The notes under the pieces: generated by a model | What the model saw: only the letters and a program-made list of their open reading frames with translations | Database searches by the model: none | Told to the model about the DNA's origin: nothing | Shown: piece by piece, positions 1 through 64,000 of the stretch | Layout: each line of letters starts with the position of its first letter | How positions within the stretch are numbered: the first letter of the stretch is position 1 | Position numbers and translations under genes: made by a program | Origin: Pirellulales bacterium | GTDB taxonomy: Bacteria > Planctomycetota > Planctomycetia > Pirellulales > UBA1268 | Reading direction: 5' to 3' | NCBI GenBank assembly: GCA_017853835.1 | Contig: JAFMIU010000003.1 | Coordinates: forward strand, 41,072 to 105,071 | Length of the DNA stretch: 64,000 nucleotides

Positions 1-1
1 G

Positions 2-1939
2 CACGGCGTCGAGCGTCCGCCGCGGTGCGACGACCGCACCTTCATCCGCCGAGTGAGCCTCGATCTCGTCGGCCTCCTCCCCTCCCCTGAACGGGTCGAG
101 GCCTTCGTCGCAGACCGGGCCCCCGACAAACGGGCTCGCCTCGTGCGGGACCTGCTCGACGACGACGTCGCCTACGCCGATCACTGGCTCACGTTCTGGA
201 ACGATCTCCTCCGCAACGACTACACGGGCACCGGCTATATCACCGGAGGACGCCGCCAGATCACCACCTGGCTGCATCGCGCCCTGGCCGACAACACGCC
301 GTTCGACCGGTTTGTCCGTGAGCTCGTGTCACCCGATGAATCGTCACGCGGCTTCATCGACGGCATCGTCTGGAGAGGCACCGTGAATGCCAGCCAGACC
401 GTGCCGATCCAGTTTGCCCAGAACGTTGGCCAGACCTTTCTCGGCATCAACCTGAAGTGCGCGAGCTGCCATGACAGCTTCGTCGACCGCTGGACGCTCC
501 AGCAGACCTACGATCTCGCCGCGATCGTGTCGAATGAGACCCTGGAGCTTTCCCGCTGCGACAAGGCCACCGGAACGATGGCGACGCCCGCCTGGATCTT
601 CCCGGACCTCGGCCAGGTCGACGCCACCAAGCCTCCGGCCGAGCGGCTTGCCCAGCTCGCCGCCCTCATGACGAAGCCCGACAACGGCTGGCTTTCACGA
701 ACCCTCGCCAACCGACTCTGGCATCGGCTGATGGGTCGCGGCATCGTCCATCCTGTCGACAGCCTGCGCACGCAACCGTGGAGCGAGGAACTGCTCGACC
801 TGCTCGCCGGCGACCTGGTCGCCCACGGCTGGGACGTGCGACACCTCCTGGAAACGATCGCCACATCGGAGGCCTACGGCGCGGTGACACCCCCGGTTGC
901 GGAAACCCTGACCTCGACGGCGTTCGTGTTCCGTGGCCCGCTCCCCCGACGCATGACCGCCGAGCAGTTCATCGATGCCCTCTGGACGCTTGCCGGCACG
1001 GCCCCGACAAAGCCCGACGCCACGGTGGTTCGGTTCGACGCCCCCGAGGCGTCCGGCGAGTCCCGCCCGAACGCAGCGTGGATCTGGAACAATGCCGACG
1101 CGGAGTCGCCCCCAAAGGAGTCGCTCACGTTTCGAACCACGTTCCATCTGCCGCACCCGGCGGCCCACGCCGCCGTGGTGCTCGCCGCCGACAACTCCGC
1201 CACGCTCTTCCTGAACGGCAGGAAGCTGCTCGTCGCAGACGAGTGGGAGCATCCGGTGTCGGCCGTGGCCACGGCCGATCTCCGGGAGGGGGGCAACACC
1301 GTGATCGTCACCGCGGCCAACGGGGCCACCGGCGGCCCCGCCGCCCTTCGCGTGGAAATCCGCTGCCGCCTGACGGATGGCACGATGCGGTCGATCGCCA
1401 CCGATGGCTCCTGGGAGTGGACCGCGGCGCGACCAAACGCCAAGGGGGTATTCCCCAAGGAGAAGCAACCGCACGACTGGGCGCCGGCCTCCATGGCCGC
1501 GAACCAATCGATCTGGGCGGCAAGCGACGATCGCTTCGCGGCCGAGGTGCTCGCGGCCACGGCACCGGCGTCGCTCCCGATGGTGCGTGCCAGCCTCGTG
1601 AAGGCCACGCCGCTCATGGCCGCCCTGGGACGGCCCAATCGCGAACAGGTGGTCACAAGCCGTCCGACCGACCTCACGACGCTTGAGGCGATCCTCCTGG
1701 CCAATGACCAATCCCTCGCCGACCAGGTGGCCCTCGGTGGAAGCCGAATCCTGGGCGACCACGCCGGCGATCCCGACGGGATCATCCGGTCGATCACCGC
1801 CACGGCCCTTTGTCGGCCACCCACCCCCGAGGAAGTGTCGATTGCCCGGGAACTCCTCGGGCCCGACCCAACCGCCGAATCGGTCGCCGATCTCCTCTGG
1901 AGCGTGATCATGCTGCCCGAGTTCCAGCTCGTGCAATAA
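2..1939 (+). CDS. PSD1-type DUF1549/DUF1553 protein (5' end cut by window edge)
   Basis: The frame is open from nt 2 (HGVERPPRCDDRTFIRRVSLDLVGLLPSPERVEAF, a DUF1549 signature), so GTG 53 in the ORF track is internal. CXXCH motif CASCHDSFVDRW. DUF1553-like C-terminus (..LWSVIMLPEFQLVQ). A DUF1501 partner gene starts 19 nt downstream. Confidence 0.85.
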   Translation, partial: HGVERPPRCDDRTFIRRVSLDLVGLLPSPERVEAFVADRAPDKRARLVRDLLDDDVAYADHWLTFWNDLLRNDYTGTGYITGGRRQITTWLHRALADNTPFDRFVRELVSPDESSRGFIDGIVWRGTVNASQTVPIQFAQNVGQTFLGINLKCASCHDSFVDRWTLQQTYDLAAIVSNETLELSRCDKATGTMATPAWIFPDLGQVDATKPPAERLAQLAALMTKPDNGWLSRTLANRLWHRLMGRGIVHPVDSLRTQPWSEELLDLLAGDLVAHGWDVRHLLETIATSEAYGAVTPPVAETLTSTAFVFRGPLPRRMTAEQFIDALWTLAGTAPTKPDATVVRFDAPEASGESRPNAAWIWNNADAESPPKESLTFRTTFHLPHPAAHAAVVLAADNSATLFLNGRKLLVADEWEHPVSAVATADLREGGNTVIVTAANGATGGPAALRVEIRCRLTDGTMRSIATDGSWEWTAARPNAKGVFPKEKQPHDWAPASMAANQSIWAASDDRFAAEVLAATAPASLPMVRASLVKATPLMAALGRPNREQVVTSRPTDLTTLEAILLANDQSLADQVALGGSRILGDHAGDPDGIIRSITATALCRPPTPEEVSIARELLGPDPTAESVADLLWSVIMLPEFQLVQ

Positions 1940-1958
1940 TGCCCACGGAGCATCACCC

Positions 1959-3383
1959 ATGAAGACCCGCCGCGCGTTTCTCGAATGCCTCGCGACCGCC
2001 GCCGCCGCGACGCTTGCGCTGCCGGAGCCACGTGCCCGAGGCACGGAATCGGGCCACTCGATCGCCCACCCCGCGCCGCGGGCCGATGCGATGATCGTGC
2101 TCTGGATGGCCGGCGGCATGGCAGCTCCCGACACCTTCGACCCGAAGCGTTACAGGCCGTTCGAGCCCGGCCTCGCCGTCGCCGACGTCATCAGCACCTT
2201 TCCGGCCATTCCCACCGCGATCGATGGCGTGCAGATCTGCGAGGGACTGCCCGAGATCGCGAAGGTGCTCGATCGAGCCACTCTCATCCGGTCGCATGTG
2301 CAGCCGGATCTCGGCAGCATCCTCCACTCGCGGCATCAGTATCACTGGCACACCGGATACGTGCCGCCGCAGACGGTGGCCTGCCCGCACCTCGGCGCAT
2401 GGATGGCCCGCGTGCTTGGCCCCCGAAACCCGGTGATGCCCGCGTTTGTGAACATCGGCCAACGGCTCGAGGGCATCGGTGAGAGCGAGGAGATCAAGGC
2501 CTTCACGACCGCCGGGTTCTTCGGCAGTGCGTTTGGACCGATGAACCTTCCCTATCCGGAGCAGGCGGCGCTTGCCGTCCAGCCGCCCGGCGGCATGTCG
2601 GCCAAGCGGTTTGCGGATCGGTACGCGGCGATGCGGAGGCTGGCCTCGGCGGCACCGGCCCGTGAGCGTCTCAGCGACCATCACCAGGCGTCGATGCTCC
2701 AGAGCATCGACAACGCGCATCGGCTGCTGAACGCCAGGGAGCGCGAGGCGTTTGACATCACGCTCGAGCCCAAGGAGGTGCAGGAACGGTATGACACCGG
2801 TCGCTTTGGCCGTGGCTGCCTGCTCGCGCGACGGCTCGTCGAACAGGGTGCCCGCTACGTCGAGGTGACGACGGAATACGTGCCCTTCGTCCACTGGGAC
2901 ACCCACGAAAACGGCCACGAGCGGGTGGCGTCGCTCCACGCCGAGATCGATCGTCCGATCGCGGCGCTCATCCGCGATCTCGAGGAACGGGGCCTGCTCG
3001 ATCGCACGCTCGTGGTGATCGCCAGCGAGTTCAGCCGCGACATGATCGTCGAGGGTCAGCCAGGCTCCGACGCCAAGGATCAGGCGAGTTCACCCAAGGA
3101 CTTTCTGCAGGTGCCGGCGCACTACGGCCAGCATCGCCATTTCACGGGGGGATCGACGGTGGTGCTCTTTGGCGGGGGCATGAAGCGGGGCATGGTCTAC
3201 GGCAAAACGGCCGACGAGCGGCCGTGCATGGCGATTGAGAACCCCGTGACGATTCCCGATCTCCACGCCACGCTCTTCACGGCCATGGGAATGAGCCCGA
3301 AGACGGCATTCGACATCGAGGGGCGGCCGTTCTATGCCACCCTCGATGGCACCGGCCGGCCCGTGAGCGATCTCTTCGCCTGA
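1959..3383 (+). CDS. DUF1501 (sulfatase/alkaline-phosphatase-like) protein, Tat-exported
   Basis: Twin-arginine-type signal MKTRRAFLECLATAAAATLALP. DUF1501 blocks MIVLWMAGGMAAPDTFDPK, VVIASEFSRD and GGSTVVLFGGGMKRG. Canonical position directly after a PSD1 gene. Confidence 0.85.
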   Translation: MKTRRAFLECLATAAAATLALPEPRARGTESGHSIAHPAPRADAMIVLWMAGGMAAPDTFDPKRYRPFEPGLAVADVISTFPAIPTAIDGVQICEGLPEIAKVLDRATLIRSHVQPDLGSILHSRHQYHWHTGYVPPQTVACPHLGAWMARVLGPRNPVMPAFVNIGQRLEGIGESEEIKAFTTAGFFGSAFGPMNLPYPEQAALAVQPPGGMSAKRFADRYAAMRRLASAAPARERLSDHHQASMLQSIDNAHRLLNAREREAFDITLEPKEVQERYDTGRFGRGCLLARRLVEQGARYVEVTTEYVPFVHWDTHENGHERVASLHAEIDRPIAALIRDLEERGLLDRTLVVIASEFSRDMIVEGQPGSDAKDQASSPKDFLQVPAHYGQHRHFTGGSTVVLFGGGMKRGMVYGKTADERPCMAIENPVTIPDLHATLFTAMGMSPKTAFDIEGRPFYATLDGTGRPVSDLFA

Positions 3384-3530
3384 CGGTCGCGCCTCCCGTG
3401 AGTTGCGTCGTGGCCCGTGGCGACGTAGAGTCGATGGGTCGGTTTGAGACGACGCGAGCCGTTGCACGGTGGGCCTGAGACGGTCGACCTTCCGACCCCC
3501 GCCCCCCTTCCCTCCGCAGGCTCCCGGCCC

Positions 3531-5081
<1,551 letters not shown>

Positions 5082-5176
5082 ACGCACGGCGATCCCTGAT
5101 CGTGGTGACCACCATCGGTGATGCAGTGCGGTAAGATGCCGCCCGCCTTCCCCGTCCACCACCTCAGGAGACGACG

Positions 5177-6826
5177 ATGTCGCCGTCCGCCGGCCGCCGA
5201 TCCAGCCGTTCATCCCTGCCCGAATGGCAGGCTGTTGCCGACCATGCCCGGGCGACGAGCCACCTGACGCTCCGCGACCTTTTTGCGTCCGATCCCACCC
5301 GGGCCCAGCGGCTGGCCTTCGAGGCCTGCGGGCTTTTCGTGGATCACTCGAAGCAGCGGGTCACCGAGGGCACGTTTCCGCTGCTCGTGCGGCTGGCCGA
5401 GGCGTGCGGGCTTCGAGATCGGATCGACGCGATGTTCGCCGGGCACCGCATCAACACCACCGAAAACCGCGCCGTTCTGCACGTGGCGCTTCGCGCGCCG
5501 CGGAGCGAGCACGTGCTCGTTGACGGCGAGGACGTCGTGCCTGGGGTGCACGAGGTGCTCGCTCGGATGGCGGCCTTCTGCGATCGCGTGCGAGGAGGGG
5601 AGTGGCTTGGCCACACCGGCAAACGGATCCGCGCGATCGTCAACATCGGCATCGGCGGATCCGATCTCGGTCCGGTGATGGCCTTCACCGCGCTTCGGCA
5701 CTATGCCGATCGCGGCCTCACCTTCCGGTTCGTGTCGAACGTCGACGGCACCGACTTCGCCGAAGCCGTGCGCGACCTCGACCCCGCGGAAACGCTCTTC
5801 GTCGTCTCCTCCAAGACCTTCACCACCCAGGAGACGCTGGCCAACGCCCGGTCGGCCCGGGCCTGGACGCTGGCCGCGCTCCGTGACGAGGCGGCCATCG
5901 CCCGTCACTTCGTCGCCGTGTCGACCAATGCCGCGGAGGTGGCCGCCTTCGGGATCGACACCGACGCGATGTTTGGCTTCTGGGACTGGGTCGGCGGCCG
6001 CTATTCGATGGATTCGGCGATCGGCCTTTCCACCATGCTCGCCATCGGCCCCGAGCGGTTTCGCGAGCTACTCGATGGGTTCCATGCCATGGACGTGCAT
6101 TTCCGCACGGCCGACTTCGCGCAAAACCTTCCGGTGCTTCACGGGCTGCTCGCCGTGTGGAACAGCACGTTTCTCGGTGCCGCCACCATCGCGGTGCTGC
6201 CCTACGACCAATACCTCGCCCGGTTTCCCGCCTACCTCCAGCAGCTCACGATGGAGAGCAATGGAAAGCGGGTCACCCTCGATGGCACCGTGATCGACGA
6301 TTATGAAACCTGCCCGATCTACTGGGGTGAGCCGGGCACCAACGGCCAGCATTCCTTCTACCAGCTCATCCATCAGGGCACGCGAATCATTCCCTGCGAC
6401 TTCCTCGGATTCGTGCGGTCGCTCAACCCGCTCGGCCGTCATCACGACCTGTTGATGGCCAACTGCTTCGCCCAGGCCGAGGCGCTCGCCTTCGGCAAGA
6501 CGGCCGACGAGGTGAGGGCCGACGGCGCGGCCGAGTCGCTCGTCTCGCACAAGACGTTTCCCGGCAATCGCCCAAGCTCCACGATCCTCGCCGAGGTGCT
6601 CACGCCCCGGCTCCTGGGAAGCCTCGTGGCCCTCTACGAGCATGCCGTGTTCGTGCAGGGGGCGATCTGGGACGTCAATCCGTTTGACCAATGGGGCGTG
6701 GAACTCGGCAAGGTGCTCGCGAATCGGATCGTGCCGGAGCTGGAGGGCACCGACGAGCCATCGCTCGGGCATCACGACCCCTCGACCGCGTCTCTGATCC
6801 GTCGCTACCGCCACGGACGACGGTGA
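5177..6826 (+). CDS. pgi: glucose-6-phosphate isomerase
   Basis: Full-length PGI pattern: [31 protein letters not shown] and [23 protein letters not shown] sits 7 nt upstream of the ATG. Confidence 0.95.
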
Positions 6827-6949
6827 GGCGTGTCACGCGGCGGCCCGTCGCCGCGCTGCAGAAAAGGGCACCACCCTGACAGCCTTCCGCTCGACGATTT
6901 TCAGGGACAGTGACACTCCGTGGAACTTCCTCCCGTTGAGAGACCGCCG

Positions 6950-8032
6950 TCACGCGAGGCGGCGGCCCTCGTCGTCGGCGGCAAAGAGATGCATCGCCCC
7001 CGCACGAACGCCGAGGGGGAGGCGGTCGCCCGGGGCGACACCCCGGTTGCCCGGCACCCGCACGATGGACGTCGCCCCGCCGATCGACACGTGCGCGAGC
7101 GTCTCGTGCCCCATCTGCTCGGCCACGGTGACCTCCGCCGTTGCAAACGCCGCCGCATCCTCATCGCCGCCCCCCACGACGAAATCCTCCGGACGGATGC
7201 CGAGCACGGCGTCGCCCGACGGCACCGTCGCCGCCACCCCATCGAGCGGAACCCGGGCCGCGCCCCCCGCCGCCACGAACCCGCCGTCGCGGATCGTGCC
7301 GTGGAAGAAGTTCATCGTCGGGCTGCCGATAAACGCCGCCACGAAGCGGTTGGCGGGCCGACGATAGATCGCCAGGGGGGCGTCGATCTGCTGGATCACG
7401 CCGTGGTTCATCAGCACGATCCGATCGCCGAGTGTCATCGCCTCCACCTGGTCGTGCGTCACGTAGATCACGGTGGTGCCGAGACGGCGGTGCAGCAGGG
7501 CAAGCTCCGCCCGCATCTGCACCCGGAGCTTGGCATCGAGGTTTGAGAGCGGCTCGTCGAAGAGAAAGACGGCCGGCTCACGCACGATCGCCCGTCCCAG
7601 CGCCACCCTTTGCCGCTGCCCGCCCGAGAGCTCCCGCGGCCGTCGGGCCAGCAGGGATTCGATCGACAGGGCGGCGGCGGCGGCCGAGACACGCCGCTCG
7701 ATCTCCGCCCGGGGAGTGTTTCGCATGCGAAGACCGAAGGCCATGTTGTCGCGCACGGACAGGTGCGGGTAGAGCGCGTAGTTCTGAAACACCATCGCGA
7801 TGTCGCGATCGCCCGGCGCGATGTCGTTCACCAGGCGATCGCCGATGCGGATCTCCCCCTCGCTCACCTCCTCGAGCCCGGCCACCATCCGCAAGCTGGT
7901 CGACTTACCGCAGCCCGACGGACCGACCAGCACGAGAAACTCGCCGTCGGCGATGTCGAGCGAGATCCCGCGAACGGCGTGAAAGCCCCCGGGGTACCGC
8001 TTGTGGAGCCCTCGGATCGAGACGGTGGCCAT
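6950..8032 (-). CDS. malK: sugar ABC transporter ATP-binding protein (MalK/MsmX type)
   Basis: Walker A GPSGCGKST, signature LSGGQRQRVALGRA, Walker B VFLFDEPLSNLD, and a C-terminal TOBE-like domain. Last gene of the MalE-F/MalG operon. Confidence 0.9.
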   Translation of the reverse strand: MATVSIRGLHKRYPGGFHAVRGISLDIADGEFLVLVGPSGCGKSTSLRMVAGLEEVSEGEIRIGDRLVNDIAPGDRDIAMVFQNYALYPHLSVRDNMAFGLRMRNTPRAEIERRVSAAAAALSIESLLARRPRELSGGQRQRVALGRAIVREPAVFLFDEPLSNLDAKLRVQMRAELALLHRRLGTTVIYVTHDQVEAMTLGDRIVLMNHGVIQQIDAPLAIYRRPANRFVAAFIGSPTMNFFHGTIRDGGFVAAGGAARVPLDGVAATVPSGDAVLGIRPEDFVVGGGDEDAAAFATAEVTVAEQMGHETLAHVSIGGATSIVRVPGNRGVAPGDRLPLGVRAGAMHLFAADDEGRRLA

Positions 8033-8041
8033 GCGAACTCC

Positions 8042-8872
8042 TCACTCCTTCACGGATCCGACGGTGAGCCCATTCACGAGAAAACGGCTCAGCGACAGAA
8101 AAACGGCCACGACGGGCAGGCTCACCAGAATCGATGCGGCCGCGTAGAGCCCCCACTGCGACGACAGGCTTGCCTGAAAGCCCTTGATCCCCAGGGGCAG
8201 CGTAAACATCTCCTCGCGCTGCATCACCTGGGCGGCAACGATGTATTCGCTCCAGGCGGTCATGAAGCTGAAGAGCGCGGTGATGACAAGCCCCGGCGTG
8301 GCGAGCGGCAGCACCACATACCAAAACGCCTGCCCGCGGGTGCAGCCGTCGATGCGGGCCGCCTCCTCGAGCGACGCCGGGATCGTGTCGTAGAAGCCCT
8401 TCATCTGCCACACGCAAAACGGCAGCGCCGTGGCCGTGTAAAAGATCATCAAGCCGAGCCACGTGTCGACGAGGCCCAGTCGCGCGATGAGCACATAGAG
8501 CGGCAGAAGGAGCATCGTCGCCGGAAACATCTGCGTGGTGAGGATGGCGAGCATCGTGGCCCGGCGCCCGATGAATCGAAACCGGCTGAAGGCATAGCCC
8601 GCGGTCGACGCCAGCGCAACCCCCGTGACCGTGACGGCGGCCGACACCGCCAGCGAGTTGCCGAGCCATCGGAGAAAGGGCTGCTCCGTGAAGAGGGCCG
8701 CATAGCTCGCGAGCGTCCAGTCGGCCGGGATGATGGCCAGGTCGGTCGAGCGGAGCCGATCTCCGGGACGCAATGAGATCGACACCACGTTCAGCACCGG
8801 GTAGATCGAGATCGCCACGAAGGCGAGGAGCACGGCATGCCGCAGGATCGTGATCCGGAGGGGCTCTCTCAT
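8042..8872 (-). CDS. malG: maltodextrin-type ABC transporter permease (MalG-like)
   Basis: The N-terminus MREPLRITILRHAVLLAFVAISIYP resembles MalG. EAA-loop region EEAARIDGCTRGQAFWYVVLPLATPG. GGAG about 10 nt before ATG 8872; the track start at 8920 is a GTG that would overlap the upstream gene. Confidence 0.85.
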   Translation of the reverse strand: MREPLRITILRHAVLLAFVAISIYPVLNVVSISLRPGDRLRSTDLAIIPADWTLASYAALFTEQPFLRWLGNSLAVSAAVTVTGVALASTAGYAFSRFRFIGRRATMLAILTTQMFPATMLLLPLYVLIARLGLVDTWLGLMIFYTATALPFCVWQMKGFYDTIPASLEEAARIDGCTRGQAFWYVVLPLATPGLVITALFSFMTAWSEYIVAAQVMQREEMFTLPLGIKGFQASLSSQWGLYAAASILVSLPVVAVFLSLSRFLVNGLTVGSVKE

Positions 8873-8906
8873 GACGGCTGGCTCCGCCCGAAGGGATGAC
8901 AACGGC

Positions 8907-11186
8907 TCATCGATAGACACTCTCCGTCGCCCGAGTCCGCTGCAGAAACACCATCGAAAACGCGAGCAGGATCAGAAACATCACCGTCGAGAGCGCCGCC
9001 CCGTAGCCGTAGCGGTAGAGGTTGAACACCGACTTGTAGACGTAGGACACGAGGATGTGAGTGGCGTCCTGGGGCTCGCCGCCGTTCGACACCAGCCAGA
9101 TCACGTTGAGATTGTTGAAGGTCCAGATCGCGCCGAGGGTGGCTGCCGGGAGCAGCACGGGCTTCAGCAGCGGAAGGGTGATGTGCCAGAACTGCTGCCA
9201 GCGGCTTGCGCGATCGATGCGAGCCGCCTCGTAGAGTTCCTCCGGGATGCCCTGCAGGCCACCGAGGGCGATCACCATCATGAATGGAAATCCGAGCCAC
9301 ACGTTCGTGATGATGCAGGCCTCGAAGGCCCTCAGCGGCTCGCCGAGCCAGTTCACCGCCGGGAGCCCGAGCCACTTCCCGAGGATCAGGTTCACAGCCC
9401 CATATTCGTAGTCGAACATCCCCCGCCAGGTGAGCGCGGTGATGTAGGCCGGCACCGCCCAGGGAATGATCAAAAGCAGCCGATAGATCGCCTTGCACCG
9501 CACCGGACCATGGAGGGCGACGGCCAGAATCACCCCGAGCGTCACGTGCAGGGCCACGTTGATCACGGTCCAGAGCACGGTTTTCAGAAACACGCCGGAG
9601 AGCCCCCAGAGCCGCCGATCGGCCAACACCTCCGCGTAGTTCTGCAGGCCCACCACACGCCAATCGCGAAACCGGCCGAGCGACATGTCGGAGAGCGACA
9701 GCACGAGGTTCCAGACGAACGGAAACACGATCACCGCGAAGATCACCAGCACCGCGGGAAACGCGAAGGCATAGGGGGTGGGATTTCGCCGGAGGTCGGT
9801 GGCGAGCGCCACAAACGAGCGCCATTGTCGCACGAGCAGCACGAAGAGCGCGAGACCGATCCCGGCCCCGAGCACCGGCACGAGCGGGCTCGGCTCGACG
9901 CGCTGGTGCATCGAGGCGATGAAGCCTTCGGTGTCGCGCTGCATCCGGGCCGCAGCCGCCGCGGGCTCGAGCGTGCCCCCGAGCACCGCCTGATAGGCCG
10001 GCTTCATCCCGTCCCACACCGCCCGGAGCTCCGCCGCCACCGGCATGAGCCGGCCGTTTTCGATCTGCTTCCGCGAGGCGGCCAGCGTCGGATCGCTCGC
10101 CACGAGCGGATCATCCCAGGCCGCCCGCCGTGCCGGCAGCATCCGGAGCCGCTGCAGGAGCCGACGCTGCACCTCGTCCGACGTCATGTACCTCACGAAG
10201 GCCATCGCCGCGTCGGCCTGGTCACCGGACGCGTTCGCGTTGAGCGAATAGCCCTTGGGGGCCACCATCGGCCTCATGGGCAAACCGGTCGCATCCACCG
10301 TGGGCAGCACGGCGACGGCGGCATCGATCGACGGGTTCGCGAGATAATCCGACCAGCTCCAGTCGCCATTGATGATCATCGCCGCGCGGCCAGTCTTGAA
10401 GAGGGAGTCGGCCAGTTCGTAGTCGCAGTTCGCGGGAGTCACCTGGTGCCTCTCGCGGAGGTCACGGATGAACCCGAGCGCGGCCGCCATCGCCGGCGTG
10501 TCGAGATCGGGCCTCGGTGGCTCCGACTCCGGCTCCTGAAACACCCACCCGCCGAATCCGGTCAGAAACGGGATGCCAAAGAACGGCTCGGTGTAGTTCC
10601 AGACCAGGCCGTAGCGGTCGGGGCGGCCATCACCGTCGCCATCGACCGTGTTGTCCCTCGCGATCCGCACAAGATCGTCGGTCGTGAGGGGTGGCGTCGT
10701 CACGAACCTGCGGTTGTAGACCAGGGCGAGGTGGTTGCCGAAGCGATCACCGATCTGCACCACCGCCCGGCGTCCGGACCCATCGGTCGCGGGAAGCGAC
10801 GTGATCGCCCCCTCGACGAACGCATCTCGCTCCTCCGCGGAGATCCACGGGGCGAGATCCTGGATGATGCCCATCGTGTGGAAGGTGCCGAGCACGTCGG
10901 ACGGACCGTAGACCAGTTCGGGCCCGGCTCCCGCCAGCACGGCAGCCTGAAAGCCCGCCCGCAGCTCCTCGGTTTCCTTGTAGAGCGGCCGAACGCGAAC
11001 ACCGGGGTGGTCCGCCTCGAACCGCTCGATCTCGGCAACGAGAAAATCACGCTCCGTGGGCCGCGATTGATGCCAGATCGTGACGGTGGTGCGGGTGTCG
11101 CGGCTCCCGCAGCCGGCAAGCCCGAGCACCGCCGTCGCCACGACCAGGCTCGCGAGTCCGAATCGGCGGCGTGGATCACAACTCAT
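8907..11186 (-). CDS. fusion protein: lipoprotein-type maltodextrin-binding domain (MalE-like) + MalF-like ABC permease
   Basis: N-terminal lipobox LGLAGCGS. MalE-like blocks (AMIINGDWSWSDY; MPVAAELRAVWDGMKPAYQAV). A linker TM (LVPVLGAGIGLALFVLLV, near nt 9885) is followed by permease TMs (FPAVLVIFAVIVFPFVWNLVLSLSD .. EAARIDRASRWQQFWHITLPLLKP). One uninterrupted 759-codon frame. Confidence 0.8.
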   Translation of the reverse strand: MSCDPRRRFGLASLVVATAVLGLAGCGSRDTRTTVTIWHQSRPTERDFLVAEIERFEADHPGVRVRPLYKETEELRAGFQAAVLAGAGPELVYGPSDVLGTFHTMGIIQDLAPWISAEERDAFVEGAITSLPATDGSGRRAVVQIGDRFGNHLALVYNRRFVTTPPLTTDDLVRIARDNTVDGDGDGRPDRYGLVWNYTEPFFGIPFLTGFGGWVFQEPESEPPRPDLDTPAMAAALGFIRDLRERHQVTPANCDYELADSLFKTGRAAMIINGDWSWSDYLANPSIDAAVAVLPTVDATGLPMRPMVAPKGYSLNANASGDQADAAMAFVRYMTSDEVQRRLLQRLRMLPARRAAWDDPLVASDPTLAASRKQIENGRLMPVAAELRAVWDGMKPAYQAVLGGTLEPAAAAARMQRDTEGFIASMHQRVEPSPLVPVLGAGIGLALFVLLVRQWRSFVALATDLRRNPTPYAFAFPAVLVIFAVIVFPFVWNLVLSLSDMSLGRFRDWRVVGLQNYAEVLADRRLWGLSGVFLKTVLWTVINVALHVTLGVILAVALHGPVRCKAIYRLLLIIPWAVPAYITALTWRGMFDYEYGAVNLILGKWLGLPAVNWLGEPLRAFEACIITNVWLGFPFMMVIALGGLQGIPEELYEAARIDRASRWQQFWHITLPLLKPVLLPAATLGAIWTFNNLNVIWLVSNGGEPQDATHILVSYVYKSVFNLYRYGYGAALSTVMFLILLAFSMVFLQRTRATESVYR

Positions 11187-11201
11187 GACGGCGGCAGCTG
11201 A

Positions 11202-13061
11202 TCATTCAGCGGGAGTGACTCCGAGCACGACCGCCTCGAGCGGCGGAAGCGTCACGACGGTGGTGTCGCCGTCCTTGGCAAACGCCACCTTCGCCGCTTC
11301 GCCCGAGGCGGTGAACAACTGCGTGACGTCTGCTCCGGCCGAATCGATCCGCCACGCATACGGCTTCTCGCCACGGTTGAATCCGACGAGCAGATTCTCG
11401 CCGCCGTCGAACCGTCGAAACGCGAAAAACCCCGCATCATCGTCGGCGGACAGAAACTCGATACCGCCGCGACGGAGGGCCAGATGGATCTTTCGAAACG
11501 CGATCGCGGCCCGATAAAACTCGAACAGCGGCTGGCTGAATGCCACGGCATCCGGCTCGCGGGGCCGACCGCGGGGATCGGCGGCCTGAGGCGCAAACCG
11601 CATATCGGGCCACACCATCGGCATGCGGTCGCAGGGATCGTCGGCCCCCCACATGCCCGCCTCGGTGCCGTAGTAGATCATTGGCGCACCGATGAAGGTG
11701 AGCTGCAGGAGCGCCACCATTCGCTGGATTCGACGGTCGGTGGCGTCGGGCTTGCGGAGCCGATAGTCGTCGTGGTGCCTCGGCGACACGGCGACGTCGT
11801 AATCGAACTTCTGCGGCTGCTCGTAGGGACGACGAGCCCGGTTGACGATCATCGAGGCCAGCCGGTCGGTGTCGTGCGAATCGACGAGATTGAGCATCGC
11901 ATACCGCATCGCCTCGGGATGGTCGTCGAGCCGGTCGTGAAACTCTCGGCTGGCACGGCTGGCCGGGAGCGTTGCGTCGATGAGGTAGCCCTTCGTCGGA
12001 AACGCGAAGCCGTAGTAGTTCATCGTGGCGTCGAAAGCGCCCTCATCGAGGAAGCGGCTTGCTTCCTCCCACTCCTCGGCCACGGTGTAGGCCTCCGGAT
12101 TGACCGCGTGCACGAGCGCGTGCCAGTCGCGCCAGAAGGCCACCGGCACCTCCCGGGCCACGTCGAGCCGCCAGCCGTCGATTCCGTCGGACGGATCACC
12201 GTCGCCGTCGGGATCCATCCACCGCTTCGTGATGTCGAGGATGTAGGCCTTCGGCCCGGGCCCAAGGTCTTTTCCGTCGGGCGTGTCGGCAAACTCGGGG
12301 AGCGTGTCGATGCCCCACCAGCAGCGGTATCTGAACTCGTTCTCGGGGGTGGCGGGATCGTCCTCCCGCTCGATCGTGTACCAATCGGCGTAGGGTGATG
12401 CCCGCCCCTTCTCCCGCACGTCTCGGAAGGCGAAAAAGTCGCGGCCGGTGTGATTGAAGACCCCGTCGACGATCACCCGCATGCCGCGGGCGTGGGCCTC
12501 CGAGACGAGCTTCAGAAACAGGGCGTCGGCCGCCGTCCACTTCCAGGTGGTCGGATCGCTCGTCTCGGTCGCCATGAGCGCCCTGTCACCGATCGGATCG
12601 GGGCCGAAGTGGGGATCGACATGGTGAAAGGAGCTGCCGTCGTATTTATGAAGCGAACGTGCGTGAAATACCGGATTGAAGTAGATCGCCGTGATGCCGA
12701 GGTTCTGCAGGTAGTCGAGCCGGTCGAACACGCCCTCGAGGTCGCCGCCGTAGCGACGATGAAAGACCCCGTGCTCGAAGAAGTCGGGCCCCATCTCTTT
12801 TTCCCAGTCGGCGCGGGCATACCAGTCGCCGTTCCACGGCGACACCGCCCACGACGCAGGCACATCCGCCTCGAGCGTGTCACGGGTGGGGTCGTTGCCT
12901 CGATCGCCGTTGGAGAACCGCTCGGGAAAGAGCTGGTAGAAGACCGCATCGGCAACCCATTCGGGAGCCTGGGGGCCATGCGGGCCTTGGGCGAGCCCAG
13001 GCACGGCCGCCACCACGGCGCCGACGGCCACCAGCCAGCCAAGCCCTCGTATCGCTGCCAT
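11202..13061 (-). CDS. GH13 alpha-amylase-family hydrolase (neopullulanase/cyclomaltodextrinase-like), secreted
   Basis: GH13 conserved regions VIVDGVFNHTGRD, IDGWRLDVAREVP, VAEEWE and LVDSHDTDR. Signal peptide MAAIRGLGWLVAVGAVVAAVPGLAQG. GGGAGAGGG lies immediately upstream of ATG 13061; ATG 13082 is an alternative start. Confidence 0.85.
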   Translation of the reverse strand: MAAIRGLGWLVAVGAVVAAVPGLAQGPHGPQAPEWVADAVFYQLFPERFSNGDRGNDPTRDTLEADVPASWAVSPWNGDWYARADWEKEMGPDFFEHGVFHRRYGGDLEGVFDRLDYLQNLGITAIYFNPVFHARSLHKYDGSSFHHVDPHFGPDPIGDRALMATETSDPTTWKWTAADALFLKLVSEAHARGMRVIVDGVFNHTGRDFFAFRDVREKGRASPYADWYTIEREDDPATPENEFRYRCWWGIDTLPEFADTPDGKDLGPGPKAYILDITKRWMDPDGDGDPSDGIDGWRLDVAREVPVAFWRDWHALVHAVNPEAYTVAEEWEEASRFLDEGAFDATMNYYGFAFPTKGYLIDATLPASRASREFHDRLDDHPEAMRYAMLNLVDSHDTDRLASMIVNRARRPYEQPQKFDYDVAVSPRHHDDYRLRKPDATDRRIQRMVALLQLTFIGAPMIYYGTEAGMWGADDPCDRMPMVWPDMRFAPQAADPRGRPREPDAVAFSQPLFEFYRAAIAFRKIHLALRRGGIEFLSADDDAGFFAFRRFDGGENLLVGFNRGEKPYAWRIDSAGADVTQLFTASGEAAKVAFAKDGDTTVVTLPPLEAVVLGVTPAE

Positions 13062-13190
13062 GACCCTCTCCCATGCGTCCATTCGACGTGAGGCACGCCC
13101 ATTTCTTGCCTCCCCGTCATGATGGATGGTACTAGATTATTCTGGCAAGCGGAGGCGGCGGCAGGCGAAATCACACGGAGAGGGTCTGCG

Positions 13191-16100
13191 ATGGGATGGC
13201 GAAGTCGTGTTGTCGCGGTGACGTGCCTGGCGGCATTCGCCGCGGCCAGCGCGTCCGCCGTCGATGTGTCGGCACCCCCGATTCTTCAGTGGTTCGACTC
13301 GACCTACAAAACCCAGGACCGCCGGGTTGCCGATTTCTTCATGGCGGGATATGGCTCCACGTGGATCCCCCCCACGGGCCGTGCCGACTCGGGAAACATG
13401 TCGGTCGGCTACGACGTGTTCGACCGGTTCGATCTCGGCTCCCCCTCCAATCCGACGCTCTATGGCACCGAACGGGGACTGAAGCAGTTTGCCTCGACGA
13501 TGCATCGGGCCGGGGGCAGCGTGGTGGCCGATTTGATCTGGAACCACAACGGCTTCAGCGACCTCGGCCGAAGCGGGTTTGCCGCCCAGGGCGGCTATCC
13601 CGGCTTCGTGCTCTCCGCGTCGGGTGCCGTCGACGGCGACTTTCACGGAGTGTTTGAGTCGGGCGACCTCAACGGCCGTCTCGCCGGCCTCGTTGACATC
13701 AAGCACGAAACGAACCTCCAGTACATCCGCACCCCGGTCGCGGCGAACGACCCTCGCAACATTCCTGCCGGCACGATCTGGAACAAGCCCGACGCCTCCA
13801 ACACCCGCTTCTATCCTGATCGCGACCTCGGGGGCACCGCGGTCTACAACCCGCTCACCGGGCAGTCCGTCACGCTCTACGACTTCAACACCGCCTCGCC
13901 ATCGGCCGGCGACGCCGTCACCGAAAATGCCCTTGGGCTTTTGATGCGCAACGCCCGCTGGATGGTCAACCACATCGGCGTGGACGGCTTTCGGCTCGAT
14001 GCGGCGCGGCACTTCGAGCCCTGGGTCATGGGCTACTTCGATCAGGCTGTCTACCGCGCCAACCGTCGAACGCTGCTCAACGGCGCGCCGATGGAAGTGT
14101 TCAGCTTCAGTGAAAGTGCCAGTACCGACCGGGCCAATCTCATGTCGCAGTTCGTCCGGAAGGACGTCGGCACCCTCCCGGCCGGCCAGATCGCCGGCAA
14201 CCGCGACGCGCTCGATTTTGCCCAGTTCTGGCCGATCAAAAACAACCTCACGGCCGACGGCGCCGTCAACGATTTCCGCAACATGGTCAACGCCGGCCTC
14301 GACGCCTACGACGACGGCAGGGTCAACGGCTCGGCCGGCGTGGTGTTCGTGCAGAGCCACGACGACTTCGGCCCCGACATGCTCAACGTCGCCTATGCGT
14401 TCTCACTGATGCGGCCGGGCAACGCCATCGTCTACTACAACGCCAACGAGCACTACGACCCCAGCCGCGGCTTTCCGAAGCAGGGCCGCGGTGATGCCCT
14501 CGGCAACTTTGGCGACCGCATCACGACGCTCGTCGATCTCCGGGGCCGTTATGGCCGTGGGGACTACCGAGAACGGTGGCTCGAAAAGGAAAACTACGCC
14601 TTCGAGCGGAGCAACTCGGCGCTCGTGCTCCTTTCCAACCGTAACGACTCGGGCTACGACTCCCGGTCGATGGCGGTCGACTTCACGCTCGGTTCGCGGC
14701 TCGTCGAACTCACCGGCAATGCCGCCCGGGCCAACGCTGCGGCCGGCTCTTCGCAGATTCCGGAGGTGCTGCCCGTCGTCGGCACCACTGGCAGCCGCTA
14801 TGTCAACGCCCGGTTTCTCCGAAACAACGCCCAAGACCAGGGCTACCTCGTGTATGGATTGCCGACGCCGAAGTCGGCCGCTGGGATCGAGTTTCTCGGA
14901 CCCGGGGTGGGACCGGTGATCGCCGGAGAAACACCGGCAGGATTCCAGGGGGGCGAGACGACCGCCCAGGCAACGGCCATCCACAAGGCCAACGCCACGT
15001 CGCGGCTGGCCGACATGCAGGTCATCACCGGCAACACGTTCACCGTGCGGCTCGCGACGCAGGCCGTGACGCTCGCCGACGGCTACCGCGACCGTCATGC
15101 CGACGGGGATCAGGCGATGCTCCGAATCAATGGCGGGCTCGACCTCAACGGCAATGGCTTTGTCGACGTCGTCGCGCCGGGTGACGTGTCGTATGGCTTC
15201 GAAAACTTCACCTCGACGCGGATCACGGGCTACTCGCAGGCCAGTGGCAACGGCCTCTTCGAGCAGGTCATCGACACCACGCGGCTGCCCGAGGGGATGA
15301 ACTTTCTCACCGTGCGGTCATTCCGTCATCGTGATCTCGCCACTGGCGGCGACGGCGGCCCGGCCGTGTTCAGCGAGTTCAAGGAGGTGCTCTACGTCGA
15401 CCGCCTTCCCCCGGAAGCCGCCTTCAATCGCTACGTGCCCTTTGCCGGCACTGGCAACAACGACGTCTGGCTGGAGTCGGCCGACGGCACGGCCGACAGC
15501 ATGTATGTGTTTCAGAACGTGCCGGCCGCCACGAGCAACGCGACGATCCTGGCCTGGGCCAATGCTGGCCAGGGCATCACCGACAAGATCGACCAGGGAA
15601 TTTTCAAGAAGGGCTTCTTTTCGGTTCCCAACGGCAACAACGTCTACACCGTGGTCACCAAGGAGATCACCGGCAACTACAACATCCAACGCCTCACTGG
15701 CCAGACTCCAGCCTCGGGACGGGGAGCCGGCTTCGGCGACCTCAACTTCGACGGCATCCGTGCCGCAGCCGACATCTCCGGGCAGTCGTATTCCTTCGAG
15801 ACCATCCTCGCGTCGAAAAACGCCTCGTTCAACGCGGCCGCTGACGTGTCGGGGGACGGGCTCGTCGACACCCGTGACCTGCTCCTTCTCGAAGGCCTGC
15901 TGAGCGGCTCCGCCAACTCGGCCGCCGCGTCGGCGCTCGCCGGCGTGAAGTTCCGACGGGTCAACTTCGTGAACGACGCCGCGATCAACGAGGCCGATTT
16001 GGGGCTGCTGAGGGCCGTCGCCGCCGCACCGGCTGGTGCCGACCTGTGGACGTTTGACTTGGATGTGAGCGGCACGATCGACGACGGCGACGTGCAGCTC

Positions 16101-17234
16101 GCCCAGCAGCGGTTTGGGGTGGCCCCGGGCGTGGGTGTGCCGGCATCGCTGACCTGGACCGCCAGCGGCACGGCCCCAGGTGGCGCCGGCACATGGACGA
16201 CCGGAGCGACGGGCTGGCGGGGCGCGATCACCGACGCCGCGCTCCCCATGCCGCTGGTTCCCGGTTCGAAGGCACGGTTCTCGGGCGCGGGCATCGACGT
16301 GACGGTGTCGGGCACCGTCCTGGCGGCGGGGGGCCTCGAGTTTTCACCGCAGGGGAGTGCCATGCTGACGGGCACCGGCACGATCCTGCTGGCCGGCACC
16401 GGAGCGTCGGCACGCGAAATCACGGTCACGGCTGGGGAGGCGGTCATCGCCGCACGGCTCGCCTCGTCGTCAGGCCTGCTCAAGACGGGTTCCGGAACGC
16501 TCGTTCTCTCGGCGATGAACGCCCTCTCCGGCAGCGCGACGCTCCACGAGGGCACCCTTCGGCTGGGCCACCCCTCGGCGCTCGCGGCGAGCCCGGTCGT
16601 CGTGACCGGGGGAACGTTTTCGCTCGGCGGGGAACTCACGGCCAGCGTCGGGGGCCTCGGCATGACACCCGGCGCCGGGCTTGTCGATCTGGAGGGTGGC
16701 CGGCTCTCGATCGCGGCGGGCGGCATCGATCCGACGACACTGGTCGGTCTGTTGGTGGCCGGACGTGGCGACGGCACCTGGAACGGCGAATCGGGAATCT
16801 CCTCGTCGTCCGTTTCCGCCCTGATCACCGCCGGCCAACCTCGATCGGTCGGCTGGCTTCAGGCCGACGACGGCTCGTTCGTCGTGGCAGGGGCAGCCCC
16901 GGGTGACATGGACCTCGATGGCGCGATCGACATCCTCGACATCAGCGGCTTCCTGTCGGCTGCGAGTTTCAATGGCGACCCTGGCGCCACATGGCAGCAG
17001 GGCGACTTCAACTACGACACGGTTGTCGACGCGCTCGATATCGCCGATCTCCTTGCCACAGACCTCTTCGACCAGGGGAGCTACCTCGCGTCGGCGTCGC
17101 TGCCTCGGGGGGCGGTTGCGACGGTTCCGGAGCCCTCGGGAGCCGCCGGAGGCGTCGCGATGGCCGTGATCCTCGCTGCGGCCGCCGTAGGTCGTGGCTG
17201 GAGACCGGGGCACCCTCTCGGCCGTCGCCCTTGA
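13191..17234 (+). CDS. cell-surface alpha-amylase: GH13 catalytic domain + dockerin-like repeats + PATR beta-strand repeats + PEP-CTERM anchor
   Basis: GH13 regions [28 protein letters not shown] and FVQSHDDFG. Signal peptide [23 protein letters not shown] after GGAG. Dockerin-like repeats [24 protein letters not shown] and [16 protein letters not shown] repeat [31 protein letters not shown]-terminus [27 protein letters not shown]. Confidence 0.8.
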
Positions 17235-17316
17235 CGCTGCCGTGACGCGGGTCGATAGTTTTGAGTCGAGGGCGGCGGGCGGATCGATCGGCGACCCCTT
17301 GGTCAGGAGAGGGATC

Positions 17317-18354
17317 ATGCGTGGACACGATCGTCGATGTCGAGCCGTTTCATTCCCGTTTCGAAAGGATTCCCGCGGCTTCACGCTCGTGGAACTCCTG
17401 GTGGTGATCGCGATCATCGCCACCCTCATCGGCCTCCTCCTTCCCGCCGTGCAGAGTGCTCGCGAGGCGGCCCGCCGTTCGTCGTGCAGCAACAAACTTC
17501 GGCAACTGGCGCTCGGCACGCTCAACTACCACGAGGCCAAGAAGCGGTTTCCCGTGAGCGTCTCGCAGTGGGGTGAGGGGGGCGCCCCGAACGCCTGCGA
17601 TCGTCAGGGATCCGGATGCACGGCGCGAGGCTGGATTCTGGAGACACTTCCCTTCATGGAGGAGTCGGCCCTCTACGACCAGCTCGCTCCCTCGGCCAAG
17701 GGCAACATCTACTCGCGAGGCGGCCTCTGGCTCGTGCGCGGGTTTTTGGCCAGCCCGCTCCAGTCGCTCGCCTGCCCGACCGATCCCGATGCAATGCAGA
17801 AGTTTCGGGTCGACATCAGCGGCGTGACGGGCCCCTACATGGAGCAGTCGATGCAGGGCACGGAGGTGGCGGTCACGAGCTACAAGGGCGTGCTCGGCGC
17901 GACCAAGGTGGGCGGATCCTACGGCAGCATCTGGCCGCGTCACGACGACGAGCCTGGCGCCCCGGTCGACTGCCACAACAACACCCGCAACATCGGCTGC
18001 AAGGGCATCTTCTGGCGCAACTCCTACCTCCATCCCGTCAAGATGAAGGACGTGACCGACGGCACGAGCAAGACACTCCTGATTGGAGAGGCCGTCTACG
18101 CCCACGACCACCACGCGGTGGCCCTCTACGCCGATGGCGACTGGGCCGCGTGCAACGTGCCGCTCAACTACCTTCCCAAGCCGCCCGTGCCTCAAAACTG
18201 GTGGAACGTGCGGGGATTCCGAAGCCTGCACGCCGGCGGCGCGACGTTCGCCCGCGCCGACGGCTCCGTGCGGTTCACCGAGGAAACGATCGACATGACG
18301 ATCTACATCGCCCTGTCGACCTGCGGCCGTGGCGATTCAACGGGGGCCGAATGA
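17317..18354 (+). CDS. DUF1559 protein with prepilin-type N-terminal cleavage/methylation domain (H-X9-DG family)
   Basis: [34 protein letters not shown] at the N-terminus. C-terminal [18 protein letters not shown] (H-X9-DG). AGGAGAGGG before ATG 17317. The upstream part of the track ORF overlaps the amylase gene. Confidence 0.9.
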
Positions 18355-18800
18355 CCGTGGCGTCGCGTCGACTCCTGTTCGTGATCGCAGCCGTGTCGGG
18401 CCTCATCGTCACCGGCTGTGGACGCCATGCCGCGAAGGTCTCCGGAAGCGTCTCGTTCGACGGCCAGCCGGTGACGACGGGCGTCGTGACGTTCAACCCC
18501 GTATCGTCGGGCGCTGCCGCCTACGGTCCGATCGGCACCGACGGCCGCTACACGATCCACACCGGAGCCGAAACGGGACTCGAGCCTGGCGACTACAAGG
18601 TGACCGTGGCCGCCAACGCCACACCCGAGCAGGCGGCCGCCATGGGTTTCAAGGTAGGCCGAGAGGGCATCATGCCGCTGCTGACGCCGATCCGGTATGC
18701 CGACACCTCGACGACCCCGCTGACGGTGGCGGTCAAGCCCGGGTCGCAGGTCATCGACCTCAGCCTCGAACGCGATGCGCCCCGCCGGCCACCGCGGTGA
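18351..18800 (+). CDS. small lipoprotein, carboxypeptidase-regulatory-like beta-sandwich (DUF1559 partner), copy 1
   Basis: ATG 18351 overlaps the DUF1559 stop codon (ATGA). Lipobox [41 protein letters not shown]. Only the last 150 codons of track ORF 17616..18800 are real. Confidence 0.7.
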
Positions 18801-18825
18801 TTTCCTGCTGCCTGTTGGAGCCCCC

Positions 18826-19299
18826 ATGCGATCCATGCTTTCCACCCGTCGCATCCCGCTCGCGCCCCAGTCGTCGTCATCTGCGCCGGCCCCCATGGGC
18901 TGGTGGACGCTGGCCCTCATTCTTGTGGCAGCCATCGGCTGCGGGCGGCCGGCCGAGGTGACGGGCCGCGTGACGCTCGACGGCGAGCCGGTGCCAGCGG
19001 GCGTGGTCACGTTTACGCCCGTCGGCGGTGGACCCTCGGGGTATGGCGCCATTACCCCAGACGGCCGCTATTCCGTCCAAACAGGCAGCAAAAACGGTGT
19101 GCCCCCGGGCGACTACCGGGTGACCGTGGCTGCCAACGCGCTGCCGTCGGAGGGTGTGCCGACCGGTCCTGGGCAACTGTCGGACGGCATTGCTCCCCTC
19201 ATCACCCCAGCCCGGTATGCCGATCCGGCCGAGACGCCACTCCGGGCCACCCTGGTGTCGGGCACGCAAGAGCTTCCACTCGACCTCACAAGTCAGTGA
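18826..19299 (+). CDS. small lipoprotein, paralog of the preceding gene, copy 2
   Basis: Roughly half the residues are shared with copy 1 by eye (VTGRVTLDGEPVPAGVVTF..DGRYSV..GDYRVTVAAN..PLITPARYADP..TPL). Lipobox AAIGC. GGAG before ATG 18826; ATG 18895 is an alternative start. Confidence 0.7.
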   Translation: MRSMLSTRRIPLAPQSSSSAPAPMGWWTLALILVAAIGCGRPAEVTGRVTLDGEPVPAGVVTFTPVGGGPSGYGAITPDGRYSVQTGSKNGVPPGDYRVTVAANALPSEGVPTGPGQLSDGIAPLITPARYADPAETPLRATLVSGTQELPLDLTSQ

Positions 19300-19312
19300 T
19301 TTGGTGAGGAGC

Positions 19313-19352
19313 GTTTCGCATCTCTGGCGAAACCTATTTCCTGGTTTTGTGG
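19313..19352 (+). terminator. rho-independent terminator candidate after the lipoprotein pair
   Basis: Perfect 7-bp stem GTTTCGC (19313-19319) / GCGAAAC (19327-19333) with a 7-nt loop, followed by the T-rich CTATTTCCTGGTTTTGTGG. Begins 14 nt after the stop at 19299. Confidence 0.55.
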
Positions 19353-19574
19353 AAAGCCACGGGTCCTCAGGCGGCCTTCTTCCCGAACGCCTGCGTGGAC
19401 GGCATTGAAAAACACCGCAAAAACAGCTTGATCACGAGCACGGCACCTTTCTGTCTGCCTCGCAAGCATGATTTATGACGTCTGGCATGGGACGTGCAAC
19501 TGTTCGAAGCCATCGGGGTCGTCGTTACACCCCCGGATCACCTCCGTTCAGCACTCCCCTGGAGCTCGGGTTTC

Positions 19575-20408
19575 ATGAGCCGCTCAAGCACCTTTCTTTC
19601 GGCTTTTCTCGTGGCTGTCCTCGCCGTTCCCGCCGTCGCCGCGGAAGGCACGTCGTCGCCGTATTCGGACGCGATCGGCGACATTGATGCCACCATCACC
19701 ACCGGTAATGGCACGCTCGACATCGTCGGCATGGAAGTGAGCAATACGGCCACCGACATCTCCTTCAAGCTCACCGTCAACGGCAATGTGAATGCCGGCA
19801 CTGGCGGTACTGACTGGGGCAAGTTCCTGATCGGCATCGCCACGCAGAAGACCGATGGAACCCTCTTGGGCAACGGATGGGGCCGTCCCATCAATCTGTC
19901 GTATGACAACGATCCCTTCGCCACCCAGATCGTCGGCATGAACCACTGGATTGGCGCGTGGGTCGATGGCTCGAGTGCCCAGGCCGCGGTTGGCGGAGCC
20001 GAATTCTATACGTACGACAACGGTGGTGCCACGTGGGTTCGCAACGCGGCGACCTGGGATGTTGGCACCTATCCGTATCCCTACACGGTGACCGGCGGCG
20101 TCCAGAGCACCGTCGAATGGGCCTTCCCGCTGTCGCTCATGAATCTCGTTCCGGGCAACGTCATCTACTTCGACGCCTATTCCAGCGGCGGTGGTGGCTC
20201 GGACAGTGCCATCGATTCGCTGGCGAATCCCAACATCGCAGTCACTGACTGGTCGGGACCCTACACCTCGTATGCCACCGCGGCCGGTGGACCTGGGCTC
20301 AACGCCTACACGGTCGCCGTGCCGGAGCCGGCGACGGCCCTCGCCGGTGTGGCGATCGCCGCCATCGCGGCTGCCACGCGAATCGGTCGCCGTTCCGTGG
20401 TCGCGTGA
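19575..20408 (+). CDS. PEP-CTERM-anchored secreted protein (possible carbohydrate-binding beta-sandwich)
   Basis: Signal peptide MSRSSTFLSAFLVAVLAVPAVAAEG. C-terminus VPEPATALAGVAIAAIAAATRIGRRSVVA. GGAG 10 nt before ATG 19575. Confidence 0.75.
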   Translation: MSRSSTFLSAFLVAVLAVPAVAAEGTSSPYSDAIGDIDATITTGNGTLDIVGMEVSNTATDISFKLTVNGNVNAGTGGTDWGKFLIGIATQKTDGTLLGNGWGRPINLSYDNDPFATQIVGMNHWIGAWVDGSSAQAAVGGAEFYTYDNGGATWVRNAATWDVGTYPYPYTVTGGVQSTVEWAFPLSLMNLVPGNVIYFDAYSSGGGGSDSAIDSLANPNIAVTDWSGPYTSYATAAGGPGLNAYTVAVPEPATALAGVAIAAIAAATRIGRRSVVA

Positions 20409-20505
20409 TCCGCGATGTGACCCGTCCCTCGGCCCCGTCCACACGCCCCCGGGTCGGCCTTCTCGGCCGATCCGGGGTGTGGTGTTTCTGAGGGATCCCG
20501 ATCCC

Positions 20506-22314
20506 ATGAACATCCTCGGCGTTTCCGCCTTCTTCCACGACAGCGCCGCCGCCCTCGTTCGCGATGGCGAGATCGTGGCCGCCGCCCAGGAAGAACGGTT
20601 TACCCGCCGCAAGCATGACGACGCCTTCCCGTCCCAGGCGGCGTCGTGGTGCCTCGCCCGCGGCGACATCTCGTGCGCCGAACTCGACGCGGTGGTGTTT
20701 TACGAGAAGCCGCTCGTGAAGTTCGAGCGGCTGCTCGAGACGGCGCTCGCCTTCGCCCCCCGAGGCTTTCGCTCGTTTGCCACCGCGATGCCACCGTGGC
20801 TCCAGCGGAAGCTCCATCTGCCTCGCGAGATCGACAAGGGGCTCGGTGGCACCTACTCCGGCCCGATCCTGTTTGCCACGCACCATGAGTCGCATGCGGC
20901 AAGCGCCTTCTACCCCAGCCCCTTCGACGAGGCGGCGATCCTCACACTCGACGGCGTCGGCGAATGGAGCACTGCCACCTGGGGCACCGGGCGGGGCGGA
21001 CGCATCTCGCTCGATTCCGAGATGCGGTTCCCTCATTCGCTCGGCCTGCTCTACAGCGCCTTCACGCTCTCTTGCGGGTTTCGCGTGAACTCCGGGGAAT
21101 ACAAGCTCATGGGGCTCGCGCCCTACGGCGAGCCTCGCTACGCCGACACGATCCTTCGCGAGATCGTCGACCTTCGCGACGACGGCTCCTTCTGGCTCGA
21201 TCAGCGATTTTTTGACTACGCCGCCGGACTCCGCATGACGAGCCGTCGATTCAACCGGCTCTTCGGCGGACCGCCGCGACGGCCAGACGCCCCGCTGACC
21301 GACCGCGAGATGGATCTCGCCGCCAGCGTGCAGCGGGTGACCGAGGAGATCGTGCTGCGGATGGCTCGGCACGTGCATGCCCGAACCCATCTGCCACATC
21401 TCTGCATGGCCGGTGGCGTGGCCCTCAACTGCGTCGCCAATGGCCGCCTCCTACGGGAGGGACCGTTTGAACACCTTTGGATCCAGCCGGCGGCGGGCGA
21501 CGCGGGAGGCGCGCTCGGGGCCGCGCTGGCCCATTGGTTCAACCACCTGGGCAATCCACGCACGGCCAACGCCAACGACTCTCAGAAGGGTTCGCTGCTC
21601 GGACCCGAGTTTGACGCCGACGCCATCGACACCGCCCTCGACGGCTGCGGTGCGGTTCGTCAGGTCTTTTCCGACGAGTCGTCGCTCACCGAGGCCATCG
21701 CGGCCGAACTTGCCGCTGGCCGGATCGTCGGCCATTTCGACGGGCGGGCGGAGTTTGGTCCCCGGGCGCTCGGCAACCGGTCGATTCTCGCTGACCCGCG
21801 CTCCCGCGACATGCAGCGACGGCTCAACGTGGCGATCAAGTTTCGGGAGTCGTTCCGCCCCTTTGCCCCGGCGATCCTTCGCGACCGCGCCCGCGAGTAC
21901 GTGTCGCTCGACGCCGAGAGTCCCTACATGCTGCTCGTCGCTTCGGTCGAGGGGGCGGTGACGGCGGGCGATCGCAGCACGGGCCTCGATCGGCTTCGCG
22001 ACGTGGGCGGACCGATTCCTGCCGTGACCCATGTCGACGGGTCGGCCCGCGTGCAGACGGTCGATGCCGTTCGGTCGCCGAGGCTGCATGGTATTCTCGA
22101 ATCGTTCGCACGGCAGACGGGCTGCCCCGTGCTCGCGAACACGAGCTTCAACATCCGTGGAGAGCCGATCGTGCACGACCCGGCCGACGCCTACCGCTGC
22201 TTCATGTTCACCGACATGGATGCTCTCGTCGTGGGTCGAAACCTGCTGCGGAAGCAGGAGCAGCCTCCGCTCGCGGGAGCAGAGGCCTACAAGCGGTCGT
22301 TCCGCCCCGACTGA
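20506..22314 (+). CDS. carbamoyltransferase (NodU/CmcH/SxtI family)
   Basis: N-terminus MNILGVSAFFHDSAAALVRDGEIVAAAQEERFTRRKHD. C-terminal-domain blocks FGPRALGNRSILADPR, FRPFAP, THVDGSARVQTV and NTSFNIRGEPIV. No signal peptide. The track's upstream extension (from 20191) overlaps the PEP-CTERM gene. Confidence 0.9.
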   Translation: MNILGVSAFFHDSAAALVRDGEIVAAAQEERFTRRKHDDAFPSQAASWCLARGDISCAELDAVVFYEKPLVKFERLLETALAFAPRGFRSFATAMPPWLQRKLHLPREIDKGLGGTYSGPILFATHHESHAASAFYPSPFDEAAILTLDGVGEWSTATWGTGRGGRISLDSEMRFPHSLGLLYSAFTLSCGFRVNSGEYKLMGLAPYGEPRYADTILREIVDLRDDGSFWLDQRFFDYAAGLRMTSRRFNRLFGGPPRRPDAPLTDREMDLAASVQRVTEEIVLRMARHVHARTHLPHLCMAGGVALNCVANGRLLREGPFEHLWIQPAAGDAGGALGAALAHWFNHLGNPRTANANDSQKGSLLGPEFDADAIDTALDGCGAVRQVFSDESSLTEAIAAELAAGRIVGHFDGRAEFGPRALGNRSILADPRSRDMQRRLNVAIKFRESFRPFAPAILRDRAREYVSLDAESPYMLLVASVEGAVTAGDRSTGLDRLRDVGGPIPAVTHVDGSARVQTVDAVRSPRLHGILESFARQTGCPVLANTSFNIRGEPIVHDPADAYRCFMFTDMDALVVGRNLLRKQEQPPLAGAEAYKRSFRPD

Positions 22315-22344
22315 CGTCCCGCCCTCCTCGACGGAGCCCCTTCG

Positions 22345-22500
22345 ATGCGACGCCGATCCTTCCTCGCCGAGCTCACCGACTTCATCTGGACCAACAAGGC
22401 CTGGATGCTCGCCCCGGTGATCGTGGTGCTGTTGCTGGTGGGCGTCTTGATCATCCTCGGCGGCACGCAGGCGGCCCCCTTCATCTACACGCTCTTCTGA
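22345..22500 (+). CDS. 51-aa single-TM peptide (DUF5989/SxtK-like), not in the ORF track
   Basis: GGAG 22333-22336, ATG 22345, TGA 22498-22500. Translation MRRRSFLAELTDFIWTNKAWMLAPVIVVLLLVGVLIILGGTQAAPFIYTLF. Lies between the carbamoyltransferase and the SxtJ-like gene. Confidence 0.7.
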   Translation: MRRRSFLAELTDFIWTNKAWMLAPVIVVLLLVGVLIILGGTQAAPFIYTLF

Positions 22501-22522
22501 AGACGGCAGGAGGGCCTACGGC

Positions 22523-22942
22523 ATGATCACGATCGACTGGCATCCGTCGCCGGCGGCACTTCGCCGCTGGGCTGTGACCGTCGCCGCGGCATTGGCGGTG
22601 TCGGGATCGCTGTTTCACTTCGTCGACTGGGGAATGTTTCGCGCCGGCCATGCCATGGCGCCGTGGCTCTGGGGCTTTGGGGCCGTGGCCCTCCTGACCG
22701 CGGGCACAGGCACCCGCATCGGCCTTCCCGCCTACTGGGCGTGGATGGCCTTCGTCTGGATGGTCGGCACCACGATCGGTGTCGTGGCCCTTGCCGTGGC
22801 CTTTTATGGCGTCGTCACGCCGCTTGGCATCGCTGCTCGGCTCGCCGGACGGGATCGACTGTCGCTCCGTCGCCCACCCCCGAACCAGTCGCTGTGGCAT
22901 CCCCTTCCCCCGGGGCCGCACGACCCGGCCCGTCAGTTCTGA
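22523..22942 (+). CDS. SxtJ-like small integral membrane protein
   Basis: 139 aa with about 4 hydrophobic helices (WAVTVAAALAVSGSLF, LWGFGAVALLTA, AYWAWMAFVWMVGTTIGVVALAVAFYGVV). AGGAGGG before the ATG. Size and position match the sxtJ partner of sxtI-type transferases. Confidence 0.65.
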   Translation: MITIDWHPSPAALRRWAVTVAAALAVSGSLFHFVDWGMFRAGHAMAPWLWGFGAVALLTAGTGTRIGLPAYWAWMAFVWMVGTTIGVVALAVAFYGVVTPLGIAARLAGRDRLSLRRPPPNQSLWHPLPPGPHDPARQF

Positions 22943-22949
22943 ACCTGCC

Positions 22950-24932
22950 ATGACGACACCCGCCAGCCGTGATGCCGATGCATCCCCGACCACTGCGACT
23001 CCTCTTCCGGCGTGGAAGAAGCGTCTCTTCATGGCCATCACGCTGGCCCTGCCGCTGATCGTCCTCGCGATGGTGGAGGGTCTTCTCCGGCTCGGTGGCT
23101 GGGGTGGCTATCCCGCGTTCATCCGAGTGGCGGGTCATCTGCCGAACGGGGCGTCGGTCGCCATCGTGGAACCGGCGGCTTCGAAGCCCTACTTCTTCGC
23201 CAATCCCACCCGCCCAGGCTACGCGGAGGAGACGAGCTTCCTGATGCCGAAGCCGGAGGGCACGGTGCGAATCTTCCTGGTGGGAGAGTCGGCCGCCAAG
23301 GGCTATCCGCAGCCGCGCAACCTCTCGATGCAGTCGTTTCTGCAGGAGATGCTCGGCGATGCATGGCCCGATCGGAAGGTCGAGGTGATCAGCCTCGGCA
23401 CCACGGCGGTGGCCAGTTTCCCGCTCGTCTACCTCACGCGGGAGGCTCTTCGCTACGACCCTGATCTGATGGTGTTGTACGTCGGCAACAATGAGTTTTT
23501 CGGCGCCTACGGCGTCGCGTCGATCAACTCCTTTGGCACGCTGCCCAGCTTGGCCCTTCCGGCAATGAGGGCGTTTCGTGGGCTGGCCCTCGTGCAGGCG
23601 ATCGAGGGAACGCTCCGGAGCCGGGCCGACGAAGACCGCACGCTCATGGAGCAGATGATCGGCAACACGTCGATCCCACCCGCGTCGCCCCTCCGCGACG
23701 CGGCGGCCCGCAATCTCGAAGTGCACGTCGGCCGCATGATCGATGCCACCGTGGCCGCCGGCGTGCCGGTCCTCGTCTGCACCACGGCGAGCAACGAGTC
23801 GGGACTGGCCCCCCTCGGCGAGAGCGACGAAGCGGCCAGGGCGTTTGCCGAGGCGCGGCATCTGGCACAGGAGGGACCAAAGGATCGCGCCCGGGAAGCC
23901 TTCCTGCGAGCCCGCGATCTCGACCCGATGCCGTGGCGGCCGATCACCGGCACCGAAGCAGCCATCCGGCGGGCAGCGACCACGCGAAACGCCGCTCTGT
24001 GCGACGTGGCCACGGTGTTTCGGGACATGTCCGACGAGGGGGCCGCGGGCTGGGATCTGCTCGACGACCATGTGCATCTCTCCCTGCGTGGTCAGGCAGA
24101 GGCGGCGAGGGCGATGGTCGGTGCGATGGCGGCCCTCCCGGCCGCCGTGCGGGTCGATCCGGCGCGGGCATCATCGCTTCCCGATTGGCAGACGTATGCC
24201 AAACGGCTTGGCACCAACGAGTGGGACGACTATCGCGTCCATCACACGCTCCGCGTGCTCTTCGGCGTGCCCTTCATGAAACGCCACAATCCGGAGGCTC
24301 TCGCGCGTTTTGAAGCGGCCTGCACGACGATGGAACGACGGATGACGCCCCCCCTCGCCGAGATCGCCCGACAATGGCAGTCGTTCAAGCCGCACGCTGG
24401 CGGGCTCCGTCCGCTCACCGGCATGGTCGCCCGCGAACTCCTGAAGCAAAACAAAACCAGCGAGGCGGAGCGTCTCTATGCGATCGCGCGTCGGCAGGTG
24501 CCCGACTACACCTCGTGGTATCTCGAATATGTCTACTTCATGCTGGCCTGTCGCGAGCGGATCGGTGGCGGGCTCTCCGAGGCGGATCGCGACGAGGCGG
24601 CTCGGGCGATCGACCAGGGACGGTTCCTCTTGGCGCACGGTTTCTCGTCGACTGGGTTCACGGAGCGCTACGTGGGGAGGCTCCACCAGCTCCGGGGCGA
24701 ATGGGCCGAGTCGATTCCATTCCTGCGGGCTGCTCGCCCCAAGCTCGCGACCACCGACCTCGTCGCGTGTGATCAGGCCCTCGTCGAGGCCTACCGCCAC
24801 ACCGGCGACCTCGCCGCCGCCCGGGCCATCATCGAGCAGGGGCAGCGTGAGTCGAGGCGTTTTGCCGATGCCTACCGCACGATGGAAGCATCGCTCATCG
24901 ATTCCGCGACACCCCCTCCGCCAAGCCCCTAG
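22950..24932 (+). CDS. membrane-anchored SGNH/GDSL-like hydrolase with C-terminal TPR-like helical repeats
   Basis: N-terminal TM KKRLFMAITLALPLIVLAMVEGLL. SGNH blocks IFLVGESAAKGYP (Ser), LYVGNNEF and LLDDHVHLSLRG (Asp/His). Helical C-terminal half. Starts 7 nt after the SxtJ-like gene. Confidence 0.7.
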   Translation: MTTPASRDADASPTTATPLPAWKKRLFMAITLALPLIVLAMVEGLLRLGGWGGYPAFIRVAGHLPNGASVAIVEPAASKPYFFANPTRPGYAEETSFLMPKPEGTVRIFLVGESAAKGYPQPRNLSMQSFLQEMLGDAWPDRKVEVISLGTTAVASFPLVYLTREALRYDPDLMVLYVGNNEFFGAYGVASINSFGTLPSLALPAMRAFRGLALVQAIEGTLRSRADEDRTLMEQMIGNTSIPPASPLRDAAARNLEVHVGRMIDATVAAGVPVLVCTTASNESGLAPLGESDEAARAFAEARHLAQEGPKDRAREAFLRARDLDPMPWRPITGTEAAIRRAATTRNAALCDVATVFRDMSDEGAAGWDLLDDHVHLSLRGQAEAARAMVGAMAALPAAVRVDPARASSLPDWQTYAKRLGTNEWDDYRVHHTLRVLFGVPFMKRHNPEALARFEAACTTMERRMTPPLAEIARQWQSFKPHAGGLRPLTGMVARELLKQNKTSEAERLYAIARRQVPDYTSWYLEYVYFMLACRERIGGGLSEADRDEAARAIDQGRFLLAHGFSSTGFTERYVGRLHQLRGEWAESIPFLRAARPKLATTDLVACDQALVEAYRHTGDLAAARAIIEQGQRESRRFADAYRTMEASLIDSATPPPPSP

Positions 24933-25094
24933 GACTCCGATGGGGCTGGATGATTGACCTGCCCCCATGGATGGAACCCGTGTCTATCACCAGGGTGGAC
25001 CTGCGAGGGATCGCTCACACGAGAATCCCCTCGTACGCCTCCCTGGCGACTATGGTTTCGCGCCCAGCAAGGATGATAGGCCGCCTCGAAAACC

Positions 25095-25123
25095 TTGACA
25101 CTCCCGCATCAAAAGGGTTTCAT
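25095..25123 (+). promoter_or_regulatory. sigma70-like promoter candidate for the PSD1/DUF1501 pair
   Basis: TTGACA (25095-25100), 17 nt, TTTCAT (25118-25123), about 100 nt upstream of ATG 25227. The TTG used as the track start codon is the -35 box itself. Confidence 0.35.
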
Positions 25124-25226
25124 GGACTACGGTTTCTGGTCTCCCGCCGATCGCTCCGCATTCTTGACGCGGAGCCGCGTCGTGTGCTCGCGTCACGACG
25201 GCGACGCGGGTGGCTCCCGAGGAGCG

Positions 25227-28200
25227 ATGCTCATGGGTCACATCGCCATGGCGTTCACCGGTATGGCCCTGCTCCTGGCATGGTCGAGCCTGACCGACAG
25301 GATGGCGGTCGGAGCCGCGCCGTCGGTGGACTTCAACCGCGACATTCGCTCCCTGCTCTCGGATCGATGCTTCGCCTGTCACGGGCCCGACGCGGAGGAT
25401 CGTCAGGCCGGCCTGCGGCTCGATCAACGTGACACGGCCACGGCGACCCTCGAGAGCGGCGGCGTGGCGATCGTGCCGCACGACATCGACGCCAGCCAAC
25501 TCATCGCTCGGATCACGAGCAATGACCCCGACCTGATCATGCCGCCGGCCGAGCTGGGGAAGCCGCTCTCGGCCGATGAGGTGGAGCTGCTGAGCCGTTG
25601 GGTGGCGGCGGGCGCTCCCTATGAGGAGCACTGGGCCTTTCGACGCATCGAGCGTCCTGCGGTGCCGACGGTACGCGACACCACCTGGCCTGCCAACCCG
25701 ATCGACCACTTCGTGCTGGCTCGGCTCGAAGCCGAGGGACTCCCGCCGAATCCAGAGGCTGACCGGATCACGCTGGCTCGGCGGCTGTCACTCGATCTGA
25801 CCGGACTTCCTCCGACTTCGGCCATGGTGGACGCCTTTCTCGCTGACACCTCGGCCGGTGCCTCTGAACGATATGTCGATGCCTTGCTGTCGAGTCCGCA
25901 TTTCGGTGAACGGATGGCACTCGAGTGGCTCGACGCGGCGAGGTATGCCGACAGCCATGGGTACCAGACCGACTCCAGTCGATCGAACTGGCCCTGGCGA
26001 GACTGGCTCATCCGCGGCTTCAACGACAACAAGCCGTTCGACGCGTTCACGATCGAGCAGCTTGCCGGCGACCTTCTTGACGATCCGACCCGTGACCAGA
26101 TCGTGGCCACCGGCTTCAACCGCAATCATCGGATCAACGGCGAGGGTGGCATCATCGCGGAGGAGTGGCGGGTGGAAACGGTCATCGACCGGGTGGAAAC
26201 AACCTGCCAGACCTGGCTCGGGCTGACTGCAGGCTGTGCCCGTTGTCACGACCACAAATACGACCCGATCTCCCAGCAAGAGTTCTACGCCCTGTTCGCG
26301 ATTTTCAACAACGTGCCTGAGTCCGGCACGATCATGGGCACGCAGAACCGAGCCGGCGGGAATTCCGAGCCGTTGCTCGAACTGCCCACACACGAGCAGG
26401 AGCAGGAGTTGGCTCGGCTCCAGCAGGTGGTCGCCGACGCTGAGGCCGCCGTGAAGTCGGAGGAGAAGAGCATCGATCAGCTCATCGCCCGCTGGGAACG
26501 GTCACTCGGGCCTGCCCTCGAACCCGACCGTCCTATCTGGGAGGCGTTTGAGCCGCTGGAGTTGAAGACGGCCAGCGGCGCCTCCTTTCGGCGGATCGAG
26601 GACGGATCGTGGCTCGTGGAGGGCACCGATGCCCCACGCGACACCTACGAGTTCGAAGCCCTCCTGCCGGGACAGGCATTCGGCGGTTTGCGGCTGGAGG
26701 TCCTGCCCGACCCCTCGTTGGCCGACGGCGGCTTCAGCCGGCAAGGCAATGGCAACATCGTGGTCTCTCGCATCGAAGTGGAAATCGAGCCGGCCGATGG
26801 GGGAGATCCGATCCCCGTGAAACTCACCCGCGCCGACGCCGACTACGAGCAGAAAAACTGGCCGGCGGAGGCCGTGCTCGCGGGCCGCAAGGGCCGTGGC
26901 TGGGCGATCGACGGGCATGATCCGGACAAGCGGCAGCCTCGGCGGCTGGCCGTTTTTCCCTCTGCATCGACGGTCGTCTCGGAAAACTCCCGAATCATCG
27001 TCCGGGTGAGGCAGGAGGCGCTCGACCGGCATTCGATCGGCCGCCTCCGCCTGGCGATCACCGCCGCCGATCCATCGGTGTTGGGCGTCGAGGGGCTTGC
27101 GATTCCAGCCGACGTTCGTGCGGCCTTGGCGGTGGCAGCCGAGGAACGATCGACTCCGCAGCGAAAGGCGGTCCGAACGTTTTACCGAAAGCGGGTCGAC
27201 GGCCCGATCCGACGGGCCGAGGCGACAAGGGATGCAGCGCGAAAGAGTCTGGTCGAGTTCCGCAACGGGCTGCCCTCGGCAATGGTGATGCGGGAGGGCC
27301 CCGTTCGCGATGCGTTCGTGCTCGTGCGGGGCGAGTACGACAAGCCTGGCGAGAAGGTCGTGGCCGGGCTCCCGGCCTTTCTGCCGCCCCTTCCGGCCGG
27401 GGAGAAGCCCGACCGTCTCTCGCTGGCACGCTGGCTCGTGTCGCCCGACAATCCGCTCACCGCCCGGGTCCAGGTCAACCGTCTCTGGGAACGCTTCTTT
27501 GGCACAGGCATCGTCAAAACCAGTGAGAATCTTGGCAGTCAGTCCGAGTTTCCGAGCCACCCGGAACTGCTCGATTGGCTCGCGGTCGAGTTCAGGGAGG
27601 GGCGTTCGTTGCCGGCCGTGAATGGCGTGCCCGCGGGTCCTTGGAACATGAAAGCCCTCGTGAAGCTGATGGTGACGAGCGCCGTGTACCGGCAGGCGTC
27701 CACCATCAAGCCGCAGCATCTCGCCCGCGATCCGGAGAATCGACTTTGTGCCCGCGCCGGCAGGATTCGCCTCCCGGCGGAGCTGGTCCGCGACCGGGCC
27801 CTCGCCGCCTCCGGGCTGCTGGTGCCGACAATCGGCGGACCGAGCGTGCGGCCCTGGATGCCCGATGGAGTCTGGGACGACACCAGCCGGTACGGCGACC
27901 TGCGAGGCTACAAGCCCGACACGGGGCCCGGCCGCTATCGGCGAAGCATGTACACGATCTGGAAGCGCACCGCCGCCCCGCCCACGATGCTCCTCTTCGA
28001 CGCGCCCAATCGCGAGACGTGCCAGGTGCGGCGTTCGCGCACGAACACGCCGCTCCAGGCCTTGGCACTGCTCAATGAGCCGACCTTCGTCGAGGCTGCC
28101 CAGTCGCTCGCCAAGCGAATGCTCGTCGAAGGGGGTGACGCTGCCGCCGACCGCATTCGACACGGCTTCCGGCTTGCGATCGGCCGTCCACCGACGGACG

Positions 28201-28394
28201 CCGAAGTGGCGGCGTTGGCCGAAGGATTCGCGGCCGACCAGGCGGCGTTTGCGGCCGATCCCGCAGCCGCCGAGCGGCTCACCGGGTTTGGCCTCGTGGC
28301 ACCGCCCGAGGGCGTGTCGCTGCCTGAATTCGCCGCCTACTCGCTGACGGCCAACGTGATGATCAACCTCGACGAATTCGTGATGCGGGAGTGA
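25227..28394 (+). CDS. PSD1 protein: planctomycete cytochrome-c domain + DUF1549 + DUF1553
   Basis: Signal/TM MLMGHIAMAFTGMALLLAW after GGAG. CFACHGPDAEDRQAGLRLD (PSCyt-type CXXCH). DUF1549 block ITLARRLSLDLTGLPPTSAMVDAF. Second CXXCH CARCHDHKYDPISQQEFY. DUF1553-type C-terminal half. Confidence 0.9.
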   Translation: MLMGHIAMAFTGMALLLAWSSLTDRMAVGAAPSVDFNRDIRSLLSDRCFACHGPDAEDRQAGLRLDQRDTATATLESGGVAIVPHDIDASQLIARITSNDPDLIMPPAELGKPLSADEVELLSRWVAAGAPYEEHWAFRRIERPAVPTVRDTTWPANPIDHFVLARLEAEGLPPNPEADRITLARRLSLDLTGLPPTSAMVDAFLADTSAGASERYVDALLSSPHFGERMALEWLDAARYADSHGYQTDSSRSNWPWRDWLIRGFNDNKPFDAFTIEQLAGDLLDDPTRDQIVATGFNRNHRINGEGGIIAEEWRVETVIDRVETTCQTWLGLTAGCARCHDHKYDPISQQEFYALFAIFNNVPESGTIMGTQNRAGGNSEPLLELPTHEQEQELARLQQVVADAEAAVKSEEKSIDQLIARWERSLGPALEPDRPIWEAFEPLELKTASGASFRRIEDGSWLVEGTDAPRDTYEFEALLPGQAFGGLRLEVLPDPSLADGGFSRQGNGNIVVSRIEVEIEPADGGDPIPVKLTRADADYEQKNWPAEAVLAGRKGRGWAIDGHDPDKRQPRRLAVFPSASTVVSENSRIIVRVRQEALDRHSIGRLRLAITAADPSVLGVEGLAIPADVRAALAVAAEERSTPQRKAVRTFYRKRVDGPIRRAEATRDAARKSLVEFRNGLPSAMVMREGPVRDAFVLVRGEYDKPGEKVVAGLPAFLPPLPAGEKPDRLSLARWLVSPDNPLTARVQVNRLWERFFGTGIVKTSENLGSQSEFPSHPELLDWLAVEFREGRSLPAVNGVPAGPWNMKALVKLMVTSAVYRQASTIKPQHLARDPENRLCARAGRIRLPAELVRDRALAASGLLVPTIGGPSVRPWMPDGVWDDTSRYGDLRGYKPDTGPGRYRRSMYTIWKRTAAPPTMLLFDAPNRETCQVRRSRTNTPLQALALLNEPTFVEAAQSLAKRMLVEGGDAAADRIRHGFRLAIGRPPTDAEVAALAEGFAADQAAFAADPAAAERLTGFGLVAPPEGVSLPEFAAYSLTANVMINLDEFVMRE

Positions 28395-28398
28395 CGCG

Positions 28399-29865
<1,467 letters not shown>

Positions 29866-29889
29866 CGTCGAAGCGAGTCGCGTTCGCCA

Positions 29890-31851
29890 TCACTCTTGCG
29901 GCAGATCAAACTGGAGGCCGTTGGTTTGCGCTGGGCCCAGTTCACCGGTGAGGCTTGCTCTCCGGAGGCCGCCCGGCTGGCGCATCAACTCCTGGAGCAC
30001 GTCGAGGTGCTGCTCGTAGACGCCCCGCGGTGTCGTGTCGTGCCGCACACAGATCCAGGCCGCCTTGCCCACGATCTCACCCATCATCCCACACGTCCGC
30101 ATCACCCGCACCGGTCCGAGCGCCTCGCGTTCGACGCTGATGTCGCGGCCCGCCATGAAAAGGTTGGACACATTGCGACTGTAGAGGCAGCGGTAGGGCG
30201 CCCAGTAGGGGCCCTCATAGCGATACTCCTTGCCGGTCGTGCAGATCGAGATGAACTCATCGCCGGCGAGCCCTTGGCTGTAGTCAGGATGGGGCTCATG
30301 GATGTCGATGTGCCAGGTATTCGGAAACGCCGGGTCGGGAAACTGCGTGGCCTTTTTGAAATCGTCCACGGTGAGGATCACGTCCCCCACGAGTCGGCGT
30401 GATTCCCGCTTGCCGGCGATGAACGCGGCCCAGCCGAGCCGGTGGTTGGCGTACTTCCCGTCGGTGTTTTTGAGGGCATCCCAGGCACCGTACATGGCTC
30501 GAAGGTTTCGGTCGCGGATGCGCTCCAGATCGGTAAACGGGTTATCGCCGAAGCCGCTTTCCCAGAACCAGCCGCCGAGGCCAGCCAGCCCCTTGCCGGC
30601 CCACTGGGCGGTAAAGGAGGCGCGCCCGGGAAACGGCCTGTCGGTGAGGTCAAGCGCCCACTCGAGTCGCGGGAACGGGGCGGCCACCTGCCCCGACTCT
30701 GTCTGAACGGTCAGCGCGTCTTTGTCCTTGCACTCGCATCCGAGCACCTCGGTCTGACTCGCCTGATCGAGGACATTCCAGAGGTTGCTCGCTCCCATCA
30801 AGCCGTCGGTTGAGATCTCATAATCGGCCCCCGCCAGATAGCCCACCGTTGCGTCACCCGTGCAGTCGGCAAAGAGCCTTCCTCGAATCGACACTCGATG
30901 TGCCGACCGCGTGTTTTGGGCCGTGACCGCTCGGATGGACCCATCGCCGACCTCGACCGCATTGACACGATGCTCGAGGAAGAGTGTGATCCTCGGTTCG
31001 GCCCGGACCACGGCGAGTTTTCGGCCATCCGCGTAGATCGCCCCTCGCTTGGCATTGCCATCCCCGGCCCCCTTCGGCGGGCAGAGTTCCTCGACGATCT
31101 CGCCGATATGGGGAAAGGGCTGCTGGCAGGTATGGCCCTCGGGCCACACCCGAACCTCGCTGCTTCCGTTGCCGCCAAGAACCGGGCGGTCCTGGACGAG
31201 CGCCACCGTCAGGCCGTTGCGGGCGGCCGACACCGCCGCTGCCGTGCCCGCCACGCCTCCACCCACCACGACGAGGTCAAACGCGCCGCCGTCGCCGGGC
31301 TGCTCCTGAAGGCCGAGGAGTTTCCGCCGCCACTGAGCCATCTCGGGATCTCGATTTGGTTTGGGAGTCGTGGGGTCGGTTGAAAAGAGGATGGCGTCGC
31401 AGCGGCCCTCAAAACCAGTCAGATCATGAAGCGTCAGTTCGACATCGCCCTCAACGGCGATCGTGCCCCCATACTGCCAATGCCATTCCGACCCGGTCGT
31501 GCCAAATGTTTCGGAGAGAGGAACGCCGTCGACCAGCAGTTGAAACCGCCCGGGCGCTCCTGGGGCATTCCAGGGAGCCACCCAGTCACGGGTGCGAACC
31601 CAGACGTGATAGGTATCGGCCGATGGAAAGCTCAGGTGCGTCGTCGCGTCGGCAACCGGCACCCCAAGACCGTGCGCGAGGAGATAGGGAGAGCCCATCT
31701 GATCCATCGACTGCTGATCGAGATCCCAGCCACCAAGCGTGGCGAACTGCTCGGCCTCGACGAGAACCGTGGCGGCACACGTGTCGTTTCCGTCATGGGC
31801 GATCGACGCCAGCATCCCGATCAACCACGTCGTCATCGTCTTCAGGCTCAT
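29890..31851 (-). CDS. FAD-dependent oxidoreductase (PF12831-like) with an N-terminal beta-sandwich domain, secreted
   Basis: Dinucleotide fold FDLVVVGGGVAGTAAAVSAARNGLTVALVQDRPVLGGNGSSE. About 190-aa N-terminal domain (VLVEAEQF..GGWDLDQQSMDQMGSPYLLAHG..). Signal-like MSLKTMTTWLIGMLASIA. ATG 31851 preferred to TTG 31899. Confidence 0.75.
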   Translation of the reverse strand: MSLKTMTTWLIGMLASIAHDGNDTCAATVLVEAEQFATLGGWDLDQQSMDQMGSPYLLAHGLGVPVADATTHLSFPSADTYHVWVRTRDWVAPWNAPGAPGRFQLLVDGVPLSETFGTTGSEWHWQYGGTIAVEGDVELTLHDLTGFEGRCDAILFSTDPTTPKPNRDPEMAQWRRKLLGLQEQPGDGGAFDLVVVGGGVAGTAAAVSAARNGLTVALVQDRPVLGGNGSSEVRVWPEGHTCQQPFPHIGEIVEELCPPKGAGDGNAKRGAIYADGRKLAVVRAEPRITLFLEHRVNAVEVGDGSIRAVTAQNTRSAHRVSIRGRLFADCTGDATVGYLAGADYEISTDGLMGASNLWNVLDQASQTEVLGCECKDKDALTVQTESGQVAAPFPRLEWALDLTDRPFPGRASFTAQWAGKGLAGLGGWFWESGFGDNPFTDLERIRDRNLRAMYGAWDALKNTDGKYANHRLGWAAFIAGKRESRRLVGDVILTVDDFKKATQFPDPAFPNTWHIDIHEPHPDYSQGLAGDEFISICTTGKEYRYEGPYWAPYRCLYSRNVSNLFMAGRDISVEREALGPVRVMRTCGMMGEIVGKAAWICVRHDTTPRGVYEQHLDVLQELMRQPGGLRRASLTGELGPAQTNGLQFDLPQE

Positions 31852-31934
31852 GCGAATCGTGATCCATGGTACGACGTCATCTGGACTTATCTTGAACAAT
31901 CTATCGCGGCGTGATGTCAGGCAATAGCCGTTCC

Positions 31935-32380
31935 ATGGCCCATATAAGCATCATCGAATCATTCAGGGACGGTCGGAGCACCCGTGAGGTGGCGACAACG
32001 TTCAACGGCAGCGAGTCGTTGGTGCGTCACGTCACACAGAAACGGGAGCTGGCCAATGATCATCGGTGTCCAACGCGACGGCGCGCCGCTGTGGGCACCG
32101 CTTGCCGAGCGATTCCGTGAGATGATTCTCCAGCAGCCCAACCTGTCGCAACGAGAGCTCAAGGAGAAACGTGGCACTGCACGATCATCCCAGACGTCGT
32201 GCACGGTGGTGCAGCGTCTTCGCCTGCACGGCAAGCAACGTGCTCATCGTCACGGAGCGGGAAGCGCCGGACGGCCCGGAGAGGCGGGAAAAGCGTACGC
32301 CAGAGCAGTCGCTGCCGAATCCCAATCGGCTCGCACGCATCGAAAAAACGTGTGGCAAGACGAACGAAGGATTCGGAATA
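31935..32380 (+). mobile_element. IS630/Tc1-mariner-family transposase remnant (two frameshifts, 3'-truncated, no DDE domain)
   Basis: Three frame-shifted pieces read like an IS630 N-terminus. HTH: IIESFRDGRSTREVATTFNGSESLVRHVTQKRE. Second HTH: ILQQPNLSQRELKEKRG..SCTVVQRLRLHGKQ. Then TEREAPDGPERREKR..PNRLARIEKTCGKTN (compare ..EQDRPDV..R..W..RLVFIDET..KTN). Similarity stops near 32375. Local G+C is lower. Confidence 0.55.
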
Positions 32381-32384
32381 ACGT

Positions 32385-32785
32385 GGCTGCCACAGTTGGC
32401 GGTAACCAAAACGGCACCACGACGATCAATGGCCAGGGCACGCCGGGCACGCCCAGCGTCGAACTGATCAACTCGACTGGAGCGGCATCGGGCGTGACAC
32501 TCAGCCTGTCTTTTTCTGCGGCCGTGGACACGGGCGCTGCTGGCAGCGGGGCCGACTACTCGGGACCGTATCCTGCCAAAGTATCGGCATGGCCGACCAC
32601 ATCGCTCGCCGACGGCTTCTTTTCCCAGATCAACAACGGCGGCTCGACGATGAACATGTCTTTCACGGGTCTCGATGACGACCTCACGTACGACCTACCT
32701 GGGCTTTGGGCTGGCTCGGCTTCGGGAGCCTCGGGCTGATCGTCCGGCGTCGATTGAGTCTTTCTCGGACGAAGCCGGGCTCCTG
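32385..32785 (+). pseudogene. decayed C-terminal fragment of a PEP-CTERM protein gene
   Basis: The frame of track ORF 31984..32739 gives a secreted-protein-like sequence (..VELINSTGAASGVTLSLSFSAAVDTG..MSFTGLDDDLTYDLP). The PEP-CTERM TM plus basic tail (PTWALGWLGFGSLGLIVRRRL) lies in a different frame from about 32694, and the PEP motif itself is lost. No start codon or signal peptide. Confidence 0.5.
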
Positions 32786-32896
32786 ACGGCGAATCGGTCA
32801 CGGCGTTACGCGGGGCCGTCGAGGGCGTGAATCAGACGGCCGCGCTGCCCATGCTGCGTATCCGTTGGGACGGCCAGACCTGCGGCAGTCGTCCGC

Positions 32897-33880
32897 TCAC
32901 CAGGCGTTGCCGGTCGGCTCACCGTCTCGCGGATCGCAGACCGCCGCCCAGGTCTTGGCGTCCATCGAGTCCGTCGCGCCGCGAACGCTCCCGTCCGCCA
33001 TGGTCACGCTCATGCCGCCGGCATGGGCTGTCTGGGCGCGAGAGGAGTCGCAGCCCGAGAGCCAGTTGGGGGCCACCTGAAACATCGCGCACGGCGCATA
33101 CCCGGCCGTTTTCGGCGTCTGCTCGGAGTTGTTGACGCAGAACACCGGCCGCCAGCGGCTATTGGAATCCGACCAGAGATTGCCGGCGGTGGCGGCATCC
33201 TCGAGCGAACCGCCGCTGCCGCAGGTGCCGTACCGCTCGGCGAGCACCACGGTATGCGACGTGCCATCGGAGAAGGTGGTGGGCATCCGGGCCCGGCCCT
33301 GCATCCGGGCGGCGGGGGTCGGCGCCAGCGGGTTGCCGAAGACCGCGCAGTTGGCCGCGTAACTGCCCACCGCCCAGTTGTGGGCACCGCCGTTTTTCGT
33401 GAGCGCCAGGCCGCCGTCGTTCGAGCCGTCCGACGGGCAGCGATAGGTCGGGATCGGCATCGAGTACATCACGCCGCGTCCAGGCGCACCGGAGATCGGC
33501 GTATTCACGTTGCCGCTCGACTCGCGAAACAGCCCGTCCTCCTCGAGGAACGGCAGCAGCCAGTTGAACAGCGTGAAGCCAATCGCCCCCTGGTAGGGCC
33601 CCGGGATGGTGATCGGCTGCGACGACGAAGCCGCCGTGAGCGGCGGGAGATACTTCTTGGCATCGTTGCAGGCGTGGAGCGCAAGGCCCGTCTGCCGCAG
33701 GCTGTTACGACAGGCGGTGCGGCGGGCCGACTCGCGAACGCTCTGCACCGCCGGCAGGAGCAGGCCTGTGAGCGTGGCGATGATCGCGATCACCACGAGC
33801 AGTTCGACGAGCGTAAAACCGTGTAGGGGCCGGGAGGAGGGCGTACCCTGCTTCAACGCGTGAACGTGCTTTCGACCCAT
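32897..33880 (-). CDS. DUF1559 protein with prepilin-type N-terminal methylation domain (H-X9-DG family)
   Basis: [34 protein letters not shown] at the N-terminus. C-terminal [18 protein letters not shown] (H-X9-DG). ATG 33880 ([12 protein letters not shown]..) chosen. Confidence 0.9.
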
Positions 33881-34107
33881 GGGCCGGAGTGTACGACGAG
33901 GAACATGGATGGTGGTGGCGATGCCACCGTCGGCCGGACTGGCATGAACCAATCACGTTCTCATCGGGGTGGCAGGCGATGCAGGATGAACCACGGGGTC
34001 GGCTCCCGTGGAGTCCGAGAGACCGCGGGGCGCGTCGTTGAGCCTCGGATTGACCGGCCGCCCCCCGCCACGATCACCGCCTGAAACATCGATCACTGGT
34101 CCAGTTC

Positions 34108-34137
34108 TTGACTCAGTCATCGACCGCCTCGCATACT
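34108..34137 (+). promoter_or_regulatory. sigma70-like promoter candidate for the giant PATR gene
   Basis: TTGACT (34108-34113), 18 nt, CATACT (34132-34137), about 120 nt upstream of ATG 34257. Confidence 0.25.
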
Positions 34138-34256
34138 TTATGACTCTTGAGCCGCGCCTCCGAAAACGCTTTTCACAGGCGACGAGGGCGTTCTCCATCG
34201 TGGGGAGAGGTCCTGGCACCATCGAATCGGAATCACACGTCTTCGGAGTTTCCGCC

Positions 34257-37200
34257 ATGCTTTCAATTCTGTGTGGACGTCGGGCCCTGTTCGTCGCGGC
34301 TGCCGCGTTTGCGGGAAGCATGGCCAATGCTGCCTCGATCACCTGGCAGGTGCCGACAGGGTCGTACGACGTGGGTGCCAACTGGAGCACCGGATCGGTT
34401 CCCACGTCTGGTGACGTGGCCCTCATTGCCAATGGCGGTGTCTCCACCCTCACCCTCTCCGGTTCCACGACCGGAGCCCAGCTCACCATCGGCCAAGACG
34501 GTGGCGGCACGTTCGTCCTCGGCGGCTCCGGCACCCACGGGATCGCGGGCCCCCTCCTCGTGGGCTGGACGACCGACGGCAGTGCGACGAAAGGAGCCGG
34601 CACGATCACGATCGGCTCAGGTGCCACGCTCCGGATCGACGCCGGCTCGGGCAACTCGATCATCGGCTCCGGTGCCAACACGCTTGGCGGCTCCGGCACG
34701 GTCACGATCAGCGCCGGCGGCGCGCTGGCGTTCAACGGCTCGGGCAAGAGCCTGATCGTCGGTGAAACGCTCAACGGAAGCGTGTCGACGGCGGCCCTCG
34801 ACGTGCAGGGCACGCTCGATGTCGAGGTTGGCGAACTTCAGTTTGGCCGGGGCCAGGGGGGCGGCGGCACGGGCACCGGCACGCTGACCGTCGGCCCGAA
34901 CGCCACCGTCACGACGCACGACTGGACCAAGTTCGGCACCGACATTCCGTTTGGCAACCACGGGGGAGGCGTCGGTCGGCTCATCATGACCGGCGGCACC
35001 TTCAACAAGCTTGGCGGAGGGCGGCTCGTCTTCGGCAACTACGACGGAACGGGCGAGGCGATCCAGTCCGGTGGTGTCGTCAACATTGCCGGAACGAGCG
35101 AGGGGATCAACATCGGGGCGTTCGGCTTCACGGGCGTCGGTTCCTACACGCTCTCCTCGGGCACGATCAACGTGAGTTCGGGGATGTTTTCCATCGGCCG
35201 CCAAGGAGGCCAGGGCACCTTCACGATGACGGGTGGCCTCGTCCAGAAAACGAGCCCCGACGACTTCGAGGTGGGCGAAGGCGGAAGCGGCGTGATGACG
35301 GTAAGCGGAGGCCTCGTCGACATCCAGGCTGGCGATCTGGCCATCGGCAAGTGGGGAGCCACGGGTTCCGTCACGATCAACGGCTCGGGGGTGGTGCGGG
35401 CCGGCAACGTGATCTTCTCGAAGAACGCCAGCAGCCCGTCGGCCACGCTCACGCTTGGATCGGGCGGTCGGCTCGAGGCCGCGAAGCTTTCGTCGTCCGA
35501 CATTTTCGCCACCACGCAGCTTACGTTTAACGGCGGCCGACTCGTCGCCACCGCCAACCAGCCAGCGTTCATGGCCAACCTCAGCGCCGCCACGATTGAC
35601 GCCGGCGGCGCCACGATCGACACGCAGGGCTACACGGTCGCGATGACACAGCCGCTCTCGGGCTTCGGCAGCCTCACGAAGGTGGGATCGGGCGCACTCA
35701 CGATGACGGGCGCGGGCTCGTATTCGGGCGACACGATCGTGTCGGAGGGCAGCCTCACGCTCTCCACGGCGCACACCGGCGGTGGCGCGGCGACCGTGGC
35801 CGCTGGCGCCTCCTTTGGGGTGGCCGTGGCCGGTTCTCTCAACTCGCAGGTGACGCTCTCGTCACTGGGGCTTGGAAGCGCCAGCAGCATGACGATCGAC
35901 CTCGCCTCGTTCGGCAATCCTTCGACCGCCCCGCTCAACGTGCTCGGCGGACTCACGACCAGCGGCGGCTCCACCATCATCAACTTCGCCACCGGTGCCC
36001 CTGCGGCCGGCACGGTGCCGCTGATCTCCTACGGCAGCCTCAATGCGTTCAACTTCACGCTGGGCACGCTGCCTGCTGGCATGCAGGCCTCGCTCGTCAA
36101 CAACTCGGCGGCCAACCGGATCGATCTGCTGATCTCGAGCATCCCGATTCGTCGTTGGACCGGTGCGGTCAGCAGTGTCTGGGACACGACCACCGCCAAC
36201 TGGGTTTCGACCTTCACCGGGACCGGCCCGACCGCGGTCTTCGCCAATGGTGACGGCCCCGTGCTCTTCACCGACGAGGCCGTTGGATCGACCTCGATCA
36301 CACTCAACACCGCCGTGCAGCCGATCTCGGTCGCGGTCACGAACAACGCCCTCCCCTACACGATCACGGGGAGTGGAACGATCGGCGGGACTGGCGGCCT
36401 GACCAAGTCGGGCGTCGCGCAGCTCACCATCGGAACCCGCAACACCTACACCGGCGCGACCAGGCTCGAGGGAGGCGTCACCTCCGTCGCCGTACTGGCC
36501 AATGGCGGCACCGCCAGCGGCATTGGCGCCTCGGGCAGTGCGGCCTCGAATCTCGTGTTTGCCGGCGGCACGCTCGAATACACGGGCACGAGCCTCACCA
36601 CCAACCGCGGCTTCTCACTCGCAGGCGACGGCGGGATCATCAGCATCACGCAGACCAACGCCCTGCTCACCTTCTCCGGCACCGTCACCGCCGAGTCCGG
36701 CAGCCTCCGAAAGACCGGCGGGGGCAATCTTCGACTGACAGGCACGAGCAACGTGCTCGGCAGGGTGAGCGAAGGCGCCGGTTTCATCGTGGAATCAGGA
36801 TCCATGACGCTCGCCGGTGCCACGCCGGTGCCGACGGCCCAGATCAACACCGTCACGGGTGACGTGCTCCTTGGCGGGATTCCAGACACCCCCGCCTCGC
36901 TCACCCTCACCAACTCAACGCTCAACCTGAGCGGCTGGCTCTCGCTTGGCCACGAAACCAACACGGCCAACACCACGACGACCATGACCCGGGCGGCGGT
37001 CACGGCCAATGCCCTCAGGCTCGGCTACGGCTCCGTCACCAACTCCGGCTCCCACGCCCTGTCGCTCACCAACTCGAGCGTGTCGCTGACGGGTGAGGCG
37101 CTCATCGGCAACATCGGCCCATCGGTCGGATCGCTGAGCGTGCTTGGCACCTCGTCGTTCCGAGCCGGCGGCGACATGAACGTGGGCAACTCCATCGACA

Positions 37201-39422
37201 CCCAGGGTTTCGTCACGGTCGGCGGGTCGGCCTCGCTCACGGTGGTCGGCCGACTCCGGGTGGGTGATCTCGGCCTCGGGAGCCTGGTGGCCACGGGCAC
37301 GTCGCGGCTCACCCTCGACCAGGTTCAGGTGGGCAACGTCGTCACTTCCACCGGCACGATGACCCTCGACTCCGACAGCGCCGCCACACTCTCTGGGTAC
37401 ATCGCCGTCGGCAACACCGGCAATGGCACGCTCGCCATGAGCGGACGTAGTCGGATGAGCGTGCAATACGACCTCAACGTCGCCGACCTTCCGGCGTCGG
37501 TGGGCACGATGACGATCGCCGACCGGGCATCGGCCTCGGCTGGGTCGTTCTTCATCGGCAAGGGGGACGCCAGCGGCGGCACCGTGACCATCACGGGCGG
37601 CACGCTCGCCCAAACAAACACGGGCGGTGATTTCGTCGTGGGCCGCGATGGCGCCGGCGCGCTGACGATCAGCGGATCGGGTTCTGTCGTGGCTTCGGCG
37701 ACCTCGGGCGTGGTCATCGGTGCCACGAGTCTGTCGCAGTCGGCCGGCATCGAGCTCAATGGTGGCGTGCTGACGGCCACCCGTGTTCGAAAGGGCGACG
37801 GTGTTTCGGCCGGGCTGACGTTCAACAGCGGCACCCTGCGGGCCGCCTCGGGCGCGGCCTCGAGTTTTGTCAGCGGCCTCACGAACGTCACCGTGCTGCC
37901 GGGCGGCGCCGTGATCGACACCAATGGGCAGCGTGTGACGTTTGAGTCGGCGATCACCGATGGCGGCGGCGGTGGCCTCACGAAGGTGGGCTCGGGCACG
38001 CTCTCGCTCACCGGGCTCAACACCTACCTCGGCCCCACGGCCGTGCAGGCGGGCACGCTTCGCATCGACGGCGACTCGTCCTTCGCCAGTGGCGCGGTGA
38101 CCGTGGCGTCCGGGGCCACGCTCGCGGGCACGGGCACGGTGGGCGGCGCCACCACGATCCAGACCGGTGCGACGCTCGCCCCAGGTGCCAGCCCCGGAAC
38201 CCTCTCGTTCACGAGCGGGCTCACCCTTGGCGGGGGAGGCAACTACAACTGGCAGATGCTTTCGGCCACCGGCACGGCAGGCGACACGTCGTCGTGGGAT
38301 CTCGTGACCGTCGGCGGAGCGCTCACCGTCAATGCCACGTCGGTCGATCCGTTCAAGATCAACCTGTGGACGCTGTCGGGCATCAATCCCGACGTCAGCG
38401 GCAACGCGACCAACTTCAACTCCTCGCAGGACTACACCTGGACGATCGCCACGGCCTCCGGTGGCATTGCCGGCTTCGCCGCGGACAAGTTCACGGTCAT
38501 CACGTCGGCCACGAATGGCACAGGCGGCTTTGCCAACAGCTTCGGGGCGGGCACGTTTGCGGTCGCGCAGAGCGGCAACGACCTCCAACTCGTCTTTACC
38601 CATGGTTCGGCACCGAGTTCGATCACGATCAACGTGGCAAGCGGCACGCAAACACAGACGGCTGCCGGCTATCCGACACTCTCGGGCACCCTGCCGCTGC
38701 TGAAAACCGGCGCCGGCACGCTCGTGGTCGATCAGGTCAACACGATCTCGGGCAGCACGACGATCCAGGGCGGTGTGCTTCAGGTGGCCAACCTCCAGGC
38801 ACTCCAGTCGAGCACGATCGTTCCCGTTGCCGGCGGCACCATGGCCTTGTCGCCCTACCTCGTGACCGTTGTAGGTGGGCTCGCCCCCAACGCTGGCGGC
38901 CTCACCGACGTTGGCAGCGGCCTCGTCACCGTTTCGGCAGGCCTCTCGGCGACCGACATGGTGACCGCCATCATTTCGGGCTTCGGTGACGGCACCTGGA
39001 ACGGCACCTCCGGTATCACGTCCAGTGTGGTGGCAGCCGATGCCCAACTTGGCATTCCACGTGCCATCGGCTGGCTCGACAACGGTGACGGCACGGTCAC
39101 CTTCGCCTACGCCGCGCCGGGCGATACCAATCTCGACTGGTCGATCGACCTGCTCGACATCGGCACCTACCTCGCCGGCGCGAAATATGACACCGGCGAG
39201 CCGGCGAGTTGGTCGGAGGGTGACTACACCTACGACGGCATCGTCGACATCACCGACGTGGCCCTCTACCTCGGCACGGCCCTTTTCGATGTCGGGCCCT
39301 ACAACCCACCGGCGGGCGCTGCCGGGAGTGTGGCCTCGGTGCCTGAGCCGGCGTTGGGCGTTGCCGCGATCGCTTCCCTGGCCGCGGTTGCCGGCATCCG
39401 TGCCATCCGACGCCGAGCCTGA
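34257..39422 (+). CDS. giant (1721 aa) PATR beta-strand-repeat surface protein with dockerin-like module and PEP-CTERM anchor
   Basis: Signal peptide MLSILCGRRALFVAAAAFAGSMANA. Many PATR units (LTKVGSGALTMTGAGSYSGDTIVSEGSLTLS; LTKSGVAQLTIGTRNTYTGATRLEGG; LTKVGSGTLSLTGLNTYLGPTAVQAGTLRIDG; LLKTGAGTLVVDQVNTISGSTTIQGGVLQV). C-terminus GDTNLDWSIDLLD..DYTYDGIVDITD..VPEPALGVAAIASLAAVAGIRAIRRRA. Confidence 0.85.
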   Translation: MLSILCGRRALFVAAAAFAGSMANAASITWQVPTGSYDVGANWSTGSVPTSGDVALIANGGVSTLTLSGSTTGAQLTIGQDGGGTFVLGGSGTHGIAGPLLVGWTTDGSATKGAGTITIGSGATLRIDAGSGNSIIGSGANTLGGSGTVTISAGGALAFNGSGKSLIVGETLNGSVSTAALDVQGTLDVEVGELQFGRGQGGGGTGTGTLTVGPNATVTTHDWTKFGTDIPFGNHGGGVGRLIMTGGTFNKLGGGRLVFGNYDGTGEAIQSGGVVNIAGTSEGINIGAFGFTGVGSYTLSSGTINVSSGMFSIGRQGGQGTFTMTGGLVQKTSPDDFEVGEGGSGVMTVSGGLVDIQAGDLAIGKWGATGSVTINGSGVVRAGNVIFSKNASSPSATLTLGSGGRLEAAKLSSSDIFATTQLTFNGGRLVATANQPAFMANLSAATIDAGGATIDTQGYTVAMTQPLSGFGSLTKVGSGALTMTGAGSYSGDTIVSEGSLTLSTAHTGGGAATVAAGASFGVAVAGSLNSQVTLSSLGLGSASSMTIDLASFGNPSTAPLNVLGGLTTSGGSTIINFATGAPAAGTVPLISYGSLNAFNFTLGTLPAGMQASLVNNSAANRIDLLISSIPIRRWTGAVSSVWDTTTANWVSTFTGTGPTAVFANGDGPVLFTDEAVGSTSITLNTAVQPISVAVTNNALPYTITGSGTIGGTGGLTKSGVAQLTIGTRNTYTGATRLEGGVTSVAVLANGGTASGIGASGSAASNLVFAGGTLEYTGTSLTTNRGFSLAGDGGIISITQTNALLTFSGTVTAESGSLRKTGGGNLRLTGTSNVLGRVSEGAGFIVESGSMTLAGATPVPTAQINTVTGDVLLGGIPDTPASLTLTNSTLNLSGWLSLGHETNTANTTTTMTRAAVTANALRLGYGSVTNSGSHALSLTNSSVSLTGEALIGNIGPSVGSLSVLGTSSFRAGGDMNVGNSIDTQGFVTVGGSASLTVVGRLRVGDLGLGSLVATGTSRLTLDQVQVGNVVTSTGTMTLDSDSAATLSGYIAVGNTGNGTLAMSGRSRMSVQYDLNVADLPASVGTMTIADRASASAGSFFIGKGDASGGTVTITGGTLAQTNTGGDFVVGRDGAGALTISGSGSVVASATSGVVIGATSLSQSAGIELNGGVLTATRVRKGDGVSAGLTFNSGTLRAASGAASSFVSGLTNVTVLPGGAVIDTNGQRVTFESAITDGGGGGLTKVGSGTLSLTGLNTYLGPTAVQAGTLRIDGDSSFASGAVTVASGATLAGTGTVGGATTIQTGATLAPGASPGTLSFTSGLTLGGGGNYNWQMLSATGTAGDTSSWDLVTVGGALTVNATSVDPFKINLWTLSGINPDVSGNATNFNSSQDYTWTIATASGGIAGFAADKFTVITSATNGTGGFANSFGAGTFAVAQSGNDLQLVFTHGSAPSSITINVASGTQTQTAAGYPTLSGTLPLLKTGAGTLVVDQVNTISGSTTIQGGVLQVANLQALQSSTIVPVAGGTMALSPYLVTVVGGLAPNAGGLTDVGSGLVTVSAGLSATDMVTAIISGFGDGTWNGTSGITSSVVAADAQLGIPRAIGWLDNGDGTVTFAYAAPGDTNLDWSIDLLDIGTYLAGAKYDTGEPASWSEGDYTYDGIVDITDVALYLGTALFDVGPYNPPAGAAGSVASVPEPALGVAAIASLAAVAGIRAIRRRA

Positions 39423-39429
39423 AAAAGAC

Positions 39430-40500
39430 TTACTTGATCCAGCGAAGGTGCCGGGCGACCGTCGTGGCCGCCTGGAGGCAGTCGTCGCGACCGAGCTGCC
39501 GACCCGCGTAGGTGAGGGCAAGCACGATCGCCTTGTTGTCCACCGTTTTGGCGGCGCCGCTCCGCCCCGTTTCGGTGGTCACCCGCGTGCTTCCGCCGGT
39601 GTCGACGCTGCCGTCATCACGAATCTTCGTCAACTCCCATGCGATGCCGCGGTCGAGCATCCCCTCGATCGCGCGGCGGAGCTCGGGGTCGTCGCAGACC
39701 ATGAGGTATCGTTCGGCCATGAGGAGCCCAAGCGCCTGGTAGCTCACATCGAAACCGTTCTTCTCCGGATTGACGCCGTCTGACCGCTGCAGAGCGAGAC
39801 CCGCACGGGCCGACTCGGCGGCGGCGTGGGCCAGCGGCTCGTCGTGCGTCACCCGGGCCGTGAGTCCCCAGGCCGCGGCCACGAGCCAGCGGCGATGCGT
39901 GTAGGGCGTGTTGTTGGCAAGGCCTCGACGCAGCACGTCGTCCCGCCGCATCCACGCTGCCGCGGCGGCGAGTTTCGGGGCGTAGTGCTCCCGCTTCGCC
40001 ACCGCATCGGACGGAGTCACGTCTTCGGTCAGGAGCAGCGCCCTGGCCACCGACTCGACGAAAAAGCTCGTGCTGTGAAACGGGTCACCGGTGCCGGCAA
40101 ACCCGCCGTCGGCAGCCTGCCGATCGAAGCCCCAGTCGATGACCCTCCAGCCGAGGGCGGCCGTTTCAGGCGAGCCGCACACAAGCCCGGCTTCGACAAG
40201 ATCGGCCCCGTACCGCTGGGCCTCGATGAACCACGGCCCGCTCCCCGCGAGATCCGCGTCGACGTTGCTCGACGCGGCGCCACTCTCGGCAAACCGGATG
40301 TGATGATGCGGATGCGACACGAGCCGCTGAAACACCGCCGAATCGAGCAGCGGACTGCGGTCCAGCGCCGCAAGCCCCTCCTCCGCCCGTGCCGTGGCCG
40401 CCCCCAAAAGGATCAGGAGCCAAGCAAGGCAGGCACCCCACCTCGAGGTCGCCCATAAGCAACCTCGACTCGCCACTTCCCGTGACGTCCCTACCGTCAT
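39430..40500 (-). CDS. hypothetical secreted protein (helical; no family recognised)
   Basis: 356 codons. ATG 40498-40500 overlaps the stop of the upstream kinase gene (ATGA). Signal-like ..ACLAWLLILLGAATARAEEG. Ordinary globular composition, unlike the Arg/Gly/Pro-rich ORFs on the opposite strand. Confidence 0.6.
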   Translation of the reverse strand: MTVGTSREVASRGCLWATSRWGACLAWLLILLGAATARAEEGLAALDRSPLLDSAVFQRLVSHPHHHIRFAESGAASSNVDADLAGSGPWFIEAQRYGADLVEAGLVCGSPETAALGWRVIDWGFDRQAADGGFAGTGDPFHSTSFFVESVARALLLTEDVTPSDAVAKREHYAPKLAAAAAWMRRDDVLRRGLANNTPYTHRRWLVAAAWGLTARVTHDEPLAHAAAESARAGLALQRSDGVNPEKNGFDVSYQALGLLMAERYLMVCDDPELRRAIEGMLDRGIAWELTKIRDDGSVDTGGSTRVTTETGRSGAAKTVDNKAIVLALTYAGRQLGRDDCLQAATTVARHLRWIK

Positions 40501-42344
40501 CGAAACTTCTCGAGCAGTGACTCGGCCTCCGCCACCGACTCTCGGCAATGCTCCAAATCTTTGTACTCGTCCTTCACGGTCTTCAAAAGATCGTGCGATC
40601 TCACCACGGCCATCACCCGTTCAACTCCGGTGAGTCGATCTGACTGCTCCAGGAGTGTCTTTGCATTCGCAACCATGTCGGCGGCAATCTCTCGCTCGTT
40701 CGCCTTCGCCTCGCGTTCATCCTGCCGATCTTTTGCCGCGAGAGGTTCAACAACCTTGATCAACCGCCCCGCCAGCTCCTTCCACATGTGAACGGTTGGA
40801 TGGCCCACTGCTCCGCAGGGATCTGTGAGCACCCCGTCTGCCTCCCCATCACCTGACGGGAGATCCTTGATGGTCTTCAGTCGATCAAGGGCATCTCTCG
40901 GTGCCCCCCGTACGGAATGCAATGCCTCGAGATAAAGCCGTTCTGCCTCCGATGTGGGCTTGTACGTTGGCATCCGACGCCGCGAACGTTTTTCGAGCAT
41001 TTCCAACGCCAACTCATGACCGATCATGGCCAGCTCCTCAGCTTTTGCATGCGTCGGATGCGCAGCGAGAAACGTCGCGATCAGTGGGCATGGAAAGTCC
41101 AGCGACGAAGGATTCTCGAGGCTGGCGATGATGCGATCGTATTGCTGCTCGGGTGGCACCCAGATCATTCCAGGCACGACATACCACACCGCCCCTCCGA
41201 CGACTCCCACAACGGCGAGGCATGCCATCGCGCCGAAGACAGTCTGAATCATCGCCTTGGTCTTCCTCTCGCTTGATCGGCGTCGTTCGACAGCGTCAAC
41301 GGTCACAAAACTTGAACTACCATCGCGCTGGGGAGCGTCCGCTAAGCGATGTCCATGGTCCATCGCAAGCGTGGTGGCAACCTCACGCGCCCGACGATCC
41401 GAAGACCGTGAACCGCCCGCCACGGTCGGTGCCGAGGCGACGACAGACGGGTCGTTGCCAGATGCCGGAGGCGTCTTGGGTGAACTCGCTTCGGGTTTCG
41501 TGCCACGCGACGAGTCGATCGTCGCCACGATCCCCTCGAGAGCCCGCTGCACGGCCGTGGCGTTGGCGGGGCGATCGGACGGCGACTTAGCCAACAATCT
41601 GGCGACCAGGTCGGCAAATCCGACAGGCACATCGGCCACGACGGCATCGAGGCGGGGCGGCTCCTCGTTCTGCTGGCGATCGAGCAGGGAAATCACTGCC
41701 CCACCCGTGAACGGAGGGTGGCCCGCCACCATGGCATGCATCACGAGCCCGAGGCAGTAGAGATCGGCACGATGGTCGATCGCCCGACCGGCGGCCTGCT
41801 CAGGCGCCATGTATTCCGGCGTTCCGATGACAAGTCCCGCTCGCGTATGCCCCCCCTCCCCGTAGAGCTTGGCGATTCCAAAATCCGTCACCTTCACACG
41901 AAACTTCCCGCCGGGCATCTCATGGAACATGAGATTGGCAGGCTTGAGATCACGATGCACGACGCCAGTGTCGTGAGCGACCTTCAACACTCGCAAAACC
42001 TCGACGGCGACTGCCGCCGTGTCTTTCAATGAAAACCGCCCACCGGACCTCAACACCTGCTCAAGCGTTCGGCCTGGCACAAACTCCATCGAAAAGAATG
42101 GGACGCCGTTCTCTTCTCCCCATGCCAGCAATCCAGCTATTCCAGGATGGCGCAGGCTCAATAAAACATCGATCTCAGACTGAAAACGCCTCCGAACACC
42201 TTCGTCGTCTGAGAGATGAACCGCGAGAGTCTTGATCGCAACCCGTTGTGATGTCGCCGGGTCGATGCCCTCGTAAACGCTTCCCATGCCACCCCGGCCG
42301 AGTAGCCTGACGACGCGGTAGGGCCCAAACGATTCGGGAGGCAT
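40497..42344 (-). CDS. transmembrane Ser/Thr protein kinase (Hanks type)
   Basis: GRGGMGSVYEG..VAIK, HRDLKPANLMF, DFGIAKL and GTPEYMAPEQ. Single TM MIQTVFGAMACLAVVGVVGGAVWYVV followed by an approximately 235-aa helical C-terminal domain. ATG 42344 preferred to TTG 42350. Confidence 0.9.
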   Translation of the reverse strand: MPPESFGPYRVVRLLGRGGMGSVYEGIDPATSQRVAIKTLAVHLSDDEGVRRRFQSEIDVLLSLRHPGIAGLLAWGEENGVPFFSMEFVPGRTLEQVLRSGGRFSLKDTAAVAVEVLRVLKVAHDTGVVHRDLKPANLMFHEMPGGKFRVKVTDFGIAKLYGEGGHTRAGLVIGTPEYMAPEQAAGRAIDHRADLYCLGLVMHAMVAGHPPFTGGAVISLLDRQQNEEPPRLDAVVADVPVGFADLVARLLAKSPSDRPANATAVQRALEGIVATIDSSRGTKPEASSPKTPPASGNDPSVVASAPTVAGGSRSSDRRAREVATTLAMDHGHRLADAPQRDGSSSFVTVDAVERRRSSERKTKAMIQTVFGAMACLAVVGVVGGAVWYVVPGMIWVPPEQQYDRIIASLENPSSLDFPCPLIATFLAAHPTHAKAEELAMIGHELALEMLEKRSRRRMPTYKPTSEAERLYLEALHSVRGAPRDALDRLKTIKDLPSGDGEADGVLTDPCGAVGHPTVHMWKELAGRLIKVVEPLAAKDRQDEREAKANEREIAADMVANAKTLLEQSDRLTGVERVMAVVRSHDLLKTVKDEYKDLEHCRESVAEAESLLEKFR

Positions 42345-42372
42345 CCTCAAGACACTCCAAAGGATATCCGTG

Positions 42373-42396
42373 GCGTCGCATCAACCGCCGCGACGC
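42373..42396. repeat. 7-bp perfect inverted repeat in the kinase/FHA divergent intergenic region
   Basis: GCGTCGC (42373-42379), 10 nt, GCGACGC (42390-42396). Confidence 0.7.
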
Positions 42397-42438
42397 ACCA
42401 TGGGCGATGACTTCGATCGTGGTCGACACCCCAGCCAA

Positions 42439-42467
42439 TCGACCGCTGCACCGACGAGGACTATACT
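42439..42467 (+). promoter_or_regulatory. sigma70-like promoter candidate for the FHA gene
   Basis: TCGACC (42439-42444), 17 nt, TATACT (42462-42467), about 30 nt upstream of ATG 42499, with GGAG in between. Confidence 0.3.
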
Positions 42468-42498
42468 ACCACAACGAGGGGCTCCGGAGACCTATCGC

Positions 42499-43302
42499 AT
42501 GGCCGATGATTCTGCAAGTACGCCGCACGATCCGTCCCGACCGCACATCGAAGACCGCCGGGTGCTTCGGTGGCTGGAAGGTGACGGAGTGGGTGGCCTA
42601 CCGTTTTCCCGTGAAGACACCCAGGCATATCGCCCCTCGCTGAGGCCGCCCGTGCCCGTCGTCACGATTCTCGATGACGGCTCCCAGAACGACGGCGAGC
42701 ACCTTCGTATGCGGACGGAGTCGCTCGCCATTGGCCGAACAAAAGGCGATCTGCAGATCCCAAACGACCCCGCCCTATCGGGACTCCATGCCGAAATCCG
42801 TCGCGTGGCATGGCGTGGCGGGTACCAATGGACTCTGGTCGATCTGCAAAGCGTCAATGGCACCTTTGTGCGATGCTCGCGGGCCGTGCTTCACGACGAC
42901 GCCATCGTGATCATCGGCTCCAAGCGATACCGGCTCCGAAACCCTCTCACCACCCTTCGAACCAGCAGCAGCCGGGGCGCGACGCAACTGATTGATGAGG
43001 CACTGCCACCGGAACGCTGGCCGGTGTTCATGGAAACCTCCCAGCGAGGTTCAGCCTGGTCCGTACCACTCAAGCACAGTTCCGCCACACTCGGGCGAAC
43101 CGGCGGCGATGCCGACATCATGATCGATGATCCGCTTCTGGCCCATCGTCATGCGCAACTCGAGCAGCAGCGCGATGGCACATGGGTGATCAACGCAGAA
43201 ACCACCCGCAACGGGGTGTGGGTGTCGGTCAACACCGTCACACTCACCGGTCACTGCTTTTTTCGATGCGGCGAGCAGATCTTCCGATTCGAGCTGCCAT
43301 GA
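42499..43302 (+). CDS. protein with two FHA domains
   Basis: FHA core 1: LAIGRTKGDLQIPNDPALSGLHAEIRR..WTLVDLQSVNGTFV. FHA core 2: ATLGRTGGDADIMIDDPLLAHRHAQLEQQRDGTWVINAETTRNGVWV. Divergent from the kinase gene. Confidence 0.85.
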   Translation: MADDSASTPHDPSRPHIEDRRVLRWLEGDGVGGLPFSREDTQAYRPSLRPPVPVVTILDDGSQNDGEHLRMRTESLAIGRTKGDLQIPNDPALSGLHAEIRRVAWRGGYQWTLVDLQSVNGTFVRCSRAVLHDDAIVIIGSKRYRLRNPLTTLRTSSSRGATQLIDEALPPERWPVFMETSQRGSAWSVPLKHSSATLGRTGGDADIMIDDPLLAHRHAQLEQQRDGTWVINAETTRNGVWVSVNTVTLTGHCFFRCGEQIFRFELP

Positions 43303-43356
43303 ACGAACACATGGTGCGCAGCGCTTTTCGAGCCTGGATGGACGGCTTCAACTCGA

Positions 43357-43803
43357 TCACCGACGGCCCGGCAGCTGCCCGGAGGGCGTGAGCTCGTCGA
43401 TGATCATCGGGATGTACTTGGCGAGCACCTCGGCAAGCTGATCCCGACCGATTCCCTTCGACTGCGCGTAGCCGTCGATCTCCCGACGACCGATCACATC
43501 GTCGATCTGCCGCGGGTCGATCGACTTGTTGGGTCCTGTTCGCACCCAGGAATCCACCTGCTCCCGCATCCCCTTCTCCTCGAACTGCCGGACAACCTCC
43601 GGGAGCTTCTGGGCCGAACCGCCGCCGAAGATCTGCGTCAGGATGTCATTGAGGTCGTTCGGAGAGGGCATGCCGCTCGGCGGCTGCTGGGGGCGTGGCG
43701 ACTGCTGGGGCCGCGGCGGCTGCTGCGGACGAGCCTGAGGCTGCGACTGCTGCGCGGCCGCACCTTCGAGCACCTGCTTGAGAATCTCACCGAGAATGTC
43801 CAT
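43357..43803 (-). CDS. YidB/DUF937 family protein with Gln/Pro-rich linker
   Basis: Start MDILGEILKQVLEG... C-terminal block VDSWVRTGPNKSIDPRQIDDVIGRREIDGYAQSKGIGRDQLAEVLAKYIPMIIDELTPSGQLP matches the YidB pattern (W..G.N..I...Q....G......A...G......L...LP..ID.LTP.G). Confidence 0.75.
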   Translation of the reverse strand: MDILGEILKQVLEGAAAQQSQPQARPQQPPRPQQSPRPQQPPSGMPSPNDLNDILTQIFGGGSAQKLPEVVRQFEEKGMREQVDSWVRTGPNKSIDPRQIDDVIGRREIDGYAQSKGIGRDQLAEVLAKYIPMIIDELTPSGQLPGRR

Positions 43804-43906
43804 GACCAGTTTCTCCGAGGGATACCCTGACGCTGATCCTTCCCCCTGCCTGCGGTCGGCCGAGGAGCGGGTTTCCACCGCCGGGGTACGGTACCACACG
43901 ATCGCC

Positions 43907-44453
43907 TCGCCGTCGCCGGCCTGCGGTCAGGGCGATCGCTGTCAGTGTGGCAACCAAGGCTGGCCCCAGGCCCGACGGCTCCGGCACCGGCATTACGCCC
44001 GCCGGAGCAGGCCCATACCGACCCTGGTCAAAAAGCCCGGTGCCGGCAAACTCCGCCGCATCGAGGAGATCGAGCACACGGTCGCCGTTGGAATCCCCTC
44101 CAGCCCACGTCGCGAGGGCCGGCCCGCGTGAGCGACACGACGCCCCCACCGGTGACCGACAGCGTTCCGGTTCCAGAAATGGCTGCGTCGACCGCCAGGG
44201 GGCCCGTCTGGCGGAACTCCATCGAGCCGTTGTTGCGAACCGGGCCGGTGACCCGCGCGCCATGGTCCAACACCATGACCGTGTCCGGAGCGATCGTGCC
44301 ACCAGCGTACGCCGCGGTGACGATGATCAACCTCGGCCCCGGCACATCGATCCCATCCACGGTGATGCCGTTTCCCGAGAGCAGGATCCCGCACACCCGC
44401 TTCGTGTCGGGCGAGCGGATGTCGATCGACCGCCCACACAGCGAGGCTCGCAT
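43907..44453 (-). pseudogene. 5'-truncated, frameshifted remnant of a PATR / dockerin-like / PEP-CTERM surface protein
   Basis: One frame gives PATR-like ..ILLSGNGITVDG..GARVTGPVRNNGSMEFRQTGPLAVDAAISGTGTLSVTGGGVVSLTRAGP. A second frame continues WAGGDSNGDRVLDLLDAAEFAGTGLFDQGRYGPAPAGVMPVPEPSGLGPALVATLTAIALTAGRRRR. No signal peptide or plausible start. The frame then runs on into the yidB-like gene. Confidence 0.5.
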
Positions 44454-44547
44454 TGAGCACCGCACGGCGGCATCACCCACCGGGGAGCCCGCGGCTATGA
44501 TGGCTGCATTGCCGTGTCGTCCGTCTCGGTTCACCCCACGTTCTCCG

Positions 44548-45162
44548 ATGACTGAAGCAGTTCTCGTCGTCGATCTCCAAAACGACTTCTGTCCCGGTGG
44601 CGCCTTGCCAGTGGCCGATGGCGACGCGATCGTGCCGCTCGTCAACCGACTCCTTGCGGAGAAGCCGGTTCGTGTGCTGACGGCCGACTGGCATCCCCCC
44701 GATCATGCGTCGTTTGCGTCAGCCCATCCGGGCTCCCAGCCCTTCAGCCGACGTCTCATCGATGGCGTGGAACATATGCTGTGGCCTGACCACTGCGTGC
44801 AAGGCACGCCGGGAGCGTCGTTTCACCCGGCGCTCCATGCCGACCGTGCCACGATGATCCTGCGCAAAGGCACCAGCCGGATCGATGGCAGCTACTCGGC
44901 GTTCTTCGAGCAGTCACAGGCCGTTCCCACCGGCCTCGACGGCTACCTTCGATCGCGGGGGGTGTCCGACCTGGCGATCGTCGGGCTCGCACTCGACTTC
45001 TGCGTCGCCGCATCCGCGATCGATGCCGCCCTACTCGGCTATCGCGTGCACGTCATCGAGGCGGGCTGCCGGGCGATCGACGTCGACGGCTCCCTGGCGG
45101 CCGCCCGCCAGGCGATGGCGGCGGTCGGCGTCATGCTGGTGCCCGCCTCCCAGGGCGCATGA
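44548..45162 (+). CDS. pncA: nicotinamidase/pyrazinamidase (isochorismatase family)
   Basis: MTEAVLVVDLQNDFCPGGALPV, WPDHCVQGTPGA and IVGLALDFCVAASAIDA (catalytic Cys). The track's 200-codon upstream extension is antisense to the pseudogene. Confidence 0.9.
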   Translation: MTEAVLVVDLQNDFCPGGALPVADGDAIVPLVNRLLAEKPVRVLTADWHPPDHASFASAHPGSQPFSRRLIDGVEHMLWPDHCVQGTPGASFHPALHADRATMILRKGTSRIDGSYSAFFEQSQAVPTGLDGYLRSRGVSDLAIVGLALDFCVAASAIDAALLGYRVHVIEAGCRAIDVDGSLAAARQAMAAVGVMLVPASQGA

Positions 45163-45333
45163 CGCGCCCCCCGGGAACGTCCGTCTGCCGAAAAAAGCCC
45201 GTTACGCTATTCTTGGGCCGACGGTTAAGACTCCGGTGGGTGACCGTCCCACCACGCCCGCCGGCCTTCCCTACCGCGGTTCGGTTGATGGCCGCCGCGA
45301 GCGTCACTCCATTCCGGATGGTCGCCCCGCCTC

Positions 45334-46680
45334 ATGAGCCACGCCACTCTCTCAGACCACGCTGGTGCCACTTCGGCGGCGTCCAGCCTGCTGCGTCAGC
45401 TCGACCGGGCCACCCGTTTCCCGTGCGTGCTCCGCGAGCCCCTCGACGTCGATCCCTGTGGCTGGCTGGCGGCTCAGCCGTCGAAGTCGAAGTTTCTCTG
45501 GCGCGACCGCTCCGAGTCGCTCATTCGCGCCGCGGTAGACACGGTGCACCATCTTCGGGCTACCCCGGGTGAGCCGCTGGGGGCCCTGCTGTCTCGCTGT
45601 CGGATGGTGCTGGCCGACCTCCCCGATGACCAACGGCTCTTTGGCGGATTCGCCTTTCAGTTTGAAGGGCCCGCCTTGGCATCGCCCTGGACTCCATTTC
45701 GACGCGGCGAGTTCTGGCTCCCCCGCATCACGCTCAACGAGGGGATGCTCGGTGTGCTCGTCGTGTCGCGCGACGACACCGCCGCCGCACGGCAGGCGAT
45801 CGAGCGGCTGGTCTTTGGCGAGGCTCCGCTGTCACGGCACTGGCCCGAGTGCGATGCGCGGGTGGACGAGCCCAACGCGGACGACTGGGCCCGCAACATC
45901 GGCCAGGCCATGGAACTCTTCGCCGACGAGGTGCTCGAAAAGGTCGTGCTGGCGCGGCAGGTGTCGCTGTCGTTTGCCTCCACCATCGATCCGTGGGCCC
46001 TCGTCTCGAGCATGGCGGGCGTCACGCCCAACTGCTACCAGTTTGCCTTCCAGCCGGAGCCCGACGCGGTGTTTCTCGGTGCCACCCCTGAGCGACTCTA
46101 CGAGCGGCATGCCGGGCTGCTCTCGAGCGAGGTGGTGGCCGGAACGCGTCGCCGCGGCCACACCCCCGATGACGATGCACGCCTTGCCGCCGAACTGATG
46201 GCAAGCGACAAGGAGCAACTGGAGCATCACATCGTGCGGAAGAGCATTCGCCAGCGGCTTCACGCACTGGTCGACTCGCTCGAGATCGACGCGCGGGCGT
46301 CGCTCCTCAAACTTGCCAACAAGCAGCACCTCTTTTCACGTGTGTCGGCCCGTCTCCGTGCCGACACCCGCGACGAAGACCTGCTCGGACGGCTCCACCC
46401 AACGCCCGCCGTAGGGGGCTACCCTACGGAAAACGCTCTCGAGGAGATTGCCCGCCTCGAGCCTTTCGAACGCGGCTGGTTTGCAGCGCCGGTCGGCTGG
46501 ATTTCCAGGGAGTCGTCGGAGTTCGTGGTGGCGATCCGTTCCGCGTTGGCGCGCGGCCGGAGCCTCCATCTCTTTTCGGGCGCTGGAATCGTTCCGGGGT
46601 CGACACCGGAGGCTGAATGGGATGAAATCGAGTCGAAAATCGACGACTTTCTCCAGATTCTGCTCCCGGACGAGCGTTAG
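45334..46680 (+). CDS. menF: isochorismate synthase
   Basis: Chorismate-binding blocks GATPERLYE, LHPTPAVGGYP and ERGWFAAPVGW..EFVVAIRSAL. First gene of the men operon. Confidence 0.85.
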   Translation: MSHATLSDHAGATSAASSLLRQLDRATRFPCVLREPLDVDPCGWLAAQPSKSKFLWRDRSESLIRAAVDTVHHLRATPGEPLGALLSRCRMVLADLPDDQRLFGGFAFQFEGPALASPWTPFRRGEFWLPRITLNEGMLGVLVVSRDDTAAARQAIERLVFGEAPLSRHWPECDARVDEPNADDWARNIGQAMELFADEVLEKVVLARQVSLSFASTIDPWALVSSMAGVTPNCYQFAFQPEPDAVFLGATPERLYERHAGLLSSEVVAGTRRRGHTPDDDARLAAELMASDKEQLEHHIVRKSIRQRLHALVDSLEIDARASLLKLANKQHLFSRVSARLRADTRDEDLLGRLHPTPAVGGYPTENALEEIARLEPFERGWFAAPVGWISRESSEFVVAIRSALARGRSLHLFSGAGIVPGSTPEAEWDEIESKIDDFLQILLPDER

Positions 46681-46721
46681 GCGTCGCGGTCACCCGCTGG
46701 GAGCGCGGTCCGCATTCCCCT

Positions 46722-48410
46722 GTGACGAATCATCCACCCGTGCTTCCCGATCGCACCGAGCGACTCAATGTTGCCGCAAGCCAGGCTGTCATCGACGCCT
46801 GCGTGAGGTCGGGTGTTGATCATTTCTTCGTCGCACCCGGCTCACGGTCCACACCTCTCACGCTCGCACTCGCCCGCCGAACGGATGTGGTGATCACACG
46901 CCACTTCGACGAGCGAGGGCTTGCCTTCGCCGCCCTGGGTTATGCGAGAGCCTCGGGTCGCACCGGGGCGATCGTGTGCACCTCCGGAACGGCCGTCGCC
47001 AATCTCATGCCCGCCGTGGTCGAGGCCTCGCTCGACCATGTGCCCATGCTCGTGCTCTCGGCGGATCGTCCGCCGGAACTGCGTGACTTCGGCCACAACC
47101 AGACGATCGATCAGGTTCGCCTCTTCGGCACCGCGACGCGATGGTTCGCCGACCTGCCCTGCCCCTCGGAGGACGTTCCGCTCGCGTTCTGGTCGCGCAC
47201 GATCGCCCACGCGGTGGCTCGATCGTCGGACGGCCCGGTTCATCTCAACATGATGATTCGCGAGCCCTTCGGCCATCCCGATGATGCCGCCGACGACGCC
47301 GCGGACGCGGCCGTGATCCCGACGATCACGGCGGCGGTGGCCAATCCGATCCACCCGTGGACCATTCCCGCCGGGCCGACGCTGGTGGTGGCCGGAGGCT
47401 GCAGCCGCGACGAGGCGCTCGCCGCCCGCCGTCTGGCCGACCGCCTGTCCTCACCCCTGCTCTCCGACATCTCCAACGGCGTGCGAGGTGACCTCACGCC
47501 GCCGATGCTGGCCGATGACTCGCTCCCGTCACCCGACGTCGTCATCCATGTGGGCCAGCGGGTCGTTTCGAAGCGGTATCCCGCGTTTCTTCGCTCGCGG
47601 GCACCTCGGCACGTCATCCACCTCACCCGGTTCTCAGACCGACACGATCCGGCCCTCGCCGTCACCGAGATCCGGCAGGGCGACCTCGTCGGTCTCTGCG
47701 ACGCCGCCGTGGCTGCGGCGGGCGGTCATGACGGCCTGCGTCGGCCGTGGCTCACCAAGGCGGCGGCGGCGCGGCAGCGCATCGAACGGGTTCTCTCCGG
47801 CGAACCACGACTCTCCGAACCGGGCGCTGCCTGGGATCTGGCGCGGCAGCTTCCCGATGGCTCGGCCCTCTTTCTCGGCAACAGCCTCACGATCCGGGAG
47901 TGGGATTGCTTCGCCCACTGGCCCGTGAGCCAGACCGTGTTCACGGGGGCCAATCGCGGCGCCAGTGGCATCGACGGCCTCGTCGCGACGGCCGTTGGCT
48001 TCGCCCTTGGCCATCATCGCCCGACCACGGCCGTGGTCGGCGACCTCTCCGCTCTTCACGATCTCAACTCGCTCGCGCTCATGGCGTCGAGCCCCGTGCC
48101 GGTGATGCTCGTGGTCGTCAACAACGACGGGGGGGGCATCTTTCAGTTTCTTCCCGTGGCGGCCACCGCACCACACTTCGAGCCCTTCTTCCTGATGCCC
48201 CATGGGCGTACGTTTGGCGAGGCTGCGCGGATGTTTGGGCTCGATCACCATCCGGTCAGCGACCGGGCCTCGTTGCGGTCGGCCTATGCTGCCGCGATCG
48301 CGGCAGGTCGGTCGTGCGTGATCGAACTCTCGCTCGACGGCCGCGAAACCCGCCCCCTCCACGAGCAGCTCGAGGCGGAGATCCTGCATGCCATGGAGGC
48401 GACGGTATGA
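46722..48410 (+). CDS. menD: SEPHCHC synthase (2-succinyl-5-enolpyruvyl-6-hydroxy-3-cyclohexene-1-carboxylate synthase)
   Basis: ThDP-enzyme pattern VDHFFVAPGSRSTPLTLALA and GASGIDGLVATAVGFALG..VVGDLSALHDLNSL. GTG start. Confidence 0.9.
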   Translation: MTNHPPVLPDRTERLNVAASQAVIDACVRSGVDHFFVAPGSRSTPLTLALARRTDVVITRHFDERGLAFAALGYARASGRTGAIVCTSGTAVANLMPAVVEASLDHVPMLVLSADRPPELRDFGHNQTIDQVRLFGTATRWFADLPCPSEDVPLAFWSRTIAHAVARSSDGPVHLNMMIREPFGHPDDAADDAADAAVIPTITAAVANPIHPWTIPAGPTLVVAGGCSRDEALAARRLADRLSSPLLSDISNGVRGDLTPPMLADDSLPSPDVVIHVGQRVVSKRYPAFLRSRAPRHVIHLTRFSDRHDPALAVTEIRQGDLVGLCDAAVAAAGGHDGLRRPWLTKAAAARQRIERVLSGEPRLSEPGAAWDLARQLPDGSALFLGNSLTIREWDCFAHWPVSQTVFTGANRGASGIDGLVATAVGFALGHHRPTTAVVGDLSALHDLNSLALMASSPVPVMLVVVNNDGGGIFQFLPVAATAPHFEPFFLMPHGRTFGEAARMFGLDHHPVSDRASLRSAYAAAIAAGRSCVIELSLDGRETRPLHEQLEAEILHAMEATV

Positions 48411-49222
48411 GGTCGCCTCCGTCCGGACCGTTGCCGCTCGTGTTCCTGCATGGATGGCTGTCCGACGGGGCCGACTGGCGTGAGGTTGCCGGGGCCATCG
48501 ACGACGTTCCGACGTCATGCCCGGATCTGCAGCCTGCCGCCGACTGGCCGACGGCCATCGCGGCACTGGTCGCCTCCCTCCCGCCGTGCGTGCTTGTTGG
48601 CTACAGCATGGGTGGTCGTGTGGCCCTTGCCGCCGCGGTCGCTCCCGGGTCGCCCGTGCGCGGGCTGGTGGTGGTGTCGGCGAACCCTGGCCTGACGTCG
48701 GCCCGCGATCGCGAGATACGAGCGGCCTCCGACCAGAGGCTCTGCGACGATCTCCTCAACGGCCCTCGCGACGCCTTTCTCGACGCCTGGTTTCGTCAGC
48801 CCCTGTTTCGAACGGTCGGCGAGGCCATGCGATCCCGCTGGATCGACGAGCGTCGCACGCTCGACCTCGCGCGACAGCGGGCGCTCTCGACGTGCTACGG
48901 GATCGCCGGGCAACCCGACCTGTGGCCTGCCCTTCCATCCCTGGCCATTCCCACCCTTCTGCTCACCGGCGCCGCAGACGCGAAGTATGCGGCGATCCAG
49001 GCGGTGATGGCGTCGCAGCTCCCCGACACGGAATCGGTGATCCTCGACGGGGCGAGCCATGCGCCCCACCGCGAGCAGCCCGGTGTCGTGCGGTCGCACA
49101 TCGACTCGTGGTACCGTCGCCGCATGCGGCCCCCCGCTCCGTCTGCCGACGACGAGCCTCGGACCGTTCCCGACCATTCATGTCCTACCCCTACGTCCCA
49201 GAAAGCCAGACACGCCCCATGA
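48407..49222 (+). CDS. menH: SHCHC synthase (alpha/beta hydrolase)
   Basis: ATG overlaps the menD stop (ATGA). [10 protein letters not shown], nucleophile elbow [10 protein letters not shown], and C-terminal [11 protein letters not shown]. Confidence 0.8.
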
Positions 49223-50040
49223 GCCTGTATCCCTGGAAGCCTCTCGGCACGTTCACCGACATCCGATTCGAGCAGTTCGAGGGGATCGCCAAGATCACGA
49301 TCAATCGTCCGGAGGTGCGCAACGCCTTCCGCCCCCTCACCGTCACCGAGATGCGGACGGCCCTGCAAGAGGCCCGCATGAACCCCGAGATCGGCGTGGT
49401 CATTCTCACCGGCGAGGGTGAGAAGGCGTTTTGTTCGGGGGGCGACCAGAAGATCCGCGGTGATGCGGGCTATCGCGACTCGGCCGGCACCGAACATCTC
49501 AACGTCCTCGATTTCCAACGCGAGATTCGTACCTGCCCGAAGCCGGTGATCGCGATGGTGGCGGGCTATGCGATCGGTGGCGGGCATGTGCTGCATGTGA
49601 TGTGCGACCTCACGATCGCGGCCGACAACGCGATCTTCGGGCAGACCGGCCCGAAGGTCGGAAGCTTCGACGGCGGATTCGGCTCCAGCTATCTGGCCCG
49701 CATCGTCGGCCAGAAGAAGGCGCGGGAAATCTGGTTTCTCTGTCGGCAATACAACGCCCAGCAGGCCCTCGACATGGGCCTGGTCAACACGGTCGTGCCC
49801 TTCGACCGGCTCGAGGAGGAGACCGTGCAGTGGTGCCGCGAAATCCTCACGAAGTCACCGATCGCGATCCGCTGCCTGAAGGCGGCCCTCAACGCCGACT
49901 GCGACGGCCAGACGGGCCTCCAAGAGCTCGCGGGCAACGCCACGATGCTCTTCTACATGAGCGAAGAGGGCCAGGAGGGCCGCAATGCGTTCGTCGAAAA
50001 GCGTCCGCCCGACTTCACCCGCTTTCCACGACGGGGCTAG
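49219..50040 (+). CDS. menB: 1,4-dihydroxy-2-naphthoyl-CoA synthase
   Basis: Crotonase fold with [28 protein letters not shown] and [25 protein letters not shown] 49219 overlaps the menH stop (ATGA); ATG 49180 is an alternative start. Confidence 0.9.
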
Positions 50041-50047
50041 GCCTGCC

Positions 50048-50920
50048 ATGCTCCGCATCTGGGTCGAGGCCGCCCGTCCAAAGACACTCCTCGTGAGCGT
50101 GTGCGCGGTCGTCATGGGCACGGCGATCGCGTTTCGCGATGGGGCCGCGCATCTGCCGTCGGCCGTGGCCGCGCTGATCGGGGCCTTGGCGATTCAGATC
50201 GGCACCAACTATGCCAACGACTATTTTGATGCCCGACAGGGGGCCGACACGGCCGAGCGAAAGGGGCCTCGGCGGGCCGTTCAGGCTGGCCTCGTGACGC
50301 CCGCGGCGATGCTTCAGGCCACGCTCATCGCCTTCGGCATCGCCGCGATCATGACGATCCTGCTCGTGATGCGGGCGGGATGGCCCTTGGCCCTCGTTGG
50401 CGGCATCAGCGTGCTCTGCGGCATCGGCTACACCGCAAGCCGCTTTTCACTCGCGTATCTTGGCCTCGGCGACGTCTTCGTGCTGGTGTTCTTCGGTCCG
50501 GTGGCGGTCGCCGGCGCCTGCTACGTGCAAACGCTTGCCGCTCCGTGGAATGCCGCCGTGGCCGGACTGGCCCCCGGCTTTCTCTCCGTGGGGATTCTCG
50601 TCGTCAACAACCTCCGCGACATCCAGCAAGACGCCCACGCCGGCAAGCGCACGCTCGCCGTCCGCTTCGGCGACGGGTTTGCGCGGGGGGAGTATCTCGC
50701 CTGCATGCTGCTGGCCGCCGGCATCCCGGTGGTGCTCCACCTCGGGCTCGGCTGGGGTGCACCCATTCTCCTGGCTTCACTGGCAATCCTGCCGGGCGTC
50801 GCACTTGTTCGAGGCATCGGCCGGACGAGCGGTGCGGCCTTGAATCCCTATCTCGGCCGCACGGCGGCCCTGCTTCTGCTCTACACGGGCGTGTTCTCAC
50901 TGGCGTGCCCATGGGCGTGA
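50048..50920 (+). CDS. menA: 1,4-dihydroxy-2-naphthoate polyprenyltransferase
   Basis: UbiA-family membrane protein. WVEAARPKTL, NDYFDARQGAD motif, and multiple TMs. Confidence 0.85.
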   Translation: MLRIWVEAARPKTLLVSVCAVVMGTAIAFRDGAAHLPSAVAALIGALAIQIGTNYANDYFDARQGADTAERKGPRRAVQAGLVTPAAMLQATLIAFGIAAIMTILLVMRAGWPLALVGGISVLCGIGYTASRFSLAYLGLGDVFVLVFFGPVAVAGACYVQTLAAPWNAAVAGLAPGFLSVGILVVNNLRDIQQDAHAGKRTLAVRFGDGFARGEYLACMLLAAGIPVVLHLGLGWGAPILLASLAILPGVALVRGIGRTSGAALNPYLGRTAALLLLYTGVFSLACPWA

Positions 50921-51861
50921 CCCCTCCCCGGCTCTATCGCTACCGCCTGCCGCTCGCGGCTCCGTTGCCCATTCCGGGAGGCGTGCTTCACGAGCGTGAA
51001 GGCCTCCTGCTCGGCATGCCCGACGCTCCTGCCTTCCGGTGGGGCGACGCATGCCCCCTGCCAGGCTGGAGCCGGGAAACGATCGACGACGTCGTGGAGG
51101 CCGCCCTCGCGGAGGACTGGCAGCGTCATCCCAGCCTCGCCTTCGCGCATCGGTGTGCCGCCGACGCCGCCCAGACCGAGCCCCTCTCCGTTCCGATCAA
51201 CGCGCTGGTCCAGGGATCCCCCGAGCAGATGCTCGCCGAGGCCGACGAGGTGAAGGCGCTCGGCTTTCGTTCGGTGAAGGTGAAGGTCGGGCGATGTCCT
51301 GATGTCATGGCGGATGTCGATCACCTTCAGCGCATCGCTGAACGACTCTCGGCCGGCCAGCTCCTTCGGCTCGACGCCAATCGCGCCTGGACGCTCGCGG
51401 CCGCCGTGCGGTTTGGGGAGGCCGTTCGCACGCGCCATCTCGCGATCGACTACATCGAGGAGCCGGTGGCCGACCCCCGCGACCTCGAGGCGTGGCACCA
51501 GGCGACGGGCCTTCCCTATGCGCTCGATGAGACGTTTCGTGAGTCGCCATCACTCGATGCCTTCCCGGGGGCGACCGCGCTCATCCTCAAGCCCACGCTC
51601 ATGAGCCTCGACTCGCTCGACGCCGCCCTCCGAAGCGGCCGTCGGCTCGTGTTCAGCAGCTGCTTTGAGAGCGGAGTTGGCATCCTGCACCTGGCTCGGC
51701 TTGCCGCGAGCCACGCAAAGGGGATCGCAGCTGGGCTCGACACGGTGCGCTGGCTCGCTGGTGATCTGCTCACACCGGGCCTTCGCATCGAAGGGGGCCT
51801 TCTTCACGTCGGCCCCGCCACCAGGGTGCGGCTCGAGGGGTGCCGCGAGGTGCGACGATGA
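50911..51861 (+). CDS. menC: o-succinylbenzoate synthase (enolase superfamily)
   Basis: FRSVKVKVGR, LRLDANRAW and DYIEEPV metal-ligand pattern. Overlaps menA by 10 nt. Confidence 0.8.
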   Translation: MGVTPPRLYRYRLPLAAPLPIPGGVLHEREGLLLGMPDAPAFRWGDACPLPGWSRETIDDVVEAALAEDWQRHPSLAFAHRCAADAAQTEPLSVPINALVQGSPEQMLAEADEVKALGFRSVKVKVGRCPDVMADVDHLQRIAERLSAGQLLRLDANRAWTLAAAVRFGEAVRTRHLAIDYIEEPVADPRDLEAWHQATGLPYALDETFRESPSLDAFPGATALILKPTLMSLDSLDAALRSGRRLVFSSCFESGVGILHLARLAASHAKGIAAGLDTVRWLAGDLLTPGLRIEGGLLHVGPATRVRLEGCREVRR

Positions 51862-53270
51862 CCCACCACGCCTGCCCCGTCGAGGCCGCGGCCGCACGAT
51901 GGACGGACCACCCCGGCCTGATCGCCGAAACGGGATCCTGGACGTTTGGAGCGTGGCACGAACGCGCCTCGCGACAGGCCACCGATCTCTCCGCCGCAGG
52001 CTGGCGGCCCGGCGACCGGATCGGGATCATCGACACCGCCACTCCCGACGTCGCCATGCTCGTCACGGCGGCACTCCAAGCGAACCTCGTCGCCTGCATC
52101 ACATCGCCTCGTTGGACGCCGCGGCAGCTCGACCAGGCGATGGTCACCGCCGGATGGCGAGGGCTCGTGGCCGCCGACGGTGGCCCGGCCTCGATCGATT
52201 CGGTGCGGCCGTCGGCGTCGATCCGCTCACACGCCGCCGGCCACCTCGACACCATCTCCGGACTGGCGACGATTCTGTTCAGTTCCGGGAGCACCGGCCT
52301 GCCCAAAGCCATCGCCCACCGGCACGACGCCCACTGGGCGAGCGCGGCCGGGGCGTGCTCCAACCTGCCCCTTAGGCCGGGCGACCGGTGGCTCGTCTCG
52401 CTTTCGATGAGCCATGTGGCCGGACTCGGCATCCTGTTTCGCTGTCTGCATGCCGGCGCCACCGTGGTGATGCCCTCGTCGCACTCTCCCCTCGATCGAC
52501 AGCTGCGCGACTGGCAGCCCACCCACCTGTCGCTGGTTCCGACACAGCTGAAGCGGCTTCTCGACCAAGGGTTCGATCCTCCCGCCGGCCTGAAGGCCCT
52601 GCTGCTGGGCGGCGCAGCGATTCCCCCTGGTCTCGTCACCCGCGCCGTGTCGCGTGGCTGGCCGCTCATGACGACCTACGGGCTCACCGAGATGGCCTCC
52701 CAGGTCACGGCCACGCACCCCGGAGCCGGACGTGCCGAACTCGCCACCTCAGGCCATGTGCTCATCGGTCGTGAACTGAGGATCGGCGACGGCGGTGAGA
52801 TCCTCGTTCGTGGGTCGACACTCTGCGAGGGCTTCGTGCGCGACGGCATCCTGACGGCCGCCACCGATGCCGCCGGCTGGTATCACACGGGCGACATCGG
52901 TCATCTCGACGCCGCGGGCAATCTCTGCGTGACAGGACGCCGCGACAATCTCTTCATTTCCGGTGGGGAAAACATCTACCCTGAGGAAATCGAGGGGTGC
53001 CTGCTCGAGCTGCCGGAGGTGCGGCACGCCTGCGTCGTGGCCGTGTCACACCCGGAGTATGGCCATCGACCGTTTGCGTTCGTCGACGCCGCCTTGATCG
53101 ATTCGGAGAGGCTCCGTGCCGCCCTCGCCGAACGGCTGCCGAAGTTCAAGATTCCCGATGCATTTGCTCCGTGGCCCGTCGAAACCCCGCTCAAGCCACA
53201 CCGTCCATCGATGGCGATGCTGGCGGAGCGGCTTCTGGCGGAGATGCCGCGGTCGAAGAACCCTGGGTGA
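51858..53270 (+). CDS. menE: o-succinylbenzoate-CoA ligase
   Basis: AMP-binding motifs LFSSGSTGLPKAIAHRH, TYGLTE, YHTGDIG and ISGGENIYPEEIE. ATG overlaps the menC stop (ATGA). Confidence 0.85.
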   Translation: MTHHACPVEAAAARWTDHPGLIAETGSWTFGAWHERASRQATDLSAAGWRPGDRIGIIDTATPDVAMLVTAALQANLVACITSPRWTPRQLDQAMVTAGWRGLVAADGGPASIDSVRPSASIRSHAAGHLDTISGLATILFSSGSTGLPKAIAHRHDAHWASAAGACSNLPLRPGDRWLVSLSMSHVAGLGILFRCLHAGATVVMPSSHSPLDRQLRDWQPTHLSLVPTQLKRLLDQGFDPPAGLKALLLGGAAIPPGLVTRAVSRGWPLMTTYGLTEMASQVTATHPGAGRAELATSGHVLIGRELRIGDGGEILVRGSTLCEGFVRDGILTAATDAAGWYHTGDIGHLDAAGNLCVTGRRDNLFISGGENIYPEEIEGCLLELPEVRHACVVAVSHPEYGHRPFAFVDAALIDSERLRAALAERLPKFKIPDAFAPWPVETPLKPHRPSMAMLAERLLAEMPRSKNPG

Positions 53271-53293
53271 TGATCCTGCGTCGCTGAGCGGTC

Positions 53294-53812
53294 TCACCGG
53301 GCCACGGCCGCGGCACGCTCCGCGGCGTCAAGCACGTCGAGGCCCAGGTTGGCCACGGCAAGGTCGTCGTCGCTCGAGCCCCCGCTGAAGGCGGCGAGGA
53401 GATGCCCCCCCGGCACGCGCCGGATCGCACCGCCTCGATACCCATATTCCCCCTTCAACGGCGTGCGACCTGCAAGGCCGCTGTCTTCGAGCGTGTTGGC
53501 CATCTCGGCCACCTTTCCGTAGGCGATCCCGAGCACGTTCGACTTCCCCTGCACGAACCCGCCGACGACCCGCATCCGGGAGTGCCAGCCTTGCGGCACG
53601 CCATCCGGCATGAACGCAATGACGGCCACGCCCTTCATGCCACGCCCTTCGGCCTCCTTGGCCATCACGTCGAGCGCCTCCGAAGCCGTGTCGGCAAAGG
53701 CCTCTGCATCCATCACGGCGTCGTTTGAAGCCGTTGCCGCGACGTCGGCCCTGGCCGCGACAAGACCTGCCAGCAGAAGGAGCCCCACAATCGCTTGGGT
53801 GATCTGACGCAT
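53294..53812 (-). CDS. secreted GlcG/HbpS-like (DUF336) protein
   Basis: Signal peptide MRQITQAIVGLLLLAGLVAARA. C-terminal YRGGAIRRVPGGHLLAAFSGGSSDDDLAVANLGL resembles the GlcG motif GG.PI...G..IGAIGVSG...D...A..G. Confidence 0.55.
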   Translation of the reverse strand: MRQITQAIVGLLLLAGLVAARADVAATASNDAVMDAEAFADTASEALDVMAKEAEGRGMKGVAVIAFMPDGVPQGWHSRMRVVGGFVQGKSNVLGIAYGKVAEMANTLEDSGLAGRTPLKGEYGYRGGAIRRVPGGHLLAAFSGGSSDDDLAVANLGLDVLDAAERAAAVAR

Positions 53813-53934
53813 CCTACGGGTGCTCCAGTGTGACCATCGGCAGTCGCCAAAGAAAACTCTCCCGGCAGCGACGCATCCTACTCCATGGCGGCCGCGTGAC
53901 CGTGCATGCTGGCTGAGTTCCGCTTGAAATGCCC

Positions 53935-54690
53935 TCAGCCGCGACGGGCCCGACGCATCGCAAGGCCGCCACAGGCGACCGCAGCAACGGCCTCGACCCA
54001 CAGGGCCGGCTCCGGCACCGTCCGAACCTGAAATGCGTTGATCGCCGGCCTCTGCAACGCCACGCCGTTCAGATCGAAACTCTGCGACGTGGCATCGGCC
54101 GTAAACGTGCCGAAGACAAACTGGCCGACGCCTCCTGTAGTGTCGGACGTGTTGGAATCGAGCGTCACGCCGTTGCCGGCGGTGGCGGTCACCGACCCGA
54201 TGGGCGGAATGGGCGAGGAATTACTCAGCCACCACTGCAGCACATACGTCTGTCCGTTGGTGAGACCTCCGAGCGTGACGGTCAGCGTGTCAGGAAGGCC
54301 AGCGCCACCTGCCTCGTTGAGCAGCGCACGATACTCGCTGCTCAGGCTGGAGTACGGAGCGGAGGCAGAACCCAGACTGCTAAAAGCCGCGAGGAGGTCG
54401 GTCGACTCCGTGAAGGTGACATCTCCCACCGACACGGTCGTTCCGCTCACGGGATACGCGAAGGCTGCAAACGTGACGCCGTTCACCGTGGAAGGCGACA
54501 CCGTGTTGGGGCCGACATTGTAGGCGTATATCAGCGAGCCGGTGGTCGAGACGTCACTGTCGCCGGAGATCGTTTGCGGAGTCTCCCAGGTGATGACAGC
54601 CGCATCGGCAGAGAGCGAAGCGGCCGCCGCCACGATCATGCAGCACACCACGGGAAAAGCACGACGGACAAACGTCTGAAGCGAGGACAT
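53935..54690 (-). CDS. PEP-CTERM-anchored secreted protein
   Basis: Signal peptide MSSLQTFVRRAFPVVCCMIVAAAASLSADA. C-terminus VPEPALWVEAVAAVACGGLAMRRARRG. Confidence 0.8.
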   Translation of the reverse strand: MSSLQTFVRRAFPVVCCMIVAAAASLSADAAVITWETPQTISGDSDVSTTGSLIYAYNVGPNTVSPSTVNGVTFAAFAYPVSGTTVSVGDVTFTESTDLLAAFSSLGSASAPYSSLSSEYRALLNEAGGAGLPDTLTVTLGGLTNGQTYVLQWWLSNSSPIPPIGSVTATAGNGVTLDSNTSDTTGGVGQFVFGTFTADATSQSFDLNGVALQRPAINAFQVRTVPEPALWVEAVAAVACGGLAMRRARRG

Positions 54691-54792
54691 GGGAGGGTTT
54701 CCTTCGGGGGGGAGGCGGGATCATCGGAGGCCTTGGGGCTGCACGATCGTTCGAAGCCCTCGAGTAAGAGTCAATTCGCCCGGCGACAAAGT

Positions 54793-54831
54793 GACGAATC
54801 GGGCACCAGCAGGGACGAATCGGGCGCCAGC
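54793..54831. repeat. 18-nt direct repeat x2 at 21-nt phase in a divergent intergenic region
   Basis: GACGAATCGGGCACCAGC (54793-54810) and GACGAATCGGGCGCCAGC (54814-54831); 17 of 18 positions identical. Confidence 0.8.
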
Positions 54832-54921
54832 CGTGGTGGGCCTGAGCGACTGCTTGTAGCCGCGCGACGGCACCCCTATCTTGAGAGGGTTTGTCCTACG
54901 GCGCGTCGTCGCGCGGTCGAA

Positions 54922-54942
54922 CGATCGCGGGCATCGCGATCG
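54922..54942. repeat. perfect 8-bp inverted repeat (possible operator or RNA hairpin)
   Basis: CGATCGCG (54922-54929), GGCAT, CGCGATCG (54935-54942). A second perfect 7-bp hairpin, GTGGGCC-N6-GGCCCAC, lies at 54967-54986, 22 nt before ATG 55009. Confidence 0.75.
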
Positions 54943-55008
54943 AAGCCACGCGTGTGGTTCGTGGTCGTGGGCCCGAGGTGGCCCACCTGTCTCGCAGAGG
55001 GGAGCGTG

Positions 55009-55959
55009 ATGAAGATCTTCTCGGTTCACCATCGTGCAGTCGACGGAGCGTGCCGAACGCTGATGGCGTGGCTCGCGTGCATGCCGGCCGTCTGGGCTCA
55101 GGCCACGGACACACCGGTAAACGCTCATGTTTCCGCCGTCGTGAAAGCAATCATGGCCGAGTCCGAGGCGACGGTGAAAGCCTTCAACTCGGGCGACGCA
55201 GCGGCGCTTGCCGCCATGTTCATCGACGACGGTGAACTCGTCGACGAAGACGGCACCGTCACTGAATCGCGTGCCGAGATCGCCGCACTTTTCGATCGAT
55301 TCTTCACTCGCTTCCCCAAGGCAACGCTCGAATTGGAGATCACCGACGCGCGTGAGATTGGCGACGTCGTCGTGATCGAGGAGGGAATGCGCCGCATCAC
55401 GACCGACCAGGGCGCGGCCACGGCGCAGGTGCGGTACGTCGCGGTGCGCACCAAGCAGGGCGACGCGTGGCCGCTCGCCTCGTATCGGGAGTTTTCCGAC
55501 GACCCCCTGCCCAGCCCAGCCGAGATGCTCGCATCGCTCGATTGGATCGTCGGCGACTGGCTTGATGAGAGCCCCGATGGCACGACGCAGATCAGCTATC
55601 GCTGGAGCGACGACGGCAACTTCCTGATCGGCGAATACAACCTGTCGGTTGGTGGAAAACCGACGGCCAAGAGTGTGCAGCGGATCGGCTGGGATCCCGT
55701 CGAGGGCACGCTCCGATCGTGGACGTTCGACTCCGACGGAGGGTTCAGTGAAGGGGAGTGGCTGGGCACCGACGATGGCTGGGTGGTCAAGTCGGAGGCG
55801 ACGCTTCCCGACGGCACCATCGGCTCGGCGACGATCACCATTCGGCCGTCCGACGCCGACCACCTGGTCGTGCTGAGCACCGATCGCATCATCGGCGGCT
55901 CCGAGGAGCCGGATTTCAAACTGGTCATCGCCCGCAGGCCTCCGCAACCCGGCAACTGA
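55009..55959 (+). CDS. secreted protein with two SnoaL/NTF2-like (DUF4440-type) domains
   Basis: GGGGAG before the ATG. Signal-like ..LMAWLACMPAVWAQA. Domain 1: KAFNSGDAAALAAMFIDDGELVDEDG..SRAEIAALFDRFF. Domain 2: LDWIVGDWLDESPDGTTQISYRWSDDGNFLIGEY. The track's 360-codon upstream extension is antisense to the PEP-CTERM gene. Confidence 0.65.
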   Translation: MKIFSVHHRAVDGACRTLMAWLACMPAVWAQATDTPVNAHVSAVVKAIMAESEATVKAFNSGDAAALAAMFIDDGELVDEDGTVTESRAEIAALFDRFFTRFPKATLELEITDAREIGDVVVIEEGMRRITTDQGAATAQVRYVAVRTKQGDAWPLASYREFSDDPLPSPAEMLASLDWIVGDWLDESPDGTTQISYRWSDDGNFLIGEYNLSVGGKPTAKSVQRIGWDPVEGTLRSWTFDSDGGFSEGEWLGTDDGWVVKSEATLPDGTIGSATITIRPSDADHLVVLSTDRIIGGSEEPDFKLVIARRPPQPGN

Positions 55960-56031
55960 CACGAACCGGCAGGCACATTCGTTTGTCGATTCGTGATTCC
56001 TGTTTCCCCCGTCATCGAGGAGAACCCACTC

Positions 56032-58380
56032 ATGCGGCTTTCGGCTGGATGCGCGTCTCTCGCTCTTCTCGTCCTGCTGGTCAGTGGCGTGGCTGACGCA
56101 CGGCCTGGCGGGGGCGGCGCGGCCCGCCCCTCGATGGGACGCGCTGGGGGTGGTGTGGCGCGGCCGGCGATGCCGGCAGGGAGGCCCACCATGCCGGCAG
56201 CGCGGCCCCAGATGCAGGCTCCCCGGCCGCAGATGCCGATGGCTCGCCCGAACATGCCGACCACACAGCGCCCCATCGGCAACCCGGGCGGTGCCGTGGG
56301 CGGCACGACACGCCCGCAGGTTCCGAATTTCCAACGGCCGACCGTTGGTTCCATGCAACGTCCGAACCTCGCGCGTCCGTCTCTCCCCAACGCATCTGTT
56401 CGTCCGCAACCACAGTCACCCATGCCCGGCATGGGGGCTCGTCCGGGTCTTGGATCGCTTCGGCCTTCGACACCCGCCACCATCCCGGGAGCGACCGGGC
56501 GGCCTGGCGGTGGATTTGCAACGAGACCGTCACCATTCCCTGGGCAGGGGAACATGGGCGGCCGGCCTGGCGGCGCAACGACGCTTCCCGGACAGATCGG
56601 GACGCGGCCCGGCGTTCCCACCACGAAGCCTTCATTTCCGACCCCCGGTCTTCCCGGCGCGGGAGGCGGCGTTGCGGGTGGCACTCGCCCCAACCGCCCC
56701 GGGCTTGGAGCGGCCAATCGCCCGACGACGCTTCCCGGAGCCATCGGTGGCAATCGTCCTGGCGTCGGCGGAGGTGGCAACCGTCCGACAACCCTGCCCG
56801 GTGACCTCACCGGCAATCGGCCGGGCCAAGGTGGAGGAAACGGACCGAACGCAGGTGGGAACCGTCCGGTCGGCCCTGGTGGCAACCGACCAGGGATCGG
56901 CGGCAATCGGCCCACGATCCTTCCCGGCGACCTGACTGGCAACCGGCCTGGCGTTGGCGGCAACCGGCCAGGCATCGGTGGCAATCGACCTGGCATCGGC
57001 GGCAATCGACCTGGCATCGGTGGCAATCGACCAGGCATCGGCGGCGATCGACCTGGCATCGGCGGCAATCGACCTGGCCTTGGGAACGACAACAACTTCT
57101 GGAACAGCGGTAACTGGAACAGCGGTAACTGGAACAGCGGCAACTGGAACAACAACATCATCGTTGGTGGTGGTGGCGGAGGCGGGGGCTGGAACGGTGG
57201 CGGATGGGGCTACCCGGGCTACGACGGTGGCCACGGCTGGAATCATGGATGGGTCAATCCGCACTACGACGGCTGGTACAACGGCGGATGGGGGAACAAC
57301 TGGGGCTATAACGGCGGGTGGTGGGCACCATTCCTCACCGGTGCGGCGACCTGGGGTTTGGTCTCAGGTCTGAGCGGCTGGGGGCTTGGCTACGGCACCC
57401 TCGGCTACGACTATGTCAACCCGTACTACTCGGCGATGCCGGCGGCCGTGGTGGCGTCGTCCCCCTACGACTACTCCCAGCCGGTGATCATCACCAACTC
57501 CATCCCGGCCGATGCGCCGGCTGCCGGTGCCGACCCGACGTCGGCCCAGCAGCCCGTCACCACGGAGCCTGCCGCAGCGGCTTCTCCTGCCGATGCTGCC
57601 GTCGACGCGGCACTCAGCGCCTTCAAAGCTGGTGACTACGCCGGCGCGCTGGCCGGCTTCGACAAGGCCCTGGCAATTTCACCCAAAGACTCCGTGATCC
57701 ACGAAGTGCGGGCGCTTGCGCTCTTTGCCCTCGGCCGCTACACCGAGGCAGCGGCGGCCCTCAATGCCGTGCTGGCCACGGCACCGGGCATGGACTGGAC
57801 CACCATGAGCAACATCTACGGCTCGGTCGACGCCTACACCGGCCACCTTCGCACGTTGGAGGCGTTTTGTCGCGCCCATCCCGACGACGCGGCGGCCCAG
57901 TTCGTCCTTGCCTATCACTATCTTGTCGGCGGCCACACCGACCTGGCCGCAACGGCCCTGAAGACGGTTGTGTCCGAGCAACCGGGAGACGTCGTCGCCA
58001 AGCGGCTCCTCGAGGCGATCACGCCGCCTGCCGCGGAGCGTCAACCTCCGTCATCGGATCCAGGCACCGCACCGACGGCCGAAGCGGCGTTGCCCGAGAT
58101 CGATCTCGTGGGCACGTGGAAGGCGACGAGCGGCAGCGACACGATCGAGTTGACGGTCACGGCGGAATCGGCGTTCACCTGGAAGGCAACGCCCGACGGC
58201 AAGCCGGTCGTCGAACTCAAAGGCACCATCGAAACCACCGCCGATGCGGTAGCACTGATCAGCGAGTCGGCAGGCACCATGATGGCCAAGGTCACGCCTA
58301 AGTCGGCCGACTCCTTCGAGTTTGCCCTGCCCGGCGCACCAAAGGAAGCCAAGCCGCTCGTGTTCACCCGCCAGCCATGA
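56032..58380 (+). CDS. secreted 782-aa protein: RP/GNRPG repeat region + WNSGN repeats + Gly/Trp/Asn/Tyr block + TPR-like domain + small beta-rich C-terminal domain
   Basis: GAGGAG before ATG 56032. Signal peptide MRLSAGCASLALLVLLVSGVADA. See the findings for the repeat architecture. TPR-like AAVDAALSAFKAGDYAGALAGFDKALAISPKD.. C-terminal LVGTWKATSGSDTIELTVTAESAFTWKATPDGKP.. Confidence 0.75.
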   Translation: MRLSAGCASLALLVLLVSGVADARPGGGGAARPSMGRAGGGVARPAMPAGRPTMPAARPQMQAPRPQMPMARPNMPTTQRPIGNPGGAVGGTTRPQVPNFQRPTVGSMQRPNLARPSLPNASVRPQPQSPMPGMGARPGLGSLRPSTPATIPGATGRPGGGFATRPSPFPGQGNMGGRPGGATTLPGQIGTRPGVPTTKPSFPTPGLPGAGGGVAGGTRPNRPGLGAANRPTTLPGAIGGNRPGVGGGGNRPTTLPGDLTGNRPGQGGGNGPNAGGNRPVGPGGNRPGIGGNRPTILPGDLTGNRPGVGGNRPGIGGNRPGIGGNRPGIGGNRPGIGGDRPGIGGNRPGLGNDNNFWNSGNWNSGNWNSGNWNNNIIVGGGGGGGGWNGGGWGYPGYDGGHGWNHGWVNPHYDGWYNGGWGNNWGYNGGWWAPFLTGAATWGLVSGLSGWGLGYGTLGYDYVNPYYSAMPAAVVASSPYDYSQPVIITNSIPADAPAAGADPTSAQQPVTTEPAAAASPADAAVDAALSAFKAGDYAGALAGFDKALAISPKDSVIHEVRALALFALGRYTEAAAALNAVLATAPGMDWTTMSNIYGSVDAYTGHLRTLEAFCRAHPDDAAAQFVLAYHYLVGGHTDLAATALKTVVSEQPGDVVAKRLLEAITPPAAERQPPSSDPGTAPTAEAALPEIDLVGTWKATSGSDTIELTVTAESAFTWKATPDGKPVVELKGTIETTADAVALISESAGTMMAKVTPKSADSFEFALPGAPKEAKPLVFTRQP
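56938..57084 (+). repeat. 7 tandem in-frame copies of a 21-bp unit (GGCAAYCGRCCWGGCRTYGGY = GNRPG[I/V]G)
   Basis: Units start at 56938, 56959, 56980, 57001, 57022, 57043 and 57064. Units 3-6 differ by only 1-2 nt. More degenerate copies extend upstream to about 56700. Confidence 0.95.
57100..57144 (+). repeat. 3 tandem in-frame copies of a 15-bp unit (TGGAACAGCGGYAAC = WNSGN)
   Basis: Units at 57100, 57115 and 57130, followed by TGGAACAACAAC. Confidence 0.95.
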
Positions 58381-58408
58381 CCACGAGAAGACGCAGCTCT
58401 CTTCCAGC

Positions 58409-58924
58409 TCACGTCTCGTCACTGAGCATGTCGGCATAGGCGCCGTGCAGCAGGCTGGTCTCCTCGATGCCCAGACGCGACATGAGGTCGGCGGCGATCG
58501 CGTGGCCCTCTGCCTCTGATTGCCCTTCCCGAAGCACTACTTCGAGTTCGACGAAGTCGCCGAGCCCCACGACGGCATCGAGGTGCACGCGGGTCTGCCC
58601 CACGACAAAAAGATGCCGCGTCTTGTCGACGACCCTGGTTTGCCCAAGAGCCTGATCGAGAAGGCCGAGAAGGCTTGCCGCATCCTCGACCGGCATCACC
58701 GTGTAGTCGGATCGCTTGCTGCCAGCCGTGTCGGAACGGCGGTACCAGATGAGCTCACACCGACCCGTGGCGATCTGACGAAGCTTGAGCCGCCCGGTCG
58801 TGCACGCAAAGAACACATCTCGCTGCACGAGGGTTTCGCCGGGACCATCGGCGATGGCCCTGACCCTCGCGTGGATCGCCTCGGCATCTGGTACCCGAGC
58901 CTTGATTTCGACATTGGTGGGCAT
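58409..58924 (-). CDS. CYTH-domain protein (class IV adenylate cyclase / triphosphate tunnel metalloenzyme-like)
   Basis: [13 protein letters not shown].. start, then ..VQRDVFF..GRLKLRQ..ELIWYRR.. and [18 protein letters not shown], typical of CyaB-like CYTH proteins. ATG 58924 chosen. Confidence 0.7.
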
Positions 58925-59071
58925 CGCCCCGTCACTCCACGGGCCTGGCATCCATCTCGTGGTGGACCGCCGATCCGGGAAGCGTACCCGCGTGGGAAAC
59001 GAGCTGCGTCCCCTTTTTGCTCAAGCCGCGGTAGGATTGCGGCTTTTCCGCCCCGCCCCACGTCACCGACC

Positions 59072-62000
59072 ATGTTTGATCCCGTCCGCGGCCAGCCCGA
59101 CTTCCCCGCCCTCGAAGCCTCGATCGCCGCCTGGTGGCGCGACCACGGCACCTACGACAAGTCGCTCACACGGCGACGTGGCGCACCACGATTCGTCTTC
59201 TTCGAAGGCCCGCCGACCGCCAACGGGATGCCTCATCCGGGCCACTGCCTCACCCGCACGATCAAGGATCTCTACCCCCGCTACCGCACCATGCGAGGCC
59301 AGTTCTGCGAGCGGAAGGCCGGCTGGGACACCCACGGCCTGCCGGTCGAGGTGGAGGTGTGCAAGGAACTCGGCATCCACTCGAAGGCCGAGATCGAGGC
59401 CTACGGCGTGGAACCCTTCATCCACAAGTGCCAGGAGAGCGTCTGGCGCTACATGAAGGAGTGGGAGACGCTCACCGAGCGGATCGGCTTCTGGATCGAT
59501 CTCTCCAAGGCGTATGTCACCTACCATCAGTCGTTCGTGGAAAGCGTCTGGTGGGCCCTCGCCGAACTCTTCGACAAGGGCCTCCTCTATCAGGGCCACA
59601 AGATCGTCTGGTGGTGGGCCCAGGGAGGCACCGCCCTCTCGAGCGGCGAGGTGGGCCAGGGCTACCAGGAAGTGGCCGACCCGAGCGTCTACGTCGCGTT
59701 CCCGCTGCTCGACGACACCGGTGCACCAACCTCCCGCAGCCTCGTGGCCTGGACCACCACTCCCTGGACGCTGCCATCCAATCAGTTTGCGGCCGTGAAG
59801 GCCGACCTCGACTACGTCGTGCTCCGTGACGCGGGTGGCGCCGATGCTGCGGAATACATCGTGGCTGAGCCGCTCGCCGCAGGACTCGGCGAGAAGCTCA
59901 AGAAGGAGTTCGAGGTGGTGGATCGGATGCCCGGCGCCGCGCTCGTGGGCCGGTGCTACCAGCCGCCATTCGACACCTTCCGACAGCCCGGCAGCCCTGC
60001 CACGGCCCCGCTCGCCGCCGGTGGCCACGAGGCGATTGCCTGGCGCGTGGTGGCGGCGGATTTCGTGACGACCGATTCAGGCACCGGCATCGTGCACATC
60101 GCGCCGGCCTTCGGCGAGGTCGACTACACCGTCCTCGTGGCCGAACAGGCCCGGTTCGCACCCGGCAGCGGCCCGTCGCTCATCAATGCCGTCGCGCCCG
60201 ACGGCACCTTCACCGACGCCTTCGGCATGGGAAGCGGCCGGTTCGTGAAGGACTGCGACCGCGACATCACGCGCGACCTGCGAAGCCGTGGACTGCTCGT
60301 CCACCAGGAGCAGTATGTCCACGATTATCCGTTCTGCTGGCGGGCCGACAACGACCCGCTGATCCAGTATCCGCGGCAGAGCTGGTTCATCCGCACGAGC
60401 CAGTTTCGCGAGCAGATGCTCGCCAACAACGCCGCCATCGAGTGGCTCCCCGAGCACATCAAGGACGGCCGTTTCGGCAACTTCCTCGCAACCAACGTCG
60501 ACTGGGCGCTCTCCCGCGAACGCTACTGGGGCACGCCGCTGCCGATCTGGGTGTGCGACGCCACCGGCAAGGCCGAAGCGATCCGGTCGTATGCCGACCT
60601 GCTGGCGAAGCCCGGGGTGCTGGGAGCCGACGTGTTTGCGAAGGCGAAGGCGGCCAACCCCGACCTCTCCGACGACCTCAAGGTTCACAAGCCCTACATC
60701 GACGCCATCACCTACGACTCCCCCTTCGCCGCCGGCGGGCGGATGCGGCGGGTGACCGAGGTGATCGACTGCTGGTTCGATTCGGGGGCGATGCCGTTTG
60801 CCCAGTGGGGCTGGCCGCACCAGGGCCACGCGGAGTTTGAGTCGCAGTTCCCCGCCGACTTCATCTCCGAGGCGATCGATCAGACCCGTGGCTGGTTTTA
60901 CAGCCAGCTGGCGATCAGCACGCTGCTCTTTGGTCCGTCGGAGGTTTCCAGCCCCGACGTCCGTGCCTGGCCCCATCCCTTCAAAACCTGCATCGTGCTC
61001 GGCCACATGCTCGGCGAAGACGGCCAGAAGATGAGCAAGAGCAAGCGGAACTACCGCGAGCCATCCGAAATCTTCGACCGCTACGGCGCCGACGCCCTGC
61101 GATGGTTTTTCCTCGCCGGTCAGGCTCCGTGGACGAGCATCCGCTACAGCGAACGGGCCATCAAGGAAAGCATCCCCGAGTTTCTGCTCCGGTTGTGGAA
61201 CGTCTACTCCTTCTTCGTGATCTACGCGCGGATCGACGGCTTCGACCCCGGGTCGGCCCTGGCTGCTCCCGGCATGCTCGATCATGCCGACCTCGCCACG
61301 GCCAGCGGCTGGAGGCCCGTCGCCGAGCGTGGCGAACTCGACCGCTGGATGCTCTCCGAGCTCAACGCCACGGCGGCGGAGATGACCTCCCGCATGGATG
61401 CCTACGACCACTTCGGCGCCGCCCAGCGGCTCTCGGCGCTCGTCGACGCGGTGAGCAACTGGTTTGTGCGCCGCAGCCGTGACCGATTCTGGGCGCCGGG
61501 CCGGGCCGACGGCGGTCCCGACGCCAACGTCGAAAAGACCGACGCCTACTGGACCCTCTACGAAACCCTGCTCACCATCTCCAAGCTCGCCGCACCATTC
61601 GTGCCCTTCACGACGGAGGCGATCTGGAAAAACCTCGCCGGCGTGGCCTTTTCGGGCCGCGCCCCGGAGAGCGTGCACCTCACCGACTATCCAGCCGGTG
61701 ATGCGGCGCTCGTCGATCACGACCTCGTTCGTCGGATGGCGGTGGTGCGCGATATCGCCTCGCTCGGTCGTGCGGCCAGAGCGGGCGAGAAGCTCAAGGT
61801 GCGACAGCCGCTTCAGAAGGTCGAAGTGATTCTCGCCGACGCGCGTGCCGACGATGCCGCCTGGCTCGAGGCCCACGCCGACCTTGTCTGCGACGAACTC
61901 AACGTGAAACAGTTCGAGGTGTGCGGCGAACCCGACCGCTACATCACGCGATCGGTTCTCCCCGACCTCAAAAAGCTCGGCCCGAAGCTCGGCAAGGATC

Positions 62001-62482
62001 TCCCGAAGGCCCGCGACGCGCTCGTGAAGGGGGATGCGGCGGCCCTCCTGGCAGCCCTGGCAGCGCATGGCCGGGCCGAGGTGCCGCTTGCGGGCGGTGG
62101 CGTGGCGGTGATCGAACCTGGCGACGTGCTCGTACGGACCACCGCCAAGCCTGGCTGGGCGGCGGCGGAAAGCCCGCGGGCAGTGGTGGTGATCGCCAAG
62201 GACCTCACGCCCGAGCTCATCGCTGAAGGACTCGTGCGCGAGGTCGTGCACGCGATCCAGACGGAGCGAAAGCAGCTCGACCTCGACTTCACCGACCGGA
62301 TCGACCTCGTCTTCGCGACCGAATCGGAGGCTCTCCGAGCGGCCATCGAACACCATCGCGACTATGTCGCGTCGGAAACGCTCGCCGCCTCGCTCCACTT
62401 CGGCACGCCTCCGGCCGGGGCCGAACCCCACGACATCGACGGCCATCCGCTGGCAATCGCGGTCGCGAAGGCATCCTCATGA
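59072..62482 (+). CDS. ileS: isoleucyl-tRNA synthetase (type 2, long form)
   Basis: [16 protein letters not shown] (HIGH), WDTHGLPVE, editing-domain region, and KMSKSKRNY (KMSKS). The track's 184-codon upstream extension is antisense to the CYTH gene. Confidence 0.95.
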
Positions 62483-63081
62483 GCGATCCTTCTGGCCAAC
62501 GGCGTCCGCTGCGTCTGGCGGTGCTCCTCTCCGGCTCCGGCCGCACGCTCGACAACCTGCTCGAAACGATCGCGACCGGCCGACTGTCGGCGAGCGTCGA
62601 GATGGTGGTGTCGAGCCGGGGCGACGTTCGCGGCGTGAGGATCGCGGAGGCCGCCGGCATCCCCGTGACCGTGCTGCCGCCGAAGGGGCGATCGATCGAC
62701 GCATGGAGCGACGATATCTTCGCCGCCTGCCGTGCCGCTCGGCCCGACCTGATCGTGATGGCCGGCTGGCTCCACCTCGTGCGGATTCCGGCCGACTTTA
62801 CCGGCCGCGTGATCAACATCCATCCTTCGCTCCTGCCGGCCTTTGGCGGCAAGGGTTTTCACGGCATGCACGTGCACGAGGCCGTGATCGAGCGGGGGTG
62901 CACGGTGTCGGGCTGCACGGTGCATCTCGTGGACGACGAATACGACCATGGTCGGATCCTGCTGCAGCGGGCGGTGCCCGTGCTGCCCGACGACACGCCC
63001 GAATCCCTCGCGGCGCGGGTGTTTGCGGCGGAGTGTGAGGCACTCCCCGAGGCGATCGGTCGCGTCGGCATGGGCCGCTGA
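62479..63081 (+). CDS. purN: phosphoribosylglycinamide formyltransferase
   Basis: [32 protein letters not shown] and [22 protein letters not shown] overlaps the ileS stop (ATGA). Confidence 0.9.
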
Positions 63082-63188
63082 CCTCGGGCACCCGCGGCCA
63101 GGCCAACGGTCGTATTCGGTATGCTGGGGGGTCGCGGAGGCCGATCGACGGCCCGCGTCGTCCCTCGCCACGCAGCACGGAGTTTCTC

Positions 63189-63710
63189 ATGCCACGGTCG
63201 CTCGGCAACATCATCGCCGACTCCATGAAGGTCTCGGTGTCGTATGCGGAACGACTCCTCACGGACGTGCCGGCCGACCGTGCGGCCCGCTTCCCTTCGC
63301 CGGGCGGCGTGGTCGTGGCGTCAAACCACGCCGCCTTCATCTACGGCCACCTCAGCCTCTATGCCCCGAAGATCCTCCACCAGATCGGCCATCCGGCCCC
63401 TTCGGTGCCCGAGGAGTTCGAACTGCGGTTTTCGAAGAACGCGACCTGCCTCGACGACGTCGACGGCGACCTCTATCCGGCGTTCGACGAGATCGTCGCG
63501 TTCTTTCTGGAGGGCCATCGAATGACCATGGGCGCGCTGCGGAGCACCCCCGACGCCATCTTCGACCAGGGGAATCCGGCCGAGGGGCGGATGAAGGACC
63601 TCTTCCCGACGATCGGCTCCGCGCAGGCGTTTTATTGCGGCGGGCATATGATGATGCACCTCGGCCAGATGAGTGCCTGGCGGCGGATGATGGGCCTCGG
63701 CCCGGCCTGA
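63189..63710 (+). CDS. DinB-superfamily (DinB_2-like) protein
   Basis: 173 aa, four-helix-bundle-like, with His-containing motifs (..NHAAFIYGHLSLY.. and ..CGGHMMMHLGQMSAWRR). GGAG before the ATG. Confidence 0.55.
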   Translation: MPRSLGNIIADSMKVSVSYAERLLTDVPADRAARFPSPGGVVVASNHAAFIYGHLSLYAPKILHQIGHPAPSVPEEFELRFSKNATCLDDVDGDLYPAFDEIVAFFLEGHRMTMGALRSTPDAIFDQGNPAEGRMKDLFPTIGSAQAFYCGGHMMMHLGQMSAWRRMMGLGPA

Positions 63711-63772
63711 GCATTCGAACGACGATCCTTCACCCGGTGAACCTGACTGCTTCCCCACGGAGACAACCTGCC

Positions 63773-64000
63773 ATGGATCACGCCCATCATGGACTGCTCG
63801 CCCACGTGAAAAGCCGCCTCATCTGGCTCGGCATCTCGCTGTCCGTGCTCGGCATCCTCGCGATCGCAGCCCCCTGGCTGGCGGCGACGGTGATCGACAT
63901 GATGGTGGCCGGTGCCCTGATCGCCGCCGGTGCCGCCCAACTCGCCGCCGCCGCGGCCACGTTTACCTGGCGAGGCTTTTGGATGACGGTGGCGTGCGGC
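63773..64000 (+). CDS. HdeD/DUF308-like membrane protein (3' end cut by window edge)
   Basis: GGAG before ATG 63773. The frame is open to the window end. Translation MDHAHHGLLAHVKSRLIWLGISLSVLGILAIAAPWLAATVIDMMVAGALIAAGAAQLAAAAATFTWRGFW. Confidence 0.5.
   Translation, partial: MDHAHHGLLAHVKSRLIWLGISLSVLGILAIAAPWLAATVIDMMVAGALIAAGAAQLAAAAATFTWRGFWMTVACG

Follow-up and report, generated by a model that had tools for sequence, protein, structure and literature searches.

The closest described counterpart of the locus studied here lies in saxitoxin clusters, where sxtI, sxtJ, sxtK and sxtL are adjacent and SxtL is a GDSL lipase (PMC2679770); the suomilide cluster of Nostoc, too, contains sxtJ, sxtK and sxtL as a group (PMC10157211). 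The sxt clusters, like our locus, have side by side the genes for an O-carbamoyltransferase, for a membrane protein of the SxtJ type (about 135–147 aa), for a small protein (about 50 aa) and for a GDSL/SGNH protein; J and K are without an assigned role in either setting. Carbamoyltransferases of the TobZ type use carbamoyl phosphate and ATP to form carbamoyl-AMP, from which a hydroxyl group is O-carbamoylated; to our knowledge TobZ, NovN, GdmN and NodU/NolO each work alone, with soluble antibiotics or Nod factors as their substrates, and we know of no SxtJ or DUF5989 partners described for them. In the O-acetylation systems AlgI/AlgJ/AlgF/AlgX, PatA/PatB and OatA, a periplasmic SGNH-fold enzyme is linked with membrane components and with a donor in the cytoplasm, and in exopolysaccharide secretion (PelB/PelA, PgaA/PgaB, AlgK) a TPR module is combined with a periplasmic polymer-editing enzyme. 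Finally, three cultured planctomycetes (Aquisphaera giovannonii OJF2, Planctomyces sp. SH-PL62 and Paludisphaera borealis PX4) have plasmid-borne exosortase/exopolysaccharide loci that contain a trio annotated in RefSeq as a carbamoyltransferase, an 'SxtJ family membrane protein' and a 'DUF5989 family protein'.

Within the window (i.e., the whole stretch of 64,000 nucleotides of Pirellulales DNA that was analysed), four genes follow one another on the plus strand: g1 (20506–22314; 602 aa), g2 (22345–22500; 51 aa), g3 (22523–22942; 139 aa) and g4 (22950–24932; 660 aa), with intergenic gaps of 30, 22 and 7 nt. Rechecking of the ORF coordinates and translations bore out the original prediction in the number, strand, sizes, gaps and motifs of these genes, but its four-gene cassette had overlooked a fifth gene upstream of g1 on the same strand, g0 (19575–20408; 277 aa), which encodes a secreted PEP-CTERM protein. 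Compared with the sxt segment, our genes are arranged I-K-J-L, the SGNH protein is 660 aa long with a TPR tail (SxtL has about 426 aa), and the cassette is headed by a PEP-CTERM protein gene and contains no toxin genes. The trio g1–g3 had been described as an orphan sxt-like triad: its I/J/K likeness stands, but the fourth gene is mirrored too, and because sxtL adjoins sxtIJK the trio is not strictly an orphan. The resemblance of g2 to SxtK is one of size class, and that of g4 to SxtL one of the type of enzyme.

By its profile matches and alignments, g1 is a full-length cytoplasmic O-carbamoyltransferase of the TobZ/NodU/CmcH (TobZ/NovN/GdmN) type, for which the chemistry outlined above would be expected. 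It matches Carbam_trans_N with 319 bits and Carbam_trans_C with 219 bits, and its alignments to NovN (1e-91), GdmN (2e-87) and TobZ (3e-75), all of solved structure, cover the entire protein; hydropathy reveals no hydrophobic segment, in line with the predicted lack of a signal peptide. Judged by PF19451 (66.8 bits against a cut-off of 27), g2 is a DUF5989 protein, and its single predicted transmembrane segment lies at residues 21–39 by hydropathy. Related loci in which all three genes were located have g2 between the carbamoyltransferase and SxtJ-like genes, with exceptions such as L059. The third protein, g3, appears to be a diverged member of the SxtJ family of membrane proteins, an assignment that is transitive through its homologues: g3 itself scores 14.5 bits, under the SxtJ cut-off of 24.4; the profile is matched by 26 of 26 aligned homologues (best E 3.3e-9), and relatives with 37–45% identity carry the SxtJ label in RefSeq. 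Its basic C-terminal tail (GRDRLxLR...HDPxRQF) is conserved. The predicted count of about four transmembrane segments is plausible rather than firm, because hydropathy gives two strong segments and the other two are weaker, aromatic-rich and judged by eye. The plasmid loci share with ours the trio, a planctomycete host and a PEP-CTERM/exosortase context, but their order is I-J-K, they have no g0, their SxtJ proteins are only 37–45% identical to g3, and in SH-PL62 and P. borealis the trio is followed by a cytoplasmic Mac/hexapeptide sugar O-acetyltransferase instead of an SGNH-TPR protein.

The sequence and structure model of g4 point to an N-terminally membrane-anchored, outward-facing SGNH hydrolase or acyltransferase domain with a TPR-like C-terminal domain. 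Its motifs GESAAKG, YVGNNEF and DDHVH lie at 112, 177 and 372, and 12 homologues all keep the catalytic residues S114, G150, N181, D373 and H376. Lipase_GDSL_2 is matched with 28.7 bits, below its cut-off of 32.9, and Pfam ALGX is not matched. The profile assignments of the original prediction hold, DUF5989 firmly and SxtJ by way of its homologues, with Lipase_GDSL_2 below threshold. The anchor and helical-repeat C-terminus that had been predicted reappear in the AlphaFold model as a transmembrane helix (21–48; the one hydrophobic segment by hydropathy) and an all-helical tail (404–651), separated by an SGNH core with a long helical insert. Foldseek matches include PatB and, for the TPR part, the peptide-binding KLC and the protease partner LbcA, with E-values of only about 1e-3 and low pLDDT near the catalytic loops. 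The family is large and uncharacterised, with 8991 clusters (50% identity) matching at E ≤ 1e-3. The architecture resembles the TPR and polymer-editing pairings of Pel, Pga and alginate secretion, but g4 fuses both parts in one inner-membrane-anchored protein, its enzyme is SGNH and not a CE4 deacetylase, and no synthase or porin gene adjoins it.

Upstream, a GGAG ribosome-binding site precedes the g0 ATG at 19575, and in the protein a signal peptide (residues 1–25) is followed by a conserved domain of some 220 aa. At the C-terminus is a PEP-CTERM sorting tail, in which VPEP, hydrophobic residues and RRSVVA succeed one another; it scores 17.6 bits, below the cut-off of 20.7, but homologues do carry PF07589. 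The core has no match in Pfam or PDB sequence searches. Its structure model, of moderate confidence (pLDDT 70.8), predicts a CBM9/DOMON-like beta-sandwich, with Foldseek matches to EbdC (2ivf_C, E 8e-5), CBM9 (1i82_A, E 9e-5), NxrC, Sas6 and glucodextranase at TM-scores of only about 0.43–0.45. Such a fold is probably glycan-binding, but this function is not established, since the best matches include, besides CBM9, the haem-binding EbdC and NxrC. In a Bacteroidota-type locus the PEP-CTERM tail behind the g0 domain is replaced by one for type IX secretion (42.9 bits for Por_Secre_tail), suggesting that surface location is the conserved property. Between g0 and g1, on the plus strand, lies a terminator-like hairpin (20447–20487); its 13 pairs include 11 G-C pairs, and TGTGGTGTTT comes next. 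Of 65 distinct relatives, 35 likewise have a hairpin and T-run after g0, as against 3 of 650 shuffles, and the stems comprise 22 different sequences, i.e., the structure is kept and the sequence is not.

We then considered how these genes are distributed among 80 species-level genomes carrying g4. The trio lies directly upstream of g4 in 46 of them, with g0 seen further upstream in 27 of the 46; as the same order recurs this often, the four-gene arrangement is not a matter of chance, and the expected synteny extends across orders of Planctomycetota. The notion of a self-contained four-gene unit, by contrast, fails, as g0 stays with g4 when the trio is absent. Specifically, g4 is directly preceded by g0 in 20 genomes and by a non-homologous PEP-CTERM protein in five (L038, L051, L052, L056 and L068), and 23 of these 25 have no carbamoyltransferase within 10 kb. 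Trios lacking g4 are found beside exosortase and Wzm/Wzt genes (L089, L091) and on the A. giovannonii, SH-PL62 and P. borealis plasmids, near genes for an exosortase, a Wzc-like kinase, EpsI and a cytoplasmic sugar O-acetyltransferase; distant trios lie among GT4, Polysacc_synt_2 and Bac_transf genes, with an AlgX-like SGNH protein next downstream. An envelope glycan as the target, as originally proposed, would fit these neighbours (GT4 glycosyltransferases, WbaP-like and CapD-like proteins, Wzm/Wzt, Wzc-like kinase, exosortase/EpsI); a search of the window for glycosyltransferase, flippase and exosortase genes found none. Building on the observed gene identities, folds, catalytic residues, synteny and modular distribution, we favour, at roughly an even chance of being right, a five-gene planctomycete surface cassette in which two autonomous PEP-CTERM/exosortase-linked exopolysaccharide modules are joined around one surface protein.

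An alternative that we consider unlikely, if worth weighing, treats g0 and g4 as a protein-directed pair: g4 would bind PEP-CTERM cargo through its TPR domain and, with its lipase/lysophospholipase-like SGNH domain, make or remodel an exosortase-attached lipid or ester anchor, and the trio would merely be co-located with the pair in Planctomycetota. Consistent with this, g0 adjoins and precedes g4 in most genomes, the non-homologous PEP-CTERM proteins of the five loci suggest that the tag or cargo class matters and not a single fold, KLC and LbcA are among the TPR matches, and in Chthoniobacterales g4-like paralogues flank g0 on both sides. However, the distant SGNH-TPR members L155 and L156 have no PEP-CTERM neighbour among Pfam-annotated genes, and no exosortase lies directly beside g4 in any locus examined. 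Moreover, both Pirellulales and Phycisphaerales keep the trio at precisely the same place, between g0 and g4, which would be hard to account for if no functional link existed.

More doubtful is the carbamoyl relay of the original prediction, in which g1 would activate the group in the cytoplasm, g3 and g2 would pass it across the membrane, and the SGNH serine of g4 would form a carbamoyl-enzyme and hand the group to the polymer, as in O-acetylation by AlgI/AlgJ/AlgX or PatA/PatB. The proposed coupling of the trio to a membrane-anchored SGNH protein does recur in several unrelated lineages, involving at least two unrelated subfamilies in addition to SxtL from the literature: a different SGNH family of about 360–420 aa accompanies the trio in L144–L147, L149 and a Rhodobacteraceae SC52 plasmid, and g4 is not specifically related to these partners of about 400 aa (hhalign E 0.056). 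Such non-orthologous replacement suggests functional coupling with the trio, the partners of distant trios match ALGX, a model of the acyltransferase-type SGNH domain, and g4 itself has PatB among its fold matches. Yet each module is often found without the other, which argues against an obligatory relay: the available flanks of the trios in L089, L091, L098, L107, L108, L139 and the three Isosphaeraceae-type plasmids contain no SGNH gene, these plasmids having a cytoplasmic acetyltransferase instead, and 23 of the 80 genomes have a g4 with no carbamoyltransferase gene less than 10 kb away. In addition, g3 and g2 together provide only about 3–5 membrane spans, a number well short of that in MBOAT or AT3 carriers. 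The cassette has no such carrier, and it also differs from the acetyl systems in that the group handled would be carbamoyl. Carbamoyl-serine enzymes turn over slowly, and every characterised TobZ-family enzyme that we know of carbamoylates its final substrate directly.

Handling of alpha-glucans, with g0 binding starch- or glycogen-like polymers and g4 acting as an esterase on substituted glucans during uptake, is improbable. In its favour, Foldseek matches g0 with the starch-binding Sas6 and the C-terminal region of glucodextranase, among others. Upstream in the window, and also in close relatives, there are genes for a GH13 alpha-amylase and for a protein of 1371 aa that weakly matches alpha-amylase, and in L083 and L156 homologues of g4 have a pullulanase neighbour. 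Flanking GH13 genes are lacking, however, in a majority of the 80 loci, and the carbamoyltransferase trio would be left unexplained. Tailoring of a small secondary metabolite (saxitoxin-like or another carbamoylated natural product) is suggested by the sxt and suomilide clusters but is scarcely credible here, as core biosynthetic genes (PKS, NRPS, amidinotransferase and the like) are absent nearby, the neighbours are DUF1559, PSCyt/PSD1 and DUF1501 genes (typical planctomycete housekeeping genes without an assigned function), and the cassette is a conserved chromosomal feature of many PVC species.

Under the favoured reading of two modules joined around a surface protein, g0 would be an abundant, exosortase-sorted, CBM9/DOMON-like and probably glycan-binding protein of the cell surface, and the hairpin behind it would pass only part of transcription, by read-through, into the four accessory genes. 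The DUF5989 protein g2 and the SxtJ-like g3 may tether g1 to the cytoplasmic membrane on its inner side. There g1 would place the carbamoyl group on a sugar hydroxyl in a surface glycan that is lipid-linked or still being made. Likewise anchored in the cytoplasmic membrane but exposing its SGNH-TPR part on the outer side, g4 would edit the exported polymer or a g0-borne glycan, either removing or transferring an ester-type group. The adjacency of the two modules could also reflect shared regulation and not a shared substrate. Most likely, the membrane-linked carbamoyltransferase trio and the outward-facing SGNH-TPR enzyme decorate a sugar polymer of the planctomycete cell surface.

We found that the carbamoyltransferase locus comprises five genes, one more than the original prediction had proposed. 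The four plus-strand open reading frames (ORFs) which it had named were all confirmed at exactly the claimed positions: a carbamoyltransferase (g1; 20506-22314, 602 aa), a DUF5989 protein (g2; 22345-22500, 51 aa), an SxtJ-like protein (g3; 22523-22942, 139 aa) and an SGNH-TPR protein (g4; 22950-24932, 660 aa), separated by gaps of 30, 22 and 7 nt. As a unit these four were incomplete, as an upstream ORF encoding a secreted protein (g0; 19575-20408, 277 aa, with an ATG start and GGAG 5' of it) is also part of the cassette. The window has a G+C content of about 67% and its host is a planctomycete, the neighbouring genes including those for a DUF1559 protein that carries an N-methyl motif, for PSCyt1/PSCyt2/PSD1 and for DUF1501. 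The latter two, a 1099-aa PSCyt1-PSCyt2-PSD1 ORF and a 488-aa DUF1501 protein (25095-29865), form a typical planctomycete pair immediately 3' of the cassette, which is kept beside g4 in close relatives only.

Pfam searches supported part of the proposed domain content, with Carbam_trans_N, Carbam_trans_C and DUF5989 found above the Pfam cut-offs, and SxtJ and Lipase_GDSL_2 below them. In g1, the Kae1-like Carbam_trans_N domain scored 319.1 bits (cut-off 24) and the YrdC-like Carbam_trans_C domain 218.8 bits (cut-off 27), while residues 6-601 aligned with NovN (9s2t_A, 1.3e-91), GdmN (7vyj_A, 1.7e-87) and TobZ (3ven_A, 3.4e-75). The protein has no hydrophobic segments and carries the motifs HDSAA (residue 11), HHESH (126), DGVGE (149) and GDAGG (331), which we take to correspond to metal and nucleotide sites. 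Judged by its sequence, g1 is a member of the TobZ/NodU/CmcH O-carbamoyltransferase family, with a predicted activity that depends on carbamoyl phosphate and ATP. The g2 protein matched DUF5989 (PF19451) with 66.8 bits against a gathering cut-off of 27; its likeness to the saxitoxin protein SxtK is one of size (51 aa vs about 54 aa) and gene position alone. For g3 the direct match to SxtJ (PF19588) scored 14.5 bits (E 0.061; gathering cut-off 24.4), and the SxtJ assignment was borne out transitively: all 26 of the 26 aligned homologues matched SxtJ at E<=0.1 (best 3.3e-9), several homologues carry a precomputed PF19588 match, and RefSeq relatives with 37-45% identity to g3 are named 'SxtJ family membrane protein'. 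A literature search found no paper mentioning DUF5989, and while the gene families are known by annotation, none of SxtJ, DUF5989, g0 and the g4 family has an experimentally described function.

The motifs which had been read in g4 were found at residues 112, 177 and 372. The conserved SGNH blocks could all be located, namely GxSxxxG (block I), G (II), GxN (III) and DxxH (V), together with the catalytic Ser, Asp and His, and S114, G150, N180/N181, D373 and H376 were invariant among 12 homologues. Its Pfam match to Lipase_GDSL_2 reached 28.7 bits (cut-off 32.9), alongside faint TPR matches, and many homologues have a precomputed match to PF13472. The AlphaFold model (pLDDT 73.8, with low values at the catalytic loops) shows a transmembrane helix (21-48) and an alpha/beta core, with a tail (404-651) that is entirely helical. 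Foldseek aligned this model with 7e16_A (TM 0.66), 4q9a_A (0.61) and PatB (8tlb, 0.58), at E-values of only about 1e-3, and also with TPR proteins (E about 1e-3). According to this moderate-confidence model, g4 has an SGNH alpha/beta fold resembling GDSL esterases and PatB. Since positive residues precede the single transmembrane segment, the SGNH-TPR part should face outward. The features of AlgX/AlgJ-type polysaccharide O-acyltransferases were not found: a Pfam search did not detect ALGX (PF16822) in g4, and no gene for an MBOAT or AT3 membrane partner was found in the cassette. Public gene calls disagree on the start of g4 (633 vs 660 aa; window 22950-23030); the 660-aa form is favoured because the segment PLPxWKRRLF, N-terminal to Met28, is conserved in homologues.

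The g4 family is large: its profile matched 8991 clusters (50% identity), and for 2141 of these the match reached E<=1e-30. The family extends into KSB1 and Pseudomonadota, and all members whose source names were checked bore generic names only. In a Pseudomonadota metagenome-assembled genome (L156, 1-13833), two convergent SGNH-TPR paralogues adjoin genes for a 2429-aa pullulanase-like protein, a TonB-dependent receptor and a Trp-halogenase-like protein, as well as a DUF5989 gene standing alone. A pullulanase-like gene likewise lies 3' of the g4 homologue in locus L083.

The g0 protein has a signal peptide and, at its C-terminus, VPEP followed by a hydrophobic stretch and then RRSVVA; on these sequence features the C-terminus is a probable PEP-CTERM sorting tail (17.6 bits to PF07589, cut-off 20.7; many homologues carry PF07589). 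This tail alone was matched, the core having no hit among Pfam, NCBIfam or PDB sequences. Using an AlphaFold model (pLDDT 70.8, pTM 0.70), Foldseek retrieved several beta-sandwich domains at a TM of about 0.43-0.45: CBM9 (1i82_A, E 9e-5; 7nwo, 4e-4), the haem-binding subunits EbdC and NxrC (with equal scores), starch-binding Sas6 and the C-terminal region of a glucodextranase. In this moderate-confidence model, g0 resembles a CBM9/DOMON-like beta-sandwich, for which glycan binding is likely rather than established. The same domain makes up the N-terminal part of far larger proteins in some Verrucomicrobiota, and in a Bacteroidota-type locus a type IX secretion tail replaces PEP-CTERM. Searches by tblastn with two EpsH queries found no exosortase, either across the 64 kb of the window or among the g4-anchored loci described below.

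Directly 3' of the g0 stop codon, between g0 and g1, lies a hairpin (20447-20487) of 13 pairs, 11 of them G-C, followed by a T-rich tract. Under strict criteria, a hairpin with a T-run was found 3' of g0 in 35 of 65 distinct sequences, compared with 3 of 650 shuffles, and it occurs in architectures both with the carbamoyltransferase-DUF5989-SxtJ trio between g0 and g4 and with g0 and g4 only. The stems had 22 different sequences (loci L005-L154), meaning that the hairpin is conserved in structure and not in sequence. The gaps between g1 and g4 are too short for such hairpins. This layout would be the one expected of a strongly expressed structural gene followed by accessory genes that are reached by read-through.

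Upstream of the cassette, the region 11202-19299 is syntenic with positions 1-6665 of L151/L152 and conserved only in the window's own Pirellulales-type clade. It holds a GH13 alpha-amylase (minus strand), a DUF1559 pseudopilin-like protein, a 1371-aa PATR-repeat protein (13119-17234) with a weak N-terminal alpha-amylase match, as well as two small proteins, of which one weakly matches CarboxypepD_reg. A 1804-aa ORF (34008-39422) has in common with the 1371-aa protein a C-terminal module (38736-39353; about 210 aa, 44% identity), and in L121, L124, L135 and L138 a giant PEP-CTERM protein with that module is found directly 3' of g4.

To survey gene neighbourhoods from the side of g4, we took one genome per species and mapped locus classes with tblastn and HMMs. 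The resulting 80 loci, all from uncultured organisms (metagenome-assembled genomes), belonged to Pirellulales/Planctomycetaceae, Phycisphaerales, Chthoniobacterales and other Verrucomicrobiota, and Kiritimatiellia. The predicted co-occurrence held in 46 loci, where the trio lies directly 5' of g4 on the same strand; among these, g0 was found further upstream in 27, the contig ended too early in 16, and no g0 was found upstream in 3 (in L016, as in the metagenome locus L117, it is instead located 3' of g4). The remainder departed from it: in 20 loci g0 is followed directly by g4 (18 of these having no carbamoyltransferase within 10 kb), and in a further 5 a different, non-homologous PEP-CTERM protein takes the place directly before g4. 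Another 5 had the g0 domain nearby in some other arrangement, including 3 with a carbamoyltransferase-DUF5989 pair divergent from g4, and 4 had neither g0 nor the trio, 2 of which lacked any upstream sequence. The trio was almost entirely confined to Planctomycetota in this survey. Given these class counts, g4 retains a sorted surface protein, in most cases g0, as its partner even in loci that lack the trio. This tight SGNH-TPR/PEP-CTERM pairing, which spans Planctomycetota, Verrucomicrobiota and Kiritimatiellia, offers a new lead on exosortase-cargo maturation or binding partners; that g4 is itself protein-directed and matures the PEP-CTERM cargo is an explanation which we consider unlikely.

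In three Chthoniobacterales loci (L027, 7148-12028; L046, 6945-12070; L070, 4813-9922), SGNH-TPR genes lie on both sides of g0, the upstream one being a weak g4 paralogue (73-111 bits) and the downstream one g4 itself. Several loci, L016, L040 and L055 among them, are titled Chitinophaga pinensis, Bifidobacterium, Klebsiella or Kuenenia, names implausible for PVC-type cassette contigs, and these bin labels are probably wrong.

A metagenome scan with distant SxtJ-like query proteins yielded 60 loci, and wherever all three trio genes could be located their order was carbamoyltransferase, DUF5989, SxtJ. Roughly half of the 60 were the g0/g4 cassette, while the remainder had neither gene, and the trio often occurred without any SGNH enzyme. 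In L091 an exosortase gene lies 5' of the trio, and in L089 two exosortase genes lie 5' of it, with genes for a Wzm/Wzt-type ABC exporter and an epimerase 3'; in L089, where the two exosortase genes are in tandem, a DUF7718 gene (7200-7508) also sits between the carbamoyltransferase and DUF5989. Three cultured planctomycetes, Aquisphaera giovannonii OJF2, Planctomyces sp. SH-PL62 and Paludisphaera borealis PX4, have plasmid-borne, already annotated trios that adjoin an exosortase, a Wzc-like tyrosine kinase and EpsI. The trios of SH-PL62 and P. borealis are each followed by a gene for a cytoplasmic Mac/hexapeptide sugar O-acetyltransferase.

The most distant trios (L144-L147 and L149; SxtJ identity 27-40%) neighbour genes for GT4 glycosyltransferases, Polysacc_synt_2 and Bac_transf, and directly 3' of each is encoded an SGNH protein (about 360-420 aa) that is anchored in the membrane and matches ALGX and Lipase_GDSL_2. 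Related to these partners (BLASTP 6e-9 to 2e-5) is a 405-aa GDSL protein on the Rhodobacteraceae SC52 plasmid pSC52_3, where SxtJ, a DUF5989 ORF, the carbamoyltransferase and the GDSL gene stand in a row. That DUF5989 ORF (L158, 9291-9491) scored 56.9 bits with our HMM and is unannotated in the public record. BLASTP found no match between g4 and the ~400-aa partners and hhalign gave E 0.056 over block V only; we therefore rejected a specific homology and assign them to different SGNH subfamilies. Such repeated recruitment of outward-facing SGNH enzymes from different subfamilies argues for a functional link with the trio.

The best explanation, to which we give about an even chance, is that two autonomous modules, each elsewhere linked to PEP-CTERM/exosortase and exopolysaccharide functions, have been joined around one surface protein. 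In the first module, g1, a cytoplasmic TobZ-type enzyme which SxtJ and DUF5989 probably keep at the membrane, would carbamoylate a hydroxyl group on a sugar of a glycan that is lipid-linked or nascent. In the second, the outward-facing SGNH-TPR part of g4 would edit the exported polymer or a g0-associated glycan. An obligatory relay that passes the carbamoyl group from the trio to the SGNH enzyme is rather doubtful, as the distribution is modular, with trios lacking an SGNH gene and g4 occurring without the trio. Another reading, which has only a slim chance, is a trans-membrane carbamoyl-transfer route formed by SxtJ, DUF5989 and an outward SGNH enzyme, with g0 or a g0-bound glycan as its target; it would be the carbamoyl analogue of the acetyl relays AlgI/AlgJ/AlgX and PatA/PatB. 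A role in alpha-glucan handling is improbable: outside the clade of the window itself, g4 is found with GH13/alpha-glucan genes only in L083 and L156, and we rejected a general link on these grounds.

Least probable is small-metabolite tailoring, which the saxitoxin clusters bring to mind. Their order is sxtI-sxtJ-sxtK-sxtL, SxtL being a GDSL lipase with a proposed role in decarbamoylation (PMC2679770, PMC2684587), and sxtJ, K and L are likewise adjacent in the Nostoc suomilide cluster (PMC10157211). The original prediction had rightly seen the trio mirrored there and stopped one gene short, since with SxtL the fourth gene is mirrored too. No sxt core genes (sxtA, sxtG, sxtB and others) were found beside the cassette, which is flanked by genes for an alpha-amylase, a PATR protein, DUF1559, PSCyt1/2-PSD1, DUF1501 and an FAD oxidoreductase, and a saxitoxin-like pathway was rejected on these neighbour genes.

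The sxtIJKL adjacency is already known from the literature and the names of SxtJ and DUF5989 relatives from RefSeq, while the five-gene cassette of PVC genomes, the partnership between g4 and PEP-CTERM proteins and the exosortase/exopolysaccharide context of the trio look new; our literature searches found no relevant paper linking PEP-CTERM with carbamoyltransferases and nothing on SGNH proteins with O-antigen carbamoylation. SxtJ and SxtK have been without an assigned function ever since the saxitoxin cluster was described. In our survey, relatives of both regularly accompany O-carbamoyltransferases in exosortase/exopolysaccharide loci, which points to a general, membrane-associated role and not a toxin-specific one, an idea that can be tested in the three cultured planctomycetes. 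The trans-membrane carbamoyl route, if true, would give SxtJ and SxtK a role and would mean that PEP-CTERM sorting is coupled to an envelope modification of a new class.

What the first reader, a model, noticed from the sequence alone, without database searches (positions are those of the whole stretch)
56032..58380. Secreted protein built from RP-dipeptide, GNRPGIG and WNSGN repeats, a Gly/Trp/Asn/Tyr block, and a TPR plus beta domain
Seen: a signal peptide is followed by about 350 aa made almost only of R/P/G/N/M/T. The dipeptide RP recurs every 5-10 residues (RPSM, RPAM, RPTM, RPQM, RPNM, RPQV ...). About 15 (N/D)RPG units follow, including seven perfect-phase GNRPG(I/V)G heptads. Next come three WNSGN pentads, an eight-Gly run and the block GGWNGGGWGYPGYDGGHGWNHGWVNPHYDGWYNGGWGNNWGYNGGWW. 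Then there is one hydrophobic stretch (APFLTGAATWGLVSGLSGWGLGYG), a TPR-like region and an approximately 95-aa beta-rich C-terminal domain. Inference: a long cationic disordered arm plus an aromatic-glycine 'sticky' block fused to a protein-interaction domain suggests an envelope scaffold, or a binder of polyanions (EPS, polyphosphate or nucleic acid). It could be capable of condensate-like assembly. I cannot name a characterised family with this architecture.
Basis: partly seen in the sequence, partly recalled or inferred. Interest (0 to 1): 0.6.

Follow-up and report, generated by a model that had tools for sequence, protein, structure and literature searches.

The report
Exported Arg/Pro-Trp-TPR protein with NTF2 partner
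This is a real, exported planctomycete protein with a long positively charged floppy arm, a tryptophan-rich patch, a TPR docking domain and a small barrel; it always sits next to a gene for an acidic NTF2-fold protein, and no function has been tested for this widespread pair.

Summary
ORF 56032-58380 (+) encodes 782 aa. It has a Sec signal peptide and a 360-aa Arg/Pro/Gly/Asn disordered region in which 35 of 36 Arg are followed by Pro. Seven in-phase GNRPG(I/V/L)G heptads, three WNSGN pentads and a Gly8 run follow. Next come a Trp/Tyr/Gly/Asn block, a near-invariant 56-aa segment, about four TPRs and an eight-stranded lipocalin-like mini-barrel.

The 'hydrophobic stretch' is not a membrane helix. 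The protein belongs to a large unnamed family: 736 clusters at E<=1e-30, present in 145 of 301 Planctomycetia genomes at 1 to 6 or more copies.

The main new result is that the gene is half of a two-gene module. An exported, acidic tandem NTF2-like protein (55009-55959) lies directly upstream in 86 of 105 loci. This includes paralogues at 35-46% identity, and the two genes duplicate and diverge together (r = 0.92).

The arm carries about +33 charge, the folded head about -14 and the partner about -17. The arm holds conserved short motifs such as RPTTLPG and PNFQRP.

My best reading, which is inferred, is a multivalent envelope scaffold or matrix protein that works with its NTF2 partner. No paper on it was found in the libraries searched. 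Expression evidence is weak.

The parts
55009..55959 (+). Partner gene: an exported, acidic (net about -26) tandem NTF2-like protein of 316 aa. It has a signal peptide, an SgcJ/EcaC/DUF4440-type NTF2 domain (residues 47-161) and a second conserved domain (residues about 165-316) of unassigned fold.
   Evidence: Pfam DUF4440 1.6e-11. TIGR02246 scores 51.6 bits against a cut-off of 33.95. A profile against PDB gives 3h51 at 7.7e-11 and SgcJ 4i4k for domain 1, and only a weak RsfG 7qh3 hit (0.023) for domain 2. The gene lies directly upstream on the same strand in 86/105 loci. It co-diverges with the target. Charge.
55960..56031 (+). 72-nt intergenic spacer between the partner gene and the target gene.
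   Evidence: The median spacer is about 52 nt over 85 pairs. One metatranscriptome contig (X22, 55744-56017, 0 mismatches) runs from the partner's 3' end through the spacer. No promoter-like or terminator-like site was found here.
56032..58380 (+). Target gene: a 782-aa exported protein with an Arg/Pro arm, a Trp block, TPRs and a barrel.
56032..56100 (+). Sec-type signal peptide (residues 1-23, MRLSAGCASLALLVLLVSGVADA|R). There is no lipobox and no twin-arginine motif.
   Evidence: The only stretch with Kyte-Doolittle above 1.6 is residues 1-25. The equivalent N-termini are conserved in homologues.
56101..57093 (+). Polycationic disordered arm (residues 24-354). The first part is rich in RPxM(P), the second in (G)NRPG and NRPTTLPG. 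It holds 36 Arg, 1 Lys, 4 Asp and 0 Glu. It contains conserved islands: RPQ.PNFQRP, RPSLP.A, PGGGFA.RP, TTKP.FP.PG, NRPTTLPG.
   Evidence: composition; RP 35 against 6.1 in shuffles. (conserved islands in 70 orthologues). ([ST]LP[GSAT] motif 1.8 per protein against 0.075 in shuffles).
56938..57084 (+). Seven in-phase GNRPG(I/V/L)G heptads (residues 303-351), a 21-nt tandem array that is probably length-variable.
   Evidence: TRF period 21, 6.7 copies, 88% matches. Regex positions. Orthologues are 628-1057 aa long. A low-depth variant in run X1 skips 175 nt here.
57094..57321 (+). Aromatic 'sticker' block (residues 355-430): three WNSGN, Gly8, then the G/W/N/Y/H segment. It has almost no Arg.
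   Evidence: Family-wide, the last 100 aa before NPYY are 28% W/Y/F/H (W 11%) against 3.6% in the rest of the arm. There is no Pfam hit. AlphaFold2 pLDDT is below 35.
57322..57489 (+). Near-invariant segment (residues 431-486): WWAPF..GAATWGL.S....WGLGYG.LGY.YVNPYY..PA.VVASSPYDYSQP. It is not a TM helix. It probably forms an interaction surface or folds on binding.
   Evidence: Invariant columns. Paralogues carry Arg/Asn/His in it. Kyte-Doolittle is about 0.8. AlphaFold2 confidence is low.
57586..58020 (+). TPR domain (residues 519-663; nine helices, about 4 TPR-like repeats) with the family signatures HEVRAL.LFALGRY and APGMDWTT.
   Evidence: Pfam TPR_19, TPR_16, TPR_2, TPR_14 and TPR_20 all score above their cut-offs. 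AlphaFold2 helices have pLDDT 80-90. Foldseek and PDB hits are CTPR, MamA and OGT TPRs.
58102..58377 (+). C-terminal eight-stranded lipocalin-like mini-barrel (residues 691-782), starting with the DLVGTWKA motif.
   Evidence: AlphaFold2 pLDDT 87.5, pTM 0.76. Foldseek PDB top hits are small bacterial lipocalin-like proteins 5byp, 4gzv, 4qrl, 5cyb/3ge2, 4u3q and 2mhd, with TMq 0.60-0.68 and E 3e-3 to 1e-2. There is no Pfam hit.

Best explanation
SHOWN. The gene encodes a Sec-exported, non-lipidated soluble protein with no membrane-spanning segment. It belongs to a large unnamed family of Planctomycetota. The family design is constant: (i) a 230-550-aa polycationic Gly/Pro/Arg/Asn disordered arm carrying conserved short motifs; (ii) an aromatic block of about 80-100 aa, rich in Trp/Tyr/His; (iii) a near-invariant segment of about 56 aa; (iv) a TPR domain; (v) a lipocalin-like mini-barrel. 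It forms a two-gene module, probably an operon, with an exported, acidic tandem NTF2-like protein. The two genes are inherited, duplicated and diverged as a unit.

INFERRED. The pair works as a multivalent envelope scaffold or matrix. After export, the acidic NTF2 partner docks on the folded head. The barrel is the most likely docking site, because three distant relatives that lack the barrel also lack the partner. The partner may also dock on the Phe- or Leu-Pro-containing motifs of the arm. By doing so it would keep the +30 arm soluble or control its assembly. The TPR groove binds short linear motifs, either RPxTLPG-type motifs of neighbouring molecules or a client protein. Arg-Trp/Tyr cation-pi contacts between arm and aromatic block, together with arm-head electrostatics, would let the molecules form a network. 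They could also bind anionic envelope polymers in the enlarged planctomycete periplasm or at the cell surface. Repeat gain and loss would tune arm length.
For: Export and solubility: signal peptide, and no other hydrophobic segment.

Family size and constancy of design.

Partner adjacency:
- The partner lies upstream in 86/105 loci. Most exceptions are at contig edges.
- The adjacency holds in 35-46%-identity paralogues and in a genome of another class.
- The median spacer is about 52 nt.
- Only this neighbour is universally conserved.

Co-divergence: Mantel r = 0.92, with 0 of 5000 permutations reaching it. Four paralogous pairs within one genome have mirrored distances.

Charge complementarity over 84 pairs: arm median +33, head -14, partner -17. 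In the window the values are +29, -16 and -26.

Conserved motifs in a region that otherwise evolves fast and varies in length.

Segregation of residues: Arg is 11% in the arm and 5% in the aromatic block, while Trp is 0.4% and 11%.

Folds: TPR and lipocalin-like barrel. Partner fold: NTF2.

Precedent for NTF2-like domains binding short motifs in disordered proteins: G3BP1 NTF2-like domain with an FxFG peptide (PMC3852005, listed).

Expression: weak evidence from perfect-match metatranscriptome contigs inside the gene and across the spacer.
Against: - No experiment or localisation exists for any family member. Periplasmic and surface locations cannot be told apart from sequence.
- No interaction (partner-head, TPR-motif or arm-aromatic block) was modelled or measured.
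- AlphaFold2 gives no confident structure for the aromatic block or the invariant segment.
- One paralogue (L099, 1020 aa) has the barrel but no adjacent partner. The barrel-partner link rests on only three barrel-less relatives.
- Lipocalin and NTF2 folds more often bind small hydrophobic ligands than proteins.
- The metatranscriptome evidence is four short contigs at depth 2-4 and could be DNA carry-over.
Confidence: 0.4

Rival explanations
1. Hydrophobic-ligand handling. The lipocalin-like barrel and the NTF2 cavities bind a lipid, quinone, carotenoid or hopanoid-type molecule, and the pair shuttles or buffers it across the wide periplasm. The cationic arm would only tether the carrier to an anionic membrane or wall.
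For: Both folds are classic small-ligand binders (Foldseek hits to lipocalin-like lipoproteins; SgcJ and ketosteroid-isomerase-like hits). A fatty-acid desaturase gene lies just upstream of the pair in at least 38 orthologue loci. A GDSL/HAD hydrolase gene is nearby in 5 of 13 loci examined.
Against: The desaturase is absent from the window and from all paralogue loci, so it is lineage synteny and not part of the module. This reading does not explain the constant design of arm, aromatic block and TPR, the conserved arm motifs, or the charge matching with the partner. No ligand-binding residues were identified.
Confidence: 0.2
2. Secreted adhesive or surface-coat protein (holdfast, aggregation or particle attachment). 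The Arg-rich arm plus the Trp/Tyr/Gly/Asn block would act like cation-pi underwater adhesives, with the TPR and barrel anchoring the protein to the cell.
For: The composition of the aromatic block (G/N/W/Y with neighbouring Arg) resembles mussel-foot-protein-3-type adhesives. This comparison is from my own knowledge and was not tested here. Copy number rises to 6 or more in large-genome, surface-attached planctomycete families. Repeat-length variation is typical of surface proteins.
Against: There is no outer-membrane secretion or sorting signal, such as the PEP-CTERM that this genome uses elsewhere (53935-54690). The family is kept as a single copy in small-genome planktonic lake lineages. 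The strongly conserved head and the dedicated soluble partner are unusual for a simple adhesive.
Confidence: 0.15
3. A classical periplasmic TPR adaptor that recruits or regulates one envelope enzyme or machine, in the manner of NlpI, LpoA, CpoB or PilF. The arm would serve only as an inert spacer.
For: TPR similarity to PilW, YbgF, NlpI, BepA and MamA at sub-threshold level. Long disordered linkers are used by LpoA and LpoB to span the periplasm (my own knowledge).
Against: All named NCBIfam models score 3-60 times below their cut-offs. There is no lipobox. No envelope enzyme gene is conserved next to the pair. An inert spacer would not keep conserved motifs, a constant positive charge and a separate aromatic block across 35%-identity paralogues.
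Confidence: 0.15
4. Low-complexity assembly artefact or a non-functional ORF.
For: Short-read unitigs break within the heptad array. Gene callers often truncate the N-terminal repeats, as in the 608-aa call P0002.
Against: The same sequence is found in at least five independent metagenomes. The whole architecture is conserved in hundreds of genomes, including closed ones. The head is 60-80% identical among orthologues, with intact frames. Transcript fragments exist.
Confidence: 0.01

Closest known systems
Bacterial envelope TPR adaptors and scaffolds (NlpI, LpoA, CpoB/YbgF, PilF/PilW, BamD, MamA)
   Same: An exported protein whose only sequence-recognisable module is a short TPR array. Structural similarity to CTPR and MamA-type TPRs. 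Some of these adaptors (LpoA, LpoB) also use long disordered linkers.
   Different: No lipobox. All named NCBIfam models score far below cut-off. No equivalent of the polycationic arm, the aromatic block, the invariant NPYY/YDYSQP segment, the lipocalin-like barrel or the dedicated NTF2 partner.
NTF2 with FG-nucleoporins, and the G3BP NTF2-like domain with FGDF/FxFG motifs (eukaryotic)
   Same: An NTF2-fold protein paired with a Gly-rich disordered protein carrying short Phe or aromatic motifs. Paralogues start with RGFGGGG/GGFRGG/GGFHGG repeats. The precedent is that NTF2-like folds bind short motifs in disordered, network-forming proteins (PMC3852005).
   Different: This is an analogy of parts only. 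No homology beyond the shared NTF2 superfold was shown. The system is extracytoplasmic and bacterial. In the window protein the arm is Arg-Pro rich and poor in Phe. Binding was not tested.
SgcJ/EcaC (TIGR02246), DUF4440, SnoaL-like and CaMKII-association-domain NTF2 proteins (for the partner)
   Same: The partner's first domain scores above the TIGR02246 and Pfam DUF4440 cut-offs. Its best PDB relatives are 3h51, 3hx8, 3cu3 and 4i4k.
   Different: The partner is exported. It is fused to a second conserved domain of about 150 aa with no family assignment. It is strongly acidic and is locked in synteny with the TPR gene. Catalytic residues were not examined.
Small bacterial lipocalin-like barrels (Bacteroides 4gzv/4qrl/5byp, S. 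pneumoniae SP_0198 3ge2/5cyb, T. pallidum TP0435, NlpE N-domain)
   Same: An eight-stranded antiparallel mini-barrel of about 90 aa with an N-terminal G-x-W motif. TMq 0.60-0.68.
   Different: Sequence identity is 9-18%, the Foldseek E-value is only about 3e-3, and there is no Pfam lipocalin hit. Here the barrel is a C-terminal domain of a multidomain protein rather than a stand-alone lipoprotein.
TonB/TolA-type proline-rich periplasm-spanning proteins
   Same: A long Pro-rich, charged, extended region in the cell envelope.
   Different: This protein has a cleavable signal peptide instead of an N-terminal membrane anchor. It has no TonB_C or TolA domain. Its dipeptide is RP only, not EP/KP blocks.

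Membership tests
TPR repeat superfamily (Pfam clan TPR) | A match to TPR profile HMMs above the gathering score, and a helix-turn-helix repeat fold. | tested here: met
   TPR_19 49.1 bits (cut-off 25), TPR_16 44.3 (32.7), TPR_2 38.2 (27), TPR_14 33.4 (23.5), TPR_20 28 (25). AlphaFold2 gives nine helices at residues 519-663 with pLDDT 80-90. Foldseek finds CTPR and MamA at E about 1e-6.
Named envelope TPR families (PrsT, PilW, YbgF/CpoB, NlpI, BepA, Tgl, PgaA, BcsC, MamA) | A score above the NCBIfam equivalog cut-off. | tested here: not met
   The best scores are 32 bits against cut-offs of 312 (PrsT) and 200 (MamA). PilW scores 24.7 against 154, YbgF 22.6 against 90, and NlpI 13.4 against 250.
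Envelope TPR lipoproteins (NlpI, LpoA, PilF, BamD) | A lipobox [LVI][ASTVI][GAS]C at the signal-peptide cleavage site. | tested here: not met
   The signal peptide ends in VADA|R. The only Cys (residue 7) precedes the hydrophobic core, and most homologues have no Cys there.
CnoX/YbbN (thioredoxin-TPR chaperones) | An N-terminal thioredoxin domain followed by a TPR_20-type C-terminal domain. | tested here: not met
   Only the TPR_20 segment matches (residues 603-652). There is no thioredoxin hit. One truncated homologue is mis-named 'Thioredoxin domain-containing protein'.
Lipocalin/calycin-like barrels | An eight-stranded antiparallel beta-barrel with similarity to solved lipocalin-like proteins. 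| tested here: met
   Eight strands, pLDDT 87.5. The top 20 Foldseek PDB hits are almost all lipocalin-like, with TMq 0.5-0.68 and probability 1.00, but E is only 3e-3 to 1e-2. This is fold-level similarity only.
Lipocalin/calycin-like barrels | Sequence membership of a Pfam lipocalin-type family. | tested here: not met
   No Pfam hit at E<=10 for residues 682-782.
   The mean Kyte-Doolittle value is about 0.8 (threshold about 1.6), and the segment is not among the top-scoring windows. Paralogues carry Arg, Asn or His in the segment.
TonB/TolA periplasmic force transducers | An N-terminal TM anchor and a C-terminal TonB_C or TolA domain. | tested here: not met
   The signal peptide is cleavable. 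The only Pfam hits are TPR.
SgcJ/EcaC / DUF4440 NTF2-like family (partner gene 55009-55959) | A score above the TIGR02246 and PF14534 cut-offs. | tested here: met
   TIGR02246 51.6 bits (cut-off 33.95). PF14534 45.1 bits (cut-off 25.2). This holds for domain 1 only. The fold of domain 2 is unassigned.
Phase-separating 'sticker-and-spacer' proteins or complex coacervates | Demonstrated concentration-dependent and salt-dependent demixing or gelation. | not testable with these tools
   Only the sequence grammar is seen: segregated Arg and aromatic blocks, and opposite charges of arm against head and partner.

The most novel reading that the evidence does not exclude
Planctomycetes build an extracytoplasmic, condensate-like or gel-like protein phase from a dedicated two-gene system. 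One gene encodes an exported 'block-copolymer' protein, with a polycationic motif-bearing arm, an aromatic sticker block and a TPR-barrel head. The other encodes an acidic tandem NTF2-fold receptor that gates or organises the assembly of the first. This would be a bacterial periplasmic or surface counterpart of the NTF2/FG-repeat and G3BP logic of eukaryotes. Its 1 to 6 or more paralogous pairs per genome would give distinct phases or specificities.
Probability: 0.12. Interest if true: 0.85.

Novelty: new variant of a known kind. Interest (0 to 1): 0.6.

Why it matters
Planctomycetes have an unusual, enlarged and poorly understood cell envelope, and few of their lineage-specific envelope proteins have a known role. 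This module is present in about half of the Planctomycetia genomes sampled, often in several copies. It is built to a strict plan that combines a charged disordered arm, an aromatic block and three ligand- or peptide-binding folds spread over two co-evolving genes.

If the pair forms or organises an envelope matrix, it would be a rare bacterial example of an extracellular sticker-and-spacer assembly system with its own receptor. It would also be directly testable in genetically tractable planctomycetes.

For annotation, it shows that hundreds of 'tetratricopeptide repeat protein' entries are one definable family. Many of those entries are N-terminally truncated by gene callers, and the family has an obligate partner gene.

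Tried and rejected
- Membrane anchoring by the hydrophobic stretch was rejected (Kyte-Doolittle 0.8; charged residues in paralogues).
- Membership of named TPR families was rejected on scores.
- Homology between the partner's second domain and the target's barrel: BLASTP found none. Pfam found nothing for the partner's domain 2, the barrel or the aromatic block.
- A Foldseek search with the 398-residue model returned only generic TPR hits, so the barrel was re-modelled alone.
- A wider operon was looked for. The fatty-acid desaturase, a protein of about 650 aa of unknown function, and the HAD-GDSL gene are syntenic only in part of the orthologues. They are absent from the window and from most paralogue loci.
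- The promoter and terminator scan was uninformative.
- The second TPR hit in the same genome (L006) is an unrelated membrane PMT-like TPR protein.
- Cluster look-up for names of cultured homologues gave nothing useful.
- Five literature searches found no description of the family or the pair.
- Logan unitigs could not confirm the exact heptad copy number.
Full report
**1. Observation**

The window has one long ORF at 55993/56032-58380 on the plus strand. The ATG at 56032 gives 782 aa, starting MRLSAGCASLALLVLLVSGVADA|RPGG. Full-length homologues start the same way, so this start is preferred over the upstream GTG.

- There are 35 RP dipeptides. In residues 24-384, 35 of the 36 Arg are followed by Pro. 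Composition-preserving shuffles give a mean of 6.1 and never more than 14 in 2000.
- There are 15 (N/D)RP units, 11 of them (N/D)RPG.
- There are nine G(N/D)RPG(I/V/L)G heptads, seven in unbroken phase at residues 303-351.
- There are three WNSGN pentads and a Gly8 run.
- Tandem Repeats Finder sees the same at DNA level: a 21-nt unit x6.7 at 56938-57078, a 15-nt unit x3.5 at 57099-57151, and a 21-nt unit x3.9 at 56158-56238.
- Pfam finds only TPR models, at residues 520-655, above their cut-offs.

The one correction concerns the 'hydrophobic stretch' (residues 431-455). Its mean Kyte-Doolittle value is about 0.8 and it is not among the hydrophobic maxima of the protein. Paralogues carry Arg, Asn or His inside it. 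It is therefore a conserved soluble segment and not a transmembrane helix. The only membrane-type segment is the signal peptide, which has an AxA cleavage site and neither a lipobox nor a twin-arginine motif.

**2. The gene is real and not an artefact**

The sequence is held by at least five independent freshwater or groundwater metagenomes. Contigs from four of them lie on it with 0 to a few mismatches. An independent assembly produced a near-identical product, P0002, although its gene call is truncated to 608 aa.

Short unitigs break inside the heptad array, so the copy number of seven is not independently confirmed. A low-depth variant in one run skips 175 nt there.

Two lake metatranscriptomes contain 151-274-nt contigs with 0-1 mismatches inside the gene. 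One of them runs from the 3' end of the upstream gene through the spacer. This is weak evidence for expression and co-transcription, because depth is low and DNA carry-over is possible.

The genome is a 3.9-Mb MAG, 93.6% complete, with a single copy of the gene. The only other TPR hit in it is an unrelated membrane protein.

**3. Anatomy**

AlphaFold2 on residues 385-782, with 36 homologues in the alignment, gives nine helices at residues 519-663 (pLDDT 80-90) and an eight-strand domain at residues 694-780 (pLDDT above 90). It gives no confident structure for the Trp/Gly/Asn block or the invariant segment.

Modelled alone, the C-terminal domain has pLDDT 87.5 and pTM 0.76. Its best PDB matches are small bacterial lipocalin-like barrels: 5byp, 4gzv, 4qrl, 5cyb/3ge2, 4u3q and 2mhd. 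TMq is 0.60-0.68, E is 3e-3 to 1e-2, and identity is 9-18%. This is a fold-level assignment only, because Pfam finds nothing.

The protein is also a charge dipole. The arm is about +33, while each later region is acidic.

**4. Family**

A word-indexed search with residues 470-782 gave more than 500 hits. The top 120 are 60-79% identical over all 313 residues. They come from MAGs labelled Pirellulales, Planctomycetia or Planctomycetaceae, and the only name given is 'tetratricopeptide repeat protein'.

An exhaustive phmmer search of cluster representatives found 736 clusters at E<=1e-30.

Full-length members, including ones at 35-45% identity, keep the whole plan. This comprises a signal peptide, a Gly/Arg/Pro/Ser/Asn-rich arm whose repeat type varies (RPxM, NRPD, RGG/FGG), an aromatic block, the W..P....WGL......YNPY(Y) and Y(D/N)YSQP motifs, the TPR domain with HE(V/F)RAL and APG(M/W)DWTT, and a barrel beginning DLVG.W.

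Over 79 full-length members:
- The arm is 232-551 aa long and always net positive (median +24).
- The 100 residues before NPYY are 28% aromatic (Trp 11%), against 3.6% (Trp 0.4%) in the rest of the arm.
- Arg shows the opposite pattern: 5% in those 100 residues against 11% in the rest of the arm.
- The motif [ST]LP[GSAT], as in RPTTLPG, occurs 1.8 times per protein against 0.075 in shuffles.

Among 70 orthologues of 628-1057 aa, the arm keeps conserved islands: RPQ.PNFQRP, RPSLP.A, PGGGFA.RP, TTKP.FP.PG, NRPTTLPG and RPGIGGNRPG. The arm is therefore variable in length but not featureless.

Distribution:
- 145 of 301 sampled genomes of the same class have a hit at E<=1e-30 (88 of 163 genera), with 1 to 6 or more copies each. 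Several families are covered, including ones with 10-16-Mb genomes.
- At phylum level, strong hits are almost confined to this class.
- The closest 80 loci in species-representative genomes are all uncultured lake MAGs.

**5. The partner gene**

The gene immediately upstream on the same strand (55009-55959) encodes a signal peptide and an SgcJ/EcaC/DUF4440-type NTF2 domain. It also encodes a second conserved domain of about 150 aa that has no family hit.

A tblastn of this protein and of the target's head against all fetched loci shows both genes, adjacent and co-oriented, in 86 of 105 loci. Most of the remainder lack upstream sequence.

The adjacency holds for distant paralogues in closed genomes. 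In one genome, four of five paralogues each have their own partner paralogue (L100-L103). It also holds in a genome of another class (L109).

The median spacer is about 52 nt. No other neighbour is universally conserved.

Distances between heads and between partners are tightly correlated (r = 0.92; Mantel test, 0 of 5000 permutations). Within one genome the four pairs have mirrored distances of 0.21/0.28, 0.33/0.38 and about 0.55/0.68. The two genes therefore duplicate and diverge as a unit.

The partner is acidic, with a median of -17 and -26 in the window. The head has a median of -14 and the arm a median of +33.

Three more distant relatives in other classes have a Ser/Arg-rich arm, a His/Tyr/Trp block and TPRs, but no barrel. 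They also have no partner gene nearby. This hints that the barrel and the partner go together. One barrel-bearing paralogue (L099) lacks an adjacent partner.

**6. Mechanism**

What is shown: this is an exported, soluble, non-lipidated, multi-module protein, genetically locked to an exported acidic tandem NTF2-like protein.

What I infer, with confidence about 0.4: the pair forms or organises a multivalent envelope scaffold.

- The partner docks on the head, most likely the barrel, or on arm motifs. It neutralises or gates the polycationic arm.
- The TPR groove binds short linear motifs, either the family's own RPxTLPG-type motifs in trans or a client protein.
- Arg-aromatic and arm-head electrostatic contacts allow networking, or binding to anionic envelope polymers.
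- NTF2-like folds binding short motifs in disordered proteins has a structural precedent (G3BP1 with FxFG, PMC3852005). This is an analogy and not homology.

Rivals are a hydrophobic-ligand carrier (0.2), a secreted adhesive or coat (0.15), and a classical TPR adaptor for one enzyme with an inert spacer (0.15). An artefact is effectively excluded. The decisive tests are listed separately.

**7. Comparison with known systems and novelty**

The TPR and lipocalin-like folds and the partner's NTF2 domain are known kinds. None of the named envelope TPR families is matched. There is no lipobox, no thioredoxin domain and no TonB/TolA domain.

Five full-text searches found no paper on the family or the pair.

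Earlier notes of this scan had flagged the same family in another genome, and an 'NTF2 plus exported Gly/Arg-rich protein' pairing in planctomycetes. I treated these as leads and re-tested the pairing independently.

I rate this a new variant of a known kind. It is built from known folds, but its architecture and two-gene organisation are undescribed and its function is unknown. It is moderately to highly interesting because of its breadth, its strict design and its testability.

Noticed in passing
window 53935-54690 (-): A 251-aa secreted protein ending in VPEP...hydrophobic...RRARRG, which is a PEP-CTERM-type sorting signal. It has no Pfam hit. It replaces the fatty-acid desaturase that sits upstream of the NTF2/TPR pair in many orthologous loci.
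   Followed up: partly
window 58409-58951 (-): A CYTH-domain protein (Pfam 4.2e-17) is convergent with the target gene, starting only 28 nt after its stop. IleS follows, ending at 62482. Neither neighbour is conserved in homologous loci.
   Followed up: partly
L001-L004 and at least 34 further orthologue loci (e.g. L002 5859-6917): A fatty-acid desaturase gene lies directly upstream of the NTF2 gene in at least 38 orthologue loci. A protein of about 650 aa of unknown function and a HAD-GDSL hydrolase lie further upstream. A GDSL-like gene also lies just downstream of two paralogues, at L100 4756-5778 and L103 7946-8950. This may be a loose lipid or esterase link.
   Followed up: partly
L107 (G234), L108 (G111), L110 (G171): Distant relatives in other Planctomycetota classes have a signal peptide, a very long Ser/Arg-rich arm (RS-like, e.g. 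SSRPSSRPSSPSRVRSS), a His/Tyr/Trp/Gly block and TPRs. They have no C-terminal barrel and no NTF2 partner gene nearby.
   Followed up: partly
window 56913-57089; run X1: A low-depth (2.5 against 16.5) contig joins 56913 to 57089 with 13 other letters between, skipping 175 nt of the heptad array. It probably comes from a co-occurring strain or relative with fewer GNRPGIG units. Orthologues range from 628 to 1057 aa.
   Followed up: partly
public records behind L022, L041, L045, L049, L066, L087 etc.: MAG contigs carrying this Pirellulales-type gene pair are labelled 'Candidatus Kuenenia stuttgartiensis', 'Chitinophaga' or 'Chitinophagaceae' in their record titles. These are likely taxonomic mislabels of the deposited bins.
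   Followed up: no
P0002, P0003, P0008, P0016, P0057, P0272 and many others: Gene callers often start these genes at an internal Met inside the repeats, giving products of 446-608 aa instead of about 700-860 aa. One truncated 332-aa call is named 'Thioredoxin domain-containing protein'. This is systematic mis-annotation of the family.
   Followed up: partly
L098, L100-L104, L106, L109 (paralogue N-termini): Directly after the signal peptide, nearly all paralogues begin with an RG(F)GGGG(R/F)GGGGG run of RGG/FGG-type repeats. The window protein has the weaker RPGGGGAARP...GRAGGGVARP.
   Followed up: no
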